Of a stretch of DNA of 58,706 nt, positions 1 to 58,706 are shown piece by piece. Within the stretch, counting starts at the first letter, position 1. Every line of letters begins with the position of its first letter. The stretch spans positions 1-58,706 of the forward strand of contig CBDCYW010000025.1 of assembly GCA_965224245.1 (NCBI GenBank), written 5' to 3'. A model generated the notes under the pieces. The model worked only from the letters and a program-made list of their open reading frames with translations. It was not told the DNA's origin and searched no databases. The position numbers and the translations under genes were made by a program. The stretch comes from Candidatus Eiseniibacteriota bacterium (GTDB taxonomy: Bacteria; Eisenbacteria; RBG-16-71-46; CAZAMP01).

Positions 1-883
1 TCTCGCAGAGCTTGCAGAGCCGTTGGACGATTGCATCGTCCATCTTCGCATTGGCCTGGTGGAGCAGCACCTTCTTGACGTCTCCGAGACGTACACCTGC
101 CTTTTCGAGGGCGTCCTTGATGACATGCGGCACTGTCCTCAGGGCGTACTCGTACAGCTTGCGACCACTCATCTTGAGGAACAGAGTGTCATCGCCGTAG
201 TCGGGATTGTAGGAGCGGCCCATGCTCAGCAGGTGGGCATGTTCCAGCGTGTCGGAGCGCGCCGCGTGGGAGAGGAAGCCCACGGGCTCGTCGGTCGGAA
301 CGGCCTCGAGGATCACCGCGCCGGCGCCGTCCGCGTATATCATACTGTCCCGGTCGTGGGGATCCGAGACGCGGGAGAGTGTCTCCGCCCCGATGACGAG
401 GGCATTCGTTCCTTGCCCCGCACTCAGAAAGCAGTCGGCCTGGATCAGACCCTGTAACCAGCCCGGGCATCCGAACGGGATGTCGTAGGAGATCGCCCGG
501 GGATTCGCGATGCCCAGCTTCGCCTTGACGCGAGCCGCGAGGCTCGGAACGAAATCGGATCTTCTATCGTCTCCGCCGACATCCCCGAAGTTGTGAGCAA
601 CGATCAAGTGGTCGAGGCTTTCTGGGTCGATCCCGGCCGACTGGAGGGCGTCTTCAGCTGCAAAGTACGCGATGTCCGAGGTGACCAGATCGTCGGTGAC
701 CCAACGACGTTCGGTTATGCCGGTGATCTTCTGAAACTTCTCGATGATCTCGGCGGTGGGTCGGTCAAACCGGTTCCCGTTCGGGTCGTAGAACGTGTGC
801 TCGAGGAAGTGGGCGTTGGGGATGGTTCGTGCTGGCACGTAGCTACCGGTGCCGGCGAGGATAGAACGAACCTGTCGCTCCAC
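1..883 (-). CDS. fabH: 3-oxoacyl-ACP synthase III (FabH), 3' end outside window
   Basis: Absent from the ORF track (no stop in window). Manual translation from GTG 883 (GGAG upstream): ILAGTGSYVP...ITGITERRW...AHNFGD...FGCPGW (catalytic Cys)...YADGAGAV...LHQAN (catalytic His). Confidence 0.92.
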   Translation of the reverse strand, partial: MERQVRSILAGTGSYVPARTIPNAHFLEHTFYDPNGNRFDRPTAEIIEKFQKITGITERRWVTDDLVTSDIAYFAAEDALQSAGIDPESLDHLIVAHNFGDVGGDDRRSDFVPSLAARVKAKLGIANPRAISYDIPFGCPGWLQGLIQADCFLSAGQGTNALVIGAETLSRVSDPHDRDSMIYADGAGAVILEAVPTDEPVGFLSHAARSDTLEHAHLLSMGRSYNPDYGDDTLFLKMSGRKLYEYALRTVPHVIKDALEKAGVRLGDVKKVLLHQANAKMDDAIVQRLCKLCE

Positions 884-1205
884 AAACAGCTCCGGATCAG
901 TCCCATGCCGCAAGGAGACGGGGCGGTTACGAACGATCCATGCGCATTGCCCCGCCTGCGGTCATCCTACGACCGCGAGATCGCCCTAGCCTCGCACGGC
1001 CGCGCTTAGCTACGACTTTACGCATGGCAGCGGGATCGTCAAGTCCCTTTCCGCGGCCGCTACCACCCTCGGCAGCCCGGGCGTGAACTCCGAGCTGACG
1101 CCGTCGATCCTTCCGGAACTGCCTGGCTCGATGAACGGCCAGATCCCCACATCGTTCTTCGGGGTCCCGGCAAGGCGGGTCGTTGCCCACGAGCGCTGAT
1201 CCGAA

Positions 1206-1856
1206 TCAGGGAATGACATACACGAGCACCGCGAAGAAGTGGCAAGCGCTCCCAGCGAGTACGAATGAGTGCCACACCACGTGATGGAAGGGCAGGCTTC
1301 GCCAGACGAAGAAGACCACGCCCAGTGTGTACGCCATTCCACCGGTCAGGAGCAGGACGATCCCACCCACGGCCAGCCCTTGAAGGAGAGGTCTGGCCGC
1401 GAAAACGACGCTCCAGCCCATGGCGAGATAGAGAACCAGCTGCAACCGGCGCGCGCGCCCCCGCGTGACCGCCTCGAGCACAACGCCCGCCGCGGCGAGT
1501 CCCCAGATCACGCCGAAGAGGCTCCAGCCCAGCCTCCCGGAGAGCGTCACGAGCGTGAAAGGCGTATAGGTGCCCGCGATCAGGAGGAAGATGGCCGCGT
1601 GGTCGATGATCCCGAAAACGCGCTTTGCGCGACCGATCGGGAGTGCATGGTAGAACGTCGAGGCACAGTACAGAAGAACGAGGGTGGCACCATAGACGCT
1701 GCAGGCAACCACATGGATTGCGGATCCCCTTTGGACGGAAAAGACGACCATGAGGACGAGCGCGGTGATGCCGAGCAACAGACCGGCCCCGTGAGTCAGG
1801 CTGTGGGCCACCTCTTCCGCGATCGTGAATCGCTCATCAGGACTCTTCCGTACCAT
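1206..1856 (-). CDS. Hemolysin III family (PAQR/TrhA-like) membrane protein
   Basis: EEVAHSLTHG, STFYH, DHAAIFLLIAGTYTPF, HVVWHSFV motifs; about 7 hydrophobic segments. Confidence 0.93.
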   Translation of the reverse strand: MVRKSPDERFTIAEEVAHSLTHGAGLLLGITALVLMVVFSVQRGSAIHVVACSVYGATLVLLYCASTFYHALPIGRAKRVFGIIDHAAIFLLIAGTYTPFTLVTLSGRLGWSLFGVIWGLAAAGVVLEAVTRGRARRLQLVLYLAMGWSVVFAARPLLQGLAVGGIVLLLTGGMAYTLGVVFFVWRSLPFHHVVWHSFVLAGSACHFFAVLVYVIP

Positions 1857-1936
1857 GCATCGATCTCGATCGTGGGCGAGAGGAGTGCACTCTGACCCCT
1901 GGCCTTACTACGCGGCTGCAGCGGCCCCAGGCCACT

Positions 1937-3607
1937 TCAGCTCTGCAACCCGGTGCCTTCCCGACGCGCACGTTCCCCCCCGATCGCGCCGTATTGCTTG
2001 AGCTTTCGGTATAGCGTCGCCGAGCCGATCCGGAGCTGCTGGGCCGTGCGCGTCTGATTCCCGCCGTTCAGCGCCAGTACGGCGAGGATGTACTCTCTTT
2101 CTACGTCACGGAGCGGTTGCACCGTTTCCTCGCTGACCACGGGCTTGGGAAACGCCCGGCGGATCTCCTCGGGCAGATCGTCGAGCTCCACACGACCTCC
2201 GCTGGCGAGCGCGACGGCGCGTTCCATGGCGTTCTCGAGCTCCCGCACGTTGCCTGGCCACTCGTAGCGCACGAGCTGATCGGCCGTGTTGGGAGCGAGA
2301 CCGGATACCTCGCGAGCCATCCGAACCGCTGCGTCCGCGAGAAGCAGCCGGGCGAGCGGCAGGATGTCGTCCCTACGTTCGCGGAGCGGCGGAACGTTCA
2401 GCTCGACGACCTTGAGCCGGTAGTAGAGATCTTGCCGAAAGGTACCTTCAGCCACCCCGAGGGCAAGGTCGCGGTTGGTGGCGGCCAGGACGCGCACATT
2501 CACCGGTCGGCTCTTGTTCTCCCCGACCCGACGGATCTCCCGCTCCTGAAGCACCCGCAGGAGCTTGACCTGCATGCCCGAAGAAACCTCACCGATCTCG
2601 TCCAGCAGCAGTGTTCCGTGGTTGGCCGCTTCAAACAGTCCGAGCCGGTCCGAAGCAGCGCCCGTGAATGCGCCGCGCGTGTGCCCGAATAGCTCACTCT
2701 CGAGGAGGGTCTCGGTGATCGCGCCGCAGTTGACGGCGATGAACGGCCCAGCGGCGCGTGTTGACTCGTCGTGGACGAGACGCGCGATCCGTTCCTTGCC
2801 GACCCCGCTCTCGCCGGTGATGAGCACCGCGGCATCGACTTTCGCCACGCGACGTGCGAGCTCCAACACGTGCTGCATCTTGGGACTCATGGCGACGATC
2901 CCCAGCGGTTCTTCCACGTCTCGTACCACGCGCACCAACGCTTGACGGTGCGCCCGGAGCTTTGTCTCTGCCGTCTTCAAGGTCTCCGTGACTCTGCTGA
3001 GCGAGACATCGAGGCACGCCTCGAGGCGCCCGGAGTCGAAGAACGCCAGCTCCTCGGCGTGCTCGTCACCCCACTCTTCGCGCGTACGCCCCAGGAGGTG
3101 GCACGCCACATGACCTTCCCCCAGGCAGCGATCTTCGAGGACGTAGATCTCCTTGCCGGTGGTGTGGCTGACGTAGCCGCTCATGAGGCCGCAAATGGTC
3201 CAGCAGACGGGCGCATCGGAGCGACCGAAGTGCAGGAGATGCTGCTCGGCCTCGTAGGAGGCAAGCAGCATCGCCCCCTTCTTGGTCAGCGGATCCTCAC
3301 TTCCCGGCTCGATGCGGAAGAGCCCCTCGAGGGCGTAGATTTGGGGGCCGGCCCTACGCCAGTCCTCATCGTTCCCCCACTTGAACTCCTTCTGCATGGC
3401 TGCGGCCATGCGCCAGCCGTGGGCGAAGCCGAACTGGGTCAGCACTGCTCGAGCCGCAGTCAGGCCGAAGTTGTCAACGAGATACTGCCGCAAGACCCCC
3501 ATGGCCACGGCGTCGAGCAGGAGTGCGCGCTGCCCGGCGAACCGGATCACGCCTCCCTGAGGGTCCAGCTCCAAGAGCTCCTCGTGATCCAGGTCCTCGA
3601 CGCGCAT
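1937..3607 (-). CDS. Sigma54-dependent activator (XylR_N + V4R + AAA + Fis HTH)
   Basis: GESGVGKE, ESELFGH, GAFTGA, LLDEIGE, WPGNVRELEN, TLYRKL; N-terminal V4R Cys motif (CWTICG...EDRCLGEGHVAC). Confidence 0.95.
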   Translation of the reverse strand: MRVEDLDHEELLELDPQGGVIRFAGQRALLLDAVAMGVLRQYLVDNFGLTAARAVLTQFGFAHGWRMAAAMQKEFKWGNDEDWRRAGPQIYALEGLFRIEPGSEDPLTKKGAMLLASYEAEQHLLHFGRSDAPVCWTICGLMSGYVSHTTGKEIYVLEDRCLGEGHVACHLLGRTREEWGDEHAEELAFFDSGRLEACLDVSLSRVTETLKTAETKLRAHRQALVRVVRDVEEPLGIVAMSPKMQHVLELARRVAKVDAAVLITGESGVGKERIARLVHDESTRAAGPFIAVNCGAITETLLESELFGHTRGAFTGAASDRLGLFEAANHGTLLLDEIGEVSSGMQVKLLRVLQEREIRRVGENKSRPVNVRVLAATNRDLALGVAEGTFRQDLYYRLKVVELNVPPLRERRDDILPLARLLLADAAVRMAREVSGLAPNTADQLVRYEWPGNVRELENAMERAVALASGGRVELDDLPEEIRRAFPKPVVSEETVQPLRDVEREYILAVLALNGGNQTRTAQQLRIGSATLYRKLKQYGAIGGERARREGTGLQS

Positions 3608-3716
3608 CGGCCACCTCCATCAAATTGAAAGGACCGTACATCATTTCGATTGGATACACAAGCAACAGGATCGCCAAGCGTAATGTAACTACCTAATATC
3701 ATGCCAGATGCGTCTT

Positions 3717-3732
3717 TGGCGAGGAACTTGCT
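3717..3732 (+). promoter_or_regulatory. Sigma54 -24/-12 promoter
   Basis: TGGCGAGGAACTTGCT has exact GG-N10-GC spacing; it is divergent from the sigma54 activator gene and preceded by an AT-rich tract. Confidence 0.85.
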
Positions 3733-3813
3733 TAAGTAGGCTTCAGAGCCAGCCTGGTCAAGGTTGCGCTCGGCCCCCACGGAACCACTCGCGGAACGAT
3801 CGGAGCAAAAGAC

Positions 3814-4086
3814 GTGAGCAGCAGCACTGAACCAGTCGAAGCCGGCCAGCAGTACGCGGCGGCCCACGCCGCGCATTACACGACGAAGAACCTGCGCGAA
3901 GCTCTCGAGCTCTACCAGAGCATCGTGGCCTCATACCCGAACAGTCAGGAGGCCGGGTACTCCCGATCTCAGATCCAGAACATCGTGAATGCCGTGGTCC
4001 CAACCCAAGAGCTCTTTGCTACCCAAGTGGATATGGCATTGGCCCACTTGGCATCCCGTAGCGGAGAGGTTCCGTCGTCCTCATGA
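3814..4086 (+). CDS. Small TPR-like helical hypothetical protein
   Basis: EALELYQSIVASYPNSQEA resembles a TPR_6/YfiO-type repeat; first gene after the sigma54 promoter. Confidence 0.65.
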   Translation: MSSSTEPVEAGQQYAAAHAAHYTTKNLREALELYQSIVASYPNSQEAGYSRSQIQNIVNAVVPTQELFATQVDMALAHLASRSGEVPSSS

Positions 4087-4308
4087 CCCGTTGCTTCAAC
4101 GTGCTCGAGGAGATCGGCGCCTCGTCGCGCACCGACGCGATCCTGACTCCACATTCACCAGGACTCCCACCCTCGACTCACCGACAAGATGCGCCACGCC
4201 CTGATCGAGGCCGACCCGACCGTCGGCCTCAAACCCGGCGTTGGCTCTCACGCATGACTCGATCGCATCTGATGAGTCTGCTCGCCAAGACGAACCGGAG
4301 GATGCCCC

Positions 4309-5532
4309 TTGCCTGACCCCGAGAGCGGGAGGCTCCTTGGACTCGAGACCGAGCTGATGCTCGTCGACGATCGAGGATGTGTTTCCAACAGAGCCGCGGA
4401 GATCGTGGGTCACCACGAAAACACCGGCAACATCGTTCCCGAGTTTTGCAGAGCCGTCGTTGAAACCAATCCTCCCCCTTCCTCCACCATCATGGAACTC
4501 GAGGCCAATCTCCTCGCAGAGCTCAGAGCAGTATGCTCGATCGCAGACTCTCTGGGGATAGCGGAAGTTCCTTTGTCGGAGGTCGGCCCTGGCAACGGAG
4601 CGAAGAAGAACCTCGATAGTCGACGTTATGCGCTCTTCGAGGAGATCATGGGGGCAGAGCACGGCGATATGGAGCGCTCTTCCTGTGGCACCCATCTCCA
4701 TGTAGACCTCAAAACCGACGTCGTTGGCCAGTACAACCTCTTGCAGTCAATGGATCCTGTCTTCGTTCTGATGTCTTCTTCTTCGTTCGTCAGGGGACGA
4801 AACTCCGTCAACTGCGGCCGAGTCAACATGTTCAGAAACGTGTTGTTTCAGGGAGCGCCTCGGTTGAGCCAACTACTGGAATACATATCCAGTGAAGAAG
4901 ATCTCGACGCCCTGGAGCGCTCCCGGTCCGACTTCTTCATGAGTCGACTGGAGCCGACTACCGAGACCCGGCGGATTTTCGGCGGCCGCAACAACGGCTC
5001 CTCTCCACTCAGGAGAGCGAAGCACACGCTAGAGATCCGGTGCGCCGACTCGAACATTCCCTCCCTGGCCGTCGCGATGGCCGCGTTGTACAAGGGCGTG
5101 CTGGAACGCGTATTCGAGGATGGTCCGCTCGAGATCCTCATCTCCCCCCTCGATTCTGCATGGCACATGACGAACTCCGAGATCGTCCTGCCCTCACACC
5201 GCACGCTCAAGGTGATGGAGTCGGAAGGAATAGCGATGGGGCTCCGCTCCCCATTGGTCAGCAGTTACCTCTCTTACCTGTTGACCGTTGCCCAACAGGG
5301 GCTGCCCAGCGGGGAGACCAGGTACCTGCAACCGTTCAAGACGATTCTGCAGCACAAGCGGAACGTCGCCGATCTCATACGCGACAAGGCCAGGCTCATC
5401 GATCCGACGATACGGGACACGATATCGGTGAGCTCTGCAGCGCTCGTGAATCTCTTTGTCGCCGATCAATATCGAGACAGCGTGCACGGCGGCTCGCAGT
5501 TGATCGACATGATCAGCGGCGGGGCCGAGTAG
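4309..5532 (+). CDS. Glutamate--cysteine ligase family 2 (GCS2) carboxylate-amine ligase
   Basis: LLGLETELMLVD, VPEFCRAVVE, CGTHLHV, TLEIRCAD motifs. Confidence 0.8.
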   Translation: MPDPESGRLLGLETELMLVDDRGCVSNRAAEIVGHHENTGNIVPEFCRAVVETNPPPSSTIMELEANLLAELRAVCSIADSLGIAEVPLSEVGPGNGAKKNLDSRRYALFEEIMGAEHGDMERSSCGTHLHVDLKTDVVGQYNLLQSMDPVFVLMSSSSFVRGRNSVNCGRVNMFRNVLFQGAPRLSQLLEYISSEEDLDALERSRSDFFMSRLEPTTETRRIFGGRNNGSSPLRRAKHTLEIRCADSNIPSLAVAMAALYKGVLERVFEDGPLEILISPLDSAWHMTNSEIVLPSHRTLKVMESEGIAMGLRSPLVSSYLSYLLTVAQQGLPSGETRYLQPFKTILQHKRNVADLIRDKARLIDPTIRDTISVSSAALVNLFVADQYRDSVHGGSQLIDMISGGAE

Positions 5533-5609
5533 ATCCCGCGCCATCGTCCCTTCCAAGTGAAGGTGCCCCCCGAAAGGTCAGTGTCTTGGTCAGAACGGAA
5601 CGGCATCAA

Positions 5610-6434
5610 ATGAACGTGAGCATCGCCGAAGGGAGCGTTCTGTTCATTTCGGCTCACATCCATCCAGCGCACGAGGACTATCACATCTATCGGCCGAAGA
5701 TCGACCCGCCTCCGGATTTCGACCTCAACCGGCTCGTCGAGACAGCGGGTCTATGGACGAGGCGGTACTTCTGTCGGAGCATCATCGATGCTCCGAGCGA
5801 TGAGCGCGTCTATCCGAACACGGCACGCGGTCTCTCTGCCGTTGTCGTTGCCGGATCGTTGCACTACTGCAGCGATGCACGAGGCGCACTCGCCGCCTGG
5901 CAGGACGAGCTGATCCGTTTCGTGAGAAAGAGCATCCTCGACTGGGATCTCGGCTTCCTCGGGCTGTGTGGCGGAGGACAGATCGGGCTCCGTGCACTTG
6001 GAGGAACGGTGGAACCGAATCCACCGGGCCTGGGATCTCACGTAGAGCACCTCATGGGGAACGTGCTCGTTCGTACCGGTGAGCTGATACTCACCGAAGA
6101 CGGCCGCGCCGACCCGATCTTCACCGGTTGTCCAGCTCGGTTTGCGGTACACGAAGCTCACGGCGACTACCTCGCGGGAGTCCCCGACGGCATGAAAGTG
6201 CTCGCCAGAAGTCCGGACCTGCCCAATCAAGTCCTCGGATGGAATGACCGTGTTCGGCTCTTTCAGCCTCATCCGGAGCTGAGCCTGTCGTTGTTGCGGC
6301 GTGTGCTTCACGAACGCTCCGCGCGTGCGGACTCGCCCGAAAGGACGAGACGGCTCGAGCAGCTCTCGACGCGACTTCGTGAAACCCGCATCGCGAACGA
6401 ACGCATCGTCCCGAACTTCCTCAGAATGCTCTGA
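5610..6434 (+). CDS. Class I glutamine amidotransferase-like protein
   Basis: Nucleophile elbow GLCGGGQ, HEAHGD, FQPHPE (His-Glu). Start placed at ATG 5610 inside the 5040..6434 ORF. Confidence 0.8.
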   Translation: MNVSIAEGSVLFISAHIHPAHEDYHIYRPKIDPPPDFDLNRLVETAGLWTRRYFCRSIIDAPSDERVYPNTARGLSAVVVAGSLHYCSDARGALAAWQDELIRFVRKSILDWDLGFLGLCGGGQIGLRALGGTVEPNPPGLGSHVEHLMGNVLVRTGELILTEDGRADPIFTGCPARFAVHEAHGDYLAGVPDGMKVLARSPDLPNQVLGWNDRVRLFQPHPELSLSLLRRVLHERSARADSPERTRRLEQLSTRLRETRIANERIVPNFLRML

Positions 6435-6450
6435 GCGGAGTGGTCCACAG

Positions 6451-7200
6451 ATGATCATGATCCGCCGGGACACGGAGCGCCAGCATGACCGATGCCGCAA
6501 GCACGAGGCCTGGCAAACGTTCTATCCGGCCACTTCGACGCGCCCCGGCGCGAATGGCCTCGAAGCTCTGCCCATCTTCGGCGAAATACGCCTTCCGCCG
6601 GGCAACGGTACAGCACCTCGGCCAGGGGACGACGCAGAGATCGTCACGTACGTGCAACAGGGCGCGCTCGCGTATGAGGACTCGACGGGGAGTGCCGGTG
6701 TGATTCGGGCAGGTGAGTTTCAGCGCATGACCACCGGCCGCGGTGTCCGCCACAAGGAGACGAACGCGTCACGGACCGACTGGGCGCACATTTTCCGGAT
6801 CTCCCTGCACCCCTCGGAGGGTGGGCTCGGTTGTGCTCACGAGCAGAAGCGCTTCACGGCAGCGCAGCGCCGCAACGTGCTATGCGTCGTCGCGTCCCCG
6901 GACGGGCGGAAGGGATCACTGCGCATCCACCAGGACGCTCTCGCATGCTCGAGCATACTCGACCCCGGACATCACCTTGTCCACGAGTTGCGGCCGGGGC
7001 GGAGTGCCTGGCTCCACGTCATGTACGGCGAGGCGACGCTGAATGACATCGTCCTGACCCAAGGTGACGGGGCGAGGGTGACGGTCGAGCCCGCGGTCTC
7101 GCTCACCGCCCACGAGAGCGCTGAGATACTGCTGGTCGATCTAGGCCCGGTGCGGAGCGAAGGGCGGGAACCGCGTGGGGAAAATGTCCTTGAAACGTAG
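6451..7200 (+). CDS. Pirin family (YhhW-like) cupin protein with degenerate metal site
   Basis: EIVTYVQQGALAYEDSTG, GEFQRMTTGRGVRHKE, VASPDGRKGSLRIHQDA; start ATG 6451. Confidence 0.88.
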   Translation: MIMIRRDTERQHDRCRKHEAWQTFYPATSTRPGANGLEALPIFGEIRLPPGNGTAPRPGDDAEIVTYVQQGALAYEDSTGSAGVIRAGEFQRMTTGRGVRHKETNASRTDWAHIFRISLHPSEGGLGCAHEQKRFTAAQRRNVLCVVASPDGRKGSLRIHQDALACSSILDPGHHLVHELRPGRSAWLHVMYGEATLNDIVLTQGDGARVTVEPAVSLTAHESAEILLVDLGPVRSEGREPRGENVLET

Positions 7201-7315
7201 TGCAGGATGGAGAGATCCTGGACCGGAACGAACGATCGGAAGCGCCATCCGGGGAATCTCGGCTCCATTCATCAAGCTGCCCTCGGGAGACGAGGGAGCG
7301 AACAACTGCAAGGTC

Positions 7316-8686
7316 ATGCGACTGTATCTGATCAACCCCTCCAACCCGCTTGTCAGCATGGTCAAAGTCAAGGAGAGCCGCTGGAACCGTTACCGGGTGT
7401 GGAAACCACTGAGCCTAATGGTTCTCGCGGGCATGACCCCACCGGAGTGGGAGATCTCCATCGTGGACGAGAACGTGGGCACGCCGGACTATTCGGACAT
7501 GCCGCGGCCGGACCTGGTCGGCATCACGGCTTTCACTTCCCAGGCGAACCGCGCCTATGCAGTGGCCGCTCACTTCCGGTCTCTGGGCGTGCCCGTCGTC
7601 ATGGGTGGCATTCACGCGACCATGTGCCTGGATGAGGTCATGGAGCATGCGGACTCGGTTGTCACCGGGGAAGCCGAGGGCATCTGGCCGCAGATCCTGG
7701 AGGACGCCACGCACGGCCGCCTGAAGCGCAGGTATGACGGAGGGCTGGCCAAGATAGACGATATCCCGCGGGCTCGTCATGACTTGCTGGCTACGGGATA
7801 TGCCTTCGGAGCCATTCAGACCACCCGCGGTTGCCCGTTGAACTGCAGCTTTTGCAGCGTGACGGCATTCAATGGGACTCGCTACCGGCAGCGACCCATT
7901 GGGGATGTCGTTCGCGAGTTCCAGTTGATCCGTGAGAGACATGTTCTGGTGGTGGACGACAACCTTATCGGCACGCGCCCTGCCCACATCGCCCGCGCCA
8001 AGGACCTGTTCCGCGCCATGGTAAAGGCGAACCTGCGAAAGGACTGGATTGCCCAGGTCACCATCAACTTCGCCGACGACGAGGAACTACTGGCGTTGGC
8101 GGCAAAGGCCGGGTGCAGCGGCGTCTTCATCGGCTTCGAATCCCCCGCACCGGAAGGGCTCCTGGAGATAGGTAAGAAATTCAATCTTCTGAAGAGACGG
8201 GACTTCCGAGCGTCCGTGCGGCGCATACAGCGGCACAACATACTCGTTGCAGGGTCCTTCGTCATCGGTCTGGACATAGACAAACCGGGTATCGGCAAAC
8301 GCATCGCCGAGGCAGCCAGTCGGTACGGCGTGGACAATCTCAACGTGCTGTTTCTGACGCCTCTGCCCGGCACGCGTCTGTGGGGCCAAATGAGATCGGA
8401 GGACCGAATCGCACTCAACACGTTCCCGGAAGACTGGAGATACTATACGCTGAACTTCCCAGTCGCCCGGTACAAGCACTTGTCTCTGGACGGCATCATC
8501 CAGGAAATGGCCGCCTGCAACCGGGATTTCTATTCCCTACGGCGCATTGTACGTAGGGTGTTCAGCAGCTTGTGGCACCGCCGAAAGCCGGTGATCAGCC
8601 TGGTGGGCAATCTCTCGTATCGGGGCAACATCCGCACGAGCGGCAGAGCGTACACGGACTTCCAGCGATCCAGGTCTCCGACCTGA
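7316..8686 (+). CDS. B12-binding domain radical SAM protein
   Basis: VVMGGIHAT, TGEAEG, TRGCPLNCSFC (CxxxCxxC), VDDN, GFES, LTPLPGT; start ATG 7316. Confidence 0.92.
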   Translation: MRLYLINPSNPLVSMVKVKESRWNRYRVWKPLSLMVLAGMTPPEWEISIVDENVGTPDYSDMPRPDLVGITAFTSQANRAYAVAAHFRSLGVPVVMGGIHATMCLDEVMEHADSVVTGEAEGIWPQILEDATHGRLKRRYDGGLAKIDDIPRARHDLLATGYAFGAIQTTRGCPLNCSFCSVTAFNGTRYRQRPIGDVVREFQLIRERHVLVVDDNLIGTRPAHIARAKDLFRAMVKANLRKDWIAQVTINFADDEELLALAAKAGCSGVFIGFESPAPEGLLEIGKKFNLLKRRDFRASVRRIQRHNILVAGSFVIGLDIDKPGIGKRIAEAASRYGVDNLNVLFLTPLPGTRLWGQMRSEDRIALNTFPEDWRYYTLNFPVARYKHLSLDGIIQEMAACNRDFYSLRRIVRRVFSSLWHRRKPVISLVGNLSYRGNIRTSGRAYTDFQRSRSPT

Positions 8687-8905
8687 GCGGCCGCCTCATT
8701 TCGGACCCGTGCCACCGACCCACGCCGATGAATGTCGAGGCCAGGAACCCGGGCCAGCACCAGTGCCAGCAGTCGCGGCACGAAGCCAGCAAGCCAGCGG
8801 CCCAAGCCGAGCCGCGAGAACCGCGCCAACATGGTCAGCCACCTGAAGACCCGACTCAACCTATTGGCAATCCGGGGAGATAGGGACTCCCTGGAAGCGC
8901 GAACG

Positions 8906-8963
8906 TGGCGGCTACGCAGACGCGATTCGAACCCATGACGCCGGCCTGACAGGCCGGCGTCAT
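8906..8963 (-). pseudogene. Degenerate tRNA(Asp)-like 3' remnant containing a perfect 14-bp inverted repeat
   Basis: Minus strand reads GCCGGCCTGTCAGGCCGG...GGGTTCGAATC...CCGCCA (GTC anticodon arm, T-arm, CCA); no D-arm or 5' acceptor strand. Confidence 0.5.
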
Positions 8964-8996
8964 AGTTCTCCGTAACCGATTTTTTAACAGAAAGAT

Positions 8997-9092
8997 ATGG
9001 CGTCCCTAACGACTCCGAGTTGGAACCAGATCGCGCAATGGCTCCATGAGATCGAGGGTCTTCAAGTTAGGGCAGTCGGGTGTACCGAATAG
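8997..9092 (+). other. Probable att junction: tRNA-Glu-like 3' end (TGGCGTCCC) fused to an orphan C-terminal tail of a large serine recombinase
   Basis: Reads MASLTTPSWNQIAQWLHEIEGLQ. I recognise SWNQ..WL.....L from C-termini of tRNA-integrating serine recombinases (from memory). Preceded by an AT-rich tract. Confidence 0.55.
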
Positions 9093-9372
9093 CAGCAGTT
9101 CCGGGGAGGACAAGTGCCGATCCACCATCGAGTTCTCCCTCTGTTGACTTCAATCTGGGCAACGCGATCCGTGATCCTGGCCTCCGCGTCCCTCATAGCC
9201 TTCTGTCCCGGCAGAGGTTGAGTGTCTGCGAGGCGCGCCGTGCCCGTCCTCCAAGCCTTCCGGGCGGGCGCGGCGTCGGCCAGTCTGGAGGTCAATCCTG
9301 GGCGGGTGTATCGTGGGTCCGTGGCCGCCGATCGGGGGTCAACCAGTTCCGTTGCCGCGGAGGATCCGGAGG

Positions 9373-10572
9373 ATGGGTAGGTGTGGGGGCTTCCGCTGGA
9401 ACTCATGGGTCTGGATTGTCCCCGCGTTGCTCTTGGCGCTGCCCGACGTGAGCGGGGCTTCTTGCGCGTGCATAGGAGCGAAGTCTCCTGTCATTGAACT
9501 GGAACGCGCATCTGCGGTCTTCTCGGGGTTGGTGATCGACCAGTTCCCCATGCTGCCGTGCGCTCCGTCAGACACCACCGTCTCCAGTCTCCTCGTTGAG
9601 CGGGTATGGAAAGGCGATCTCGCGGACACCGTTCGGGTCTCGACCACGGGCCTGTGCGCGTACCGGTTCACGATCGGTACTCGCTACCTTGTGTATGCGC
9701 GTTCCGACGACTCGACTCTCTTCACGTCCATCTGCTACCGAACCGCGCCCGTGGCCAGCGCCGGAGACGACATCGACAGCTTGCCCGCCCCGACCCGGAC
9801 AGCAACCTGGTCGTCGCTTCCGCAGTTCAGCGTCCGCGCACTGACGGAGCAACTCCGGAGTGGGGACTCCGCCGAGAGACACCGGGCGGCTCGAACTCTG
9901 GCTCAGATTGGCGAGGATCTTCGGATCTACGGTGTGCGAGGCCTGCTGGACCTGATTAGGACCTCGAGGTCTGACGACGAGCGGGCTGCGACGGACGCAC
10001 TGCGCCGGATCAATGATCCGAGTGGACTGGGCCACGGTGGCCCCCACCGCGAGGTTGCGCTGCTCGCGTTGCTCGCCTCCGAATGGCCGGATACGTGCGT
10101 TCGCAACACGTCGATGCGCGCTTTGGGCAACATCGGACCCGAGGCACGCTGGAGCATCCCGTATCTGATCTCAGCGCTATCTGATCACGACGCTGGCGTT
10201 CGCGCGACGGCTGCTGAAGCGCTCGCGCGCGTGGGCCAAGGCGACTCAGCCACCGCCCACGCGCTCATTGCCACCCTTGCGGATCCCGTTCCTGAGGTTC
10301 GATCGAGCGTCGCGGTGTCAATCGCGCAGGTTCGAGCTGAGCCGGAACGATCAGTAGCAGGCCTGATCGCGAGGCTAGACGATGACGATGGGCGAGTCCG
10401 GAAGTTGGTCATCTGGGCCCTGGGGGAGTTCCGCGGCGATGCGAACGTAGCGGTGCCTGCGCTGCTTCTCCTTCTTGAGCACGAGATCGACGACGATACG
10501 CGACTTCAGGTCGAGAGTGCCCTGATTGACATAGATCCGGATCGTTTCGCCGCGCCGCGGGGCGACCGTTAG
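9373..10572 (+). CDS. Exported protein with N-terminal CxC TIMP-like domain and HEAT repeats
   Basis: Signal-like segment, then CACI...AVFSGLV..VERVWKG..C.YRF..G.RYLVYA..C; C-terminal HEAT repeats (L.D.D..VR..AA.AL). GGAGG RBS before ATG 9373. Confidence 0.75.
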   Translation: MGRCGGFRWNSWVWIVPALLLALPDVSGASCACIGAKSPVIELERASAVFSGLVIDQFPMLPCAPSDTTVSSLLVERVWKGDLADTVRVSTTGLCAYRFTIGTRYLVYARSDDSTLFTSICYRTAPVASAGDDIDSLPAPTRTATWSSLPQFSVRALTEQLRSGDSAERHRAARTLAQIGEDLRIYGVRGLLDLIRTSRSDDERAATDALRRINDPSGLGHGGPHREVALLALLASEWPDTCVRNTSMRALGNIGPEARWSIPYLISALSDHDAGVRATAAEALARVGQGDSATAHALIATLADPVPEVRSSVAVSIAQVRAEPERSVAGLIARLDDDDGRVRKLVIWALGEFRGDANVAVPALLLLLEHEIDDDTRLQVESALIDIDPDRFAAPRGDR

Positions 10573-10608
10573 ATCATTCAGACACGTCCAGGACGGGAGT
10601 GCAACGTC

Positions 10609-11070
10609 ATGCAACACGATGCCGCTGTCTGGGCCCCGGAGACCAAGCTCCGTCCAGTGCAGCTGCAGGTTCTGGACTCGCTCCTTCAGGGCGAGACAAT
10701 CGTATCCGCCGCGCACACCGCCGGTGTCGACCGCACGACGGTTCATCGCTGGCTGGCGCGGGACTTCGCGTTTCAGGCCGCGTTGAACCACCGTCGGCAC
10801 GAACTCCGGGTAGCGCTGGTCGATCGACTCGCGCAGCTCGCCGCGGCGGCGGTGGACGTGGTTGAACAGGCGCTGCGAGACGGGGACGCCCGAGTCGGCC
10901 TCGCGGTCCTCAAGGGAACCGGATTGTTGTCTGGGGCACTGGTGCCGATCGGGTCCCGCGACCCGAAGGCGCTTCAGGAGGAGTCAGCAATGCGTGATCG
11001 CGACCGGGAACTCGAAGCCGCCGAAAAGAAGCGATTGCAGTCGCTTAGGGCAATGATCGTGCAAGACTGA
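10609..11070 (+). CDS. Helix-turn-helix protein (phBC6A51/terminase-small-like HTH)
   Basis: GETIVSAAHTAGVDRTTVHRWL HTH. Confidence 0.65.
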   Translation: MQHDAAVWAPETKLRPVQLQVLDSLLQGETIVSAAHTAGVDRTTVHRWLARDFAFQAALNHRRHELRVALVDRLAQLAAAAVDVVEQALRDGDARVGLAVLKGTGLLSGALVPIGSRDPKALQEESAMRDRDRELEAAEKKRLQSLRAMIVQD

Positions 11071-11190
11071 GAGCCCCGACCACGGAGCATCTCCTCCTCC
11101 CCCTCCATCCGTGCTTCCCGAGCCACGAGCCGGTCGACATCGCCATCAGCAGTGTCGATATCAGACTAGACTCCCGGTGGAGGGCGCTCG

Positions 11191-11733
11191 TTGAAGCTCA
11201 ATCAACGCACCCGTGCTGTCGAGGCGTGGACCATCTTGGGCACGTTCGCCGACGACCTTGAGATGGTGTCGATCGCAAAACGCCTCCTCGGAAGCGTGGA
11301 AGCCGCTGCTAAAAAAGAGCTTAGCCCGAAGTTCCACGCCTGCTACAACCGCCTGATCGCCACGCAAATCGTCCTCGTGCTGGCGAAGTGGATGGAGTTC
11401 TACGACTCGTACAAGTCCGTAATCCCCGAAGACGTCCGATTGAGCTGCCGCAGCCTGGTCCGCGAGATCAAGGGACGGGGAACCAAGGAGTTCCGCGACA
11501 AGGTTGTCGCTCACTTGAAGGACAGGGATCTGGGGCGGCCGCTGACCTCGCAGGAGACCAATACCCGGTTCGAGCAGTTTCTCGGCGAGAACCCAGATGG
11601 GTTCTTGACCTGGGTATACGATGAAGAGGACCAGGACGCTGCCTCAGACTCCGTCTTCGCCGTCACGGTCCGGGTCCGCCGTCGCATCCTGGAAGCGCAC
11701 GGGCTCGACCAACGCCCCGACGCCACCCCCTGA
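11191..11733 (+). CDS. Probable HEPN-domain protein (AbiU2-like)
   Basis: Helical ~180 aa protein with Rx5H motif (FRDKVVAH); start codon uncertain. Confidence 0.55.
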   Translation: MKLNQRTRAVEAWTILGTFADDLEMVSIAKRLLGSVEAAAKKELSPKFHACYNRLIATQIVLVLAKWMEFYDSYKSVIPEDVRLSCRSLVREIKGRGTKEFRDKVVAHLKDRDLGRPLTSQETNTRFEQFLGENPDGFLTWVYDEEDQDAASDSVFAVTVRVRRRILEAHGLDQRPDATP

Positions 11734-11785
11734 CCCACTAAAAGCTTGCAATTAAGAAGGTTGAACGACGGACATATAATTGAAC

Positions 11786-11813
11786 TTGACGGTTCGATTT
11801 TCTCAGCTACTCT
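11786..11813 (+). promoter_or_regulatory. Putative sigma70 promoter for a leaderless MerR-like gene
   Basis: TTGACG-16 nt-TACTCT, with ATG 8 nt downstream and no RBS. Confidence 0.4.
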
Positions 11814-11820
11814 TGCCGCC

Positions 11821-12675
11821 ATGACTGCTGAGACCGACGAACCCCGCATCTTCACTGCCCGGCACGTCGGTGCGATCGCCGGGCTTAGCTATCGCCAGCT
11901 AAACGTCTGGGACCAGGTCGGTGTCCTCCCGGAGGGCCGATCGGACGGGACCGGCTGGAGACGGTTCTCGCCGCGCGAGTTGTTCCAGATCATGGTCTGC
12001 GCGGAGATCCGTCGGCGACTCGGGGTACCACTGGAGTCGCTCCGGTACGTGCGGGACTTCATGCTGCGGGATGGTCACAACCACTTCAAGGCGGCCGTCG
12101 ACCTGATCGCGTTCTCCGGAGCCGCGGTTCTTCTTCTTACCGACTTCCGCGGCACGTTCGTGATGGATACCGAGCTGGAGTTCGAGGACATGATGCGTCT
12201 CGGGTACTTCGGCGGCGAACATGAAGAAGCCTTCGCGCTGGTGAAGATCAATCCCATCGTCAACCGGATGCTCTCGTTCCTGAAGAACCCGATCCAGCTC
12301 CCTCTCCATGGCGCGGCCAGGGAGCTTCTGCGCCGCTACCACCTCGAGCTGCGGCCCGTCACGCCCGAACAGCAAGAGGTACTGGACATAATCAGTAGCG
12401 GCTCCTTCGACCGCCTCGAACTCACGCTCGGCGAGAGCGGTCAAATCAAACGTATCTACGGCACGCAGCAACTGGACAGCAAGAAGGCCGAAGAGATCGC
12501 GTCACTTGTTCGAGAAGGGGCCTTTCAGCGCGTCACCGTCGTGCAACACGGTGGTGAGATCCGTCGGGTTGAGCGTCGAACGCCGATACGGCTCAAGAAC
12601 CGGGGTCGTCCCGATCATTCAACCGATCCGCAGCGGGAGAACCCCGAGCGGAAGAGGACGTCCGAAAAACCATGA
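11821..12675 (+). CDS. MerR-type HTH transcriptional regulator
   Basis: FTARHVGAIAGLSYRQLNVWD...GWRRFS...LGVPLESL. Confidence 0.8.
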   Translation: MTAETDEPRIFTARHVGAIAGLSYRQLNVWDQVGVLPEGRSDGTGWRRFSPRELFQIMVCAEIRRRLGVPLESLRYVRDFMLRDGHNHFKAAVDLIAFSGAAVLLLTDFRGTFVMDTELEFEDMMRLGYFGGEHEEAFALVKINPIVNRMLSFLKNPIQLPLHGAARELLRRYHLELRPVTPEQQEVLDIISSGSFDRLELTLGESGQIKRIYGTQQLDSKKAEEIASLVREGAFQRVTVVQHGGEIRRVERRTPIRLKNRGRPDHSTDPQRENPERKRTSEKP

Positions 12676-12753
12676 CCGTGCAAGCCCAACGCAGCAGTGC
12701 GAACCTGAGCCGCGGGCTCCGCCGCGCACAAATCGTGCGCATCGGAGGCTCCC

Positions 12754-13059
12754 GTGCTCGATGTTGCACGCTGCCGGGAACTGCTCGGCACCGATCCGAG
12801 CCTGACGGACAAGAACATCAGCGCGCTATGCGCCCACCTGCGAGACCTGGCCGAGATCGCGATCGATGCCTACTTGGCCCTGCCCGCGTCCGCTAGGCCC
12901 GCGCACTACGCCGACGTGATTGCGGTATTGCCGGACCAGATCCGGGAGCATCTTGAGGAACGAGCCGCGATCCGTGAGTTTGATGGTGACCTTTCCCGTA
13001 CCGACGCCGAGCGTGCCACCCTCGCGTCCATCGTTCCGTTTCCCCGCCGGGAGAGCTAG
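12754..13059 (+). CDS. Small mobile-element hypothetical protein (EERAAI..FDG.L.R..AE motif)
   Basis: GGAGG RBS + GTG; sits immediately upstream of the recombinase. Confidence 0.65.
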   Translation: MLDVARCRELLGTDPSLTDKNISALCAHLRDLAEIAIDAYLALPASARPAHYADVIAVLPDQIREHLEERAAIREFDGDLSRTDAERATLASIVPFPRRES

Positions 13060-13062
13060 CTG

Positions 13063-13740
13063 ATGAGGGCGGTCATCTACTGCCGTGTTTCCACGAGAGG
13101 ACAGCTGGAGAACCGGAGTCTGCCGACCCAGCGTCGGGCATGCGAGCAATACTGCAGCTCCCGGGGCTGGACGGTGGACCGCGTCTTCATGGAAGAAGGG
13201 GAGTCCGCGAAGACCGCCGATCGAGCTGAGCTTCAGAAACTACTTGCCTACTGCGAGGAGAACCGGAAACGCATCGACCACGTCCTCGTTCATTCCATCT
13301 CTCGGCTGTCACGCGACGTCGGCGACCACCACACCATCCGGGCGGTTCTGCGGCGGTGGGGCATTCAACTCCATTCGGCCACCGAGCCCATCGACGACAC
13401 ACCCGAGGGGCGGTTCATGGACAATGTCCTGGCATCTGTGTCTCAGTACGACAACGACGTGCGAGCACGAAGGACCCGCGAGGGCATGCGGGCCGCCGTG
13501 CGGGAGGGTCGTTGGCCATTCCCACCTCCCATCGGGTATCGGCCGGGACCGCGAAAGGAAGGCCCAGCTCTGGTCCACGATGCGGAGCGAGCTCCATTCA
13601 TCCGGGACGGGTTCAACCTCCTGGCCACGGGCAGATACTCAGCGCGTGATGTGCTGAAGAAGCTGACCGAGCGTGGGCTTCGGACCCGTCGAGGCAAGCC
13701 GGTGTCGATGCAGACTTGGACGAGCGCGATCCGGAACCCC
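13063..13740 (+). pseudogene. Large serine recombinase, truncated within the recombinase domain
   Basis: AVIYCRVST (catalytic Ser), EEGESAK, ISRLSR, PPIGY. Similarity ends at IRNP (expected NP.Y.G); the rest of the ORF to 13938 looks like read-through. Confidence 0.85.
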
Positions 13741-13980
13741 GCTGTGCCATCCGCTCCCACGTCGCGGCGGACACGCACGATCTTGCCGCCACGTCCTCTG
13801 CCAACTCTAGGCCACCCGATGCCCTCGGGGACCAGCGTCTCAGGGCCCATCCGGTACAGCCTGTTTATCTTCAGTATCGCTGGCCCCCCGTGTCCCGTCA
13901 CCATCACCCTTGCCGCAGGCACGGCGACGCATGTCTGACAGTGCACATGCTCACTCGTACGCAGCACTCAAGGAGGATCC

Positions 13981-14253
13981 ATGCACTCCAATGATCCGGC
14001 TCTGCCCTCCCTAGCCCAGCGCATCGTCACAGAGCTTCTACACCGCCTACGAACTGATGAGTGGTTCGTTGCGCCTGAGTACGTCAGCCCTTCCCAGGCG
14101 GCAGTCATCACAGGAGTTCCTACGAAGACATTCGAACTCTGGAGATGGCGTGGTGATGGCCCCCGATTCTTCCGGCTTGGTACGGGCCCTCGCGCCCGCA
14201 TACGCTATCGGATAGACGACCTTCGCGACTGGATCGAAAAGAACCCTGGATAG
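13981..14253 (+). CDS. Excisionase/AlpA-like HTH DNA-binding protein
   Basis: YVSPSQAAVITGVPTKTFELWRWRGDGPRF...IRYRIDDLRDWI; AAGGAGG RBS. Confidence 0.85.
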   Translation: MHSNDPALPSLAQRIVTELLHRLRTDEWFVAPEYVSPSQAAVITGVPTKTFELWRWRGDGPRFFRLGTGPRARIRYRIDDLRDWIEKNPG

Positions 14254-15582
14254 CCACCTACGGACTCGTCACCGTGCCCGCTCACTCGCGCCGACTTGGT
14301 AACCTTTGGCTAGCCTGCAAGTCTGCTCCCAATCCTTGAAGAACATCCAAGCCGCAACCCCTAGACCCTGCCCTTCACCCCCGACGAGTACCTCGACGAA
14401 GTTATCCACTTTCTCATTTCCCCTTAAGCCGTAGAAGGTGAAGACGCTACCTCGTCCGCACAACCTTCCGCGAGAAGCGTTGTCCCGCAACGTCCATGAG
14501 GCAGAAATAGATTCCTGATGCCACCTCTTGACCCGTCTCGCTTCGGCCGTCCCACACCAGCGCTTGCCGACCCCCACGCCGAACGCCATTCCACAAAGTT
14601 CGAAGAACACGCCCGTGAACATCTGTAACGAGGACCCTAACCTGACTCGCTTCTGTGAGCGCGAAAGGGATTGTCGTGTGCGAGACGAACGGATTGGGCG
14701 AGCTTGCCCCAAGTTGACCTTGCGAAGCGGCAGTGGCCACTGCGATTCCAGGCACAGATACCGGCAGATTGTCCCATCGGCCTATGCGGAGCGATGGCGC
14801 CCCACTAGCCGTGAAGCTTCCACCAACGTATAGACTTCCACCGTACACGACGAGCGCCGCGCAGTTGTCGTTCGTGCCCGAACCAAGTGCAGTCCAGGTC
14901 ACTCCATCCCAAGCGGCGATGTGGTGCGCGGAATCACCTCCGGCCCGACTGAACTCGCCCGATGCGTAGAGAAGGCCTGCATACTCACGAAGCGCATTCA
15001 CAGCCGCATCCATACCTGGTCCAAGGGCGGTCCAGGATGTTCCATCCCACTTCGCAACTCTCTCGGCCGGTCCGTCGGCCCACGTGAAATCGCCCCCGGC
15101 GACGAGCTCGTTCCCGTAGGTCCCAAGCGCCTTCACAGGCGCGTTGACCCACGTCGAGATCGGGGACCACGAGTCACCATCCCAGCGCGCAAGGTTGTAG
15201 GCGAAGTCGTCGCCGGCCCATGAAAAGTTACCGCCAACGATCAGGTCTCCTTGAAAGACAGTCATTGCCAATACAGCGCCGTCGATACCGGTGCCCAACG
15301 CACTCCAGGTGATGCCGTCCCATCGCGCGATCCGACTGGCCGTCGCCCCCCCTGCCTCGGTGAACTCCCCGCCGGCAACTAAGTAACCATCATGAACCGC
15401 CAGTGCATGTATCGTGGGAGAATACCCTCCGACTCCCGTGCCGAGCGGGGCCCAAGTACCACCGTTCCAACCTCCGATTTGTTCAAGTGGGACCCCGCCA
15501 CCCTCGGTGAAGGAACCAGCAGCAACAAGTTCTGAACCACGCCGGGTTTGCCGGAGGGTGTATTCCTTGAGAGGATACCTCC

Positions 15583-18292
<2,710 letters not shown>

Positions 18293-19573
18293 CCAGCTCT
18301 CCGGAGAACCCGGTACGGTTCAGTTCTGAGTCGAAGACTGCCAAAGCGTAAGGACTGCCGTTCAGACCCCCCAGCGCCGACCACTCAAGGCCGTTCCAAC
18401 TCGCGATATGGGCTAGTTCGTAGCCACCACCAGCCGTGAAGTCTCCCCCCACGATGAGCGAACCGTCGTACTCGGCCAAGGCACGCACCGTGGCGTCCAC
18501 GCCAATGGCAGCACCGAGAGGACTCCAGTCGCTTCCGTTCCACTGCGCGATGTTGTTTGTGAAGCGGCTGCCGGCCCTGGAGAATTCGCCTGTGGCAATT
18601 AGGATCCCGGCGTGATCGGCGACTTCATAGACACTGACCCCTGTCAGGCCATCTCCTATGTCGGTCCACTGACTACCGTCCCACATCGCGACTAGGTCTG
18701 CAGAGATCCCCCCGGCACTGGCAAACGCTCCAGCCGCCACAAGTCGCCCTGCATGAACGCAAAGAGAATGCACTCGCCCGTCGGCGCCCTGCCCGACGTC
18801 ATGCCATGCTCCGCCATCCCAGCGCGCCATGTTGTTGACCGGAGACCCGTCCGCAGCGGTGATGGTGCCACCAACGTAGAGCGAGCCGTCATACGCCGTG
18901 AGCGCATCTGGTTGTCCCTCAACGTCGCCAACAGGGAGCCAGCTGCTGCCGGTCCATTCGGCGACCCTGGTGGACCCAAGGAATGACCACCAGCCTGCCG
19001 CGAACAGCTTCCCGTTGTACTCCGCCAACGCATACGCGTTGCCCGTCCCCGGGGGACCGACTCGAATCCAGCGCACACCATTCCATTGAGCAATCGATGC
19101 CCAGTCACCATCGATGCGGAACTGCCCGCCTAGATACAGGTTGCCGTTGAAGACAAGAAGTGCGTTTCCAGAGGACGAACCATCAAACCCTTCATCCATC
19201 AAAGTCCACGAAACCCCATCCCAACGAGACACATGGCCGCCCCCACTGACGATGAGATCACCCTCAAACACCGCGATGGCCTCGGCTGGCGTTCCGAACG
19301 GTGTGTCTGGATACGCCCACCCCACACCGTCCCAGAACGCGAGGCGTTCGGCCGGCAAACCTCCAACGAAATCAAAGTTGCCGCCCACAACAAGAACACC
19401 GTTGTAAGTCGTTAGACTCAGCCCGGAGGGAGATATCCCGTCCGGCGCGAAGCCGTCCCACCAGAATTCGTCACCCTCACTGGCGTGACCGGTCGCTACG
19501 ATTGCAACCACAAACAAGGCCTGTCTCAAGGAAGTCGCGCTGGCACAGAGAATCCGCAACGAACGCCTCTGCA

Positions 19574-21064
19574 TCACGTCCCCCGTTCAGCTCGTGTTCG
19601 AAGCACGCGATGCCCCCGGATGGTCACCCCAGACGCTGCGAGAACCTCTTCCCATTGGTCCTCCCGCCCGATCACGCTCGGTGCGTCAAAAAGCCCTCTC
19701 TTCTCTTCCGAACGGGTTAGCCGTTCGAAACGACTTCGCCCTGGATAGTCGTCGGGCACGAACTCTTCCTTCCGGTGAAGAATGGGGCGATTGGTGGAAT
19801 TGCTGTGGTCGAAGAACTTGACTCTTAGATTGTCAAGAGAAACGACCACACCGCGATCCAATGGGGGGTGCGCTGTTCGGTCAAAGTCGGGATACGCGAG
19901 GTATGAGATCTTCGGCTTAAGGCGGTTCATCTTTAGGATGTTCGCGCCCTCAACATGTCCGACCAGTGTCCGCGCACAACCCTCATAGACCCTCAGCTCC
20001 CGAGGCAATCGGGTAACGAAGTCAGAGTGCACATAGATGGCATCGTGCGTCCTCTTTCCGAATGACGCGGCCTCACATCCGTCAGAAACTGTGTTCATGT
20101 CACGGAGAGAAAAAAGCAGTCTAATGGCTTCACCGTGCGCCTTCTTGAACGTTCCGAAGAATGCCCGTATGTCTTCTCTCAGATGCGTCGGAAGATCTCC
20201 ATACTTCGGCCCTGTCCCAAACTCGGCGAGCGCGAGATAGACGAGAAGATCATCCGTCCGCAGGTCTGCTGCTCTCGTCCAGAAGTCCTCGTCCGAGACA
20301 TGCCGGATCACACGGAACGCTTGCTTGAGGCTTCCGAACTGCTCGCAGATGGTGGCCGCCTCTGGCAGCTCCTCAGCGGCTGGGAGACGTCCGGTCTCGC
20401 CTATGAAGTCAACCAGTGGGCGCAGCAAGCCTTCATGCGCGTTGTACAGTTCCTGACTGATCGCCACCCGCGGCGCACGCCGCCGCCAGCGGGTGGCGAG
20501 GAACGACTCTCGTGTTCCCGCGTCTCGAAAGACAAAGAAAACGCCCGGAGCCGCGGCAACGCTTGCCGTGCCGAGCGTGTCATCGATCCAGTCTTTCAGT
20601 TCGTACTGCTCGTAGAACTTCTGGAACGTATTCCGGCGTGTTATGACGCCGTCGAATCTCTTATCGCCAGAATCGGAACCTCTCTCAGATCGCAGACGCG
20701 CTGCTACAATCAAGGTCCCACGTGCGAGATCCCACGCCTTCTTGAGCGTCGATGTTCGTTCAGCTTCGTCCTCAATGACGTTCACCACGTACCCGAGGTT
20801 GACGGCGTCGGCCTCAACTACAGACCCGTCTGAACGATGAGCGGGGTCCCATCCCTCGCACGCTATCCCCTGGCTTCGGAGCAGTCGCACATCGTCACCG
20901 CGGCCACATCCGTAGTCCATCACAGTCGTGCTGGACCTGATGACCCCCGCTTCGATTGCGAGCCGCATGGGTCGGGACAGGCTGACACGGCTCAGGGCAG
21001 TCTTGTGTCTTTCGATTTCCACCTTCACGCCCCCATCTGAGAGCTCCTGGGGCACCAAATGCAC
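19574..21064 (-). CDS. DNA phosphorothioation-associated putative methyltransferase (TIGR04096-like)
   Basis: RHKTAL.R..LSRP, DYGCGRGDD, VNLGYVVNVIED, TFQKFY, KISYL.YP.FD...HP, ILHRKE. Confidence 0.88.
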   Translation of the reverse strand: MHLVPQELSDGGVKVEIERHKTALSRVSLSRPMRLAIEAGVIRSSTTVMDYGCGRGDDVRLLRSQGIACEGWDPAHRSDGSVVEADAVNLGYVVNVIEDEAERTSTLKKAWDLARGTLIVAARLRSERGSDSGDKRFDGVITRRNTFQKFYEQYELKDWIDDTLGTASVAAAPGVFFVFRDAGTRESFLATRWRRRAPRVAISQELYNAHEGLLRPLVDFIGETGRLPAAEELPEAATICEQFGSLKQAFRVIRHVSDEDFWTRAADLRTDDLLVYLALAEFGTGPKYGDLPTHLREDIRAFFGTFKKAHGEAIRLLFSLRDMNTVSDGCEAASFGKRTHDAIYVHSDFVTRLPRELRVYEGCARTLVGHVEGANILKMNRLKPKISYLAYPDFDRTAHPPLDRGVVVSLDNLRVKFFDHSNSTNRPILHRKEEFVPDDYPGRSRFERLTRSEEKRGLFDAPSVIGREDQWEEVLAASGVTIRGHRVLRTRAERGT

Positions 21065-21181
21065 GGCCAGGCTTCACGTTTGCCACGACCGCCACGCACC
21101 TCGCAAGCCTCCTCTGCTGGCGTACCCAATCCACCGCCCCCGCTGGTCCTCAAGTTACTGTTGATAAACAACTTATCGTGC

Positions 21182-21210
21182 TTGACAGGCTGACACCCAG
21201 TACCTAGTCT
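21182..21210 (+). promoter_or_regulatory. Sigma70 promoter of the HTH-ssp operon
   Basis: TTGACA-17 nt-TAGTCT. Confidence 0.6.
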
Positions 21211-21264
21211 CCGTTACGGTCTGTTACGCGTCGCAACACGTGCAACAAGTCGAGACGTGAACAT

Positions 21265-21543
21265 ATGAGCATCGAGATCGACGACGTCCTCTACTACTCC
21301 GCAGCAGAGGTCTCCGAGAGACTAGGGATCTCCCGACAGACGCTGTGGCGATGGCGACGGGAGGGCAAGATTCCTGCCGGCCATCGTTTCCGTGATCGCC
21401 GCGTGCTCTTCACGGGCCAGGAAGTTGAAACGATCCGGGAGTTCGCTACTCGCGTCGAGCCCATTGGACGCGGCGACCACACTCAGCTAGGTCTCTTCCG
21501 ACGCCGAGCGGACGCGGATAGCGACCGGGAGCGCGAACGATGA
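21265..21543 (+). CDS. MerR/excisionase-like HTH regulator
   Basis: YSAAEVSERLGISRQTLWRWRREGKIP; ATGA overlap with the next gene. Confidence 0.85.
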   Translation: MSIEIDDVLYYSAAEVSERLGISRQTLWRWRREGKIPAGHRFRDRRVLFTGQEVETIREFATRVEPIGRGDHTQLGLFRRRADADSDRERER

Positions 21544-22772
21544 GAGAGACACGGCGGGAGATGATCTTCTCTCAGACCGATCGTGAGGAGATCTTCCTCG
21601 ACAACAACGCCACTACGCCCCCACTTCCGGAAGTTCAGGAGGCTGTCCTGGCCGCTTTGACGTCGGGATTTGGGAACCCCTCTAGCGCACACGGATGGGG
21701 TTGGCGAGCTCGACGGACGCTGGACGCGGCGAGAGAGTCCGTCGCCCGACTTGCTGGAGTCGACCCTGATCGCATCGTCTTCACGAGTGGCGGCACTGAA
21801 GCCAACAACGCGGTGCTCCATTCGGCTGCGTTCGGATCAAGGACGCGGCCTCGCATTATCACGTCAGTTGCCGAACACTCGTCCGTCCTCCGTTACTGCG
21901 ATTACCTCGAGAACCAGGGGTGCAACGTCGTTCGAGTAGGCGTGGATGAATCTGGCATCGTTCGTATTGGCGAGCTCGCTGCCACCCTAACGTCAGAAAC
22001 GGCACTCTGCTCCATTCACTGGGTCAACAACGAGACTGGTGTTGTTCAACCCGTGAATGAAATCGCGGCGCTCTGTCACGAGCGTGGTATCGCGTTCCAT
22101 ACCGATGCAGCTCAAGCACTCGGCAAGCTCGAAGCAACCTTGGATGGTCCACATCTCGATTACATCACTTTCACTGCCCACAAGATACACGGACCACAGG
22201 GTGCTGGCGCCATAGTCGTACGCAAGCCGCGTAGCATGTGCCCGCTGCTCTGGGGTGGTGACCAGGAGTCTAGCGTTCGAGCAGGAACTGAGAACTTGCC
22301 GGGCATAGCCGGTTTCGGCGCCGCTGCTCGCATTCGTGCGAGAGACCGGGCCGAGATCATCCCTCGGCTTCGGAGCATGCGTGATCTGTTGGAAGGCGAG
22401 CTCTCACGTCGCTTGCTAAACGTTCAAGTCAATGCTCTGGAGGCGCCACGCGTATGTAATACGACTAACCTGCTCTTTGGCGGTCTCGACGGCGAGGCAT
22501 TGGTTGCCCACCTAGACCAATGCGGGGTTCTCTGCTCGCAGAGCTCCGCGTGCACAAGTCAGCGGCCGGAACCCTCGTACGTTCTGCGTGCAATGGGGCT
22601 CTCTGAATCGGAAGCATACGCCAGCATCCGGTTTGCTGTGTCTCAGCTGAACACGCAAGATGAGATCCGAAGCTGCGCAGATACGATCGTGCAACTGTGC
22701 CATGACTTAGATGGCTCTCCTGTTTGGCAGACCCTCTCCCCCGAGAATGTGGTCTCGGAAGGAGGACGGTAG
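21540..22772 (+). CDS. sspA: Cysteine desulfurase (SspA/DndA/IscS-like)
   Basis: LDNNATT, FTSGGTEANN, HTDAAQ, AHKIHGPQG (PLP Lys), SSACTS. Confidence 0.9.
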   Translation: MRETRREMIFSQTDREEIFLDNNATTPPLPEVQEAVLAALTSGFGNPSSAHGWGWRARRTLDAARESVARLAGVDPDRIVFTSGGTEANNAVLHSAAFGSRTRPRIITSVAEHSSVLRYCDYLENQGCNVVRVGVDESGIVRIGELAATLTSETALCSIHWVNNETGVVQPVNEIAALCHERGIAFHTDAAQALGKLEATLDGPHLDYITFTAHKIHGPQGAGAIVVRKPRSMCPLLWGGDQESSVRAGTENLPGIAGFGAAARIRARDRAEIIPRLRSMRDLLEGELSRRLLNVQVNALEAPRVCNTTNLLFGGLDGEALVAHLDQCGVLCSQSSACTSQRPEPSYVLRAMGLSESEAYASIRFAVSQLNTQDEIRSCADTIVQLCHDLDGSPVWQTLSPENVVSEGGR

Positions 22773-23681
22773 GTGCGTTTCGGTGGACATGAGACATTCG
22801 CAATACGAGATGGCTGGCTCCACAAGGGGCTTCAGCTCGTTATCCATGAGCCCCAGAAACTAGCTGACGAGCATGCCGCAGACTGGCTTGGTGTCGGGCG
22901 CAACATGGCGAAATCCATACGACATTGGTTGGTTGCGACGAGGCTGGCCAAGGCGAACATGGAGCCACGGTCCGCCCAGCGTCAGCTCCAGGCAACCGAA
23001 CTGGGAAAGCTTGTTCACGACGCTGATCCCTATTTTACGGATCTGGGCACATGGTGGATCCTTCACCTAAACCTTGCCAACAACCGCGAGAGTGCAGTGT
23101 CCTGGGAATGGTTTTTTAACCACTTCCACCTACGACGCTTCGATCGAGCGGTCGGACTTGAGCACCTGAGGCGCTTCCTTCAGATCCAACCAGGTCGCTT
23201 GCCGAGCGACCGCACTCTCGACCGCGACCTTGGATGCCTACTGGCCAGTTACGCCAGGCCCACGCCACCAACAAAGTCAGACCCTGAAGACTACTCGGAT
23301 TGCCCATTCCATGATCTTGGCCTACTGCGCCACTATCGGACCTCGGGCTACTACGAGGCTCAAACAGGACCTAAGCGGGTCGCCCTCGAGATCATTGGCT
23401 ACTCTTTGGCCATTTCGCACCTCACCGAGGGAGACAATGACGCCACAATCGACCTCACCATTCGTGAAGCTGCGACGGCTGCAGGTGGTCCTGGTCGATG
23501 TTTCATGCTGTCTGCTGAGGAGTTATTCGAGCTTGCACTGCGGCAGGAGGACGTTGGCCTCGGCCTCGAGATCGCCGGGCTAGCTGGAGAGAGAACGCTT
23601 CGCGTCCGAGCCCAGTCGCCCCTCGATTGGGCCATTCAGTACTACAAGCAACCCGAGGAGCGACGCTGCGATGCGGCCTAG
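22773..23681 (+). CDS. sspB: DUF4007 protein (SspB-like nickase)
   Basis: FGGHETF.IR.GWL.KG, LGVG.NM.KSIR.WL, DPY......W.LH. Confidence 0.85.
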   Translation: MRFGGHETFAIRDGWLHKGLQLVIHEPQKLADEHAADWLGVGRNMAKSIRHWLVATRLAKANMEPRSAQRQLQATELGKLVHDADPYFTDLGTWWILHLNLANNRESAVSWEWFFNHFHLRRFDRAVGLEHLRRFLQIQPGRLPSDRTLDRDLGCLLASYARPTPPTKSDPEDYSDCPFHDLGLLRHYRTSGYYEAQTGPKRVALEIIGYSLAISHLTEGDNDATIDLTIREAATAAGGPGRCFMLSAEELFELALRQEDVGLGLEIAGLAGERTLRVRAQSPLDWAIQYYKQPEERRCDAA

Positions 23682-26600
23682 GAAAGCCAAGTCAGGCGCG
23701 GACCAACTCTCCCCGCAAACATATCTGCGCTCCATCAATGTCCAGTACGACGCTGAGCATCCCGAACGAATTGCCCACTTTCAACCAACTCAGAAATCGA
23801 CGCAGGCCATTCGAGCGTTTCTCGGCCTTGACGACGATCGCGCGTTTCTTCTTGTCGCTCCGTATGGTTCCGGGAAGTCGTTGGCTGCTACATACACTCT
23901 TCACTTGGTGGAGCAGCTGACGGCCGCCGAGCAGACCCTACGTATCGTCGAGAAGCGCCTGTCTGGTGTGGATCCGGATCTCGAACGCTTCTCGGCCTCG
24001 CGGCGACGAAAGGAGCGAGCGCGCGGTTTGGTAATCGCCATTCATGGCTACCAGCCGAGCATGGCCCTGGCGGTTCAGAGCGCCGCGGCTAACGCCTTCA
24101 AAAGGCTACGGCTTGGTCGCCAAGCTCGCTCCATACACTCTCATCGAGCTACTAGCGGCGACGACGCGATTGAGATCCTCAAGATTGCAGAAGCTAAGGC
24201 ACTAGCGTCTGGTCTTGACCGTATCGTGATCGTGTGGGACGAGTTTGGCCGACACGTGGAAGGCCTGCTCGCCGACGGCCGTGCCTCTGATCTCGCCGAC
24301 GTTCAGATACTTGCCGAGTATGCGTCTCGCACCTCTCGAGTCGTTACTGTACTCGCTCTGCTACTTCATCAGGGCCTCTTACAGTATGCGGCGAATGTGC
24401 CGCAGTCTGTTCGCAATCAGTGGACGAAGATCGCCGGCCGCTTCAAGACCATACAGTATATCGATGACAGTAAGGAGCTGTACCGCCTCATTGCCAGGGT
24501 CGTCGCCACATCGCGACCTGATCGCCCCAAGGGCCGACGCATAAGCAAATGTGTTTCCCCGACTCTAGACGCCGGCCTCTTTGGAGCATTCAGAAAAACT
24601 GAGCTCAAACAACTCCTGTCAGACGCGTATCCCATTGAGCCAGCGGCCCTGTTCCTTCTACCCCGCGTAGCGGGAAGGGTGGCACAGAACGAGCGTACGA
24701 TCTTCGACTTCGTCGTATCTAGTCCCCTGGACCAAACGCTAAGCGCCGCCGACCTGTATGACTTCTTCTCCAGCGCGATGAGAGCAGACACTGCTGTCGG
24801 CGGCACCTATCGTCATTGGCTTGAAACCGAGAGCGCGCTGTCGAAGGTCAGTTCCGATGTTGAAACCCGTGTACTAAAGACCGCAGCTCTGTTGGGCTTC
24901 GGCGTGGGCGGTGAGCGATCAAGGACAGGTCGCGATCTACTAGAGTTCAGTGCTGCCGGCTACGAGGACGCAGACGCTGTGCGCGCTGCGACGGAAGATC
25001 TCATTACCCGCAAGCTACTTCTGCACCGAAAGCACACCAATGAAGTCTCCGTTTGGCATGGCACCGATCTCGATCTGAGAGCGCGCTTGGAGGACGAGAA
25101 GGTCCGCATCGGAGCCGACTTTGACGCCGTTTCCTTTCTTGAGAAGGAGATGCCGCCACCTTCGTGGCTTCCGCAGGAATACAACAGTGACTTCTGCATT
25201 CGGCGGTACTGTGAGTCCGAGTACGTCACTTTTGAGCGTTTGCGCGCCTACCTGCAAACCGAAGTCACGATAAACCCACTCCCGCCCGACTGCGACGGCA
25301 GAGTCCTCTACGTCCTCCTGGAAGAGAAAGACGATGTCGAAGAAGCACTGCAGATGCTCCATCAGACTCTGGAGAATGAGCGCGTCGTAGTTGCAGTCCC
25401 TACTGAACCCCTGCCCATCCACATCAGCGCCCTGGAGGTCTGCTGCCTCTCTCGAATGCAGCTGGACGCCGAGCTTGTCGGAGCAGATCCGCTTGCACTT
25501 CCGGAGCTTCAACAGATGGCGGACGACGCTAGAGGCCATCTACAATCCGTCCTTGATCGGCTTGTTCGGCCCTCCCCCGGAGGCGCGCACTGGATTCATC
25601 GATCGGGGCCGATCAAGGCATCCTCCGCTCGGGAGCTGCGTCGAGCACTATCCAAGATAATCCGACACATCTACCCCCGTACGCCTCGTATCAATAACGA
25701 GATGATCGTCCGAAAGCGCCCTTCCCCTGTCGTGGTCAATGCTCGAAAGAAGCTTGTCCTAGGCATTCTTGAGCGAACGGGGCAGGAGAACCTCGGCATC
25801 GTAGGGAACTTCCCCGACGCTTCCATGTTTCGGACCGTCCTGCTCAACACCGGGCTCTACCGACGACGGAACGGTGGCTGGGGTTTTGCACGCCCGGCCG
25901 AGTTACCGGATTCCGGACTTCGGCATGCCTGGAAGCTGTGCGAGCGGTTCTTGGCGAGACCTTCCGACAGACCGAAGCCGCTGTCCGACCTCATCGGCCA
26001 ACTGCAATCACCACCTCTAGGCGTTCGTCGGGGCCTGTTCCCCATCCTGCTAGCTGCGGCTTTCCGGGCCTTTCCTGGCGCCTATTCCGTCACTCGAATG
26101 GGAGTCTATCTCCCGGACATGCTCCCATCGGATATTGAACAAATGTGCAATGATCCGGCCGCTTACCGCATCGTTGTCCTGGACCTCGATACGGCTTCGA
26201 CTGCCTATCTTAGGGGCCTGGCTAGGCTATTCGGGAGCGATGAGGGTCGAGACTACGCATCGGCCGATGCGATACGGGACTGCCACGACTTCCTACAGGA
26301 GTGGCGACACGGACTTCCACCGGCTGCCGAGACGACTCATGACTTGAAAGCTCGAACCAAGAAAGTAAGGGCGCATCTCTTCGCAGAGTTGGACCCCGTG
26401 GAGATGCTGTTCCGGCGGATTCCCGATGCGTGTGGTGTGTCGTTGAAGAAGCCTGAGCTACTACTCCGAAGACTAGCTGCGTGCAAACGCGAACTTGAGC
26501 AGATCGGCACTCGGATGGTGGAGAGTGGACTGTCAACCATAAGACAAGAGCTATCAATCCGACGACAGGAGTCGGTCAACGGATGCGACACGCGCAGTGT

Positions 26601-26991
26601 TGCATCGACGTGGGCGCAGGTGTTCCCGGAGAACTTCGTCGACGATCTCGGAGAGGGAGTTGCAAAAGGCTTCATCACTAGGTGCCGGAGCAGCTACGAG
26701 ACCGAGGCCGCCCTCTTGGACTCACTTGGATCCCTTTTGGTCGGCCGTGCAGTCCAGAGTTGGGACGACACTGCCAGTTCGACTTTTGCGCGCGAGGTTC
26801 ACAGAATCGCTCGCGAAACTGAAGAATTGGCGCTCAACGCGGACATTGGATCAAGTGTATCCGCACACGACTCCAAAAGACACCTAGTGGAGCTTGTGGA
26901 GGGTCGAATATCGGATCTATTCGACAACCTCGAGCAGCTAGTCGGAGCGGAGACAGCTAGGAAGTTCTCAAAGTCGCTCGGCCGCAAGTAG
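23671..26991 (+). CDS. sspC: Large P-loop ATPase (SspC-like)
   Basis: APYGSGKS, VWDEFG, QNERTIFDF; lies between DUF4007 and PAPS reductase genes. Confidence 0.82.
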   Translation: MRPRKAKSGADQLSPQTYLRSINVQYDAEHPERIAHFQPTQKSTQAIRAFLGLDDDRAFLLVAPYGSGKSLAATYTLHLVEQLTAAEQTLRIVEKRLSGVDPDLERFSASRRRKERARGLVIAIHGYQPSMALAVQSAAANAFKRLRLGRQARSIHSHRATSGDDAIEILKIAEAKALASGLDRIVIVWDEFGRHVEGLLADGRASDLADVQILAEYASRTSRVVTVLALLLHQGLLQYAANVPQSVRNQWTKIAGRFKTIQYIDDSKELYRLIARVVATSRPDRPKGRRISKCVSPTLDAGLFGAFRKTELKQLLSDAYPIEPAALFLLPRVAGRVAQNERTIFDFVVSSPLDQTLSAADLYDFFSSAMRADTAVGGTYRHWLETESALSKVSSDVETRVLKTAALLGFGVGGERSRTGRDLLEFSAAGYEDADAVRAATEDLITRKLLLHRKHTNEVSVWHGTDLDLRARLEDEKVRIGADFDAVSFLEKEMPPPSWLPQEYNSDFCIRRYCESEYVTFERLRAYLQTEVTINPLPPDCDGRVLYVLLEEKDDVEEALQMLHQTLENERVVVAVPTEPLPIHISALEVCCLSRMQLDAELVGADPLALPELQQMADDARGHLQSVLDRLVRPSPGGAHWIHRSGPIKASSARELRRALSKIIRHIYPRTPRINNEMIVRKRPSPVVVNARKKLVLGILERTGQENLGIVGNFPDASMFRTVLLNTGLYRRRNGGWGFARPAELPDSGLRHAWKLCERFLARPSDRPKPLSDLIGQLQSPPLGVRRGLFPILLAAAFRAFPGAYSVTRMGVYLPDMLPSDIEQMCNDPAAYRIVVLDLDTASTAYLRGLARLFGSDEGRDYASADAIRDCHDFLQEWRHGLPPAAETTHDLKARTKKVRAHLFAELDPVEMLFRRIPDACGVSLKKPELLLRRLAACKRELEQIGTRMVESGLSTIRQELSIRRQESVNGCDTRSVASTWAQVFPENFVDDLGEGVAKGFITRCRSSYETEAALLDSLGSLLVGRAVQSWDDTASSTFAREVHRIARETEELALNADIGSSVSAHDSKRHLVELVEGRISDLFDNLEQLVGAETARKFSKSLGRK

Positions 26992-27008
26992 CGATACAGG
27001 GAGATACC

Positions 27009-27821
27009 ATGGCAACTATCAAGGATGCCTTGCGGAGCGTGGAAGAGGACGAGAGCTACCGGCACATCGTCAGTATCTCGGGCGGCAAGGACTCGGCTGC
27101 TCTCGCGATCTACCTCAAGGAACGTTACCCCACCATCCCAGCCGAGTACGTCTTCTGCGATACAGGTAGCGAGCTCCCCGAGACCTACGACTACCTTCAA
27201 CGGCTCGAGGCCCTACTCGGCCAGCCCATTGCTCGCCTCTCCGCGCTTGACAGGCTGGGAGTCCGCAGAAAGTCCACCAGAACACCGTTTGACATCTGGC
27301 TCAACGAAGTCTATGGCGGCTTCCTGCCCAACCCACGCTCACGCTGGTGCACGCGCGCCCTAAAGATCGAACCCTTTGAGGCATATGTCGGCCAGGATTC
27401 AGCATTCAGCTACATCGGCATTCGGGGAGACGAAAGCCGCGAAGGTTATCGCGCATCAAAACCACCTGTCATTTCGCAGCGGCGCAACATCATCCCCGTC
27501 TATCCGTTCAAGGATGATCGCTTAGGACTCCAAGACATTCAACAGATCCTGCGGCGAGCCGGCATTGGCTTTCCCGACTACTATCGGTGGCGCTCCAGAT
27601 CCGGATGCTACTTCTGTTTCTACCAACAGCTGGGCGAGTGGCAGAGGCTCGCCAAGGAACATCCCGACCTCTATGAGAAAGCCAAGAAGTACGAGAAGAC
27701 CGACGGTAATCGACCGTTCACTTGGATCGAAGGACGCACGCTTTCTGAAATCGTGGCCATGCCGCCGCGCCCGCTACCTGATGCAGACAATACTGAGGGA
27801 TGTGCCGTTTGCCACCTCTAG
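27009..27821 (+). CDS. sspD: PAPS reductase-family protein (SspD-like)
   Basis: SISGGKDS, DTG.ELPETY, RWCTR.LKI.PF, RSRSGCYFCFYQ, C-terminal CAVCHL. Confidence 0.88.
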   Translation: MATIKDALRSVEEDESYRHIVSISGGKDSAALAIYLKERYPTIPAEYVFCDTGSELPETYDYLQRLEALLGQPIARLSALDRLGVRRKSTRTPFDIWLNEVYGGFLPNPRSRWCTRALKIEPFEAYVGQDSAFSYIGIRGDESREGYRASKPPVISQRRNIIPVYPFKDDRLGLQDIQQILRRAGIGFPDYYRWRSRSGCYFCFYQQLGEWQRLAKEHPDLYEKAKKYEKTDGNRPFTWIEGRTLSEIVAMPPRPLPDADNTEGCAVCHL

Positions 27822-27946
27822 CGCTCAGCTTTGTCCTGCTCGGGATGATCTCATCTGGCAGGACCGATCGGATTGACGGAATGCCATCGTTCCGCTGCCC
27901 GGTATGCCCAATGTCGGGATTCTACTGCCTGCGTGGAGTGTGAGAC

Positions 27947-29776
27947 ATGGCCAATAGGTTTCCCGCATCGCGGTGGATAAGCTTCATACGCAGGTACGGT
28001 CCCGTCCCAACGAACGACAACATGTACGACGAGGCGATCCAGAGAACGCTTCGCAAACTTGACATCCCACCGATTGTCCTACCTTCGAACCACCTAGACT
28101 TACTACTCCAGAACTTCCGCGGTCAACAACCGCGCTCGATCATCCTGACGGGCACCGCGGGTGATGGAAAGACGTACCACTGCCGCGAGGTCTACGAGGC
28201 CTTGGGTGGCGACGTCGACCAATGGCACGAAGGGGGCATGATCCAGCGGCTCACCATCGACGAGCGCGAGCTGGTAGTCGCCAAGGACCTGAGTGAGCTA
28301 CCGGAGCCGCTGAGTGGTGAGTTTGTGCTTCAGCTCGCGAAGGACGTCCTTAGTGCGAGTCACGAAAGTGTCTACCTGATAGCCGCAAATCATGGACAGC
28401 TACTCGAGAAGCTAGACGCATCAATCGAGAGCCAACACGTTCGTCAGCTCAAAGAGCTGGTCGAAGACGCGATGGTAACGGGAGCCCAGCCAGAGGAGGC
28501 CCCCCTCTCACTCTACGACATGAGCCGAACCTCAGCTCTCAATTTGGTCTCTGAGGTTATGAACAGGCTCCTTCTTCACCCAGCCTGGGAGGGCTGCAGA
28601 ACTTGCCCCCTGCTTGACGCACTACCTCGCTGCCCGATCCAAGAAAACCGAGGGCGCCTGATCGGCGAGGAGGATGCGCCTGCGCTGCTCAAAGTGCGCC
28701 TCAATGAACTCATCGAGCTAAGCGAACTCAATGACGTGCACTTCCCCGTCCGCCAGCTACTCGCGCTCGTAGCAAACATGATACTTGGTCATCCCGAGGC
28801 CACCGATGGTTTGATGACTTGCCGTACGGCAGCATCGATTCTCGATCGGGAATTGCATGATCGGGCCAGTATTTTTGGGAACGTGTTCGGTGAGAATCTA
28901 AGGCGTCGATGTGAGAGAACTGAGCCCTTCGCTAAGCTCCGAAGATTTGGGATCGGTGACGAGACAAACAACGGAATTGACTCGATCTTGGTCTACGGTC
29001 GGGATGACCACACACTTGAACGCCGCTTCACCGATTTGATGGGCTGCGATCCAATCTACGGAGCGACGCCAACCTATTTGGCACTACAGACTGCCTACCT
29101 TGAGGGAACCGACGACACCACCATCAAGGCCTTCCTCGACCGCCTTCGCCAAGCGCGTCAGCGTCTCTTCTTCGTCATTCCCCAGGACACCGATGCTGAT
29201 CCGCTGCGCTGGGACCTCACCGTGTTTCGTTTTGCAGGAGACTTTCTGGAAACGGCGCACAGGCTCTCGCGCGAGCGTAAGCCTGACCGCGTCGTCGTTG
29301 CACGCCTCGTAAGGGGGCTAAACCGTGTATTCACAGGCGCTCTTGTCGACGATGAACAGCAGGTCGTCTTGGCCAGCGCCGGCAGTCATTCTCAGTCGCG
29401 TACGACCCACATCCTCGACGACCTTGTTTCCGTCCAGCGAAGGAGCGGAGAGGAAGTCCGGCTCAGATGGCAGGATGACAGAGTCGTCTTTTCCATACAG
29501 CTCGGCGCGAACGTGCCACCAATAGAGCTTCCTCTAACCTTGCTCCGATTCGAGTTTCTTTCACGCGTCGCTGAAGGTGCGCTCCCAAGTAGCTTCTCTA
29601 GGGAGTGCTACGAAGACATGTTGGACTACAAGGCACGGTTGTATCGAGCCCTACAGGATCGTCAGGATGCTGAAGCACAACACAGAGACGAGGAAACGGA
29701 ACTGGTTCTAGACTTTCTCGAAGTCAGTTCAGACGGCCGGGTACGACGCGAGTCAGTCGAGGTCAAACTGCCATGA
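27947..29776 (+). CDS. sspF: SspF/DptF-like NTPase
   Basis: IILTGTAGDGKT, KDLSE, AANHGQL, CxxC motif. Confidence 0.75.
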   Translation: MANRFPASRWISFIRRYGPVPTNDNMYDEAIQRTLRKLDIPPIVLPSNHLDLLLQNFRGQQPRSIILTGTAGDGKTYHCREVYEALGGDVDQWHEGGMIQRLTIDERELVVAKDLSELPEPLSGEFVLQLAKDVLSASHESVYLIAANHGQLLEKLDASIESQHVRQLKELVEDAMVTGAQPEEAPLSLYDMSRTSALNLVSEVMNRLLLHPAWEGCRTCPLLDALPRCPIQENRGRLIGEEDAPALLKVRLNELIELSELNDVHFPVRQLLALVANMILGHPEATDGLMTCRTAASILDRELHDRASIFGNVFGENLRRRCERTEPFAKLRRFGIGDETNNGIDSILVYGRDDHTLERRFTDLMGCDPIYGATPTYLALQTAYLEGTDDTTIKAFLDRLRQARQRLFFVIPQDTDADPLRWDLTVFRFAGDFLETAHRLSRERKPDRVVVARLVRGLNRVFTGALVDDEQQVVLASAGSHSQSRTTHILDDLVSVQRRSGEEVRLRWQDDRVVFSIQLGANVPPIELPLTLLRFEFLSRVAEGALPSSFSRECYEDMLDYKARLYRALQDRQDAEAQHRDEETELVLDFLEVSSDGRVRRESVEVKLP

Positions 29777-31326
29777 CTGAAGTCCTTCCAAGACCCAGGG
29801 GTGCACACCAGGGTCCTGAGCTCTGGATAGAAGAGGCGATATGGGGCCATCGCTTCCACGATGAGCAATCGCCTTGGCTAACGTTCATGGAATTCCTCAC
29901 CGTCCTTGCTGCGGAGGCGGCGGCAGGCAGACCCCTCCAGGAGAGCGAGCCAAACGCCCTCGCCTACCGGCCTAACCAGCAGCTTGAGCTGCGAAACGTG
30001 CTCTTCAACAACCCTTTCCTGGAGACCATTAAACGACTCCCGCTTACCGACGCGGACAAGTGGACGATGTGGTTGGAGCGCATGAATCGTAGCGCTGGCG
30101 GTTTGCGCACGGAACCCGACTTCCGCTATGTACGAGGCCGGTTTCAATCATTCGATGAGTTTGCGAAGGTAGTACGATTCTTGCGTAGCACCGCGTTGGA
30201 ATACGATAGCAACAAGCGTTGGAGTTCCAAGTTTGTCTTCCCGTTCGGTCCGAATTGCCTATACGAAGATCTCCTCGTCAAGAAATCAGGCGCTACTAAC
30301 GATCGCCGTTTCTTTGGACGCAGCGGAGAGCTTCTCTACCTAATGCTCTGCAGAAGTCGACAAACTGACTCCTTGCGGCAGCTCTTGCTGAGTCGCTTCG
30401 TTAATGCCGCCGAGCCCTTGGATCTTCTCGCCGTCGCGCTTCAAGGCTCAACCTCACCCACACTCGCGCAAAACCCTCGCACTGGAGCCTACCTGCCTTA
30501 CGCCTCTCGCTTTGAGTACGACAAGCTAGCCGAGGATTGGCTATCGATCCTGAAGCTCAATATGCCGGTCTACGATGCCTTCCCTCACTTGGTGGCCGTA
30601 AGCGGATTGCATCTGGTCACGTACATTCTGACCCGCTGCCGCGAGCAGCTTGGTCAATCAGGCATGCCAACGTTCATGTGCGAGATCGTCGGCCCGAACC
30701 GAACAGCGATTCGTGACCTCTCGGCCGACTCGTTCCAAGCCAACAATGCGTTATCGAGGCAAGCGATGGAACACCGCGTCCGGACCATCCGCATGACTGA
30801 CCCGTGGCGCGCCGCAATCGAGTCACGTGACCCGACAGTCGAAGCTGCGGCCACCCTAAGGAATGCTTTTGGTTGGCCAGACGAAGATATGCCCCTTGAC
30901 GATTGTACACATGAGTCCCTCATTGATGCACTCCTCGACAAGGCATCTCGACGTCATAGCCAGCACCTAGCCAAACTTCATGGTGTGTGGACGCGAGAAA
31001 TTGGACTGATGTCTCGGAGGGCAAGCCGCCGTAACCGTTATGCGCCCAACGACCAGCTACTCAAGTCGCTCGTAATATGCCGCGTCAAGGGACGAATGGA
31101 ATTCGGTGACTTCCTTACGGATCTTAGGAACCAGTACGGCCTAATCGTCGGCGACCAACAAGGGCAACGTTTGATTGACCAGGGTCTTGTTGACCAACTA
31201 GACCTCTCCAACAACGCCCGACGCTTAGAAGAACGACTTGCCAGCCTTGGGCTTCTCAACCGCCTCTCGGACTCCTGCGCCTACGTTGAGAACCCCTTCC
31301 AAGGAGCAGAGCATGACAGGCCATGA
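29773..31326 (+). CDS. sspG: SspG-like restriction component
   Basis: WIEEAIWGHR, RWSSKFVFPFG, FFGRSGELLYLML, L..LGLL.RLSDSCAYV.NPF; position between F and H. Confidence 0.75.
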   Translation: MTEVLPRPRGAHQGPELWIEEAIWGHRFHDEQSPWLTFMEFLTVLAAEAAAGRPLQESEPNALAYRPNQQLELRNVLFNNPFLETIKRLPLTDADKWTMWLERMNRSAGGLRTEPDFRYVRGRFQSFDEFAKVVRFLRSTALEYDSNKRWSSKFVFPFGPNCLYEDLLVKKSGATNDRRFFGRSGELLYLMLCRSRQTDSLRQLLLSRFVNAAEPLDLLAVALQGSTSPTLAQNPRTGAYLPYASRFEYDKLAEDWLSILKLNMPVYDAFPHLVAVSGLHLVTYILTRCREQLGQSGMPTFMCEIVGPNRTAIRDLSADSFQANNALSRQAMEHRVRTIRMTDPWRAAIESRDPTVEAAATLRNAFGWPDEDMPLDDCTHESLIDALLDKASRRHSQHLAKLHGVWTREIGLMSRRASRRNRYAPNDQLLKSLVICRVKGRMEFGDFLTDLRNQYGLIVGDQQGQRLIDQGLVDQLDLSNNARRLEERLASLGLLNRLSDSCAYVENPFQGAEHDRP

Positions 31327-34300
31327 ACTTCTTGGGGCTGTCGGTGCTGCCTACTTGAAGCGTCGGATTGAGCAACTTACCGATGGCGACGGCGAGGACG
31401 CCGGTGTTGCGCGCTTCATGCTCGATCGCCTCAATGGTCAGAAGGTCGCCGCGGTCGTGCGCGCAATACTGGCTGACGACCCTCTGAGCTCCAAAGTGGC
31501 TCTGCACATTCCTCGAAGTCTAGTCGCAGACGAAGGCCTTCCAGACCACGTACTGACCGACAAGAGAACTGTCGAGCACCGTCACGCTCCAAGCAATCGT
31601 CCGACAATGTTGCTGGCCAATACTGACGACGACCAGGCAACGTCCCTTCAGGACGTCACCCTGCTCGGCCGAGAAGAATTGCTTGCCAGCGCTTCCCTGT
31701 GGGTGACGACCGCAAGTAGCGGGCTCGGTCTTCCCGCCTCAGAGCTGGAGACTTGGCAAAAAGCATTCCAAGGGCTTCTGCAGGCACACAGCTGGTCTCT
31801 ACAGGAAGTCTCCGACTATGTCGCCCACACCCGGCAGCGTGTCGCCGACGACTCCTTGCCACTCCTAGCGTCCCTCGGGTCCGCGCTCCCCGCACTGCAC
31901 TTGCCTCGTGACTCCCAGTACTTCCAAAGTATCCCTGAAACGCGACGCAGACGCGTAGCCTCCTGGAAGCGACTGTATGCGAAGCTCCTTGAACGCTCAC
32001 TGCTACTGCGCAAGATGCGCTCAGCTCGCCAGCTTATCGAACCGGGCGACCTACGTGAAGCATACGATAGGGTCCGCGATGATATTACTGCTGACCCGGA
32101 CACCATCGAGGCATTTATCAATGCGCCGGCCACTTGGTGCCCCCAAGCAGAGGCACTTGCCGAGTTTGAGTGGGAGACACACGGCGTACAGCAGCTTTTC
32201 AGTGGACTCAAAAAGAGGCGGACGTCTCTGGGAGAGGAAACGCTAACGTTCTTCGAGCTGCATGATCCTGACGCCCTCCAGGATAGTGAGCGTGAGTACC
32301 TACAACACCTATCACAACGTCGATACCTAAGAGACCCTAACGACGATGACGTGGCATTCCTCGAAGCCCATCGAGAAGAGCTTGCTTCCGACCGGTCCCT
32401 ACGAGCGAAGTGGGAGAAGTTCATCTACGGCAAACCGGTAGAATGTACTGATTTTCTGGACGGCCTAGTCACGGCGGTTGAGCGACTCTGGACCCAGGCC
32501 GGAAATCCTACTGGTCCAAAACGTCTTGTCATCAAAACAAGTTTGGGGCGGGCCAGGCAGCGATGGCTTGATCTAAACACCAACATCGCCGCTTACTTCG
32601 CAACTCGTTACCGTGGCCTACCAGAGCTTCTAGGCGCAAGCGTTGAGTGGGACACGGGATACCTATTCAAGTACAAAGAGCTACTCGCGTGGGCGCGCAC
32701 CAAGAAGATCCGTCCCAACACATCTAGTGCCAGAGCCGCTACACAGATCCGGTTTGACGTAGGGCTGCATGTTGGCGCTGAAGACGTCGGAGATCGCCAT
32801 GCTGTCCAGGTCGTTTGGAAGGCAAGTACCGCAGCAATCGGGATGGAACTCGCTGATGATCTTAAGCGGGTCAGGCAACTCCCTCTTGCTCGCCTACAGG
32901 TGACGCGCCAGCCCATCAGCCGTAAGGGGCACTTGCAAGGAGTCTCGCTCGACGATGTCACAACGCTAGAGCCGGCCTTTGGAAAGGATGCCGGCTCACT
33001 CGTGTCCAAGCTTGCCGCACTTGATGACCTCGGCGCCGAACTCGAAACCGCACTCTCTGACGCGACACAGGCCGGTCGAATCAGCGACAGCGGATCGACT
33101 GCTGTCTTCACGTCGCTGCGGCACTTCACCGACGAGTACAAGCATGCCCTAGACGACTTAGAGAGCGACGGGCTCTCAGCACGCCGACTCCTCGACCAAG
33201 CCCAAGCCTTCGGTGAACTCCTAGAGGCACTGGCGATCCATTGCACGGGCGACATTAACCGTCAGAGAATCTGGCAGCCGCTTCTCGAAATCGGCTGCGC
33301 GAGAGTCGAGGGTGGCGATCCAGCTGCTATCGTCGCTCCGTGGCACCCGCTGCGCCTCGCAGCCGCCTCTGTCAAGGCGCGATGGATATGTGGACTTGTA
33401 CGTCATTTGCTCTCTAGTGATGAAGTCACATTCGGCGACGAACGGCTCTTCTTCTCGGACGTCCGCGCCGTCCTGACCCATTCCTATTACCCCGAACTTG
33501 TGGTCGGATATCGGGGCACCGAACCGATCCTCCTTACGGAAAGCGATACAATCAATGACTACACACTCATGGAGCCGCCCACGCAAGGGAACACGGGGCA
33601 GCTAGTCGGGATCGAGCCGAGCGATTCGGCTCGACAGATTCGCGATGTACTCACTCAATACCTTGATCTGCAGCCTCACGAGCATGCAGACCTCAGCCTG
33701 CTGCTATACAACTGCGACAGCGCCGGCGTTCCACTTAAGACAGTTAGTGTCCTCGGCAGCGTTCAAGATGGCCGAAACGTCTACTGCAACGTCGTGCTCC
33801 GTCATCGAAACCGCAGGCAACTTGCAGCAGTCTATGAGGAACTCATCGATCAAACTGGAGATGCGGACTCGATCTCACCAAGCGAAACGGCGTCCGACTT
33901 CATGTCTAAGCTACGCATTGGGATACTCCTGGAGGAATCGCGACCTGCACGTGCAATCGAAGGTGATCGACCTTTTGACATCGCATTCCTTCATGACGTC
34001 ATCTCACGACAGGCCAAAGTCCATTGGATACCGGTCGAACAGCGCGTCGACGCCGACATGCTTTCTCACGTGCCGCCTTACTGGTCATACACGCGCCTGA
34101 CCTCTGAGGACGAACTAAAGGCAACTAGCTACTTGGCGTGCCCAAGACAACCACGGTGCGGCTGGAGCTATGCCAACGCAGCCGCCGCAGTAATCCTGGG
34201 CGAGACAATTCCGCAAGGAGAGTATCGACTACCCGCTCGACGGATCAGCTTCCAAGACGACAGTCTCCAAAGCGTCCTGGACGAGGTTCACAAACTAGCA

Positions 34301-36544
34301 GAGTGGGTGGTCAACTACGATGACCTACTAGATCGGCGCCAGCTCCACGCGCAGAACATACGTGTCATCCGTTACAGACGCGAGCGCACGCATGGCCGTA
34401 ACTTGATTGTCTCCTCCACAACCGAGCTACGGGTCCTCAAGGTGCTCGTCCAACGACGACTAAAGGAGGCTGGGGTAGCACTTCCACCCGAAGCACTGTC
34501 GCTGCTTGCTGATCGAATGATAGAAGAGGCCGCGTACATCAGCGGCGACATCGTGCTGCGTGCGGCCAAACGCGGGATCTCTGCGGGAGAGCTGATCGGA
34601 GTCGTACTCAGCAAAGCACTCGTGGAGGCCGAGCTTGGCGGCAAAGGCCATATTTGCTGGGTCTTTCTGGACGACTATGCGCAGTGGCTCGGACAGCGAG
34701 AAGAGCATATCGCTGATTTGATGGCGCTGCGTGTTGGCGAAGACAAGGACGGTCCACTCCTCACATGTGTCGTTACGGAATGCAAATACGTAGCTGCAGA
34801 AGCACGCGCCCACGCGAAACGGTCTTCACGACGCCAGCTTCGGGACACTCTCGCTAGGATTGAGGGCGCTCTCTTCGGCGATCCTGGCAGGTTGGACCGA
34901 GATCTGTGGTTAGGTCGACTGAGCGGTCTCCTAGTCGACCATGCGGATGAGGTCCAAGACCTTCAGCAGCTCAACCGGGTTCGCGAGTCCCTTCGGAACG
35001 GTGACATTCGCGTTGATACACGTGGTTACTCTCACATCTTCATCCCCTCACCAGCGGAGCAAACAGGTGAGAGCGAAGCAGAACCAATGGAGAGAGTGTC
35101 TCGTGGTCTCCAGGAAGTGTTTGCTCGTAGCGAGGTCCGAGCTCTTCTTGAAGCTTACGCGAGCAGTCAAGGCGTGCTGGAGGTCCGCGAGCGACTAGGG
35201 AGCGAGCATCCATGGAAGAGCCCACAAGCCAGACGTCCAGAGAGACGGGTGTCGTGGGTCATTGATACCGTGGAGGATAGCGAGCGGCCCGCGGACGACG
35301 ACAAGAGCACGCATCCGGACAAGCCCCTACCTCCTGCGCCCGACGGGGCTCAGCCGACAACCCGAGCAGAATACGGCAGCCATCTCCAGCGACTCCTAGC
35401 CGAGCGGGCAGAGGCCGACACCGCCACTGATGATGAGGCGCTGTCCTGGCTGGACGCCACCGCGGCTCAGCTACGAACTGCCTTACTAGGTTACGGCCTG
35501 CAGGCCAAGGTTCTAGGAAAGCGACTCACTCCGAACGCAGCCCTAGTACGCTTTCGCGGTTCGAGCCGATTGAGAGTCAATGACGTTGAACGCCACCGCT
35601 CCGCGCTCCTTACGACCCATGGGTTAGGCGTCATCAACGTCTCTGCCCAGCCAAGAGAAGTCGTGATGACAATAGCCCGTCCGAAGAGAGAGACCGTGTC
35701 GCTCTGGGACGTGTGGACGCGCCGCGCAATCAATCGGAAGAGTTCCGGACTTAATCTATCGTTCGTGCTTGGCACGCGTGAGATTGACGGAGAACTCCTG
35801 TACCTCAACCTCACTGAGCCGTTCGCTGATCAGCAGCGGCACGACCCTCACACTCTAGTCGCCGGAGCCACTGGTAGCGGCAAGTCGGTGCTTCTGCAGT
35901 GCCTTTTGCTAGATATTGCTGCCACGAACCCTAGTCGCCTCGCTCACATCAATCTTATCGACCCCAAGATGGGCGTTGACTACGCGGCCCTCGAACGCTT
36001 GCCACACCTTCGCGGAGGAATCGTTACGGAACAAGATCGTGCGCTCGAGCTCCTGAAGACGCTCGTCGCCGAGATGGATCGCCGCTACTCTGTCTTTCGA
36101 GCGACACGTGTTCGTGATCTGCATACCTACAATGAGAAGGCCCCGGACGAAGAGAAACTCCCGGCCATTTGGGTCTTCCACGATGAATTCGCCGAGTGGA
36201 TGCTAACGGACGCCTACAAAGATGGCGTGACGACTTACGTGCAACGACTCGGCGTCAAGGCAAGAGCAGCAGGTATCTATCTTGTCTTCGCCGCGCAACG
36301 GCCGGAAGCAAACGTGATGCCCATGCAGCTTCGCGACAACCTCGGCAATCGACTGATCCTCCGTGTCTCTAGTGCCGGAAGCTCTGAAATTGCCTTGGGT
36401 TCGAAGGGCGCAGAGCGATTGCTCGGGTTGGGGCACCTGGCCGCGAGGTTGACCGGAGAGCCTGAAATCATCTTTGCGCAGGGAGCGTTTCTGCCCGATG
36501 ACGACGTTGACGCCGCTGTCTCCGCAATCATCCAAGACGACTAG
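31313..36544 (+). CDS. sspH: SspH/DptH-like protein with C-terminal FtsK/SpoIIIE ATPase
   Basis: HTLVAGATGSGKS, LIDPK, DEFAEW, LG.KARAAGI.L..A.QRP; internal AD...ECK (PD-(D/E)xK-like). AGGAG RBS before ATG 31313. Confidence 0.82.
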   Translation: MTGHELLGAVGAAYLKRRIEQLTDGDGEDAGVARFMLDRLNGQKVAAVVRAILADDPLSSKVALHIPRSLVADEGLPDHVLTDKRTVEHRHAPSNRPTMLLANTDDDQATSLQDVTLLGREELLASASLWVTTASSGLGLPASELETWQKAFQGLLQAHSWSLQEVSDYVAHTRQRVADDSLPLLASLGSALPALHLPRDSQYFQSIPETRRRRVASWKRLYAKLLERSLLLRKMRSARQLIEPGDLREAYDRVRDDITADPDTIEAFINAPATWCPQAEALAEFEWETHGVQQLFSGLKKRRTSLGEETLTFFELHDPDALQDSEREYLQHLSQRRYLRDPNDDDVAFLEAHREELASDRSLRAKWEKFIYGKPVECTDFLDGLVTAVERLWTQAGNPTGPKRLVIKTSLGRARQRWLDLNTNIAAYFATRYRGLPELLGASVEWDTGYLFKYKELLAWARTKKIRPNTSSARAATQIRFDVGLHVGAEDVGDRHAVQVVWKASTAAIGMELADDLKRVRQLPLARLQVTRQPISRKGHLQGVSLDDVTTLEPAFGKDAGSLVSKLAALDDLGAELETALSDATQAGRISDSGSTAVFTSLRHFTDEYKHALDDLESDGLSARRLLDQAQAFGELLEALAIHCTGDINRQRIWQPLLEIGCARVEGGDPAAIVAPWHPLRLAAASVKARWICGLVRHLLSSDEVTFGDERLFFSDVRAVLTHSYYPELVVGYRGTEPILLTESDTINDYTLMEPPTQGNTGQLVGIEPSDSARQIRDVLTQYLDLQPHEHADLSLLLYNCDSAGVPLKTVSVLGSVQDGRNVYCNVVLRHRNRRQLAAVYEELIDQTGDADSISPSETASDFMSKLRIGILLEESRPARAIEGDRPFDIAFLHDVISRQAKVHWIPVEQRVDADMLSHVPPYWSYTRLTSEDELKATSYLACPRQPRCGWSYANAAAAVILGETIPQGEYRLPARRISFQDDSLQSVLDEVHKLAEWVVNYDDLLDRRQLHAQNIRVIRYRRERTHGRNLIVSSTTELRVLKVLVQRRLKEAGVALPPEALSLLADRMIEEAAYISGDIVLRAAKRGISAGELIGVVLSKALVEAELGGKGHICWVFLDDYAQWLGQREEHIADLMALRVGEDKDGPLLTCVVTECKYVAAEARAHAKRSSRRQLRDTLARIEGALFGDPGRLDRDLWLGRLSGLLVDHADEVQDLQQLNRVRESLRNGDIRVDTRGYSHIFIPSPAEQTGESEAEPMERVSRGLQEVFARSEVRALLEAYASSQGVLEVRERLGSEHPWKSPQARRPERRVSWVIDTVEDSERPADDDKSTHPDKPLPPAPDGAQPTTRAEYGSHLQRLLAERAEADTATDDEALSWLDATAAQLRTALLGYGLQAKVLGKRLTPNAALVRFRGSSRLRVNDVERHRSALLTTHGLGVINVSAQPREVVMTIARPKRETVSLWDVWTRRAINRKSSGLNLSFVLGTREIDGELLYLNLTEPFADQQRHDPHTLVAGATGSGKSVLLQCLLLDIAATNPSRLAHINLIDPKMGVDYAALERLPHLRGGIVTEQDRALELLKTLVAEMDRRYSVFRATRVRDLHTYNEKAPDEEKLPAIWVFHDEFAEWMLTDAYKDGVTTYVQRLGVKARAAGIYLVFAAQRPEANVMPMQLRDNLGNRLILRVSSAGSSEIALGSKGAERLLGLGHLAARLTGEPEIIFAQGAFLPDDDVDAAVSAIIQDD

Positions 36545-36965
36545 CACGCGCGAGGGCTTGGAATGTTGCAATCATCTCCCGCTCCCTTGCCACCAGCAAT
36601 CGAGAGCTTTCCGGTCGGGCCGCAAACTTCCCCTCAAAGTGGACACCCTCAGGATAGACCTTTCTGGCAGATGACCTCACCCCCTAAGACTGACCGCCCA
36701 AACCGGCCACCGTTATCCAGCACCTCCTTGGCGCTGGACGCTCTCAGCTCAGGGGCGGCGCGGCAACATGGGGAGACCGGACGGATACCCGGCAACTCCG
36801 GCGGGTCGGCAGACCTGTGACTTGTAGGACCGGAAGTGGTTCGAGCAATCGGGCACCTCACTCTCGCGCCTCGGTGTCCGCGTGATTCTGACGCGGGAGG
36901 AGCCTCATCGTCACTTCCACATGTGGGCGCGCGGTTGAGTCGGAATTCTCGCGCACGACCCTCAC

Positions 36966-36993
36966 TTGACAGTTTTTTCACTTCTGCTACAAA
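36966..36993 (+). promoter_or_regulatory. Putative sigma70 promoter of the HTH-parA-parB-rep operon
   Basis: TTGACA-16 nt-TACAAA with an upstream TG. Confidence 0.45.
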
Positions 36994-37040
36994 GAATGTA
37001 GACCCTCAGATTCTGACCTGGGTCAATTCCCACCCTCCCC

Positions 37041-37280
37041 ATGACACACCAGCTCTCGCTACAAACCTTCTCGACCCATGAGGTCACGCAAATCACCGGT
37101 ATCAGCCCCGCGACGCTGAAGCGTTGGCTGCGCCGTGGCATCGCACGAGAGCCCACCCGCGACCCCCTCGGTTCACGTCGGTTCACGGACGACAACATCC
37201 GTGAAATCCTGCTCTTCCGAAACCGCCGGATCGCTGCTGGATCCCACCCCACGAACAAGCCATCACTCTCTGCTAAGTAA
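37041..37280 (+). CDS. MerR-like HTH protein
   Basis: FSTHEVTQITGISPATLKRWLRRG...GSRRFT. Confidence 0.8.
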   Translation: MTHQLSLQTFSTHEVTQITGISPATLKRWLRRGIAREPTRDPLGSRRFTDDNIREILLFRNRRIAAGSHPTNKPSLSAK

Positions 37281-37291
37281 CACTACACCCT

Positions 37292-38242
37292 ATGGTCATT
37301 TTCACGATATTCAACGACAAAGGCGGCGTCGGAAAGACGACGCTCACATTCCATCTCGCCGGCGCCTTTGCTGAAGCTGGCAATCGGGTTCTGGTAGTCG
37401 ACCTGGATCGCCAGATGAACCAGAGCCATCTCTGGCGGGCAGACGCGTTCATCGGCGCCCGGACAATCTACGACGCACTGACCGAGGGGTTAGACGGGGA
37501 GTTTGCTCCGTTGAGCGAAGTCGTCCTGCCTTCCGACGCATTCCCGGATCTCGTCTCAATCGCGCCGGCAAGTCCCCTGCTCGGAGAGAGCCTTTCCACC
37601 ACTCTGTCGGAGAAGCCCGACGCCCAGACCCGCTTGATGAACGCGTTCGAGGACTGGCCGGAGATCAACGATCGATTCGATGTTGTTCTGATCGACACGC
37701 GACCCGATACGGCCATCGCAACCCGCAATGGCATCGCGCTCGCAGATTTCCTTGTCGTGCCCGTCGAGCCCCAGCGCTTCTCAGTGGATGGTATGAAGAC
37801 GGTCCTTCGACTACTCGACGAATACCGCCGCTCCAGAATCTCCCCGAACCTCCAAGCGCGCTTTGTCTTCAACAAGGTCCATCACCGCGCTGACGACCGG
37901 CACTTCATCGAGAGCCTGAGGGACATCGAGAACGTACCCGTTCTCAAGACGTTAATCCCGAACCTCGCCCCGATCGCCCACAGCACCAATCGAAGGGATC
38001 CTGTCCCACTGTGCCTGAGTACTCCCGCCCGCCGGAGACTCCGTCCCGCCATCCACATCCGGACGCTTGCTTCCGAGCTTGCGCAGCTGGCCAATCAGAG
38101 CGGTTGCTTCTCCCCCGTGCGGCCAACGAACCTGAACATCCTTCGGCTGGCCGAGTTCGAGTCAGAACCGCCGAGCGTATTCGGGGAAACTAACAAGATC
38201 CACCAACACGAGCATGCCGACCACACCCTCCAAGAAGCGTAG
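37292..38242 (+). CDS. parA: ParA family ATPase
   Basis: NDKGGVGKTT, LVVDLD.Q.N, FDVVLIDTRP. Confidence 0.92.
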   Translation: MVIFTIFNDKGGVGKTTLTFHLAGAFAEAGNRVLVVDLDRQMNQSHLWRADAFIGARTIYDALTEGLDGEFAPLSEVVLPSDAFPDLVSIAPASPLLGESLSTTLSEKPDAQTRLMNAFEDWPEINDRFDVVLIDTRPDTAIATRNGIALADFLVVPVEPQRFSVDGMKTVLRLLDEYRRSRISPNLQARFVFNKVHHRADDRHFIESLRDIENVPVLKTLIPNLAPIAHSTNRRDPVPLCLSTPARRRLRPAIHIRTLASELAQLANQSGCFSPVRPTNLNILRLAEFESEPPSVFGETNKIHQHEHADHTLQEA

Positions 38243-39137
38243 CAGCCAACGAGACGCCGACGACGTTGTCCGCGGCATTCTCGATCGCCCTTCCGCGATC
38301 GCAGCGCCTCCCGTACGTCACAGTTCCATCGAACATGCGACCGTGCGCGCCACTGCTCGCCGTGATCCCAATAATCGAATCGTCGCGCTCGAGCTGATTG
38401 ACCCCGATCCGGACCAACCTCGCACTGTCATCGAGAACAGCGAGGAGTTTGACGGTCTAGTCTCGTCAGTCCGCGAGCATGGGGTCATCTCGCCAATCAC
38501 CGTACGCTTCATTTCGGAGAACAGCCGCTATCAGATCATCACAGGTGAGCGCCGCTTTCGGGCAGCGCAGCGACTTGGCTTGAGAGAGATCCCAGCTTGC
38601 ATTCGCGAGATTGACGACACGACCAAGGCTGTCGAGCAGCTGGTCGAGAACGTGCAGCGCGAGGACATGAACCCGGTCGAGGAAGCCCTTGCTCTCAACC
38701 GACTGATCGGCGAACCGATCAACCTGACGCACGAAGAGGTCGCCCTCAAGATCGGCAAGAGCCGCGCGTACGTCACGAACATGCTCGCTCTTCCCCGAAA
38801 GCTCACCACCCGTGAACAAGCCAAGCTGCGCCGATGTTCGCCGGCGAACATGCCCGGAAAGTCGCTAATCTTGGAGGCGTTGCAGGCTCCCGACGAAGAA
38901 ACTCGGGCTCAGATCCTATTCGGCCGCATGACCCGCGCCGCTGCACGTACCGCGGTCAGGAAGCGCGCCGGTGGACGACCGGGTTACCCAACCAGGAGCG
39001 TCCCAGTCACGGTTGGTGGCTACACCTACACCATCACCGTCAAGGCCAGGAGAAAGGAACGCCTCCTTGCACAAGACGTCATCGACGCCCTCGACGCGGC
39101 CGTCCTGAAGCTGACTAAGGACGTGTCGGACACCTAA
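38214..39137 (+). CDS. parB: ParB/RepB/Spo0J partition protein
   Basis: PDPDQPR, IITGERRFRA, ENVQREDMNPVEEA, HTH EVALKIGKSRAYV. Confidence 0.92.
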   Translation: MPTTPSKKRSSQRDADDVVRGILDRPSAIAAPPVRHSSIEHATVRATARRDPNNRIVALELIDPDPDQPRTVIENSEEFDGLVSSVREHGVISPITVRFISENSRYQIITGERRFRAAQRLGLREIPACIREIDDTTKAVEQLVENVQREDMNPVEEALALNRLIGEPINLTHEEVALKIGKSRAYVTNMLALPRKLTTREQAKLRRCSPANMPGKSLILEALQAPDEETRAQILFGRMTRAAARTAVRKRAGGRPGYPTRSVPVTVGGYTYTITVKARRKERLLAQDVIDALDAAVLKLTKDVSDT

Positions 39138-39154
39138 GTCGCAAACATAGACCC

Positions 39155-40345
39155 ATGCCCCAGGACCCCATTCAATTCGATCTCGAGTCTCGAACGAAGC
39201 AGCTCACCGATCACTTTCAGGAGACGGGACGAGATAAAGCCCGCGGTGAGATCGCGCTCCTGCCCTACTACAACCAACTCGAGAACGAGATCACCAAGCC
39301 TAATCAGGGCACGTTCGTTACCCGCTACTTTCAGACGAAGTGGCGTCCGTGTTTGGGTTCCGAGGCGTCCAGCATCGTGCTGGCTCTCCGCCTCCTCGCC
39401 AACAAGGACGGCGAGACCTTTGCCAGCCAAGAAACCATCGCCAGCTGTGCGGGGCTAAGCGCGCGTGCGCTGCGGCGCTGGCTGTCCGACAACGAGGACG
39501 CTGTCGCCGCATGCTCGCCGAGGTGGCAGGCGCAGTGGCAACTTCTTCACCGACACTTCCTGCGATCCAAATCCAGCCGCTACCTGATTCGCCGGGAAGG
39601 CACGTATTCACGGGCGAGACGCACGACAAATCTCTACCACGTAGCCATGGATGACCCCGTCCATCCCGACGACGAGCCGACGCTGCTTGCAAACGCCGCT
39701 GTTCGCATTGCCAGCGAGGAGCACGCGACTTCGCTACAACAAGAAGGGGTTTCCCATGGAGGCCAATCTGGCCGGAAAAGGAAGAACGTGATCCTGCGAG
39801 AGACCGGTTCCCGCGATGGGGGTGTGGATAACTCGGCCCGTAGTGGCCACTCTGGCCGCCACGAAGCTAGGCCAGATTGGCCTAGCAGATCGGTTACCTA
39901 TCGTTCAGAGCTTAGCGCTAGTAGCGCCATCTCAAAGAAAACCACTAACGGTCTCAGGACCCACCCAGTCGTTCGCCAACTAAGCTCGGCGGAACTCCAA
40001 CACCGAGAACGCCAAGCCGCCATGCACGAAGACCGACTCAAGCAGCTGGCTCGGGACGACAGCGCCGAACGCCACGAAAGCGCTGGCTTCATCCGCCGCG
40101 TCAACTTGCTTGCACCGGGGCTTGCGGAGACTGCCTTGGCGCGAACGATTGACACCTTCTCCACGCGAAACGAAGACGGCGGCCAGCGCATCCGCAAGAA
40201 CGTTGGCTCGTACTACATCGGCACGCTACGCCATTTAGCCGCCGAACAGCAGATCGATCTCGGTGTGAGATGGTCCCAGAAGACACCAGAATCGCCTGAG
40301 CCGGGCGTTGACCCTGTGCGACGAGTGAACACCCAGGCATCCTGA
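39155..40345 (+). CDS. Putative replication initiator (winged-HTH Rep)
   Basis: TFASQETIASCAGLSARALRRWL HTH and TNLY motif; third position after parAB; internal repeats and DnaA box. Confidence 0.6.
   Translation: MPQDPIQFDLESRTKQLTDHFQETGRDKARGEIALLPYYNQLENEITKPNQGTFVTRYFQTKWRPCLGSEASSIVLALRLLANKDGETFASQETIASCAGLSARALRRWLSDNEDAVAACSPRWQAQWQLLHRHFLRSKSSRYLIRREGTYSRARRTTNLYHVAMDDPVHPDDEPTLLANAAVRIASEEHATSLQQEGVSHGGQSGRKRKNVILRETGSRDGGVDNSARSGHSGRHEARPDWPSRSVTYRSELSASSAISKKTTNGLRTHPVVRQLSSAELQHRERQAAMHEDRLKQLARDDSAERHESAGFIRRVNLLAPGLAETALARTIDTFSTRNEDGGQRIRKNVGSYYIGTLRHLAAEQQIDLGVRWSQKTPESPEPGVDPVRRVNTQAS
39761..39885. repeat. Candidate origin: three GGCCA(A/C)TCTGGCC repeats plus a perfect DnaA box
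   Basis: Copies at 39761 and 39845 (direct) and 39870 (inverted); TGTGGATAA at 39823-39831. Confidence 0.6.
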
Positions 40346-41236
40346 AGGCGCCTCTCTTAGAGCCGTTTTCAGGATGCTCTGGCGTCGCAGCACAGGTTGG
40401 GTGCCAGTGCCAGAAACGATCCATCACGGTGTCCCGCATTCGCGGGACCTGTTGCCTCCCTTCGGTCGGCTTCTTTGCGCGCCCGCCCGCTGACTGCGCA
40501 GGAAGGCTCTCGAGCTTCGCCGCCGCGGGATCGCTTCATCTCCGTCCGACGTGCGTCAACCGCACGCCGACCTCGCCGAAGCGTGGCGCAGGGGTGGACC
40601 TCCCGTTGCCGTGACGTCCACCCCGAAACGCGCCTGATCCCGCGCCATTTCGCTCTCCAGCCTTCCCGCTTGCAGCGGGCTGGATACTGAAATTCTCACC
40701 TCGCCCCTTTGCCCAATAGATCTTGCCTGCCTGGTATGTGGCGGTCGCCACCCCGAAGAGGTGGGTTGTCCGACCGCCCCGGGCAGTTCACGGTGTCCTC
40801 GAGGTTGAGGCGCGAGCTGAGAACTCCGCACCAGGCGTCCCGCACTGCGGGACACCAGCTGCTCCGGGTCTTGGAAGCTCTTGGCCTGGCACTGCCGCGC
40901 CCTGGCCACCGCTTCCCGCGACCTTCCAGTATCCAGCCCGCTGCCCTCGAAACGAGACGGTCCTTCGGACCTAGCCCTTGCCCGCGCTTCTCGCGCGAGA
41001 CGGCGGGCACTCGTTTCGGGTCGCGAACGGGCGCGCGCTCAAGCGCGTCCCTCCGGGACCGGTTTACCTCTGCGCCCGGCGCTCTCGCTCCGGGCCGATC
41101 CTTGATACCCCACCCGATTTGCTTCCCGACCGTCCCCTCGATCAGCTCCTTGGCGATCTGGCAATCAAGCCAGGCCGCGCTCGCTTGCCAAATTCCGCCA
41201 GACTGCTAAGATACTGATATGTAATTAGTTAAACCT

Positions 41237-41458
41237 ATGCCCAACAAACCAGATCTCATCGTCTACGCGGTTTCCGAGTATCACGCTGGCGGTGAAGCCA
41301 GGAACCGCTGGACCCGTGTGGGGGTCGCGTTCAAGAACCAGAAGAACGGCTACAACATCGAGTGGGATGCTCTGCCGCTGGGGCGGACCATCCTCTTGCC
41401 GCCCAAGGAGACACCCCCACACAACGGCGAGGCAACCTACGAGCCCCCCGGGGACTAG
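41237..41458 (+). CDS. Small conserved mobile-element protein (W..IG.AF...G..I..DALP)
   Basis: Clear paralog of 42764..42976. Confidence 0.7.
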   Translation: MPNKPDLIVYAVSEYHAGGEARNRWTRVGVAFKNQKNGYNIEWDALPLGRTILLPPKETPPHNGEATYEPPGD

Positions 41459-41918
41459 TCTCGGTTGCGAAGCCGCCCAACGCCGTTCCGTCGGCTCATC
41501 AGACCCGGCATCCGACAGGTCGTCCGACTCCAGAGCCCCGGTGCGGGATCTGTTGTCGTCGCGCTGCTACGACCCGCAAGCGGTACCGGGGTCGCGGCAC
41601 GCCTACCGAACTTCGATCCTTCGACCGGATCAGCCGCAGTGCCTTGACATCCGCCTCTTGCCAGAATCTGTCGCCGTTCTAAGATGACTGGTACCGGGGT
41701 CACTTCGTGACCGCGGCAACACACGCGGGGGTCGTTCTCCGAGGATCGTTCAAGGAGGATGGCCCCCTCTTTCTATACCCGCTCCTTTCCCACTTCCAAT
41801 CGTCACGCAGACTTCGATCCGGCCTGCGCGATGAGGTCGGCCAGTTTCGCAGACGCCCGATCCCACGATCGTTCCCTTCTGTTCGCCTTCCGAAGTCCAA
41901 TCAGTCAGGAGGTGCCTT

Positions 41919-42200
41919 ATGCCTGCCCAGGCGCGTCCGAAGTTCGCCTTGGGGCGAACCGTGATCACACGCGGAGCGCTTGCCACGCTAGCCAGTGATG
42001 ACGTCCTAGCTGGGATTACACGACACGCGTGCGGCGACTGGGGTGAGATCGAATCCGAAGACCGCGATGCGAACGACCGCGCGCTACTCCGCGGTGGACG
42101 CCTCTTCTCTGCCTACCGGGCCCACCGCGGCGACCGGTTCTGGGTCATCACCGAAGCTGATCGGTCGGTAACCACGGTGCTCCTGCCCGAGGAGTACTGA
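41919..42200 (+). CDS. Conserved plasmid/ICE-associated small protein
   Basis: F.LG..V.T.GA...RH..GDWG...D...N..AL..G.RL.S.Y...WVITEADRS.TT.LLPEEY; AGGAGG RBS. Confidence 0.8.
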   Translation: MPAQARPKFALGRTVITRGALATLASDDVLAGITRHACGDWGEIESEDRDANDRALLRGGRLFSAYRAHRGDRFWVITEADRSVTTVLLPEEY

Positions 42201-42292
42201 ACCGCAGCATCCCGCAACTGACAGTCGTTCTCCCGTTACCACACTCATTTTCGTTCGTCCGTGGACAAACAGCCACTCGTCCCCGAGAGGAG

Positions 42293-42739
42293 GTGTCTTT
42301 GCCCGGCAATCCCCGCTACCGGGTCGGTGACACAACAGCGCCGACATATGAGGCTCTGTCCGCGCCGCCGCTGACTCAGCCCCGAACCCGCAGCCGAACT
42401 CTGCTGTGCGATGGCCCGCTATCGGGTCGAGGTATTCCGGGTTCTACTCCTGGACACCCGCCACCGCCTGATCCGTAAGGTCACGGTGTCGCGGGGCACG
42501 ATCTCCGCATCGATCGTCCACCCCCGTGAGGTATTCCGGCCGGCCATCGTGGCCTCGGCTGCCGCCATGATCTTGGTCCACAACCATCCCTCCGGAGATC
42601 CCGAGCCGTCCCGCGACGATGTCGCGCTCACAAAGGCGCTTGGTTCGCGGCGGGCGAGCTCCTTGGCATTCCGGTGCTCGATCACATCATCGTGGTGAAG
42701 TCGGGCTTTCTCTCTCTCAAGCGAGATGGTCACCTGTGA
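42293..42739 (+). pseudogene. radC: RadC-like JAB domain protein, frameshifted
   Basis: VHPREVF, HNHPSGDPEPS.DD; the tail GELLGIPVLDHIIV is in another frame, ending at TGA 42739. Confidence 0.8.
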
Positions 42740-42763
42740 AGTGACCTCGAGGAGGAACCATGA

Positions 42764-42976
42764 GTGAGATCCCATCGGATCGCATACGCGGTCATCGATG
42801 CAGAAGCGTCCAGCGAGAAGAAGTCCCGCTGGCGGGACATCGGCGTGACGTTCCGGAACAAGGATGGGTCCGAGACCGTGCTCCTGGACGCTGTTCCACT
42901 ATCCGGGAAGGTCGTGCTACGCGATCCGCCGGAGCAGGAGGAGTCCCGGGGAATCGCCGTAGGCGAGGGTGTCTGA
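42764..42976 (+). CDS. Small conserved mobile-element protein, paralog of 41237..41458
   Basis: KSRWRDIGVTFRNKDGSETVLLDAVPLSGKVVLR. Confidence 0.7.
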   Translation: MRSHRIAYAVIDAEASSEKKSRWRDIGVTFRNKDGSETVLLDAVPLSGKVVLRDPPEQEESRGIAVGEGV

Positions 42977-43026
42977 CATGAGCCTCGGATCATCCTGACC
43001 CGAGATCGGCGCTCAACGGGCTTTGT

Positions 43027-43056
43027 GGCGGTCGTTTCCCAAGACGGCCGTCTTTT
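43027..43056 (+). terminator. Putative intrinsic terminator
   Basis: GGCGGTCGTTT-CCCA-AGACGGCCGTC stem (G-U pairs) followed by TTTT, between convergent genes. Confidence 0.5.
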
Positions 43057-43063
43057 GCTGTGG

Positions 43064-43687
43064 CTAATCGGCTTGAGGGTTTTCCTCCTCCTTCTTACTC
43101 ACTTCGATCCCTGACCTCAACTCCCGGGGGAGCAAGCTGTCAATCTCTTCGTCCGAGAACGACATCTCGTCGTACTGCCTGATGGCTTCCTGAGCCTTCC
43201 TATATGCCGCAAACGTTGTACTCGGTGCACCCGAGTAGACCGCGTGCAAATCCCCCAGGATAGCATCGCGCCGTGTGCAGATACTCTCAAGGGCCACTTC
43301 GCCAACTCTCAAGTCTGTGATCAGCGCCAAGTACTTTTCGCGAAGAAGCCACAAATCTGCCGCGGCCTGGCGATGCTTCTGTGCAAGTTCACCCAGATCG
43401 TAGTTCTTCGTGTAGGCGTTTAGCACAAGCAACGTGGTCGAGACAATCACACCGATAACCGCGCCAATAGGTCCCGCGCCAAGGATGGCAGCGACGAAAC
43501 CGGCCGCTGTGACGGAAGAGAGGATGATCTGCCAAAGCTTGATCGTGGACAGTCGAGAGAGAAGGATGTCCGCACATTTCTCATGGGTCTTGTGAGAGTA
43601 GACAACGCGACCGTAGCACTCCCGCAGCTGACCTTCGATCAGCACGTGAGGCCTCTGAACCTGGTCACGCGGGGTAGGAGGTACCAA
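43064..43687 (-). CDS. SLATT-domain 2TM effector
   Basis: QLRECYGRVVYSHKTHEK, two TM helices, LREKYLALI.D. Likely TTG start at 43687 overlapping the NTase. Confidence 0.85.
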   Translation of the reverse strand: MVPPTPRDQVQRPHVLIEGQLRECYGRVVYSHKTHEKCADILLSRLSTIKLWQIILSSVTAAGFVAAILGAGPIGAVIGVIVSTTLLVLNAYTKNYDLGELAQKHRQAAADLWLLREKYLALITDLRVGEVALESICTRRDAILGDLHAVYSGAPSTTFAAYRKAQEAIRQYDEMSFSDEEIDSLLPRELRSGIEVSKKEEENPQAD

Positions 43688-44549
43688 AGATCTCCCTCCA
43701 CTTCTGCTTCGCTGACCACTCCCGCTTGGGATCGGCGATCTCGTGCTGGATCGCCTCGCAAGCCACGTTGTAGCAGCGTTTCGCCTTGTACTGGAACTGT
43801 CCCTTGCCTCCGTAGACCCACTGGCCACTTCCTGGCGCTTTCCAGAACTCCTGTTCGGTGTTCTGAGCGGCGATGTGCTCGAAGAAGTCGCGGCACATGA
43901 AGTCGTAGTAAAGGTACGACTTGTCTCGGTGCTCCCAGTCGATGATGAACTGGTAGGCTAGCGTGTCGATGAGAAGACCACCGATCGGCACGGCCCAATT
44001 GCTCCTCCAGGCTCGCATCATTCGGCACAGCGGAATCAGGTTGCCATTGCAGGCGTTGTTTCTCGTTCGGATGGCTTCGATCTCTGGTTTGGGGTTCGTC
44101 GTCTTCCAGCTTCCTCCTCCATTGGAGTCGGGATATGTGTAGCTGTCATCCTTGTTGACGAATGCAGGGACAAGCTCGAACGTGATGCCGTCGTCGAAGG
44201 GAATCAGAATGACCTGACCGTCAGCCCCGATGTTCGAGACCGAGTACGTCTTCTTTACGGAGTTGCGCACTGCCTGCAGGAGTGCGGATTGCCCGTTGCC
44301 GTTGTACTGGTCGTACCGCTGATAAACAGAGTATGGCAACTGGAAGATCAGGTCCACGTCGCTGGTTCCATGGATCGCCGTGTTCCGTCCGTAAGAACCG
44401 ACGTATAAGCTATGGGACGTTTCCGAAGTTGTGCTCCAGAAATCCGTGTTCAGGCGCTTCGTGATGGCCTTGCATCGTCGAGAAATAGAATCGCCATTCT
44501 TGACGTTGATGTTGTTGCAGAATACCCTGAACCAATCGGCGAGCCCCAT
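43665..44549 (-). CDS. SMODS/cGAS-DncV-like nucleotidyltransferase (CD-NTase)
   Basis: VGSYGRNTAI..TSDVDL, DGQV, FELVPAF, W..TNP, W..IFG. Confidence 0.9.
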   Translation of the reverse strand: MGLADWFRVFCNNINVKNGDSISRRCKAITKRLNTDFWSTTSETSHSLYVGSYGRNTAIHGTSDVDLIFQLPYSVYQRYDQYNGNGQSALLQAVRNSVKKTYSVSNIGADGQVILIPFDDGITFELVPAFVNKDDSYTYPDSNGGGSWKTTNPKPEIEAIRTRNNACNGNLIPLCRMMRAWRSNWAVPIGGLLIDTLAYQFIIDWEHRDKSYLYYDFMCRDFFEHIAAQNTEQEFWKAPGSGQWVYGGKGQFQYKAKRCYNVACEAIQHEIADPKREWSAKQKWREIFGTSYPA

Positions 44550-44605
44550 CGCGTCTCCTTCACTCGCCCGACTTCTTCAATGTCTGCCAGCTCGCGAGCC
44601 AACTA

Positions 44606-45103
44606 CTACTTCTCTCTCGTCGTTGATCCAGCCTGCTGCGCGATCTGATACAGTTTCATAAAGACGAGCTCGGCCAGGAGTTGTCCGTGAAGCTGCTCAA
44701 CGACACGCTTGTGGTAGTCGAGAACGATGGTGCGGATCACCTGCACGAGCCCCTCCGGGTCATCGGTGACGCTATCAGGGACACTGACTTCCCAGTTCGT
44801 GACGGCCTTTGCGATCTCTTCTCGATCGAGCGCTCGACTGAGCATCGGACCGATTTCTTCTTTCGCCATCGCGACGAGTTCTGGCCGTGTCTCTTCGATG
44901 ATGCCGCAGAGGTGTGACAACGCTTCGGACCCCGGAAGCCCAACGATTTCGTCAACGCGCGTCCTAAGGCCTTCAGCCGTGTCTTGAGCAAGCCTACGCT
45001 CGAACGCGGCGGCCGCTATCTGCGACCAGTTAAGCGAGTCCCCGGCGACCTCCATGCGCGCTTTCAGTTCGTCGGGTATGCTGATATTCATCCGCGCTGC
45101 CAT
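44606..45103 (-). CDS. Ribbon-helix-helix (Arc/CopG-like) N-terminal domain protein
   Basis: MAARMNISIPDELKARM...NWSQIA...F; palindrome overlapping the start codon. Confidence 0.65.
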   Translation of the reverse strand: MAARMNISIPDELKARMEVAGDSLNWSQIAAAAFERRLAQDTAEGLRTRVDEIVGLPGSEALSHLCGIIEETRPELVAMAKEEIGPMLSRALDREEIAKAVTNWEVSVPDSVTDDPEGLVQVIRTIVLDYHKRVVEQLHGQLLAELVFMKLYQIAQQAGSTTREK

Positions 45104-45186
45104 GCGCATATCATTGCGCATGAATATACACATCGCAAGGTGAATCGTAGTTACCAGCCCCTTGGCCCAGGCGCCTGCCTAGCTAT

Positions 45187-45218
45187 AGATGACCTACTTT
45201 GCAAAAAGTAGGTCATCT
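45187..45218. promoter_or_regulatory. Perfect palindromic site, candidate recombination/binding site of the adjacent tyrosine recombinase
   Basis: AGATGACCTACT-TTGCAAAA-AGTAGGTCATCT; extra AGGTCATC half-sites near 45264 and 45293; TTGACA at 45225. Confidence 0.65.
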
Positions 45219-45259
45219 GACCCCTTGACAGCGCCCACCAGCGTGCTAGAAATAGACGT

Positions 45260-45889
45260 ATGAGGTCATCTATGACCCGAAAAACACAAGACAGGTCATC
45301 CGGACCGAAACGGCAGCTCAAGGCATCCCAGTTCTCCCTGAAACCGGGCGAACTGCGGAAGCTCATCTACGCAGCCGAGAGCCCTCGTGACCGCTGCCTG
45401 ATCCGGACCTTGGCCGAGACCGGGATCCGCCGAGCCGAGCTCGCCGCCCTGGACGTCCGCGACGTCGACCTCGAAGTCCGGCGGTTGACGATCCGATCCG
45501 GCAAGGGCGGCAAGGAGCGCGTCGTGCCGATCACCCAGGAACTCGCGTCGGACCTGCGGTTCCTGATCGGCCGGAAACAGACCGGACCGATCTTCGTGTC
45601 TCTCCAGAAGGGGCCGCTTCAGATCCGGCAAATCAATCGGGTCGTGCGCGCCCTCGGTGAAGCGGCCGGGGTCAAGAACCCCAACCCGGCCTCCGGTGGG
45701 GCCGTCACCTGCCATCTCTTCCGGCACTCGTTCGCGAGGCTGTGGAAGCAGCGCGGCGGGGACATCGAGAGCCTCTCGCACATCCTCGGGCACTCGTCGT
45801 CCGCCACCACAGTCGACCTCTACGGCACGCAGTCGATCGACGACGTGCACGCCAACTACGAACGGATCATGGAGGACTCACCGTCGTAG
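45260..45889 (+). CDS. Tyrosine recombinase, catalytic domain only (resolvase-like)
   Basis: TGIRRAEL, GKGGKER, HLFRHS, LGHSS..T...Y: full R-K-HxxR-H-Y set. Confidence 0.92.
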   Translation: MRSSMTRKTQDRSSGPKRQLKASQFSLKPGELRKLIYAAESPRDRCLIRTLAETGIRRAELAALDVRDVDLEVRRLTIRSGKGGKERVVPITQELASDLRFLIGRKQTGPIFVSLQKGPLQIRQINRVVRALGEAAGVKNPNPASGGAVTCHLFRHSFARLWKQRGGDIESLSHILGHSSSATTVDLYGTQSIDDVHANYERIMEDSPS

Positions 45890-45929
45890 GCCGCTATCCG
45901 CCCTTGACTAATCAGCTAACCCAATCCCC

Positions 45930-46901
45930 ATGCGTCAATGCAAACCCGCCCGCCGGTCACCACTCGCGCGCGACAGCCGAGGCCTTGAAGACCCCCATCT
46001 CAAGCCGAGTCACCGGCTCATCCTCGAGCTTCTCTACCACTACCGGTACGCCACCGCCGAGATCTTGGGCATCGCCTACGAAGCCGAGCGTGGCCGCGGG
46101 CAAAAGAAGGTCCGGAACGAACTCTCTACCCTCTTTCACTCGGGCCTTGTGGAGCGGACGTTCTTTCCTACAGGCCCGGCCGGCCACGGCTCGGAACAGT
46201 ACGTCTACACGCTGACCACGCACGGTGCTCGCGCCCTCCTCGACCCTGAGACGTTCACGGAGGTGCGGACTCGGGTCTACAACCGCTCGCGTGAGAAATC
46301 GGTGGCCACAATCCCCCACCGGATCGCGATCTCCACTCTGCAGCTCATCCTCGACCATGGAGAGCCCGGGCCCGCTCTCGTGGACTTCACCTCGGATCAG
46401 GAGGATCCGAGCGCGCGTATCCGCGTAAGACTCGACGGTCGCTTCATGACGTTTCAGCCAGATGCCACTGCCGTTCTCGAGTGGCCGAATGGCAAACGAA
46501 GTGCGTTCTTCTTTGAGATCGAGCGTACGCACAAGAACCGCGCTCGGACAGACCGTCGCTTTCGAGCCTACCAGTCCTACCTCGTCGAGCATCTTCAGGG
46601 GATGCGGGAGCGCCTCGATGTCCACGGTGCGGTTGCCGTGTTCGTTGGCGACACGAGCAAGCGCGCTAGCCGGCTTCAACGCATTGCTCGTCAAGCGCTC
46701 GGCGACCTCAGTCGACGCCGAAGGCCACTCCTGTACTTCTGGCACATGGAGACGTGGTATCGCAGCAACGTGGTCCAGGACCCGCGCGATCCAGACAGAG
46801 TCGCGCGCCGTCAAAGCCTCGCGCACCCTCGCGACGTGCTGGCTGGAAGCTCAGTACTGACCCTCGAAGCGAAGGAGAGACCGCTGTTTATGGCCACCTA
46901 A
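45930..46901 (+). CDS. Replication-relaxation (Replic_Relax/MOBC-like) protein
   Basis: N-terminal wHTH, YTLT..GA, PHRIAI, PDA...FFEIER. True start uncertain. Confidence 0.75.
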   Translation: MRQCKPARRSPLARDSRGLEDPHLKPSHRLILELLYHYRYATAEILGIAYEAERGRGQKKVRNELSTLFHSGLVERTFFPTGPAGHGSEQYVYTLTTHGARALLDPETFTEVRTRVYNRSREKSVATIPHRIAISTLQLILDHGEPGPALVDFTSDQEDPSARIRVRLDGRFMTFQPDATAVLEWPNGKRSAFFFEIERTHKNRARTDRRFRAYQSYLVEHLQGMRERLDVHGAVAVFVGDTSKRASRLQRIARQALGDLSRRRRPLLYFWHMETWYRSNVVQDPRDPDRVARRQSLAHPRDVLAGSSVLTLEAKERPLFMAT

Positions 46902-47089
46902 CAATTTGTGATATATTAACTTACAAGACTGGCCGCCCAGCCCCGATACGGCGCTGACAACCGCCCGGTGGCTCCGCCAGGTTTCAGGTGAAGGCTCCAC
47001 TGAGCCTGGCCGGGTAGCGGATGGCCTTTACTCCGCGGCCCGGGCGGCCAGTCGTTCAAAACCACGTTGAGCAGAGATCCCTGGTCGCC

Positions 47090-47809
47090 TCAGTCAGGTG
47101 AGTCATCAACTCGAATGTTGAGAAGCGCGGCCACCTCGCGAAGCGACTCCACTGTGGCGTCCGCTACATCCTCGTCGTCCCGCGGCTTCTGAAAACGCGC
47201 GAAGCCTTGCAGTATCCGAATTGTCTTCCATCCGAGCGCCTTCGCTGGCCTGATATCGTTGTCAACACGGTCGCCGATCATCACGGCCTCGCTCACCCGG
47301 CAGCCCGCTTTGTGCAACGCTAGGGTGAAGATCTCAGCGCTCGGTTTCTTTACACCAACGTCGCCCGACGTGATGCAAGCTGACATGAACTCCGACCACC
47401 CATTCTTGTCGAGCTCTTCGCGCGCAGTGTCAGAATTCGCCACGATCCCGAGGCGGTAGCGTCGATGCATTACTCTCAAGAGTGACGTTGCCCCCGGGTA
47501 CGGCTTCAGCACACTGCGCCGGTACGTCAGTTCATTCAGACGCGAACGAAGAGCCACGTCGTCCCCGGCTACCTTCGTTAGGACATCAGCCATGAACTTC
47601 GGAGCGTATCGAGTTGCCGCGTCGGCAAGCATCCTCTGCACGGATTGCTTGGATGAATCTCTTCTCTGTCCTCTTAGCACATCGCGGACTTGATCGACCC
47701 AGTCATCAATCGCGTCGCTGTGATCAACAAGCGTGTTCCCAAGATCGAAGAACACCCATCGAACACCTACGAAAGGATTCGCTGCTGCACTGCTTGGCTC
47801 CGATGACAC
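47090..47809 (-). CDS. HAD-family hydrolase
   Basis: FFDLGNTL, IVAN, KP, IGDRVDNDI. Confidence 0.9.
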   Translation of the reverse strand: MSSEPSSAAANPFVGVRWVFFDLGNTLVDHSDAIDDWVDQVRDVLRGQRRDSSKQSVQRMLADAATRYAPKFMADVLTKVAGDDVALRSRLNELTYRRSVLKPYPGATSLLRVMHRRYRLGIVANSDTAREELDKNGWSEFMSACITSGDVGVKKPSAEIFTLALHKAGCRVSEAVMIGDRVDNDIRPAKALGWKTIRILQGFARFQKPRDDEDVADATVESLREVAALLNIRVDDSPD

Positions 47810-47827
47810 GTTACTGCTCCCGCTTGT

Positions 47828-49042
47828 TTACGCTACCTCCGGCACGTCCCGATACTCTTCCGGCCGTTCGTCTCGCGGCACGAGTTGCACGCCCAGCGCG
47901 AGGTCGCAAATCAACGTATGGAAGAAACGGCCGCGTAGTGCTGCCCGAACTGCTGGCGCCCTCTTCGTGGTCGAAGCGACACCTATCGTGTGCGTTCCAT
48001 CACTCTCCCGCCACTCGCGCAGCCTCTTCGGGCTCACTGTCAGCCCGATCTTGTCAGCGAGCTCCTCGAGCACGAGATTCCCGCCCCCATCAATCCCATG
48101 CCAATTCACCACCCCCACGACACCGGCCTGCTGCAGCGTTTTATTTGCGTCGTGATATGTCGCAAGCTCTAGGGGCTTGTAGATGAGCTCTGGTTCGGCC
48201 TCGAGCGCCTTACGACCCTTCGTACTGCTGTAGTACTGGTATGCGCCGACCAAGCGCACGAACGCCGACACTTCCTCATGTGGCTCAGCCTGCCCGGACT
48301 CTGGCTCCTTGTACGTGCGCCGGCTGATGACTGAGATCGTGGCGGCGGGTGCTGGTGCTTCGTCGAAGATTGCTCGGATTTCTGGGCGGCTCCGAACGTC
48401 GGCCGTCGCACCACCCGCCGGGAGCCCAGGACAGACCACATAGACACGACGACCCGGAGAGTGGCCGAGTCTCGCGTGCAGGACTTGAAGAGCAACGCTC
48501 GCATCCGCCGTCTCAATGAGCCGCCAGGGCCCGCCAACGACAAGTGGGCGGAAGATCACGGGCGCGACAGATGGTCGGAAGTACTTCGCGAATTCAAGAA
48601 CGAGCCTTCCGCCACTCACAGCGACGTGGTCATTCTCCTGCAGTCCCAAGTCCCCGACGAAATCAGCTACCGCCAGCCCCACATACCTACGGATGAAATC
48701 CCGGTAGTCCGCACTGGCAACCAAATCGGAGTCCCTAGCTGCGCTCGGTACGATCCTGACCTCTTCGAGACCATGGCTTCTCCAGTGGGCGCGAATGCGT
48801 TGAGCCAACTCATGCTGCGGACCCGGACGTAAGGTCACGCTCGTCTCCACCATGCCTTGTCTCTTCGCGCCCTTGAGTAGATCGTGCGCTTTGGTCCGGG
48901 AAAGCCCCAGCTGCTTCGCGACCTTCGTGACGGATTCACCCTGAACAACGCATCTAGCGACGAGCTCGACTTGCAGCTCTTGCTCCGATCGTCTGACCCT
49001 TCGTCGAATCACATCTCCGTTCCCCTCTTGGACAATCGTCAC
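47828..49042 (-). CDS. SorC/DeoR-like sugar-binding transcriptional regulator (diverged)
   Basis: HTH SVTKVAKQLGLSRTKA..LL..A...G.V, VAVSGGR, K..AVRAALRG.....LICD. Confidence 0.8.
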   Translation of the reverse strand: MTIVQEGNGDVIRRRVRRSEQELQVELVARCVVQGESVTKVAKQLGLSRTKAHDLLKGAKRQGMVETSVTLRPGPQHELAQRIRAHWRSHGLEEVRIVPSAARDSDLVASADYRDFIRRYVGLAVADFVGDLGLQENDHVAVSGGRLVLEFAKYFRPSVAPVIFRPLVVGGPWRLIETADASVALQVLHARLGHSPGRRVYVVCPGLPAGGATADVRSRPEIRAIFDEAPAPAATISVISRRTYKEPESGQAEPHEEVSAFVRLVGAYQYYSSTKGRKALEAEPELIYKPLELATYHDANKTLQQAGVVGVVNWHGIDGGGNLVLEELADKIGLTVSPKRLREWRESDGTHTIGVASTTKRAPAVRAALRGRFFHTLICDLALGVQLVPRDERPEEYRDVPEVA

Positions 49043-49480
49043 TCTGACACCAGACGATTGTTCAGAATTTCGAACTCTGTATCGATTGCGAGTTCACAAA
49101 ACAGAACTTTTTTACTTTGAATCACTTGACCTGCCCGATATCTCAAACGAGAATATTAACATGATGCTTGGATCGCTTCCAAGCAGGTTCTCAACGTGAG
49201 CGGCACCGCCTACGGGCCCCGAGAACCCACTGCTGGCAAACTGAAGACCCCGACTGGTGCAAGCAGCCGGGGTGCTGGCGGGTGGCTTCGCCACGCTCGC
49301 GCGCGGTGTACCGCACAGAGCGTCGATAGGCCAGGAGCAGTGGCCCATCATGACGAAGCCGCGAATCCCACCAGCCCTTCCGTTGTCCCACAAAGATCCA
49401 TATCCGTCAATATTTCAACAACTTACGCCAATCTTGTGCCCCGGGCTCGCTCAGTCCGCGTGCGAGCAAAGGCACCTACC

Positions 49481-50032
49481 GTGATCCCCGAGCCGCCGAT
49501 CGCCCGGGGTGGCGCCGCTTCCGCCGCAATCGAGCCATCGCCTCACCCACCCCCTAACCCGCAAGTTGGGTTACGCGATCTCGCGGTCATTCAAGGCTGG
49601 GCACGCTATCTGGCGCGCGGTGACAGCTGGGTGGAAGAGGTCTGCACCAACGCCGGCCTCTGTCATCGATTCGATCCGCAGAACCGTCCCGATCCGAGCA
49701 ATCCGCGTGCGCACGAAGCCCTGATGTTTGAAGTTTGGAAGGTCATGGACAACGCACGTCGCACACCTGTGCGTCGACGTTCCAAGACGATCCCACCGGA
49801 CAATCCGCTCCTTGACCCGAGCCGCTCACTCCGCTGCGCACTCTCCTTCGAAGCGGCTCTTCGATTCATCGATTCTTATCCCAATCCGCTCATCCGGTCG
49901 CTGGGTCTAAAGCGCCTCTTGGGACGCCGCGACCTCATCACTGGCACCGAACGTAAAGAGCTCTCTCGCAAGCGTGAACAACTAAGGCGAGACATCGCTG
50001 CCGCGATTCACCTCAGTTCGTGTCCCTTCTAG
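49481..50032 (+). CDS. Hypothetical protein, possibly a highly diverged ECF-sigma-like protein
   Basis: Weak region-2-like (ARYLARGDSWVEEVCTNA; VMDNARR) and region-4-like (TERKELSRKREQLRR) segments; start uncertain. Confidence 0.4.
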   Translation: MIPEPPIARGGAASAAIEPSPHPPPNPQVGLRDLAVIQGWARYLARGDSWVEEVCTNAGLCHRFDPQNRPDPSNPRAHEALMFEVWKVMDNARRTPVRRRSKTIPPDNPLLDPSRSLRCALSFEAALRFIDSYPNPLIRSLGLKRLLGRRDLITGTERKELSRKREQLRRDIAAAIHLSSCPF

Positions 50033-50155
50033 GTTGAGAGCGAGCTGAACGAACACTGTCAGTAACGCTTTCTCGTCGCGCGGTCCCGAACCAGAACATC
50101 TACATGGTCGGGGTTGCCAACTCCACGGCGCTCTCCACAACGAAAGGAGTCTGTA

Positions 50156-50341
50156 ATGAAAGACGCGAAGCGTCTTCGTGACGCCGTCGTCAGAAACGAC
50201 CGTGAGGTCGAGGTCACCCCCGATGGCACGGTGCTCTTTCCGGACGAAGCACCCGCCAGCGATGACAAGCCTGAGCGTGACGCACCGCCGAAGGCGACCA
50301 AGCGAAAGGCGACGAAGCTCTCGGACCATGTATTCGGCTAG
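50156..50341 (+). CDS. 61-aa peptide ending ...KLSDHVFG; candidate conjugated modifier/precursor
   Basis: Strong AAGGAG RBS, C-terminal Gly, directly upstream of E2 and JAB-E1. Confidence 0.7.
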   Translation: MKDAKRLRDAVVRNDREVEVTPDGTVLFPDEAPASDDKPERDAPPKATKRKATKLSDHVFG

Positions 50342-50407
50342 GACCCACCCAGGAGGCAGAGATGGTGGCCGGGCAGCCTCTGCAGGCTCGGCCGCCACTG
50401 AACGCAC

Positions 50408-50785
50408 ATGTGGTACGAGGAGAACCGATGGCGCATGCGTCTCGTAGCGGAACAGGAGGTGATGCGAGATCGGTTTCCTGCCTTCCGCCTCGTGCGCGCC
50501 TCGAACGGCCAGCTCCGGTGGAGCGGAACTCTCTCACCAGTTCGTGGAGTCACATTCCGTGTGTCTCTTCTCTACCCGAGTACATATCCGTACGCAGCGC
50601 CGGTATTCCGCGTTGACGCGCCTTGCCTTAAACGAGGTGCTCCCCACCGGTTCGCAAACGGAAGTCTCTGCGTTCACAAGAATCGTTGGGACCCAGCTAC
50701 CGGTACTGCGGCGAGCTGCGTACCGCTCCTATCCGCCTGGCTGCTCGCTTACGTAGAGTGGTGCCGAACCGGGGAGGTCTTCTGA
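50408..50785 (+). CDS. Prokaryotic E2 (UBC-fold) protein
   Basis: W.G.L, YPSTYPYAAP, PHRFANGSLC (active-site Cys), W.PA: matches the UBC pattern FP..YP..PP...HPN...G.IC...W.P. Confidence 0.85.
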   Translation: MWYEENRWRMRLVAEQEVMRDRFPAFRLVRASNGQLRWSGTLSPVRGVTFRVSLLYPSTYPYAAPVFRVDAPCLKRGAPHRFANGSLCVHKNRWDPATGTAASCVPLLSAWLLAYVEWCRTGEVF

Positions 50786-52398
50786 TGCCAACCGCCTTGA
50801 TGATCACCGAGATCGTCCTACGGGCGATCAAGGCTGAATGCCTGAGGCACCCAACGGTTGAGACTGGCGGCGTCTTGCTCGGAAACCGTGTCGGCACCGA
50901 CTATGTTGTTCCAGCAGTGATTCCACCGGGTCCGAGATCCCGCCGCGCACGCACCCTCTTCTCCCCAGACACGGACTTCCAGCAACCGATCCTGGACTTC
51001 GCGCACGAGTACTTCAACGGTCTCAACTACAAGGGAGAATGGCACCGACATCCTGGCCAGAACGACTATCCGAGCGCAAAAGACCTCAGTACGGCACGGG
51101 AGATCCTCTCCAGCCCCGAGTGGGACATCTCGGAGGCCGTCTTCCCCATCGCAATCGTGGACGACGGTGAGGTTCGGATCCGTGCGTACGAGATCACCCG
51201 GGACGATCCCCACTTCAGAGAGATCCCGCTATCTGTTCTGCCGGCCAGTGATCCCCGACTCACGGCAGCCCTCGGTCTCCAGCCTTCCGAGGCCACCGGT
51301 ACCCTCTTGACCACTGCGCAGCTCGTGCGCGATGCCAGCGTGAGAGCGACGGCGACCGACGTCTACGGACTCGCGCGACGGGACGAGCACCTTCTTCAGC
51401 TTCTCTCCCTCCACTCGGACTACTCGGGGTCCCTCCAAGCAGTCGGTCGCCTTGCCACTGGCAAGAGCACCGACGACGTCGGCATACCGCTGGTCGCGGG
51501 AGACTCGCACACATCGTTCCTGGCTCCCGACACGCTCCCCACCCCAACCAACATCGAGGTCATCGATACCGGCGCTGAAATGGCGGCCCGCCGCATCGGT
51601 CTCGTGGAGGAGCACCAGGTCGCCTCCAAGCGTGTCGCCGTGTTCGGGGTTGGAAGTCTCGGCTCCGGCCTAGCACTACTCCTGGCGCAGGCAGGCGTTG
51701 GCCACTTCGACGTCTACGACTGCGGTCGTCTCGATGCCGCAAATCTGAGTCGTCACGCGTGTGATCTGTTCGATCTAGGCAGATCGAAAGCGCTCGCCGT
51801 TTCCGAACTCCTCAGACGCCGTACGGCCCAGGCTCAGGGACACGATGTCGATCTCAGCACCATCGATGACCTCGAGTCTCTCGTCGACCCATCCGACCTC
51901 TTGATCGCAACGACCGACTCGCCCGAGGTTCAGTTCCGACTCAACGAGGCATCCGTGAAGACCGGCACCCCGGGGATCTTCGTCGGCGCGTATGAACAAG
52001 CAACCGCCGGGGAGGTCATCGTCGTTCGGCCCGGCGGACCATGCTTCTTCTGCTCAGTCGGTTTCCGCGCCGATATCGGCCCCGATCTTACGCCGAAGGA
52101 GAGGCGGCAAGCCTATGCCGACGCTAACAGCCGCCAGCTGAATGCGGAGCCCGGTCTAGGCACCGACATCAGCTATCTCTCTTCCGTGGCTGCGTCGTTC
52201 GCACTCGCAATCCTCGACCCGACCGGTAGACGCGACGTCCTGACGGAACCCAACCGCCAATTCACATTGGTTCATGGCGGAAGTCGCCCCTCCGGTCAGC
52301 ACGCTGATCTGTTTGATAAGCCGTTTGACTTGGTTTCCGCCCGCGTTGTTCGAAAGACACCTTGTGAGATCTGCGGCTTCCAATCCGAGGGGAAGTAG
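50785..52398 (+). CDS. JAB peptidase - ThiF/E1 fusion
   Basis: ETGGVLLG...WHRHP.....PS..D (JAMM); GVGSLGS, NLSRH, PCFFC/PCEIC. TGATG coupling to E2. Confidence 0.9.
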   Translation: MPTALMITEIVLRAIKAECLRHPTVETGGVLLGNRVGTDYVVPAVIPPGPRSRRARTLFSPDTDFQQPILDFAHEYFNGLNYKGEWHRHPGQNDYPSAKDLSTAREILSSPEWDISEAVFPIAIVDDGEVRIRAYEITRDDPHFREIPLSVLPASDPRLTAALGLQPSEATGTLLTTAQLVRDASVRATATDVYGLARRDEHLLQLLSLHSDYSGSLQAVGRLATGKSTDDVGIPLVAGDSHTSFLAPDTLPTPTNIEVIDTGAEMAARRIGLVEEHQVASKRVAVFGVGSLGSGLALLLAQAGVGHFDVYDCGRLDAANLSRHACDLFDLGRSKALAVSELLRRRTAQAQGHDVDLSTIDDLESLVDPSDLLIATTDSPEVQFRLNEASVKTGTPGIFVGAYEQATAGEVIVVRPGGPCFFCSVGFRADIGPDLTPKERRQAYADANSRQLNAEPGLGTDISYLSSVAASFALAILDPTGRRDVLTEPNRQFTLVHGGSRPSGQHADLFDKPFDLVSARVVRKTPCEICGFQSEGK

Positions 52399-52405
52399 GA
52401 GCCCA

Positions 52406-53239
52406 ATGGCCGCATCCGACTGGCTTGCCGATGACGAGGGGAACCTCACGCCCGAGGCGGCGCGAGCTGTCGAGCGACTGGGCGCCCGTGCGATTGATCA
52501 GCCGCCGCCGGTGGCCCAGGGTTGGCGTCCGTCTCCCCGGACGATTCTTCTCACTCTTGTCGGGTTCACGGCTTTGAATCTGTTGATCGCGCTCGTTCCG
52601 AACGAGCGCGAACGCGAGACCCATAGCATCTTACCGGTCACTACCCCAGAGCCGCCCGCGCGGCCGACTACGTCACGTGCGTCTTCCCGACCGGAGCCAG
52701 GGCTGGCGGCCTCCGAATCGCACCGTCGCACTCCCCCCTCCCCTGCTCTCCCTCAACGATCACGAAGCGCCCTCACTTCGGCAGAACGACCAACCACTCA
52801 CGCATCGACAGCACAAAACGGTGTCGTGACTGCGTCCATGCCCGGGCGGGCGGGTGAGATCTTCGGAAGTCTTGTCCGGCTGCGCACACGACCCAGTCTG
52901 CGCGCGCGGATCCAGCAGACGCTTGCTCCCCGGACCACAGTCCGAGTCCTGGATCAACAAGATGGGTGGTGCAAGCTGCAGCTCCCTGGAGGGCGAACTG
53001 GCTGGACCTTCGGAGCGTATGTGCGTGGGCCGGGCCACTTCGGTCTCGGGCCTGCAGTCCTCACAAAGACGCTCGTCGCGAGCACGACTCGGCTGACATC
53101 AGGAACCAAGGTGCTCGTAGAGCGCCGAGCCGGTCCGGGCAAGGTCCAACTGCGGCTACCGGACGGGACACGGCTAATCGCACCGGACAACAGTCTTCGC
53201 CTCGTGGACGGCGACGGGAACGGATATGGGCACCAATAG
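52406..53239 (+). CDS. Single-pass membrane protein with Pro-rich linker and bacterial SH3 domain
   Basis: One TM segment; VRLRTRPS...VRVLDQQDGWCKL...GRTGW..GAYV. Confidence 0.8.
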   Translation: MAASDWLADDEGNLTPEAARAVERLGARAIDQPPPVAQGWRPSPRTILLTLVGFTALNLLIALVPNERERETHSILPVTTPEPPARPTTSRASSRPEPGLAASESHRRTPPSPALPQRSRSALTSAERPTTHASTAQNGVVTASMPGRAGEIFGSLVRLRTRPSLRARIQQTLAPRTTVRVLDQQDGWCKLQLPGGRTGWTFGAYVRGPGHFGLGPAVLTKTLVASTTRLTSGTKVLVERRAGPGKVQLRLPDGTRLIAPDNSLRLVDGDGNGYGHQ

Positions 53240-53939
53240 GACCGCCATCGGCCTACTCATCCTCGCCATGACCGCGCTGGCGCCGTGCGCATTGGTTCGT
53301 GAGCCCTCCCCGCAACCGCAGCTAGTGACGACCGCTACACGCTCCTACACGACTCCGTGGGTTGGGCTACCTGTCAGTCTTCCACCACTGACGCCGCCGA
53401 TACCGAATGCGACTGTTCCAACGGACCCGCAAGCGCTGCCAGGCGCGTTGCGCGAGTACCGTGGGGGTGTTCATGAGGGCGTTGACTTCCGTTGCGCTCC
53501 AGGCACACCCGTTCGCGCTGCGCTCGCTGGGTGGGTGCTGAGCGTCGAGGACCGACAAGACCTACCCCTTGAGATTCGGCGCGAGCTCCTCGAGCAGTGC
53601 TCGGCGCTGGGTCGAACGCCACAGCTGGTCCTCGACATACTCCACGGAAGGCGACTCGTGCTCTACCACGGCATGTTCGATGGAAACCTCCTCACGACCA
53701 GCTACTCCCACGCGGCGGAGATCCGCACCGATCTCGTCCCGGGTGCCTGGGTCGAACCCGGCGAGATCATTGCGTGGACCGGGGCATCAGGCACGAGTCA
53801 CGCCTACAAGGCCGACCATTGGTCCGAACTACACTTCGAACTCCGCATCAACGGTCTACCGGTAGGCCTCGGTCTGTCCAGCAACGAAGCCGGCGCGCTA
53901 TATCGATCCGCGCTCACAGATGAGGTGGTCGGGCAATGA
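53226..53939 (+). CDS. M23 family peptidase (exported)
   Basis: HEGVDF, GTPVRA, YSH, G.SG, ELHFE (first His of HxH replaced). Confidence 0.85.
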   Translation: MGTNRTAIGLLILAMTALAPCALVREPSPQPQLVTTATRSYTTPWVGLPVSLPPLTPPIPNATVPTDPQALPGALREYRGGVHEGVDFRCAPGTPVRAALAGWVLSVEDRQDLPLEIRRELLEQCSALGRTPQLVLDILHGRRLVLYHGMFDGNLLTTSYSHAAEIRTDLVPGAWVEPGEIIAWTGASGTSHAYKADHWSELHFELRINGLPVGLGLSSNEAGALYRSALTDEVVGQ

Positions 53940-54008
53940 TTGGGTTGTCTTCTGGACCTACGAATTCCAGCGCAAGAGCCCGCCGCAACGCAACCACCGG
54001 CGGTCACG

Positions 54009-54185
54009 ATGTCTGATCTGATCCCTCCCTTCATCGTCCTGTCGGCGATTCTCGTGATGGCGCTCCGACTGGGAAACCAACACCTCTCAATCCCAAGCCG
54101 TGCGTGGAGAAGGCCCGCCATCGCCCTGACCCGTCTTCTCGCGGCCGGCCTCGGCCGCATCTTCTCTCGGCCACGCAGGTACTAG
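54009..54185 (+). CDS. Small membrane protein
   Basis: Hydrophobic LIPPFIVLSAILVMAL; fills the operon gap. Confidence 0.4.
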   Translation: MSDLIPPFIVLSAILVMALRLGNQHLSIPSRAWRRPAIALTRLLAAGLGRIFSRPRRY

Positions 54186-54204
54186 TGAGGAGGGGGCTCC
54201 GGAC

Positions 54205-54732
54205 ATGGCTTACGTAGTACCTCCTCGCAGCCGCGTCATCGATAGCTGGAGTACGACTGTCCGCTTCGCAGGTGATCGCGCGGATCAATTCACATCCGAC
54301 CTGTACGGTGATCTTGAAGACGCCGGCGTTCGCTACTTTCGACTCCAAGTGCGCCTGACCCGCGCCGGCGGGCTTCTGAGTGCCGTGCGGCGCGAGCACA
54401 TGGTTGTGACGCTCCCGGAGTTTCCGAGGCTCTACCAGCTGGTTTCGGTCCGCCCGATCGGGCGGCACCTCAACGTGTACCGGATCACCGCAGATAAGAC
54501 GAGTCGAACCGATGACCTCCTGGCGCGTCTCGCCGGAACGCTTCGCCGCAGCCGTCCGTTGACGCCTTACGAGTTTCTTCGCGAGCAGGATGTCCGAGCG
54601 TGGGTCTCGGTCGTCCATGGCACGATCGTCGCGCGACTCGCGCCCCTCCTCGAGGAACTGGGCGAGGACGCCACGTATCTCACCCGCGTCCGGGCTGTGC
54701 GGTTTGAACCGGTCGACGTGCGAGCAGAGTGA
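54205..54732 (+). CDS. Hypothetical protein
   Basis: GAGGAGG RBS; co-oriented within the operon. Confidence 0.65.
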   Translation: MAYVVPPRSRVIDSWSTTVRFAGDRADQFTSDLYGDLEDAGVRYFRLQVRLTRAGGLLSAVRREHMVVTLPEFPRLYQLVSVRPIGRHLNVYRITADKTSRTDDLLARLAGTLRRSRPLTPYEFLREQDVRAWVSVVHGTIVARLAPLLEELGEDATYLTRVRAVRFEPVDVRAE

Positions 54733-54753
54733 GCCAACGATGATGAGGGACCA

Positions 54754-56361
54754 ATGGCAGATGGCATGAGCTGGGTCATACTGCTGGCCCTCGCCCCCCT
54801 ACTTTGGAGAGTCACTGACTGGTTGCGTGAGCGGCGCTACCTCGTACACCGAGGCCGGCATCTGCAACTCAGTCGCCATCGGCGCCGTTTCGAGTCCGTA
54901 ACCCAGGAGATCACGAACCATCTGGGCTACCTTATCCCCTCAGTGATGAGCAGGAACGAACTCGAGGCTCTCGTTCGGGCAGGCATGAGCCCCGAGGCAC
55001 TCCGCGAAGAGCTGGCGCAGCGATGTGGCGAGGCGAATGGAGTAATCCTCGGTGACACGCCAATCGGTCCAACCTCCCTCCCTGTCCATCTTCCGGAAGA
55101 GTTTCGGAAACGACATCTCTACTGCATCGGGAAGTCCGGATACGGCAAAACGACGACGCTGCAGCGTCTCATCGTCCAGGATCTGCATGCAGGGGCCGGG
55201 CTCGGCGTCGTTGCTCCCGAGTACGAGATGGTCGACCAGGAGATTCTCCCCTTCATACCGGAGGACCGGTACGACGACGTGATCGTCGTGAATCCAGCGG
55301 ACCCCCACTGCCCACCGCTCAACCCGCTCCACCTCCACCCTGGCGAAGACCCGGATCGTGCGATCGACGAGACGTACGTTGTCCTCCAACGCGCATTCGG
55401 AGACGAGTCCTCCGCTGCGGCACCTCGAATGCAGACATTGCTTCGGAACGCGCTGTACGCCCTCATGCCTATACCAGGAACGACGCTCTGCGACATTCCA
55501 CGCCTGCTGGATAGAGCAGATGGTTCCTTCCGCGAATGGGTCAGCGAGCGATGCAACGATGAGCAGGCTCGCCATTTCTGGCGATCCTCCTATTCTCGGT
55601 TCCCCCGCGATTCTCATCTATCCCTGATGAACCGTCTGACTCCCCTCCTCCGGCCTGCCGTGGTCAGACGTGTACTTTGCCGGCCGGAGGGATCGCTCAA
55701 CATGCGATCCGCCATGGACCAGGGCAAAGTGGTCCTCTTCTCGTTGAGTGACGGCATCCTTGGCCAGACGAATGCTGAGATTCTCGGACAGCTAGTCGTT
55801 GCTCGCATCCAACTGGCCGCCATGTCCCGCGCGGACCAACCCAAGGAGGATCGCCGCCCGTTCACGCTCTACTGCGACGAGTTCCAGGCGTGGCTCGGCG
55901 TCACGGGCACGAGCTACGAACGCATCCTCTCGCGTGCCCGCAAGTACAACCTGCGACTCGTCCTTGCCCACCAGCAAACAGGTCAGATTGGCCAATCCAT
56001 GTTGCGAGAGATACTGGGAAACGTGTCGACGACCCTGCTGTTCTACCTGTCGGCTTCTGACGCTAGGCGCCTCGGCAAGGAGATGGTCGGCGAGGTCGAC
56101 GGCAGGTCCGAAACGTTGGATCCACAGGAGCTCCTCTCGCTCCGCATCGGAGAAGCATGGTGCAAGATCGGCCGGACGGTGCTGTACGTGCGGACGCGCC
56201 CTCCCCTGGAAGGAGGCTCCCCAGCCAGCCGGCAGGAGGTCCTGCGCCGCTCACGCCAGCTCTACGGCGGCATGCCGAGCGCCCGAGCGGTCGGACCGGA
56301 CCGCACTTCATCCGACGACACAGCGTGGCTCAGTGACGTGAAAACCGGCACGGTGCTCTGA
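54754..56361 (+). CDS. Type IV coupling protein-like ATPase (VirD4/TraD/HerA-like)
   Basis: N-terminal TM, RHLYCIGKSGYGKTT, LYCDEFQ, ARKY.L.L.LAHQ...Q. Confidence 0.88.
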   Translation: MADGMSWVILLALAPLLWRVTDWLRERRYLVHRGRHLQLSRHRRRFESVTQEITNHLGYLIPSVMSRNELEALVRAGMSPEALREELAQRCGEANGVILGDTPIGPTSLPVHLPEEFRKRHLYCIGKSGYGKTTTLQRLIVQDLHAGAGLGVVAPEYEMVDQEILPFIPEDRYDDVIVVNPADPHCPPLNPLHLHPGEDPDRAIDETYVVLQRAFGDESSAAAPRMQTLLRNALYALMPIPGTTLCDIPRLLDRADGSFREWVSERCNDEQARHFWRSSYSRFPRDSHLSLMNRLTPLLRPAVVRRVLCRPEGSLNMRSAMDQGKVVLFSLSDGILGQTNAEILGQLVVARIQLAAMSRADQPKEDRRPFTLYCDEFQAWLGVTGTSYERILSRARKYNLRLVLAHQQTGQIGQSMLREILGNVSTTLLFYLSASDARRLGKEMVGEVDGRSETLDPQELLSLRIGEAWCKIGRTVLYVRTRPPLEGGSPASRQEVLRRSRQLYGGMPSARAVGPDRTSSDDTAWLSDVKTGTVL

Positions 56362-57239
56362 TGCATAGGCTTACCGATCGCGATCATGAGGTGCTTCTCG
56401 CACTCTGGCGATTCCAGTACCTCTCCGTCGCGCAGATTCAGCGGCTTCTCTTCCCGTCGACTCAGACCGTCAACCGGCGACTCCGGATCCTCTCAAGCGA
56501 AGATTACGTGGAGATCTTCTCTGTGCCTGGTCTACCGGACCGGCTCGTGCGGCTCCGCTCCGCAGGTGCGGCGGTCGTCGCCGGAAGCCTCGAGCTTCCA
56601 CTCGCCGCGACCGGGTGGACAAGAGACCGGGGGCGCCCCAAGGACCACTGGTTCGCCCGCCACTTTCTCCGGATCAGCGACTTCCGCATCGCCCTTCTGC
56701 AGGCATGCCGCTGCGCCCCGGTTCGGCTGCTAGGGTTCATCCCCGAGTACGTCGGCCGAAAGCCGCGCAGCGGAGCCTACCGCAAGTACATACAGGACGT
56801 TGTTGCCGACATCGCTCAGCCGGGGAGCAAGATCTCACACACTCCGGATGGGGTGTTCGCGCTGTCGCGTGCCGAGCGAGCGGGGCTGTTCTTCCTCGAG
56901 GTCGATCGTGGAACCGAGGTGATCTCGCATCCGGCGCGGGGCGTTGGAAAGCTGGTCAGGTTCTACCTGAACGCCATCGCCTCGAGAGCCTTCGAACGCT
57001 ATCAAGAGGATTTCGGAGTGACCTTCGAAGGCTTCCGGATCCTGATCGTCACAAGCACGTTGGCTCGGCTCCGCAACATCCAGGATGCTGCCGCGGCGAT
57101 CTCCTTCGAGCCTTCGAATGCCAAATCGTTGATCTGGATCACAACCGTTGAGGCCACAGAGTGCGCCAACGTGCTGACGGACACGATCTGGCGAACCCTG
57201 GACCCCGAAGATCGGGGGGGCTATGCGATCGTTGCCTGA
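56361..57239 (+). CDS. Replication-relaxation (Replic_Relax/MOBC-like) relaxase
   Basis: LTDRD..L..L...L...Q, RRL..L, H.L, PDG.F...FFLEVDRGTE; TGATG coupling to the coupling-protein gene. Confidence 0.88.
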   Translation: MHRLTDRDHEVLLALWRFQYLSVAQIQRLLFPSTQTVNRRLRILSSEDYVEIFSVPGLPDRLVRLRSAGAAVVAGSLELPLAATGWTRDRGRPKDHWFARHFLRISDFRIALLQACRCAPVRLLGFIPEYVGRKPRSGAYRKYIQDVVADIAQPGSKISHTPDGVFALSRAERAGLFFLEVDRGTEVISHPARGVGKLVRFYLNAIASRAFERYQEDFGVTFEGFRILIVTSTLARLRNIQDAAAAISFEPSNAKSLIWITTVEATECANVLTDTIWRTLDPEDRGGYAIVA

Positions 57240-57493
57240 TCAGCGTGTAATCGAGGTGTATTCGCAGGAGCTCGGAACTGCATCTCGGCTGTATTGGCGA
57301 GAGTACACCGGCGGTCCCGTAACTGCTGATGGTGACATGGATTCAGTCTCCTATTCGCGTCCAACTATCGCGTGTTCCGTACTCTCGTTCGTCAGATCTC
57401 GTTGTGACCCACCTGGGGCGCTAGCTCCTGCCGGCCTACGTCAGTGTGGTCGAGCGAGCCCGAACTTGCCCTCTCGACAAGGGAGCTGACACC

Positions 57494-57694
57494 ATGGCCA
57501 TTGAGCTGGATCGGACAAGGATGCTTCTGACGTCTCGCGAGGCCGCCCGGGCCCTGGCGATCTCACCGCGGAAGCTGTGGGAGCTGACGAAGTGCGGTGC
57601 CATCCCCTGCATCCGAATAGGGCGCACCGTTCGATACGATCCTCACGACCTGCGTGACTACATCGCGCGGCAGAAGACGAAACGGAGCGCGTGA
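57494..57694 (+). CDS. Excisionase (HTH_17)
   Basis: LLTSREAARALAISPRKLW...IP.IRIGR.VRY...DL..YI. Confidence 0.88.
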   Translation: MAIELDRTRMLLTSREAARALAISPRKLWELTKCGAIPCIRIGRTVRYDPHDLRDYIARQKTKRSA

Positions 57695-57696
57695 AC

Positions 57697-58706
57697 ATGG
57701 CCACGATCTTCAAGCGCGAAGGGCGGAGCCCCTACTATATCGTCCAGTGGTTCGACCACAGCGGGCGGCGCCGGCAGAAGTCGAGTCGAACCACCGATAG
57801 GCGGGCTGCTCAGCGGCTGGCCGACAAGCTCGAAAGCGAAGCCATGCTTCGCCGCGAAGGCGTCATCGACGTCCAGGCGGAGCGACTCGCGCAACAAGAT
57901 CGGACCCCGATCCTCGATCACGTCGACACATATCTGAACGAGTGCTCGAACCGCCAGGACAACCCGCGTTTCATCGACGACAAGCGCCGCCATCTGACGC
58001 AGGCGATCGACGACGTCGGTGCGTCGCGGCTGTCCGACCTGACCACGGATCGTGTTCGAGCCTCTCTCGCCCGCTACCACAAGACGAAGGTCTCGGCTCG
58101 CAGCGTCAACATTCGGAGGAACACGCTCGTCGCGTTCCTCAACTGGTGCGTCAAGACCGAGCGAGCAACGAAGAACCCGTTGTCCGCCATCCCGCAGCTG
58201 CGCGAGAAGGCCGACCGGCGCCGGCAACGCCGATCCCTCACTGCCGACGAGGTCAAGCGCCTGCTCGCGGTCGCCGAGGAACGAGGCCGCAAGGCCTGGT
58301 ACCTGGCAGCGCTCCTCGCGGGCATGCGCCGCGGGGACCTGATCCAGTTGTGCTGGGGTGATCTCGACTTTGAAGCCGGCACGATCACAATTCGGAACGG
58401 CAAGAGCCAACGGCTCGGGAAACCCGAAGACGTCATCCCGCTACCACCGGCGCTTGCTCAGGAGTTCCTGCGGATCCGCCCCGATCGTGCCGCAGCCACC
58501 GACCGCGTCTTCCCGACCGCGGTAACCCACAACACGCGGCGAAAGGACTTCACCCGGGCCGAGATCCCGCTCGAGGACGAGAACGGCCGTGTCGTCGATC
58601 TACACGCCCTCAGGACGACGCTCGGAACCTGGTTGGCCATTGAGGGCGTCCCGGCGCAGCACGCGCAGCGAATCCTCCGGCACGAGAACCTGAAGACGAC
58701 GATGCA
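57697..58706 (+). CDS. Tyrosine integrase, 3' end outside window
   Basis: Absent from the ORF track. MATIFKREGRSPYYIVQWFD... AGMRRGDL ... DLHALRTT ... LRHENLKTTM. Confidence 0.93.
   Translation, partial: MATIFKREGRSPYYIVQWFDHSGRRRQKSSRTTDRRAAQRLADKLESEAMLRREGVIDVQAERLAQQDRTPILDHVDTYLNECSNRQDNPRFIDDKRRHLTQAIDDVGASRLSDLTTDRVRASLARYHKTKVSARSVNIRRNTLVAFLNWCVKTERATKNPLSAIPQLREKADRRRQRRSLTADEVKRLLAVAEERGRKAWYLAALLAGMRRGDLIQLCWGDLDFEAGTITIRNGKSQRLGKPEDVIPLPPALAQEFLRIRPDRAAATDRVFPTAVTHNTRRKDFTRAEIPLEDENGRVVDLHALRTTLGTWLAIEGVPAQHAQRILRHENLKTTM

Follow-up and report, generated by a model that had tools for sequence, protein, structure and literature searches.

A putative peptide-tagging module linked to the backbone of a mobilizable-type integrative element

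As its architecture and linkage indicate, a compact gene run very probably forms the right-hand portion of a mobilizable-type integrative element that bears a specialised accessory module. This reading follows from the frequent lack of the module in the closest backbones, the co-travel of M23 and SH3 proteins with the tagging genes, and the re-assortment of the module between ATPase lineages. The element is small and belongs to a little-known soil bacterium, and the window (the whole stretch analysed, 58,706 nucleotides) is one entire contig (G000:C26) of a genome assembly in 27 contigs.

Results

The run (49.2–58.7 kb) is a single co-oriented series of twelve genes, in order a hypothetical gene, a 61-residue peptide, E2, JAB-E1, a membrane protein with an SH3 domain (TM-SH3), M23, two small genes, a coupling-type ATPase, Replic_Relax, an excisionase and an integrase (Table 1). 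As the first-pass annotation had described, the genes lie on the forward strand (12/12) with short gaps or overlaps; spacing is mostly tiny, and the sole long gap is the 254 nt preceding the excisionase gene. No convincing terminator was found splitting the run, and the close spacing suggests that tagging module and backbone are probably carried on one transcript. A sigma-70-like site lies upstream of the first ORF (49126–49154). The same annotation had noted a lack of VirB4 and pilus genes in the window, and none appeared in Pfam scans of the window ORFs (sets of 13, 20, and 20). The contig end falls inside the integrase gene, and the window's right end is missing.

The first ORF has no Pfam, PADLOC, NCBIfam, or PHROG match, and tblastn gave no match to it among the related loci; an alternative start is the in-frame GTG at 49481, which had been chosen previously. 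Two earlier assignments are corrected. The excisionase, formerly placed on an 88-residue ORF (57223–57489), is the ORF at 57494–57694, and TM-SH3, formerly begun at 52274, most likely starts at 52403. Pfam scans identified other defence-type genes within the window (SMODS and SLATT_4, DUF4007/PAPS_reduct). The SMODS gene, 6 kb from the operon on the opposite strand, is not conserved among relatives.

Table 1. Genes of the run, with the distance to the following gene calculated from ORF coordinates
Feature	Position	Strand	Evidence or remark	Spacing to next gene
Hypothetical ORF, head of run	49196..50032	+	start uncertain	123 nt
Tag peptide, 61 aa	50156..50341	+	ATG after GGAG; C-terminus ...TKLSDHVFG-stop	66 nt
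E2-like conjugating enzyme, 125 aa	50408..50785	+	PADLOC E2 models 1.1e-16	1-nt overlap (TGATG)
JAB-E1 fusion	50785..52398	+	Prok-JAB 1.5e-9 and ThiF 9.6e-25 in one ORF (Pfam)	4 nt
Membrane adaptor (TM-SH3)	52403..53239	+	SH3_3 8.2e-12 (Pfam)	14-nt overlap
Secreted M23 metallopeptidase-like protein	53226..53939	+	Peptidase_M23 7.5e-12 (Pfam)	0 nt
Small hydrophobic (TM) ORF	53940..54185	+	81 aa from TTG, or 58 aa from ATG 54009	19 nt
hyp175, 175-aa hypothetical backbone gene	54205..54732	+	homologues in module-less backbones	21 nt
Coupling-protein-like ATPase	54754..56361	+	TrwB_AAD_bind 2.5e-6, 27.1 bits (cut-off 20.5)	1-nt overlap
Replic_Relax (MOBC-type) putative relaxase	56361..57239	+	PF13814 7.2e-14, 52.7 bits (cut-off 25.3)	254 nt
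Excisionase-type HTH protein, 66 aa	57494..57694	+	TIGR01764 1.3e-6, 28.6 bits (cut-off 28.8)	4-nt overlap
Tyrosine integrase, incomplete at contig end	57691..58706	+	Phage_integrase 4.9e-19; phrog_1 4.5e-47	

Homologues of the tag peptide are present in 17 of the 18 loci searched. Residues G24, K54, F60, and G61 are invariant in an alignment of 16 sequences, and the conserved end (...TKL.P[RH]TFG) is followed in relatives by 0–18 residues beyond FG. The family thus keeps a C-terminal TFG, mostly with a short tail after it, resembling processed ubiquitin-like precursors; the window's peptide already terminates at Gly. Bil Ubl tails of up to 9 residues are described in a preprint as pre-processed by the DUB (10.1101/2023.09.26.559546).

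The PH...C motif of the E2-like protein (P79, H80, C88) is invariant in the alignment, and the protein shares 43–60% identity with its counterparts in related loci. It matches Pfam UQ_con weakly (E 0.0099, below the cut-off) and eukaryotic UBC E2 structures at about 5e-4; more distant relatives carry fused TIR, SMODS, or Mrr_cat domains. The JAB-E1 protein comprises a JAB domain (approximately residues 1–165) and an E1-like adenylating enzyme (approximately 165–537), whose best solved relatives are UBA5 (3e-12), Cap2, and MoeB. In relatives JAB and E1 are separate ORFs, with the exception of L066, where one HSP spans both. PADLOC CBASS-type E2, E1-E2, and JAB models match the module proteins, and the nearest NCBIfam model is a 6A-MBL cap2_3 protein (1.2e-33, below its cut-off). 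No PADLOC model covers the peptide, adaptor, or M23 protein.

A complex model of E1 residues 165–537 with the peptide scored 0.65, against 0.00 for the best of three controls, and passes a mark that 116 of 157 solved complexes attained, as did 2 of 215 mismatched pairs; these counts are only rough because own alignments were used. At least 97% of contacts are common to the runs, and partner pLDDT is at least 62. In the model, peptide residues 53–61 lie in the adenylation site and contact E1 residues 288, 290–293, and 376–378, and peptide residues 15–27 pair with E1 residues 515–523. The model supports binding of the peptide C-terminal tail at the E1 adenylation site, although the pass may partly reflect likeness to the solved E1-Ubl and MccB-peptide complexes. 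A weak point is that a β-grasp fold of the tag peptide would be conjectural, and its predicted binding seems to proceed via two linear pieces.

The membrane adaptor comprises a cytoplasmic N-terminal segment with a conserved motif (WLADDEGNL.PE.AR), a Pro-rich linker, one transmembrane helix, and an SH3 domain. A motif-bearing adaptor ORF follows E1 in all 21 loci that extend past E1; L8 and G13 are invariant across 19 aligned sequences, 17 of which contain SH3. The M23 protein of the window retains HEGVD and has ExH instead of HxH. Copies 43–60% identical occur in L036–L039, L052, L055–L057, and L063–L066; M23, counted in 13 loci, is missing from L002, L003, L005, L058/59, and L067. The small hydrophobic ORF has no family match and no tblastn match in related loci; it contains a GC hairpin (54141–54158), and the fold of 54120–54210 is no better than that of shuffled sequences (z −0.07). 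Homologues of hyp175 (28–32% identity) are confined to L040, L041, and L049, all backbones without the module, and the protein has no Pfam, PADLOC, NCBIfam, or PHROG match.

The coupling-type ATPase has a long N-terminal helix and a P-loop (GKSGYGKTT). Foldseek searches with its model (pLDDT 85.3) gave TrwB as the best match (E about 2e-13), followed by HerA (6.7e-13) and VirB4. Counting against a coupling protein are the near-equality of HerA with TrwB in this search and the type-B ATPases of relatives, which match only DUF87/HerA_C in Pfam. The Replic_Relax protein has an N-terminal winged helix, and its family corresponds to CONJscan MobC (PMC5357655), as set out in an article that also describes a compact class of IME with VirD4, MobC, and integrase. 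The excisionase matches phrog_66 (3.6e-7), and HTH_17 proteins occupy the equivalent place in L002 and L003.

E1 orthologues were collected from 30 loci (the window, four genome contigs, four from a phylum scan, and 21 metagenomic), which include the near-duplicates L038/L039 and L058/L059. The first-pass annotation had placed the module at the head of a DNA-transfer and integration run, and the synteny survey bears this out: a coupling-type ATPase comes next after the E1 module in 17/17 loci whose sequence continues for about 2.5 kb or more past it, and Replic_Relax then follows in 13 of the 14 that are long enough, the fourteenth (L037) containing a fragment of it. An integrase was seen in eight loci (the window, L002, L003, L005, L056, L057, L059, and L067). 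Of the sources scanned for tRNA or tmRNA genes, 7 of 12 with the module and all four without it have one at the integrase end. Among the surveyed loci, no close-family homologue was found outside the ATPase and Replic_Relax context; rather than sitting mostly in defence islands unlinked to transfer genes, the homologues are linked to them.

The module is dispensable for the backbone. The nearest ATPases (43–58% identity; L040–L045) have no match to the peptide, E2, JAB-E1, SH3, or M23 within 6–10 kb upstream, and no E1 orthologue occurs in their genomes. A second backbone, on contig C11 of the window's own genome, lacks the module. The ATPase tree requires at least three gains or losses to account for module presence, and E1 proteins of two loci with type-B ATPases nest among those with type-A (SH-aLRT 99 and 95). 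The module has re-assorted between two deeply split ATPase lineages. The suggestion that the run is a minimal MOBC-type mobilisation unit with its own cell-wall enzymes holds for the backbone, which fits such a unit in its MobC-family relaxase (PMC5357655); the wall enzymes do not belong to it, as M23 and the SH3 membrane protein accompany tagging genes exclusively and are absent from the closest module-less backbones.

The ATPase-Replic_Relax backbone occurs in 27–30 of 206 phylum genomes. VirB4 (PF03135) was not found in the window's whole genome, and across the phylum PF03135 occurs in 1/206 genomes and PF12846 in 0/206; with these families nearly absent, no helper system is in sight. No att repeats of at least 14 nt were found in 12 loci, and no oriT was identified for the element; together with the missing right end of the window and the near absence of VirB4, these results count against calling it mobilizable.

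Discussion

The backbone resembles streptococcal IME_Class_8 and other IMEs, described by Coluzzi et al. 2017 (PMC5357655) as combining a VirD4-kind coupling protein, a PF13814/MobC relaxase, and recombination genes with no mating-pore genes of their own. IME_Class_8 is given there a serine integrase, whereas the present element has a tyrosine integrase and an excisionase. It differs further in its host, a Candidatus Eisenbacteria-type genome, in the second, deeply divergent ATPase type (DUF87/HerA-like) of part of the family, in the upstream peptide-tagging module, and in a phylum where no helper T4SS was found.

Type II CBASS Cap2/Cap3 and 6A-MBL share E1- and E2-like domains and a JAB isopeptidase with the module, and supply its best named matches (PADLOC E1-E2, E2, and JAB; NCBIfam 6A-MBL_cap2_3 and Cap3), all below curated cut-offs (116.6 vs 320 bits; 43.2 vs 200). 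However, E2 stands alone here beside a JAB-E1 fusion, in contrast to the E2-E1 fusion of those systems, and the operon lacks a cyclase or metallo-β-lactamase effector. The activated substrate would be the 61-residue peptide, rather than the CD-NTase of CBASS. BilABCD likewise has a separate tag, E2, JAB DUB, and E1, with a short tail after the conserved Gly removed by the DUB, according to the preprint (10.1101/2023.09.26.559546). The module differs from Bil in a tag far shorter than a β-grasp Ubl, which in the model seems to dock through two linear segments, in a single-domain E1 that most resembles UBA5/MoeB, in its additional membrane adaptor and M23 protein, and in its restriction to one kind of mobile element; no sequence match to Bil proteins was detectable among solved structures. 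PRTRC (ParB-related, ThiF-related cassette) of ICEs and plasmids is a further E1-like ThiF gene set that travels with conjugative elements, as reported for large ICEs with a T4SS (10.1101/2024.12.10.627669, PMC3318190), whereas the carrier here is a VirB4-less element of 7–14 kb. No PRTRC model is among the NCBIfam matches at E up to 0.01, and the operon has no ParB partner.

It is likely that the module performs tagging chemistry through JAB, E1, E2, and conjugation to a target. JAB would trim precursor tails to expose the C-terminal Gly, E1 would adenylate this Gly, and the tag would be handed to the E2 cysteine and conjugated to a target close to the inner membrane; there, the conserved cytoplasmic motif of the adaptor may bring in the enzymes, while the SH3 domain and M23 would act on the cell wall.

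Tentatively, the module may be an element-borne conflict (defence-like) system at the envelope, not part of the transfer machine proper; the explanation as a whole is held no more firmly than this role, its weakest part. The conflict flavour derives from the CBASS-type PADLOC matches, the nearest NCBIfam model, and the domain fusions of distant E2 proteins. A constant place and strand in two ATPase clades, always with the backbone (17/17), is odd for freely moving defence cargo, and the want of a PADLOC model for the peptide, adaptor, or M23 likewise counts against this role.

That same constancy favours an alternative slightly less likely than the conflict role, towards which the first-pass annotation leaned: attaching the tag beside the membrane adaptor would regulate or assemble the path by which the element leaves or enters cells, perhaps by steering wall remodelling by M23/SH3 at the coupling ATPase or by marking the relaxase or ATPase. 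The module is tied exclusively to the ATPase and Replic_Relax unit, always immediately ahead of it in the same orientation and with tiny gaps, a linkage that outlasted re-assortment between ATPase clades, and the backbone recurs in a phylum almost devoid of VirB4. Envelope proteins are present (adaptor and M23), and TM adaptor- and M23-type proteins are also known from Gram-positive mating systems. However, the closest backbones (L040, L041, and L049; 52–58% ATPase identity) lack the module, M23, and SH3, several module-bearing loci lack M23, no family link to known transfer proteins was found, and characterised bacterial E1-E2-JAB operons all serve phage defence in the published accounts drawn on here.

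A reading of the entire run as a single multi-gene defence system beside an integrase, with the ATPase and nuclease-fold Replic_Relax protein as effectors, the tagging genes as regulators, and no DNA transfer, is improbable. The ATPase fold matches include HerA and SIR2/HerA antiphage complexes (E 6.7e-13 to 1e-10), PADLOC mad8 matches the ATPase (1.1e-11) and mad1 the excisionase, and the other defence-type genes of the window and the lack of a helper T4SS in the phylum agree with this. Nevertheless, many genomes carry the ATPase-Replic_Relax-Xis-Int unit by itself, adjacent to tRNA or tmRNA genes, the signature of an integrating element, TrwB is the top fold match, and TrwB_AAD_bind and TraG-D_C families match; PF13814 counts as a MobC relaxase family, and IMEs with this compact gene order have been described (PMC5357655). 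A chance neighbourhood or assembly artefact, with unrelated tagging and transfer genes and a JAB-E1 fusion created by sequencing error, is very improbable: the assembly consists of 27 contigs and nearly all relatives encode JAB and E1 separately, but recurrence of the order in 17/17 loci from several assemblies and metagenomes at 35–56% protein identity already contradicts it, L066 has a comparable JAB and E1 HSP, and an 11,274-base public-run contig, which may be from the source sample itself, is identical to 46401–57674.

As a possible conflict system at the envelope, the module appears to be an uncommon machine of ubiquitin-like type, apparently attaching its 61-residue peptide to targets at the cell membrane, and it was found only on such elements.

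Organization of the gene run

The contig studied here (C26) is one complete contig of a 6.9-Mb, 27-contig genome that is 97% complete. All credible ORFs from 49.2 kb to the contig end lie on the + strand. They include a tagging module (tag peptide, E2, JAB-E1, membrane adaptor and M23 peptidase) and a backbone (TrwB-like coupling ATPase, Replic_Relax protein, excisionase and tyrosine integrase). Intergenic spacing ranges from −14 to 123 nt with overlaps at four junctions, and the sole larger gap, of 254 nt, precedes the excisionase gene. The first-pass annotation described a packed + strand run of transfer and integration genes with no VirB4 or pilus genes in the window. This description is borne out by ORF calls, spacing and family scans from 49.2 kb to the end: the same-strand run is tight, no VirB4 or pilus family was matched by Pfam among the window ORFs scanned, and the VirB4 family PF03135 has zero matches genome-wide.

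Genes of the run from 49.2 kb to the contig end
Feature	Coordinates	Strand	Basis
Hypothetical ORF	49196-50032	+	Translation and family scans
61-aa peptide, GGAG before ATG, end ...HVFG-stop	50156-50341	+	
E2-like protein, 125 aa	50408-50785	+	
JAB-E1 fusion	50785-52398	+	
Membrane protein with SH3	52403-53239	+	
M23 peptidase	53226-53939	+	Pfam match above cut-off
Small hydrophobic ORF	53940-54185	+	
175-aa hypothetical	54205-54732	+	
Coupling-protein-like ATPase	54754-56361	+	
Replic_Relax protein	56361-57239	+	
Excisionase	57494-57694	+	
Tyrosine integrase, truncated at contig end	57691-	+	

A terminator scan returned 11 terminator-like sites, compared with 5.3 +/- 2.7 in shuffled sequence. 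The best-placed candidate (54141-54158) lies within the small hydrophobic ORF; its T-run is poor, and folding of the region is no better than that of its shuffles (z -0.07). The gap before the excisionase gene (57236-57500) likewise folds no better than shuffled sequence (z 0.29).

Two other gene groups were observed further upstream in the window. The first, at 43064-44549 on the − strand, is a CBASS-like pair in which a SMODS nucleotidyltransferase (7.3e-54) precedes a SLATT_4 two-TM effector (3.1e-67). This pair was rejected as a partner of the E1 and E2, being on the opposite strand, 6 kb off and missing from all related loci. The second, at 21540-36544 (+), encodes an Aminotran_5 (cysteine desulfurase-like) protein, DUF4007, a 1106-aa ORF, PAPS_reduct, AAA_16, a 517-aa ORF and a 1768-aa protein whose C-terminus carries an FtsK_SpoIIIE domain; the G+C of this stretch is lower (0.56-0.59). 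The group resembles an island for phosphorothioate DNA modification and restriction of the Ssp/Dnd type.

Tagging enzymes and adaptor

The E1 matches ThiF (9.6e-25), retains two CxxC pairs, and has UBA5, Cap2 and MoeB as its nearest solved structures. Residues G288, G290, G293, R323 and D378 (JAB-E1 numbering), among them those of the nucleotide loop and the catalytic Asp, are invariant across 14 sequences. The E2 matches the PADLOC E2 model (1.1e-16), and P79, H80 and C88 show no variation across 16 sequences, placing the catalytic Cys after a conserved His. In the JAB part (Prok-JAB, 1.5e-9) the metal site is readable as E26 and HRHPG...SAKD, which we take to match the JAB/JAMM motif definition. 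JAB and E1 are fused in the window and are separate genes in relatives; in locus L066 a single HSP spans both.

In 21/21 loci the product of the next gene past E1 begins with the conserved motif (W)L.DD.G.(L/I)RPE(V)AR in its N-terminal part and continues with a Pro-rich linker and a TM helix, and an SH3 domain is present in 17/19 aligned adaptor sequences. The motif of the window adaptor contains no lysine; we infer that the motif is a docking site, not a target. The M23 peptidase keeps HEGVD, while its second motif is SELHFE (ExH), not the family HxH, in the window and seven relatives, and HLHFE in the three distant relatives L063, L065 and L066.

The E2 family is rare: of 1.84 billion cluster representatives, 276 reach E <=1e-3, 48 reach 1e-10 and four reach 1e-30. 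A domain-fusion scan of 21 proteins (seven without a match), used as a proxy for wider synteny, found distant E2 relatives fused to TIR (P0064, P0086), SMODS (P0121), Mrr_cat + HATPase_c (P0149) and zinc ribbons. A viral origin of the module was rejected, as the viral_contigs search returned no orthologue, only two matches over 52 residues of the Rossmann part, and PHROG matches were confined to integrase, excisionase, lysin-like and unknown ATPase families.

The tag peptide and its predicted complex with E1

A peptide gene lies upstream of E2 in 17/18 loci searched, the exception being L067, where none was found by the patterns used; the L003 copy carries a frameshift. The peptides end in ...K(P/A)TKL.P(R/H)TFG, and G24, K54, F60 and G61 are invariant in an alignment of 16 sequences. 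The number of residues past FG is zero in the window, 1-4 in most loci, nine in L005 and 18 in L002, and in L003 a domain of ~150 residues follows in frame directly after FG. This domain corresponds to a conserved ORF of ~125 aa between peptide and E2 in five relatives (L002:4390-4767, L003:9090-9557, L050:516-953, L057:5970-6401, L058:1620-2087). It is separate from the peptide in L002, L050, L057 and L058 and is missing in the window, whose peptide and E2 genes are 66 nt apart. No Pfam family was matched above cut-off by this extra ORF, and DUF3574 was matched at 4.8e-4 in one case. Judged by sequence, the peptide tails match the pattern of ubiquitin-like precursors that are trimmed by their own DUB, and BilC is described as a DUB that trims tailed Ubl precursors (10.1101/2023.09.26.559546).

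The 61-aa tag has no family match and its middle is variable and gap-rich, and only residues 15-27 and 53-61 are confidently placed in a model of the peptide with E1(165-537). This complex model scored 0.65, the best of three controls scoring 0.00; the mark applied is attained by 116/157 solved complexes and 2/215 mismatched pairs, counts that apply only roughly here, because the model was built on custom alignments. Runs share >=97% of contacts, and partner pLDDT is >=62. In the model, peptide tail 53-61 lies against E1 residues 288, 290-293 and 376-378, peptide residues 15-27 pair with E1 strand 515-523, and the C-terminal Gly of the invariant F60-G61 pair reaches the E1 active site. The model supports binding of the peptide by E1 and does not in itself show it; part of the score may reflect likeness to known structures, because solved E1-Ubl and MccB-peptide complexes exist.

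Linkage of the module to transfer genes

E1 relatives are scarce: 5.8 billion clusters yielded 12 E1-only proteins at E <=2e-63, one protein at 2e-32 and a few distant matches. Searches with a seven-sequence E1 alignment gave four E1 loci from genome contigs, and metagenome contigs contributed 21. Across 206 genomes of the phylum, E1 was found at E <=1e-70 in eight, counting the window's own genome, and the remaining 102 matches are housekeeping ThiF/MoeB proteins (1e-11 to 1e-19).

The tie between module and transfer genes, proposed at first pass from the window, holds in a synteny survey of E1-module homologues. The common order, established by tblastn and Pfam, is peptide, E2, JAB, E1, adaptor, often M23, ATPase, Replic_Relax, excisionase and integrase, with a methylase or small ORFs sometimes intervening between Replic_Relax and excisionase in relatives. 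The ATPase is present downstream in 17/17 loci with ~2.5 kb or more past E1. That of L002, an ORF of 351 aa, corresponds to the C-terminal two thirds, and those of L063 and L038 are truncated at the contig end. Replic_Relax comes next in 13/14 loci that reach far enough; L037, in which E1 is also broken, keeps a 134-aa fragment. An integrase was detected in the window, L002, L003, L005, L056, L057, L059 and L067; none was found in L055, L065 and L066 with three integrase queries as the sole search, or in L036 with Pfam. The integrase end carries tRNA or tmRNA genes in 7/12 module-bearing and 4/4 module-less sources, and the window's own end is cut.

Two related loci contain further genes of note. 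L005:1541-7059, between a short recombinase pair and the module, encodes dCTP-deaminase-like and thymidylate-kinase proteins with a 5-hmdU DNA kinase (5.8e-103) and Nmad2 (1.7e-68), a phage-type thymidine-hypermodification set. In L037, downstream of the decayed element copy, a 533-aa ORF (3085-4686) combines a Ser/Thr protein kinase domain (1.2e-44) with a Phage_integrase catalytic domain (2.7e-20).

The module is an accessory that has been exchanged

The backbone does not need the module. The ATPases closest to that of the window (43-58% identity) belong to ten loci, L040-L049, none of which has a tblastn match (E <=1e-3) to peptide, E2, JAB-E1, adaptor or M23. Six of these span 6-10 kb upstream of the ATPase; L046-L049 extend only 0-2.5 kb and are little informative. 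The phylum scan found no E1 orthologue anywhere in the genomes of the module-less loci, and the ORFs upstream of their ATPases are mostly without a Pfam name, no family reaching its cut-off for the unexplained ones. Contig C11 of the window's own genome (locus L080) carries a second backbone, with an ATPase of the other deep lineage (type B) and Replic_Relax, again without the tagging module. Relatives of the window's 175-aa hypothetical are confined to module-less L040, L041 and L049. The first-pass annotation assigned cell-wall enzymes to the mobilization unit itself. This assignment is not upheld: M23 and SH3 have no match in L040-L049 and belong to the tagging module, because they are found solely beside tagging genes.

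The ATPase tree (24 rows; partial sequences of <400 aa, namely the L067 upstream copy, L063 and L002, were dropped) resolves two clades that diverge deeply (branch lengths 3.2 and 1.59). Module-bearing elements occur in both clades, and at least three changes in module presence are required on this tree. The E1 tree has 18 rows: L066 was dropped for its split HSP, and L004, L037, L039, L054, L058, L060, L062, L064 and L068-L070 were left out as partial or duplicate. E1s of L057 and L038, two loci whose ATPases fall in clade B, group with E1s of clade-A backbones (SH-aLRT 99 and 95). Module and backbone have thus been re-assorted, yet with the same arrangement each time. The trees are rooted at midpoints for drawing only and imply no direction of transfer.

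The backbone as a probable integrative mobilizable element

The relaxase matches PF13814 (7.2e-14; 52.7 bits, cut-off 25.3), the family used for MobC in CONJscan (PMC5357655). The coupling ATPase matches TrwB_AAD_bind above cut-off, and its predicted structure (pLDDT 85.3, pTM 0.81) finds TrwB as best fold match (E ~2e-13, TM by target 0.61-0.66), followed by HerA (6.7e-13), SIR2/HerA, VirB4 and Cag-beta. The integrase and excisionase matches are at 4.9e-19 (Phage_integrase) and 1.3e-6. The proposal of a MOBC-type mobilization unit without its own VirB4 agrees with these results. Taken together, the PF13814/MobC relaxase, TrwB-like ATPase model, Xis, Int and tRNA/tmRNA sites fit an integrative mobilizable element (IME). 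Streptococcal IMEs include a compact VirD4-MobC-integrase class of comparable order, as described in one report (PMC5357655).

No att repeats of >=14 nt were found by exact-word and blastn-short searches of 12 and nine loci. End matches are only 10-13 nt long (E 0.08-5), the plausibly placed ones being 11 nt in L005 (9273/16698, E 1.5) and 12 nt in L059 (516/9927, E 0.19), and internal repeats across window 44500-58706 are likewise short and chance-like. No oriT was identified. Contigs of four DNA runs contain joints with sides of only <=22 letters, none of them usable as evidence on excision. Summed depth in these runs is 3-5x that of the surroundings over 50383-50873 (E2) and 57257-57747 (excisionase region), and two sequence variants meet at 58584-58706 in their contigs. 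This suggests several related elements in one community, which may explain the contig break within the integrase gene.

At 45260-46901 (+) the window has a two-gene unit: a short tyrosine recombinase of 209 aa with a catalytic domain only, and another Replic_Relax protein. The pair recurs at L005:10-1328 (−) with 56% and 45% identity, ~8 kb upstream of the module and in reversed orientation, and L003 and L044 likewise have short recombinases at their far ends. The window pair may mark where the element ends on its left side, or may be a separate tiny element.

ATPase relatives occur in 27/206 phylum genomes and Replic_Relax in 30/206, while PF03135 occurs in one (G116, with 6% contamination) and PF12846 in none; there is therefore no visible mating-pore partner in the phylum. 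PF03135 is likewise found in 0/5 other module-bearing hosts. Binned genomes often lose plasmids. Since only these two families were searched in such bins, the near-absence of VirB4 is an observation on PF03135 and PF12846 in binned genomes and not proof of absence. Contig C12 of the window's genome (1-13778, locus L079) ends in a canonical VirD4-like fragment (TrwB_AAD_bind 3e-23, TraG-D_C 6.5e-23) that adjoins type I restriction-modification genes.

Relation to known systems and possible roles

Bacterial E1-E2-JAB pathways, in the accounts consulted, have so far been assigned to phage defense, with cyclases or β-grasp tags as substrates. The present module differs in several respects: the tag is predicted to be a linear peptide of ~55-65 residues, the pathway is extended by a membrane adaptor and by a wall peptidase, the genes are found on one kind of small integrating element only, and they keep their place even though they have been exchanged between two highly dissimilar ATPase backbones. 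ThiF-type PRTRC cassettes without known function are reported on ICEs (10.1101/2024.12.10.627669, PMC3318190). PRTRC has a ParB partner, whereas here the nearest ParB lies 12 kb upstream, and no PRTRC model appears among NCBIfam matches at E <=0.01 for 12 proteins. In the main texts searched, a peptide-E2-JAB-E1-adaptor-M23 module or its tie to MOBC is not described. Both chemistry and carrier are of known kinds; what is new is the tag, the added envelope parts and the exclusive pairing.

A defense-like role in genetic conflict is quite possible and somewhat favored over a role in transfer. The best named matches of the module are CBASS-type E2, E1-E2 and JAB models, together with 6A-MBL cap2_3 and Cap3, distant E2 relatives are fused to TIR, SMODS and Mrr_cat + HATPase_c, and the backbone can do without the module. 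The bit scores are 43.2 for CBASS type II Cap3 and 116.6 for 6A-MBL cap2_3, short of the curated NCBIfam cut-offs of 200 and 320 bits, respectively. 6A-MBL is counted among jumbo-phage defense systems (10.1101/2025.09.30.679545).

A role linked to transfer, toward which the first-pass annotation leaned, seems rather unlikely, with several features in its favor: the linkage is exclusive, the position is fixed, the association has outlived re-assortment, the module includes envelope proteins, and no T4SS is visible. More specifically, and quite improbably, the module could be a working part of VirB4-independent moving or establishing of these elements. By one mechanism, tag conjugation at the adaptor would couple the TrwB/HerA-like translocase to SH3/M23 wall remodeling; by another, conjugation would mark the transferred nucleoprotein. 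If true, this would be the first ubiquitin-type conjugation pathway serving horizontal gene transfer, and its tag would be a non-β-grasp linear peptide. The system offers a clean test case for what a ubiquitin-like tag does for a mobile element, and for how coupling-protein/MOBC elements move where VirB4-type secretion genes are nearly absent.

What the first reader, a model, noticed from the sequence alone, without database searches (positions are those of the whole stretch)
50156..52398. Ubiquitination-like module without a ubiquitin fold: 61-aa Gly-terminated peptide + E2 + JAB-E1 fusion
Seen: a peptide with a strong RBS (MKDAKRLRDAVVRNDREVEVTPDGTVLFPDEAPASDDKPERDAPPKATKRKATKLSDHVFG), a stand-alone E2 with an intact Cys, and a translationally coupled JAMM+ThiF fusion. 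Known: Bil/Bub systems pair E1/E2/JAB with a beta-grasp Ubl, and type II CBASS Cap2/Cap3 conjugate the C-terminal Gly/Ala tail of the CD-NTase. Here neither a Ubl nor a cyclase is in the operon. The peptide looks too short and low-complexity for a beta-grasp (helix, hairpin, disordered linker), and its H.FG end resembles CD-NTase conjugation tails. Inference: a peptide-tagging system in which a largely disordered Pup-like modifier is activated by E1, passed through E2 and removed or matured by JAB; alternatively a RiPP-like pathway. I do not recognise it as a characterised system.
Basis: partly seen in the sequence, partly recalled or inferred. Interest (0 to 1): 0.9.

Follow-up and report, generated by a model that had tools for sequence, protein, structure and literature searches.

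The report
Tiny foldless ubiquitin-like tag with E2/JAB/E1
A mobile element in a soil-type bacterium carries ubiquitin-style enzymes next to a conserved 55-60 residue protein that has no ubiquitin fold but ends in a ubiquitin-like glycine tail, which looks like a new, minimal kind of protein tag.

Summary
At 50156-52398 there is a 61-aa ORF ending in ..HVFG-stop, a stand-alone E2 with its Cys, and a JAB-E1 fusion.

The small ORF is a real gene family. A profile of four copies found about 55 short relatives with two conserved blocks, LRRLRDAV..REVEV.PDG.V and TKLAPRTFG, joined by a variable Pro/Glu-rich linker. After the Gly come 0 to about 20 unconserved residues, or a whole fused domain, as in ubiquitin precursors.

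In 206 genomes of the phylum, the peptide profile and the E2 profile hit the same 8 genomes, with the peptide just upstream of E2. AlphaFold gives a helix plus a short hairpin and no beta-grasp. A co-fold with controls (0.69 against 0.01) puts the Gly tail in the E1 adenylation pocket and the hairpin on the E1 sheet.

The E2 belongs to the Pfam family 'E2-CBASS'. The E1 has no loop Cys but an invariant Tyr, as in Bub. No cyclase, Ubl or DUF6527 belongs to the operon. The module sits in an integrative element, followed by an SH3 membrane protein, an ATPase, Replic_Relax and an integrase.

I read it as a new variant of bacterial ubiquitin-like conjugation with a minimal modifier. Its target and biological role are unknown. 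I found no paper or database name for it.

The parts
50143..50149 (+). Shine-Dalgarno-like AAAGGAG, 6 nt before the peptide ATG
   Evidence: read from the sequence
50156..50341 (+). 61-aa modifier candidate: helix (2-12), hairpin (REVEVTPDGTV, 16-27), Pro/Asp/Lys-rich linker, tail TKLSDHVFG ending exactly at Gly61
50408..50785 (+). stand-alone E2 (125 aa); H80 and catalytic Cys88 invariant in 10 of 10 relatives, H90 in 9 of 10; its relatives carry Pfam PF26395 'E2-CBASS'
50785..51290 (+). JAB/JAMM peptidase domain of the fusion (residues 1 to about 168; E26, H87, H89, S97, D100)
51291..52398 (+). E1 part of the fusion: conserved ~95-aa N-terminal domain plus ThiF/UBA5-like adenylation domain (GxGxxG 288-293, R323, D378, zinc CxxC 420/423 and 527/530, invariant Tyr444, no loop Cys)
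52406..53239 (+). membrane protein with a conserved cytoplasmic N-terminal motif (WLADDEGNLxPE), one TM helix and an SH3_3 domain; follows E1 in all relatives with enough sequence
53226..53939 (+). M23 peptidase, overlaps the SH3 gene; present in the window and L033 only
54205..58704 (+). element backbone: 175-aa protein, TrwB/TraD-HerA-like ATPase (54754-56361), Replic_Relax (56361-57239), tyrosine integrase (57691 to the contig end)

Best explanation
The 61-aa protein is a minimal ubiquitin-like modifier without a beta-grasp fold. It has a short helix, a beta-hairpin, a disordered spacer and a conserved tail, TKL..RTFG.

Steps inferred from the evidence:
1. In most relatives the tail is made with extra C-terminal residues or a fused domain. 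The JAB peptidase (or the E2 itself, as in E2-CBASS) cuts these off after the Gly. The window's copy is already mature.
2. The E1 binds the hairpin by strand pairing and threads the tail into its ATP site, where it adenylates Gly61.
3. The activated peptide passes to Cys88 of the E2, perhaps via the invariant Tyr444 of the E1, as in Bub.
4. The E2 attaches it to an amine on an unknown target. JAB can reverse this.

The five-gene module (peptide, E2, JAB, E1, SH3 membrane protein) travels in integrative elements. Its role is open. I estimate about 50% defence against phages or other invading DNA, like every tested bacterial E1/E2/JAB system. I estimate about 25% a function in transfer or establishment of the element, including anti-defence, and about 25% something else.
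For: 1. Family. 55 short relatives share two conserved blocks and a variable linker of 15-30 residues. Tail counts are T 52, K 48, L 52, R 43, T 48, F 53 and G 51 of 55.

2. Precursor pattern. After the Gly there are 0 residues in 2, 1-3 in 26, 4-30 in 19 and more than 30 in 8 of 55, with no conservation. In L013 the peptide ends FGA-stop and the fused-type domain continues in the same frame.

3. Linkage. The peptide profile and the E2 profile hit the same 8 of 206 genomes, one place each, with the peptide just upstream of E2. The same order is seen in L005, a MAG titled only 'bacterium' whose phylum I did not determine.

4. Fold. The model has a helix at 2-12, two 2-residue strands and coil elsewhere, at pLDDT 66.2.

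5. Co-fold of E1 170-537 with the peptide. Score 0.69, best of 3 controls 0.01. That mark was reached by 116 of 157 solved complexes and 2 of 215 mismatched pairs. The runs agree in at least 95% of contacts, and the partner's pLDDT is at least 63. Peptide 53-61 touches the Gly loop 288-293 and 376-378 (which includes D378). Peptide 16-27 touches E1 490-523.

6. Intact catalytic residues in JAB, E1 and E2.

7. Precedents read in papers. The BubCD JAB cuts after a Gly, and the Bub E1 uses a Tyr (PMC11601596, parts 1-2 of the text). Cap2 adenylates a disordered cGAS tail (10.1101/2022.03.31.486616, passages). The C-terminal helix, sheet and Gly of CdnG bind an E2 of the same Pfam family, which cuts after the Gly (PMC12948482, parts 1-2).
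Against: - No experiment exists. No RNA run holds the locus, so expression is untested.
- E1-Ubl and E1-tail complexes are solved, so the co-fold pass may reflect likeness to them. My own alignments were used, so the calibration counts hold only roughly.
- One related contig (L010) has a DNA methylase rather than a peptide gene in the 809 nt upstream of its E2.
- Distant Chloroflexi relatives (L006-L009) have E2, E1 and JAB but no detectable peptide.
- No target, E3 or effector is identified.
- The E1 has no canonical catalytic Cys. The Tyr route is an analogy resting on position only.
- Elements with a 44-58% identical ATPase lack the module, so it is not needed for the backbone.
Confidence: 0.62

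Rival explanations
1. The peptide is a private partner of the enzymes, not a transferable tag. As in E2-CBASS, the E2 cuts after the Gly and becomes covalently linked to the peptide. E1 and JAB set or reset that state. The peptide-E2 adduct acts as a switch or sensor, and no third protein is modified.
For: The E2's relatives carry the Pfam family 'E2-CBASS'. In that system the E2 cleaves the cyclase after a C-terminal Gly and links to it without an E1 (PMC12948482, parts 1-2). The peptide's helix, strands and Gly tail parallel the cyclase's C-terminal E2-binding motif described there. No target or E3 gene is evident.
Against: Unlike E2-CBASS, an E1 with all adenylation residues is always present. 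The co-fold places the tail in the E1 rather than only at the E2. The peptide profile shows no sequence likeness to any solved chain, best E 1.4.
Confidence: 0.17
2. It is a peptide natural-product pathway. The E1-like enzyme adenylates the C-terminus of a ribosomal peptide for a chemical change, as MccB or PaaA do. E2 and JAB act as carrier and leader or follower peptidase, and the product acts outside the cell.
For: The E1 matches MccB at 1.1e-6. It has no catalytic Cys. The substrate is a short peptide with a variable follower sequence. The neighbours include an exported SH3 protein and an M23 peptidase.
Against: UBA5 and Cap2 match better than MccB. In the model the E1's N-terminal domain makes no contact with the peptide. 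No transporter, immunity or tailoring gene is conserved. An E2 with an invariant Cys and a JAB are hallmarks of conjugation. A review of ThiF-like RiPP enzymes does not contain the words JAB, JAMM or E2-like (PMC12250964, word search only).
Confidence: 0.08
3. The small ORF is only a regulatory leader or upstream ORF of the E2 operon. The enzymes act on something encoded elsewhere, for example the CBASS cyclase 5.6 kb away.
For: The ORF is short and partly low in complexity. A SMODS cyclase ending ..IFGTSYPA lies in the same window.
Against: Conservation is at the amino-acid level in two blocks across about 55 clusters that are less than 50% identical to one another. Both blocks contact E1 in the co-fold. 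The cyclase is on the other strand behind an integrase, has its own SLATT effector, and the four related loci scanned with Pfam (L001, L003, L004, L005) gave no SMODS hit.
Confidence: 0.03

Closest known systems
E2-CBASS (type II 'short' CBASS: CdnG cyclase plus stand-alone E2; PMC12948482)
   Same: The E2's relatives carry the same Pfam family, PF26395. The profile matches the solved 162-aa chain 8hsb_B, titled 'Type VI secretion protein | E2', at 3.3e-7; that this is the E2-CBASS enzyme is my guess from the title. The substrate motif has the same layout: a helix, beta-strands and a conserved C-terminal Gly with removable residues after it.
   Different: There is no cyclase or effector in the operon, and the motif is a free 55-60 aa protein rather than the end of an enzyme. 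An E1 and a JAB are present, which E2-CBASS lacks. There is no sequence likeness between the peptide and any solved chain.
Type I Bub (BubAB, BubCD, BubE; PMC11601596, PMC11601603)
   Same: It has a JAB-E1 fusion. The E1 lacks a crossover-loop Cys and has an invariant Tyr. The E2 active site has the form x-H (C-x-H here, S-x-H in Bub). The precursor is cut after a Gly.
   Different: The E2 uses Cys, not Ser. The modifier has no beta-grasp domain and is not fused to the E2. There is no DUF6527 protease. BubCD did not appear among the solved-structure hits at E<=1e-3. JAB and E1 are separate genes in the relatives.
Type II CBASS Cap2/Cap3 (10.1101/2022.03.31.486616; PMC10097602, seen in the search listing only)
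   Same: A non-ubiquitin substrate is recognised through a disordered tail ending in a small residue. PADLOC Cap2-type and Cap3-type models give the best matches to the E1 and JAB parts, at 2e-23 and 6.6e-19.
   Different: The E1 and E2 are not fused. The E1 lacks the catalytic Cys of Cap2. The substrate is a dedicated mini-protein, not the cyclase.
Pup / PafA / Dop of actinobacteria (recalled, no call)
   Same: It uses a modifier of about 60 aa that is largely disordered, has a conserved C-terminal motif, and is matured at its C-terminus.
   Different: The chemistry and enzymes are entirely different: a glutamine-synthetase-like ligase acting on a Glu side chain, against E1/E2 acting on a Gly carboxylate. 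No PafA or Dop homologue was seen in the window's neighbouring genes.
6A-MBL anti-phage system (NCBIfam NF058523)
   Same: It gives the best NCBIfam hit of the JAB-E1 protein, 1.2e-33.
   Different: The score is 116.6 bits against a cut-off of 320. 6A has a triple E2-E1-JAB fusion and a metallo-beta-lactamase gene (PMC1779556, table row 6a). Neither is present here.

Membership tests
Type II CBASS (Cap2/Cap3) | CD-NTase cyclase and effector in the same operon | tested here: not met
   No SMODS hit in the operon or in the four related loci scanned (L001, L003, L004, L005). The nearest cyclase is 5.6 kb away on the other strand with its own SLATT_4 effector.
Type II CBASS (Cap2/Cap3) | E2-E1 fusion with a catalytic Cys in the E1 crossover loop | tested here: not met
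   The E2 is a separate gene. 10 of 14 E1 relatives have no Cys between the two CxxC motifs, and none is conserved.
E2-CBASS | E2 of Pfam family PF26395 | tested here: met
   All 37 of 37 relatives carry PF26395 as precomputed. The Atlas names it 'E2-CBASS'. The family is not in the local Pfam copy, so the window's own protein was not scored against it.
E2-CBASS | clade G/H cyclase with a C-terminal E2-binding motif; no E1 | tested here: not met
   There is no cyclase in the operon, and an E1 is always present.
Type I Bub | beta-grasp Ubl fused to the E2 | tested here: not met
   The AF2 model of the peptide has one helix and a short hairpin. The peptide and the E2 are separate genes.
Type I Bub | E2 with catalytic Ser | tested here: not met
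   Cys88 is present in 10 of 10.
Type I Bub | JAB-E1 without a loop Cys, with an invariant loop Tyr | tested here: inconclusive
   The fusion is present in the window only. Tyr444 is present in 14 of 14 and no Cys is conserved. The equivalence to BubCD Y370 rests on position in the sequence, not on a structure.
Type I Bub | DUF6527 (BubE) serine protease | tested here: not met
   No such Pfam hit among 15 window proteins and 39 ORFs of related loci.
Bil (BilABCD) | [quoted passage not shown] | tested here: not met
   The E1 has a single adenylation domain, with UBA5 as the best solved match.
6A-MBL | NCBIfam NF058523 above its cut-off; MBL partner gene | tested here: not met
   116.6 bits against a cut-off of 320, and no MBL gene.
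MccB-type RiPP adenylation | N-terminal peptide-clamp domain binding the precursor; no E2 or JAB | tested here: inconclusive
   The E1 has an extra N-terminal domain of unknown fold that makes no confident contact with the peptide in the co-fold. An E2 and a JAB are present.
Ubiquitin-like modifiers in the wide sense (C-terminal Gly activated by an E1) | conserved C-terminal Gly exposed by processing and bound in the E1 adenylation site | tested here: met
   Gly in 51 of 55, with a variable extension after it. The tail sits in the E1 pocket in the co-fold with controls. This is a prediction only; the chemistry cannot be tested with these tools.

The most novel reading that the evidence does not exclude
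This is a third kind of protein modifier, beside beta-grasp Ubls and Pup. It is a roughly 55-residue 'hairpin plus tail' mini-ubiquitin: the free-living counterpart of the E2-binding end of E2-CBASS cyclases. It keeps only the two elements that an E1 and an E2 need to see.

Integrative elements would use it to tag host or invader proteins. In some elements it is made as a fusion with a SAM-lyase-like anti-restriction domain, which the JAB would release. That would make the module part of an establishment or anti-defence programme rather than a defence system.
Probability: 0.3. Interest if true: 0.9.

Novelty: new variant of a known kind. Interest (0 to 1): 0.78.

Why it matters
Every bacterial E1/E2 conjugation system studied so far moves either a beta-grasp protein (Bil, Bub) or the enzyme that the system regulates (CBASS). 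Here the thing moved seems to be a dedicated mini-protein reduced to a hairpin and a Gly tail. This bears on two questions: how little of ubiquitin an E1 and an E2 need to recognise, and how ubiquitin-like tags may have arisen from the tails of other proteins.

The system is small (about 2.2 kb for the peptide, E2 and JAB-E1) and has clear mutant predictions (G61, C88, Y444, JAB E26/H87/H89). That makes it directly testable in E. coli, and it could serve as a compact tagging tool.

It also shows a ubiquitin-like module as a fixed partner of a membrane SH3 protein inside integrative elements. In the papers I read I did not see that context treated in any detail for such systems.

Tried and rejected
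Searches that gave little or nothing:
- The single JAB-E1 protein in genome contigs gave no relative.
- Two alignments were too diverse for pattern scans; smaller ones worked.
- The metagenome scan with the E2 profile gave one short contig.
- Viral contigs gave no peptide and only two weak generic ThiF hits, so this is not a phage gene set.
- The peptide has no family in Pfam, PADLOC, PHROGs or NCBIfam.
- The Atlas look-up of the peptide gave only scores of 0.77-0.78, below the tool's lead level.
- No RNA holder is listed among the sequencing runs, and I did not lay reads.
- The promoter scan found no sigma-70-like site, and the terminator-like sites all lie inside genes.
- No tRNA gene lies in the window.

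Ideas rejected:
- The CBASS cyclase in the window as the substrate. It lies on the other strand, is complete as a type I system, and the four related loci scanned gave no SMODS hit.
- The 24 long profile hits as family members. All 4 that were tested are TPR proteins, and none of the 24 has the tail.
- The module as an obligatory core of the ATPase/Replic_Relax elements. Six loci with 6-10 kb of upstream sequence lack it.

Other points:
- The Chloroflexi relatives gave no conserved small ORF.
- Paper searches for a description of such a peptide system found none. The supplements of the Bub and Bil papers were not opened, and the supplements of bioRxiv preprints are closed, so a listing of such operons in a table could have escaped me.
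Full report
**What is there**

The window is a whole 58.7-kb contig of a 6.9-Mb genome. The related loci L001 and L003, and the named peptide clusters, also come from Eisenbacteria MAGs.

These genes lie on the plus strand:
- A 61-aa ORF at 50156-50341, with AAAGGAG 6 nt before the ATG. It ends ..TKLSDHVFG-stop.
- A 125-aa E2 at 50408-50785.
- A 537-aa JAB-E1 fusion at 50785-52398. Its ATG shares one base with the E2 stop codon.
- A membrane SH3_3 protein at 52406-53239, starting 7 nt after the E1 stop.
- An overlapping M23 peptidase at 53226-53939.
- A 175-aa protein, a TrwB/TraD-HerA-like ATPase, a Replic_Relax protein, and a tyrosine integrase cut by the contig end.

**The enzymes look active**

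- JAB: E26, H87-x-H89, S97 and D100 are present.
- E1: the Gly loop 288-293, R323, D378 and two CxxC pairs are invariant in 14 relatives. The best solved matches are UBA5 (3e-12), then Cap2, MoeB and MccB.
- E1 loop: between the two CxxC pairs no Cys is conserved; 10 of 14 relatives have none. Tyr444 is present in 14 of 14. In BubCD, the JAB-E1 fusion of Bub systems, the loop likewise has no Cys, and an invariant Tyr carries the Ubl as an oxyester (PMC11601596, parts 1-2). From my recalled numbering of UBA5, Tyr444 lies about where its catalytic Cys250 would be. That is a lead, not a test.
- E2: its PH..GS.C aligns with the HPN..GS.C of eukaryotic E2s. H80 and C88 are present in 10 of 10 relatives and H90 in 9 of 10.
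- E2 family: all 37 relatives in the large protein collection carry Pfam PF26395, which the Atlas names 'E2-CBASS'. That family is missing from the local Pfam copy. This explains why my own scan gave only a weak UQ_con hit.

**The small ORF is a gene family**

I first found copies upstream of the E2 in related loci. I then searched a profile of four copies against 1.84 billion representatives. This gave 84 hits at E<=1e-3.
- 24 are long proteins matched only in the helical N-terminal part. None has the tail, and the 4 that I scanned are TPR proteins. I count these as false positives.
- 60 are 230 aa or shorter, and 55 of them carry the tail.

The pattern is M-N-E-x-L-R-R-L-R-D-A-V-x-x-R-x-R-E-V-E-V-x-P-D-G-x-V-R-E. 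A linker of 15-30 residues (median 20) follows, rich in Pro, Glu, Arg and Ala. Then comes (K)-P-T-K-L-A-P-R-T-F-G.

What follows the Gly is not conserved. There is nothing in 2 of 55 (the window and P0043), 1-3 residues in 26, 4-30 in 19, and a domain of about 130 aa in 8. In L013 the peptide ends FGA-stop and that domain continues in the same frame. This is the pattern of ubiquitin-type precursors. It is also the pattern of the Bub Ubl-E2 fusion, which BubCD cuts after a Gly (PMC11601596).

All names that sources give these proteins are 'hypothetical protein'.

**Linkage**

In 206 genomes of the phylum, the E2 profile hit 9 genomes, 8 of them at E<=1e-30. The peptide profile hit 8 genomes, the same eight, at one place each. 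In each, the peptide lies directly upstream of the E2. The ninth genome and two further places had only weak E2 hits and no peptide within 1.5 kb. I did not study those.

Beyond that search, L005 has the same order; its record is titled only 'bacterium', and I did not determine its phylum. In one further MAG the peptide lies at the end of one contig (L013), and the extra domain plus E2 lie at the start of another (L004).

There is one counter-example. The 1.5-kb metagenome contig L010 has a DNA methylase gene right before its E2.

In the relatives, JAB and E1 are separate overlapping genes, so the fusion is a local feature. L001 shows frameshifts in both its peptide and E2 genes, and in L003 the peptide and the following domain read in different frames. 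I take these as sequencing errors.

**Fold and binding**

With a 47-row alignment, AlphaFold2 gives a helix at 2-12, two 2-residue strands and coil. Mean pLDDT is 66.2 and pTM 0.27. There is no beta-grasp.

I co-folded E1 residues 170-537 with the peptide. The score was 0.69 against 0.01 for the best of three controls. That mark was reached by 116 of 157 solved complexes and 2 of 215 mismatched pairs. The runs agree in at least 95% of contacts, and the partner's pLDDT is at least 63.

Peptide 53-61 touches the Gly loop, residues 376-378 (which include D378) and the start of the crossover loop. Peptide 16-27 pairs with E1 490-523. So both conserved blocks are explained by E1 contacts, and the variable linker makes none.

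Two cautions apply. Similar complexes are solved, so the pass may come from likeness to them. And my own alignments were used, so the calibration counts hold only roughly.

**Comparison with known systems**

- Type II CBASS: there is no cyclase in the operon, the E1 and E2 are not fused, and there is no E1 Cys.
- Bil: there is no beta-grasp and no multidomain E1.
- Type I Bub: it shares the JAB-E1 logic and the Cys-less, Tyr-bearing E1. But the E2 uses Cys, there is no Ubl, and there is no DUF6527.
- 6A-MBL: it scores far below the NCBIfam cut-off.
- E2-CBASS is the nearest relative of the E2. There the cyclase ends in a helix, a three-stranded sheet and a conserved Gly that bind the E2. The E2 itself cuts after the Gly and becomes linked to the cyclase without any E1 (PMC12948482, parts 1-2).

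The peptide looks like that C-terminal motif set free. No sequence likeness supports common descent, however, and here an E1 and a JAB are added.

The 2006 survey of prokaryotic E1/E2/JAB operons (PMC1779556, passages and table rows 6a-6e) lists no type with a small non-Ubl partner.

**Context and role**

Four loci with enough sequence (L001, L003, L004, L005) repeat the order. It runs: peptide, sometimes the extra domain, E2, JAB, E1, SH3 membrane protein, HerA/DUF87-type ATPase, Replic_Relax, integrase. L004 has no SH3 hit, and L005 keeps only the N-terminal motif. L033 repeats it through the ATPase and a 175-aa-like ORF; nothing beyond that ORF was scanned there. In L003 the integrase abuts a tmRNA gene.

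The SH3 proteins share a cytoplasmic N-terminal motif, W-L-x-D-x-x-G-x-L-x-P-E-x-x-R, ahead of the TM helix. This may be a docking site.

The ATPases next to the module belong to two types that are only 22-25% identical. ATPases 44-58% identical to the window's occur in six loci that lack the module within 6-10 kb upstream. So the module is an exchangeable cassette of such elements, not their core.

The window also holds other systems. There is a type I CBASS pair. There is also a cluster of cysteine desulfurase, DUF4007 and PAPS-reductase genes, which I recall as Dnd/Ssp-like. This fits a defence island.

The domain fused to the peptide in 8 relatives folds well (pLDDT 80-90). It resembles phage SAM lyase: 6zm9_A, Z 9.0, rmsd 3.3 over 111 of 129 residues. 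The next rows score 7.7 and 7.3. It also resembles many small phage proteins. Foldseek gave 34 hits at E<=1e-3, and three of the 50 listed rows are named SAM hydrolase. That hints at anti-restriction, which is an establishment role. I cannot decide between defence and establishment.

**Verdict**

It is a new variant of bacterial ubiquitin-like conjugation, with a minimal, non-beta-grasp modifier family that carries no name in any library or source I could query. No experiment exists. The target and the role are open.

Noticed in passing
relatives P0021, P0022, P0025, P0036, P0037, P0060; L001 4276-4890; L017 792-1496; L013 5500-6000: In some elements the peptide is fused after ..TFG to a domain of about 130 aa. 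The domain folds like phage SAM lyase (6zm9_A, Z 9.0; PHROG 3543). In L013 a single in-frame stop separates the peptide from the domain. It may be an anti-restriction cargo released by the JAB.
   Followed up: partly
window 43067-44549 (minus strand): A complete type I CBASS: a SMODS cyclase (PADLOC 1.8e-142) plus a SLATT_4 two-TM effector. It is not linked to the E2/E1 module.
   Followed up: partly
window 21540-36544: A cluster of a cysteine desulfurase, DUF4007, a 1106-aa protein, a PAPS-reductase-like protein and two unknown proteins. A 1768-aa protein with a C-terminal FtsK/SpoIIIE domain follows, then ParA and ParB at 37292-39137. It looks like a DNA phosphorothioation (Dnd/Ssp-like) defence island; that name is recalled, not tested.
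   Followed up: no
window 52406-52470 and alignment A9: The SH3 membrane proteins that follow E1 share a short cytoplasmic N-terminal motif, W-L-x-D-x-x-G-x-L-x-P-E-x-x-R, invariant in 6 of 6, ahead of the TM helix. It may dock the conjugation enzymes at the membrane.
   Followed up: partly
L006-L009 (Dehalococcoidia / SAR202 MAGs): A distant form of the module. The E2 carries a 100-240 aa N-terminal extension with Cys-x-x-Cys zinc-ribbon-like motifs, followed by E1 and then JAB. No conserved small ORF lies nearby.
   Followed up: partly
window 45260-46901: A short tyrosine recombinase (209 aa) and a second Replic_Relax gene lie upstream of the module. This may be the remnant of a second, tandem integrative element.
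   Followed up: no
L003 10823-12309: The element's integrase lies directly beside a tmRNA gene, a classic island integration site. A tRNA-Lys gene follows.
   Followed up: no
L027-L032 (ATPase loci without the module): Related ATPase and Replic_Relax backbones carry other uncharacterised genes of 250-480 aa with no Pfam family in the slot upstream of the ATPase. They may be alternative cassettes.
   Followed up: partly
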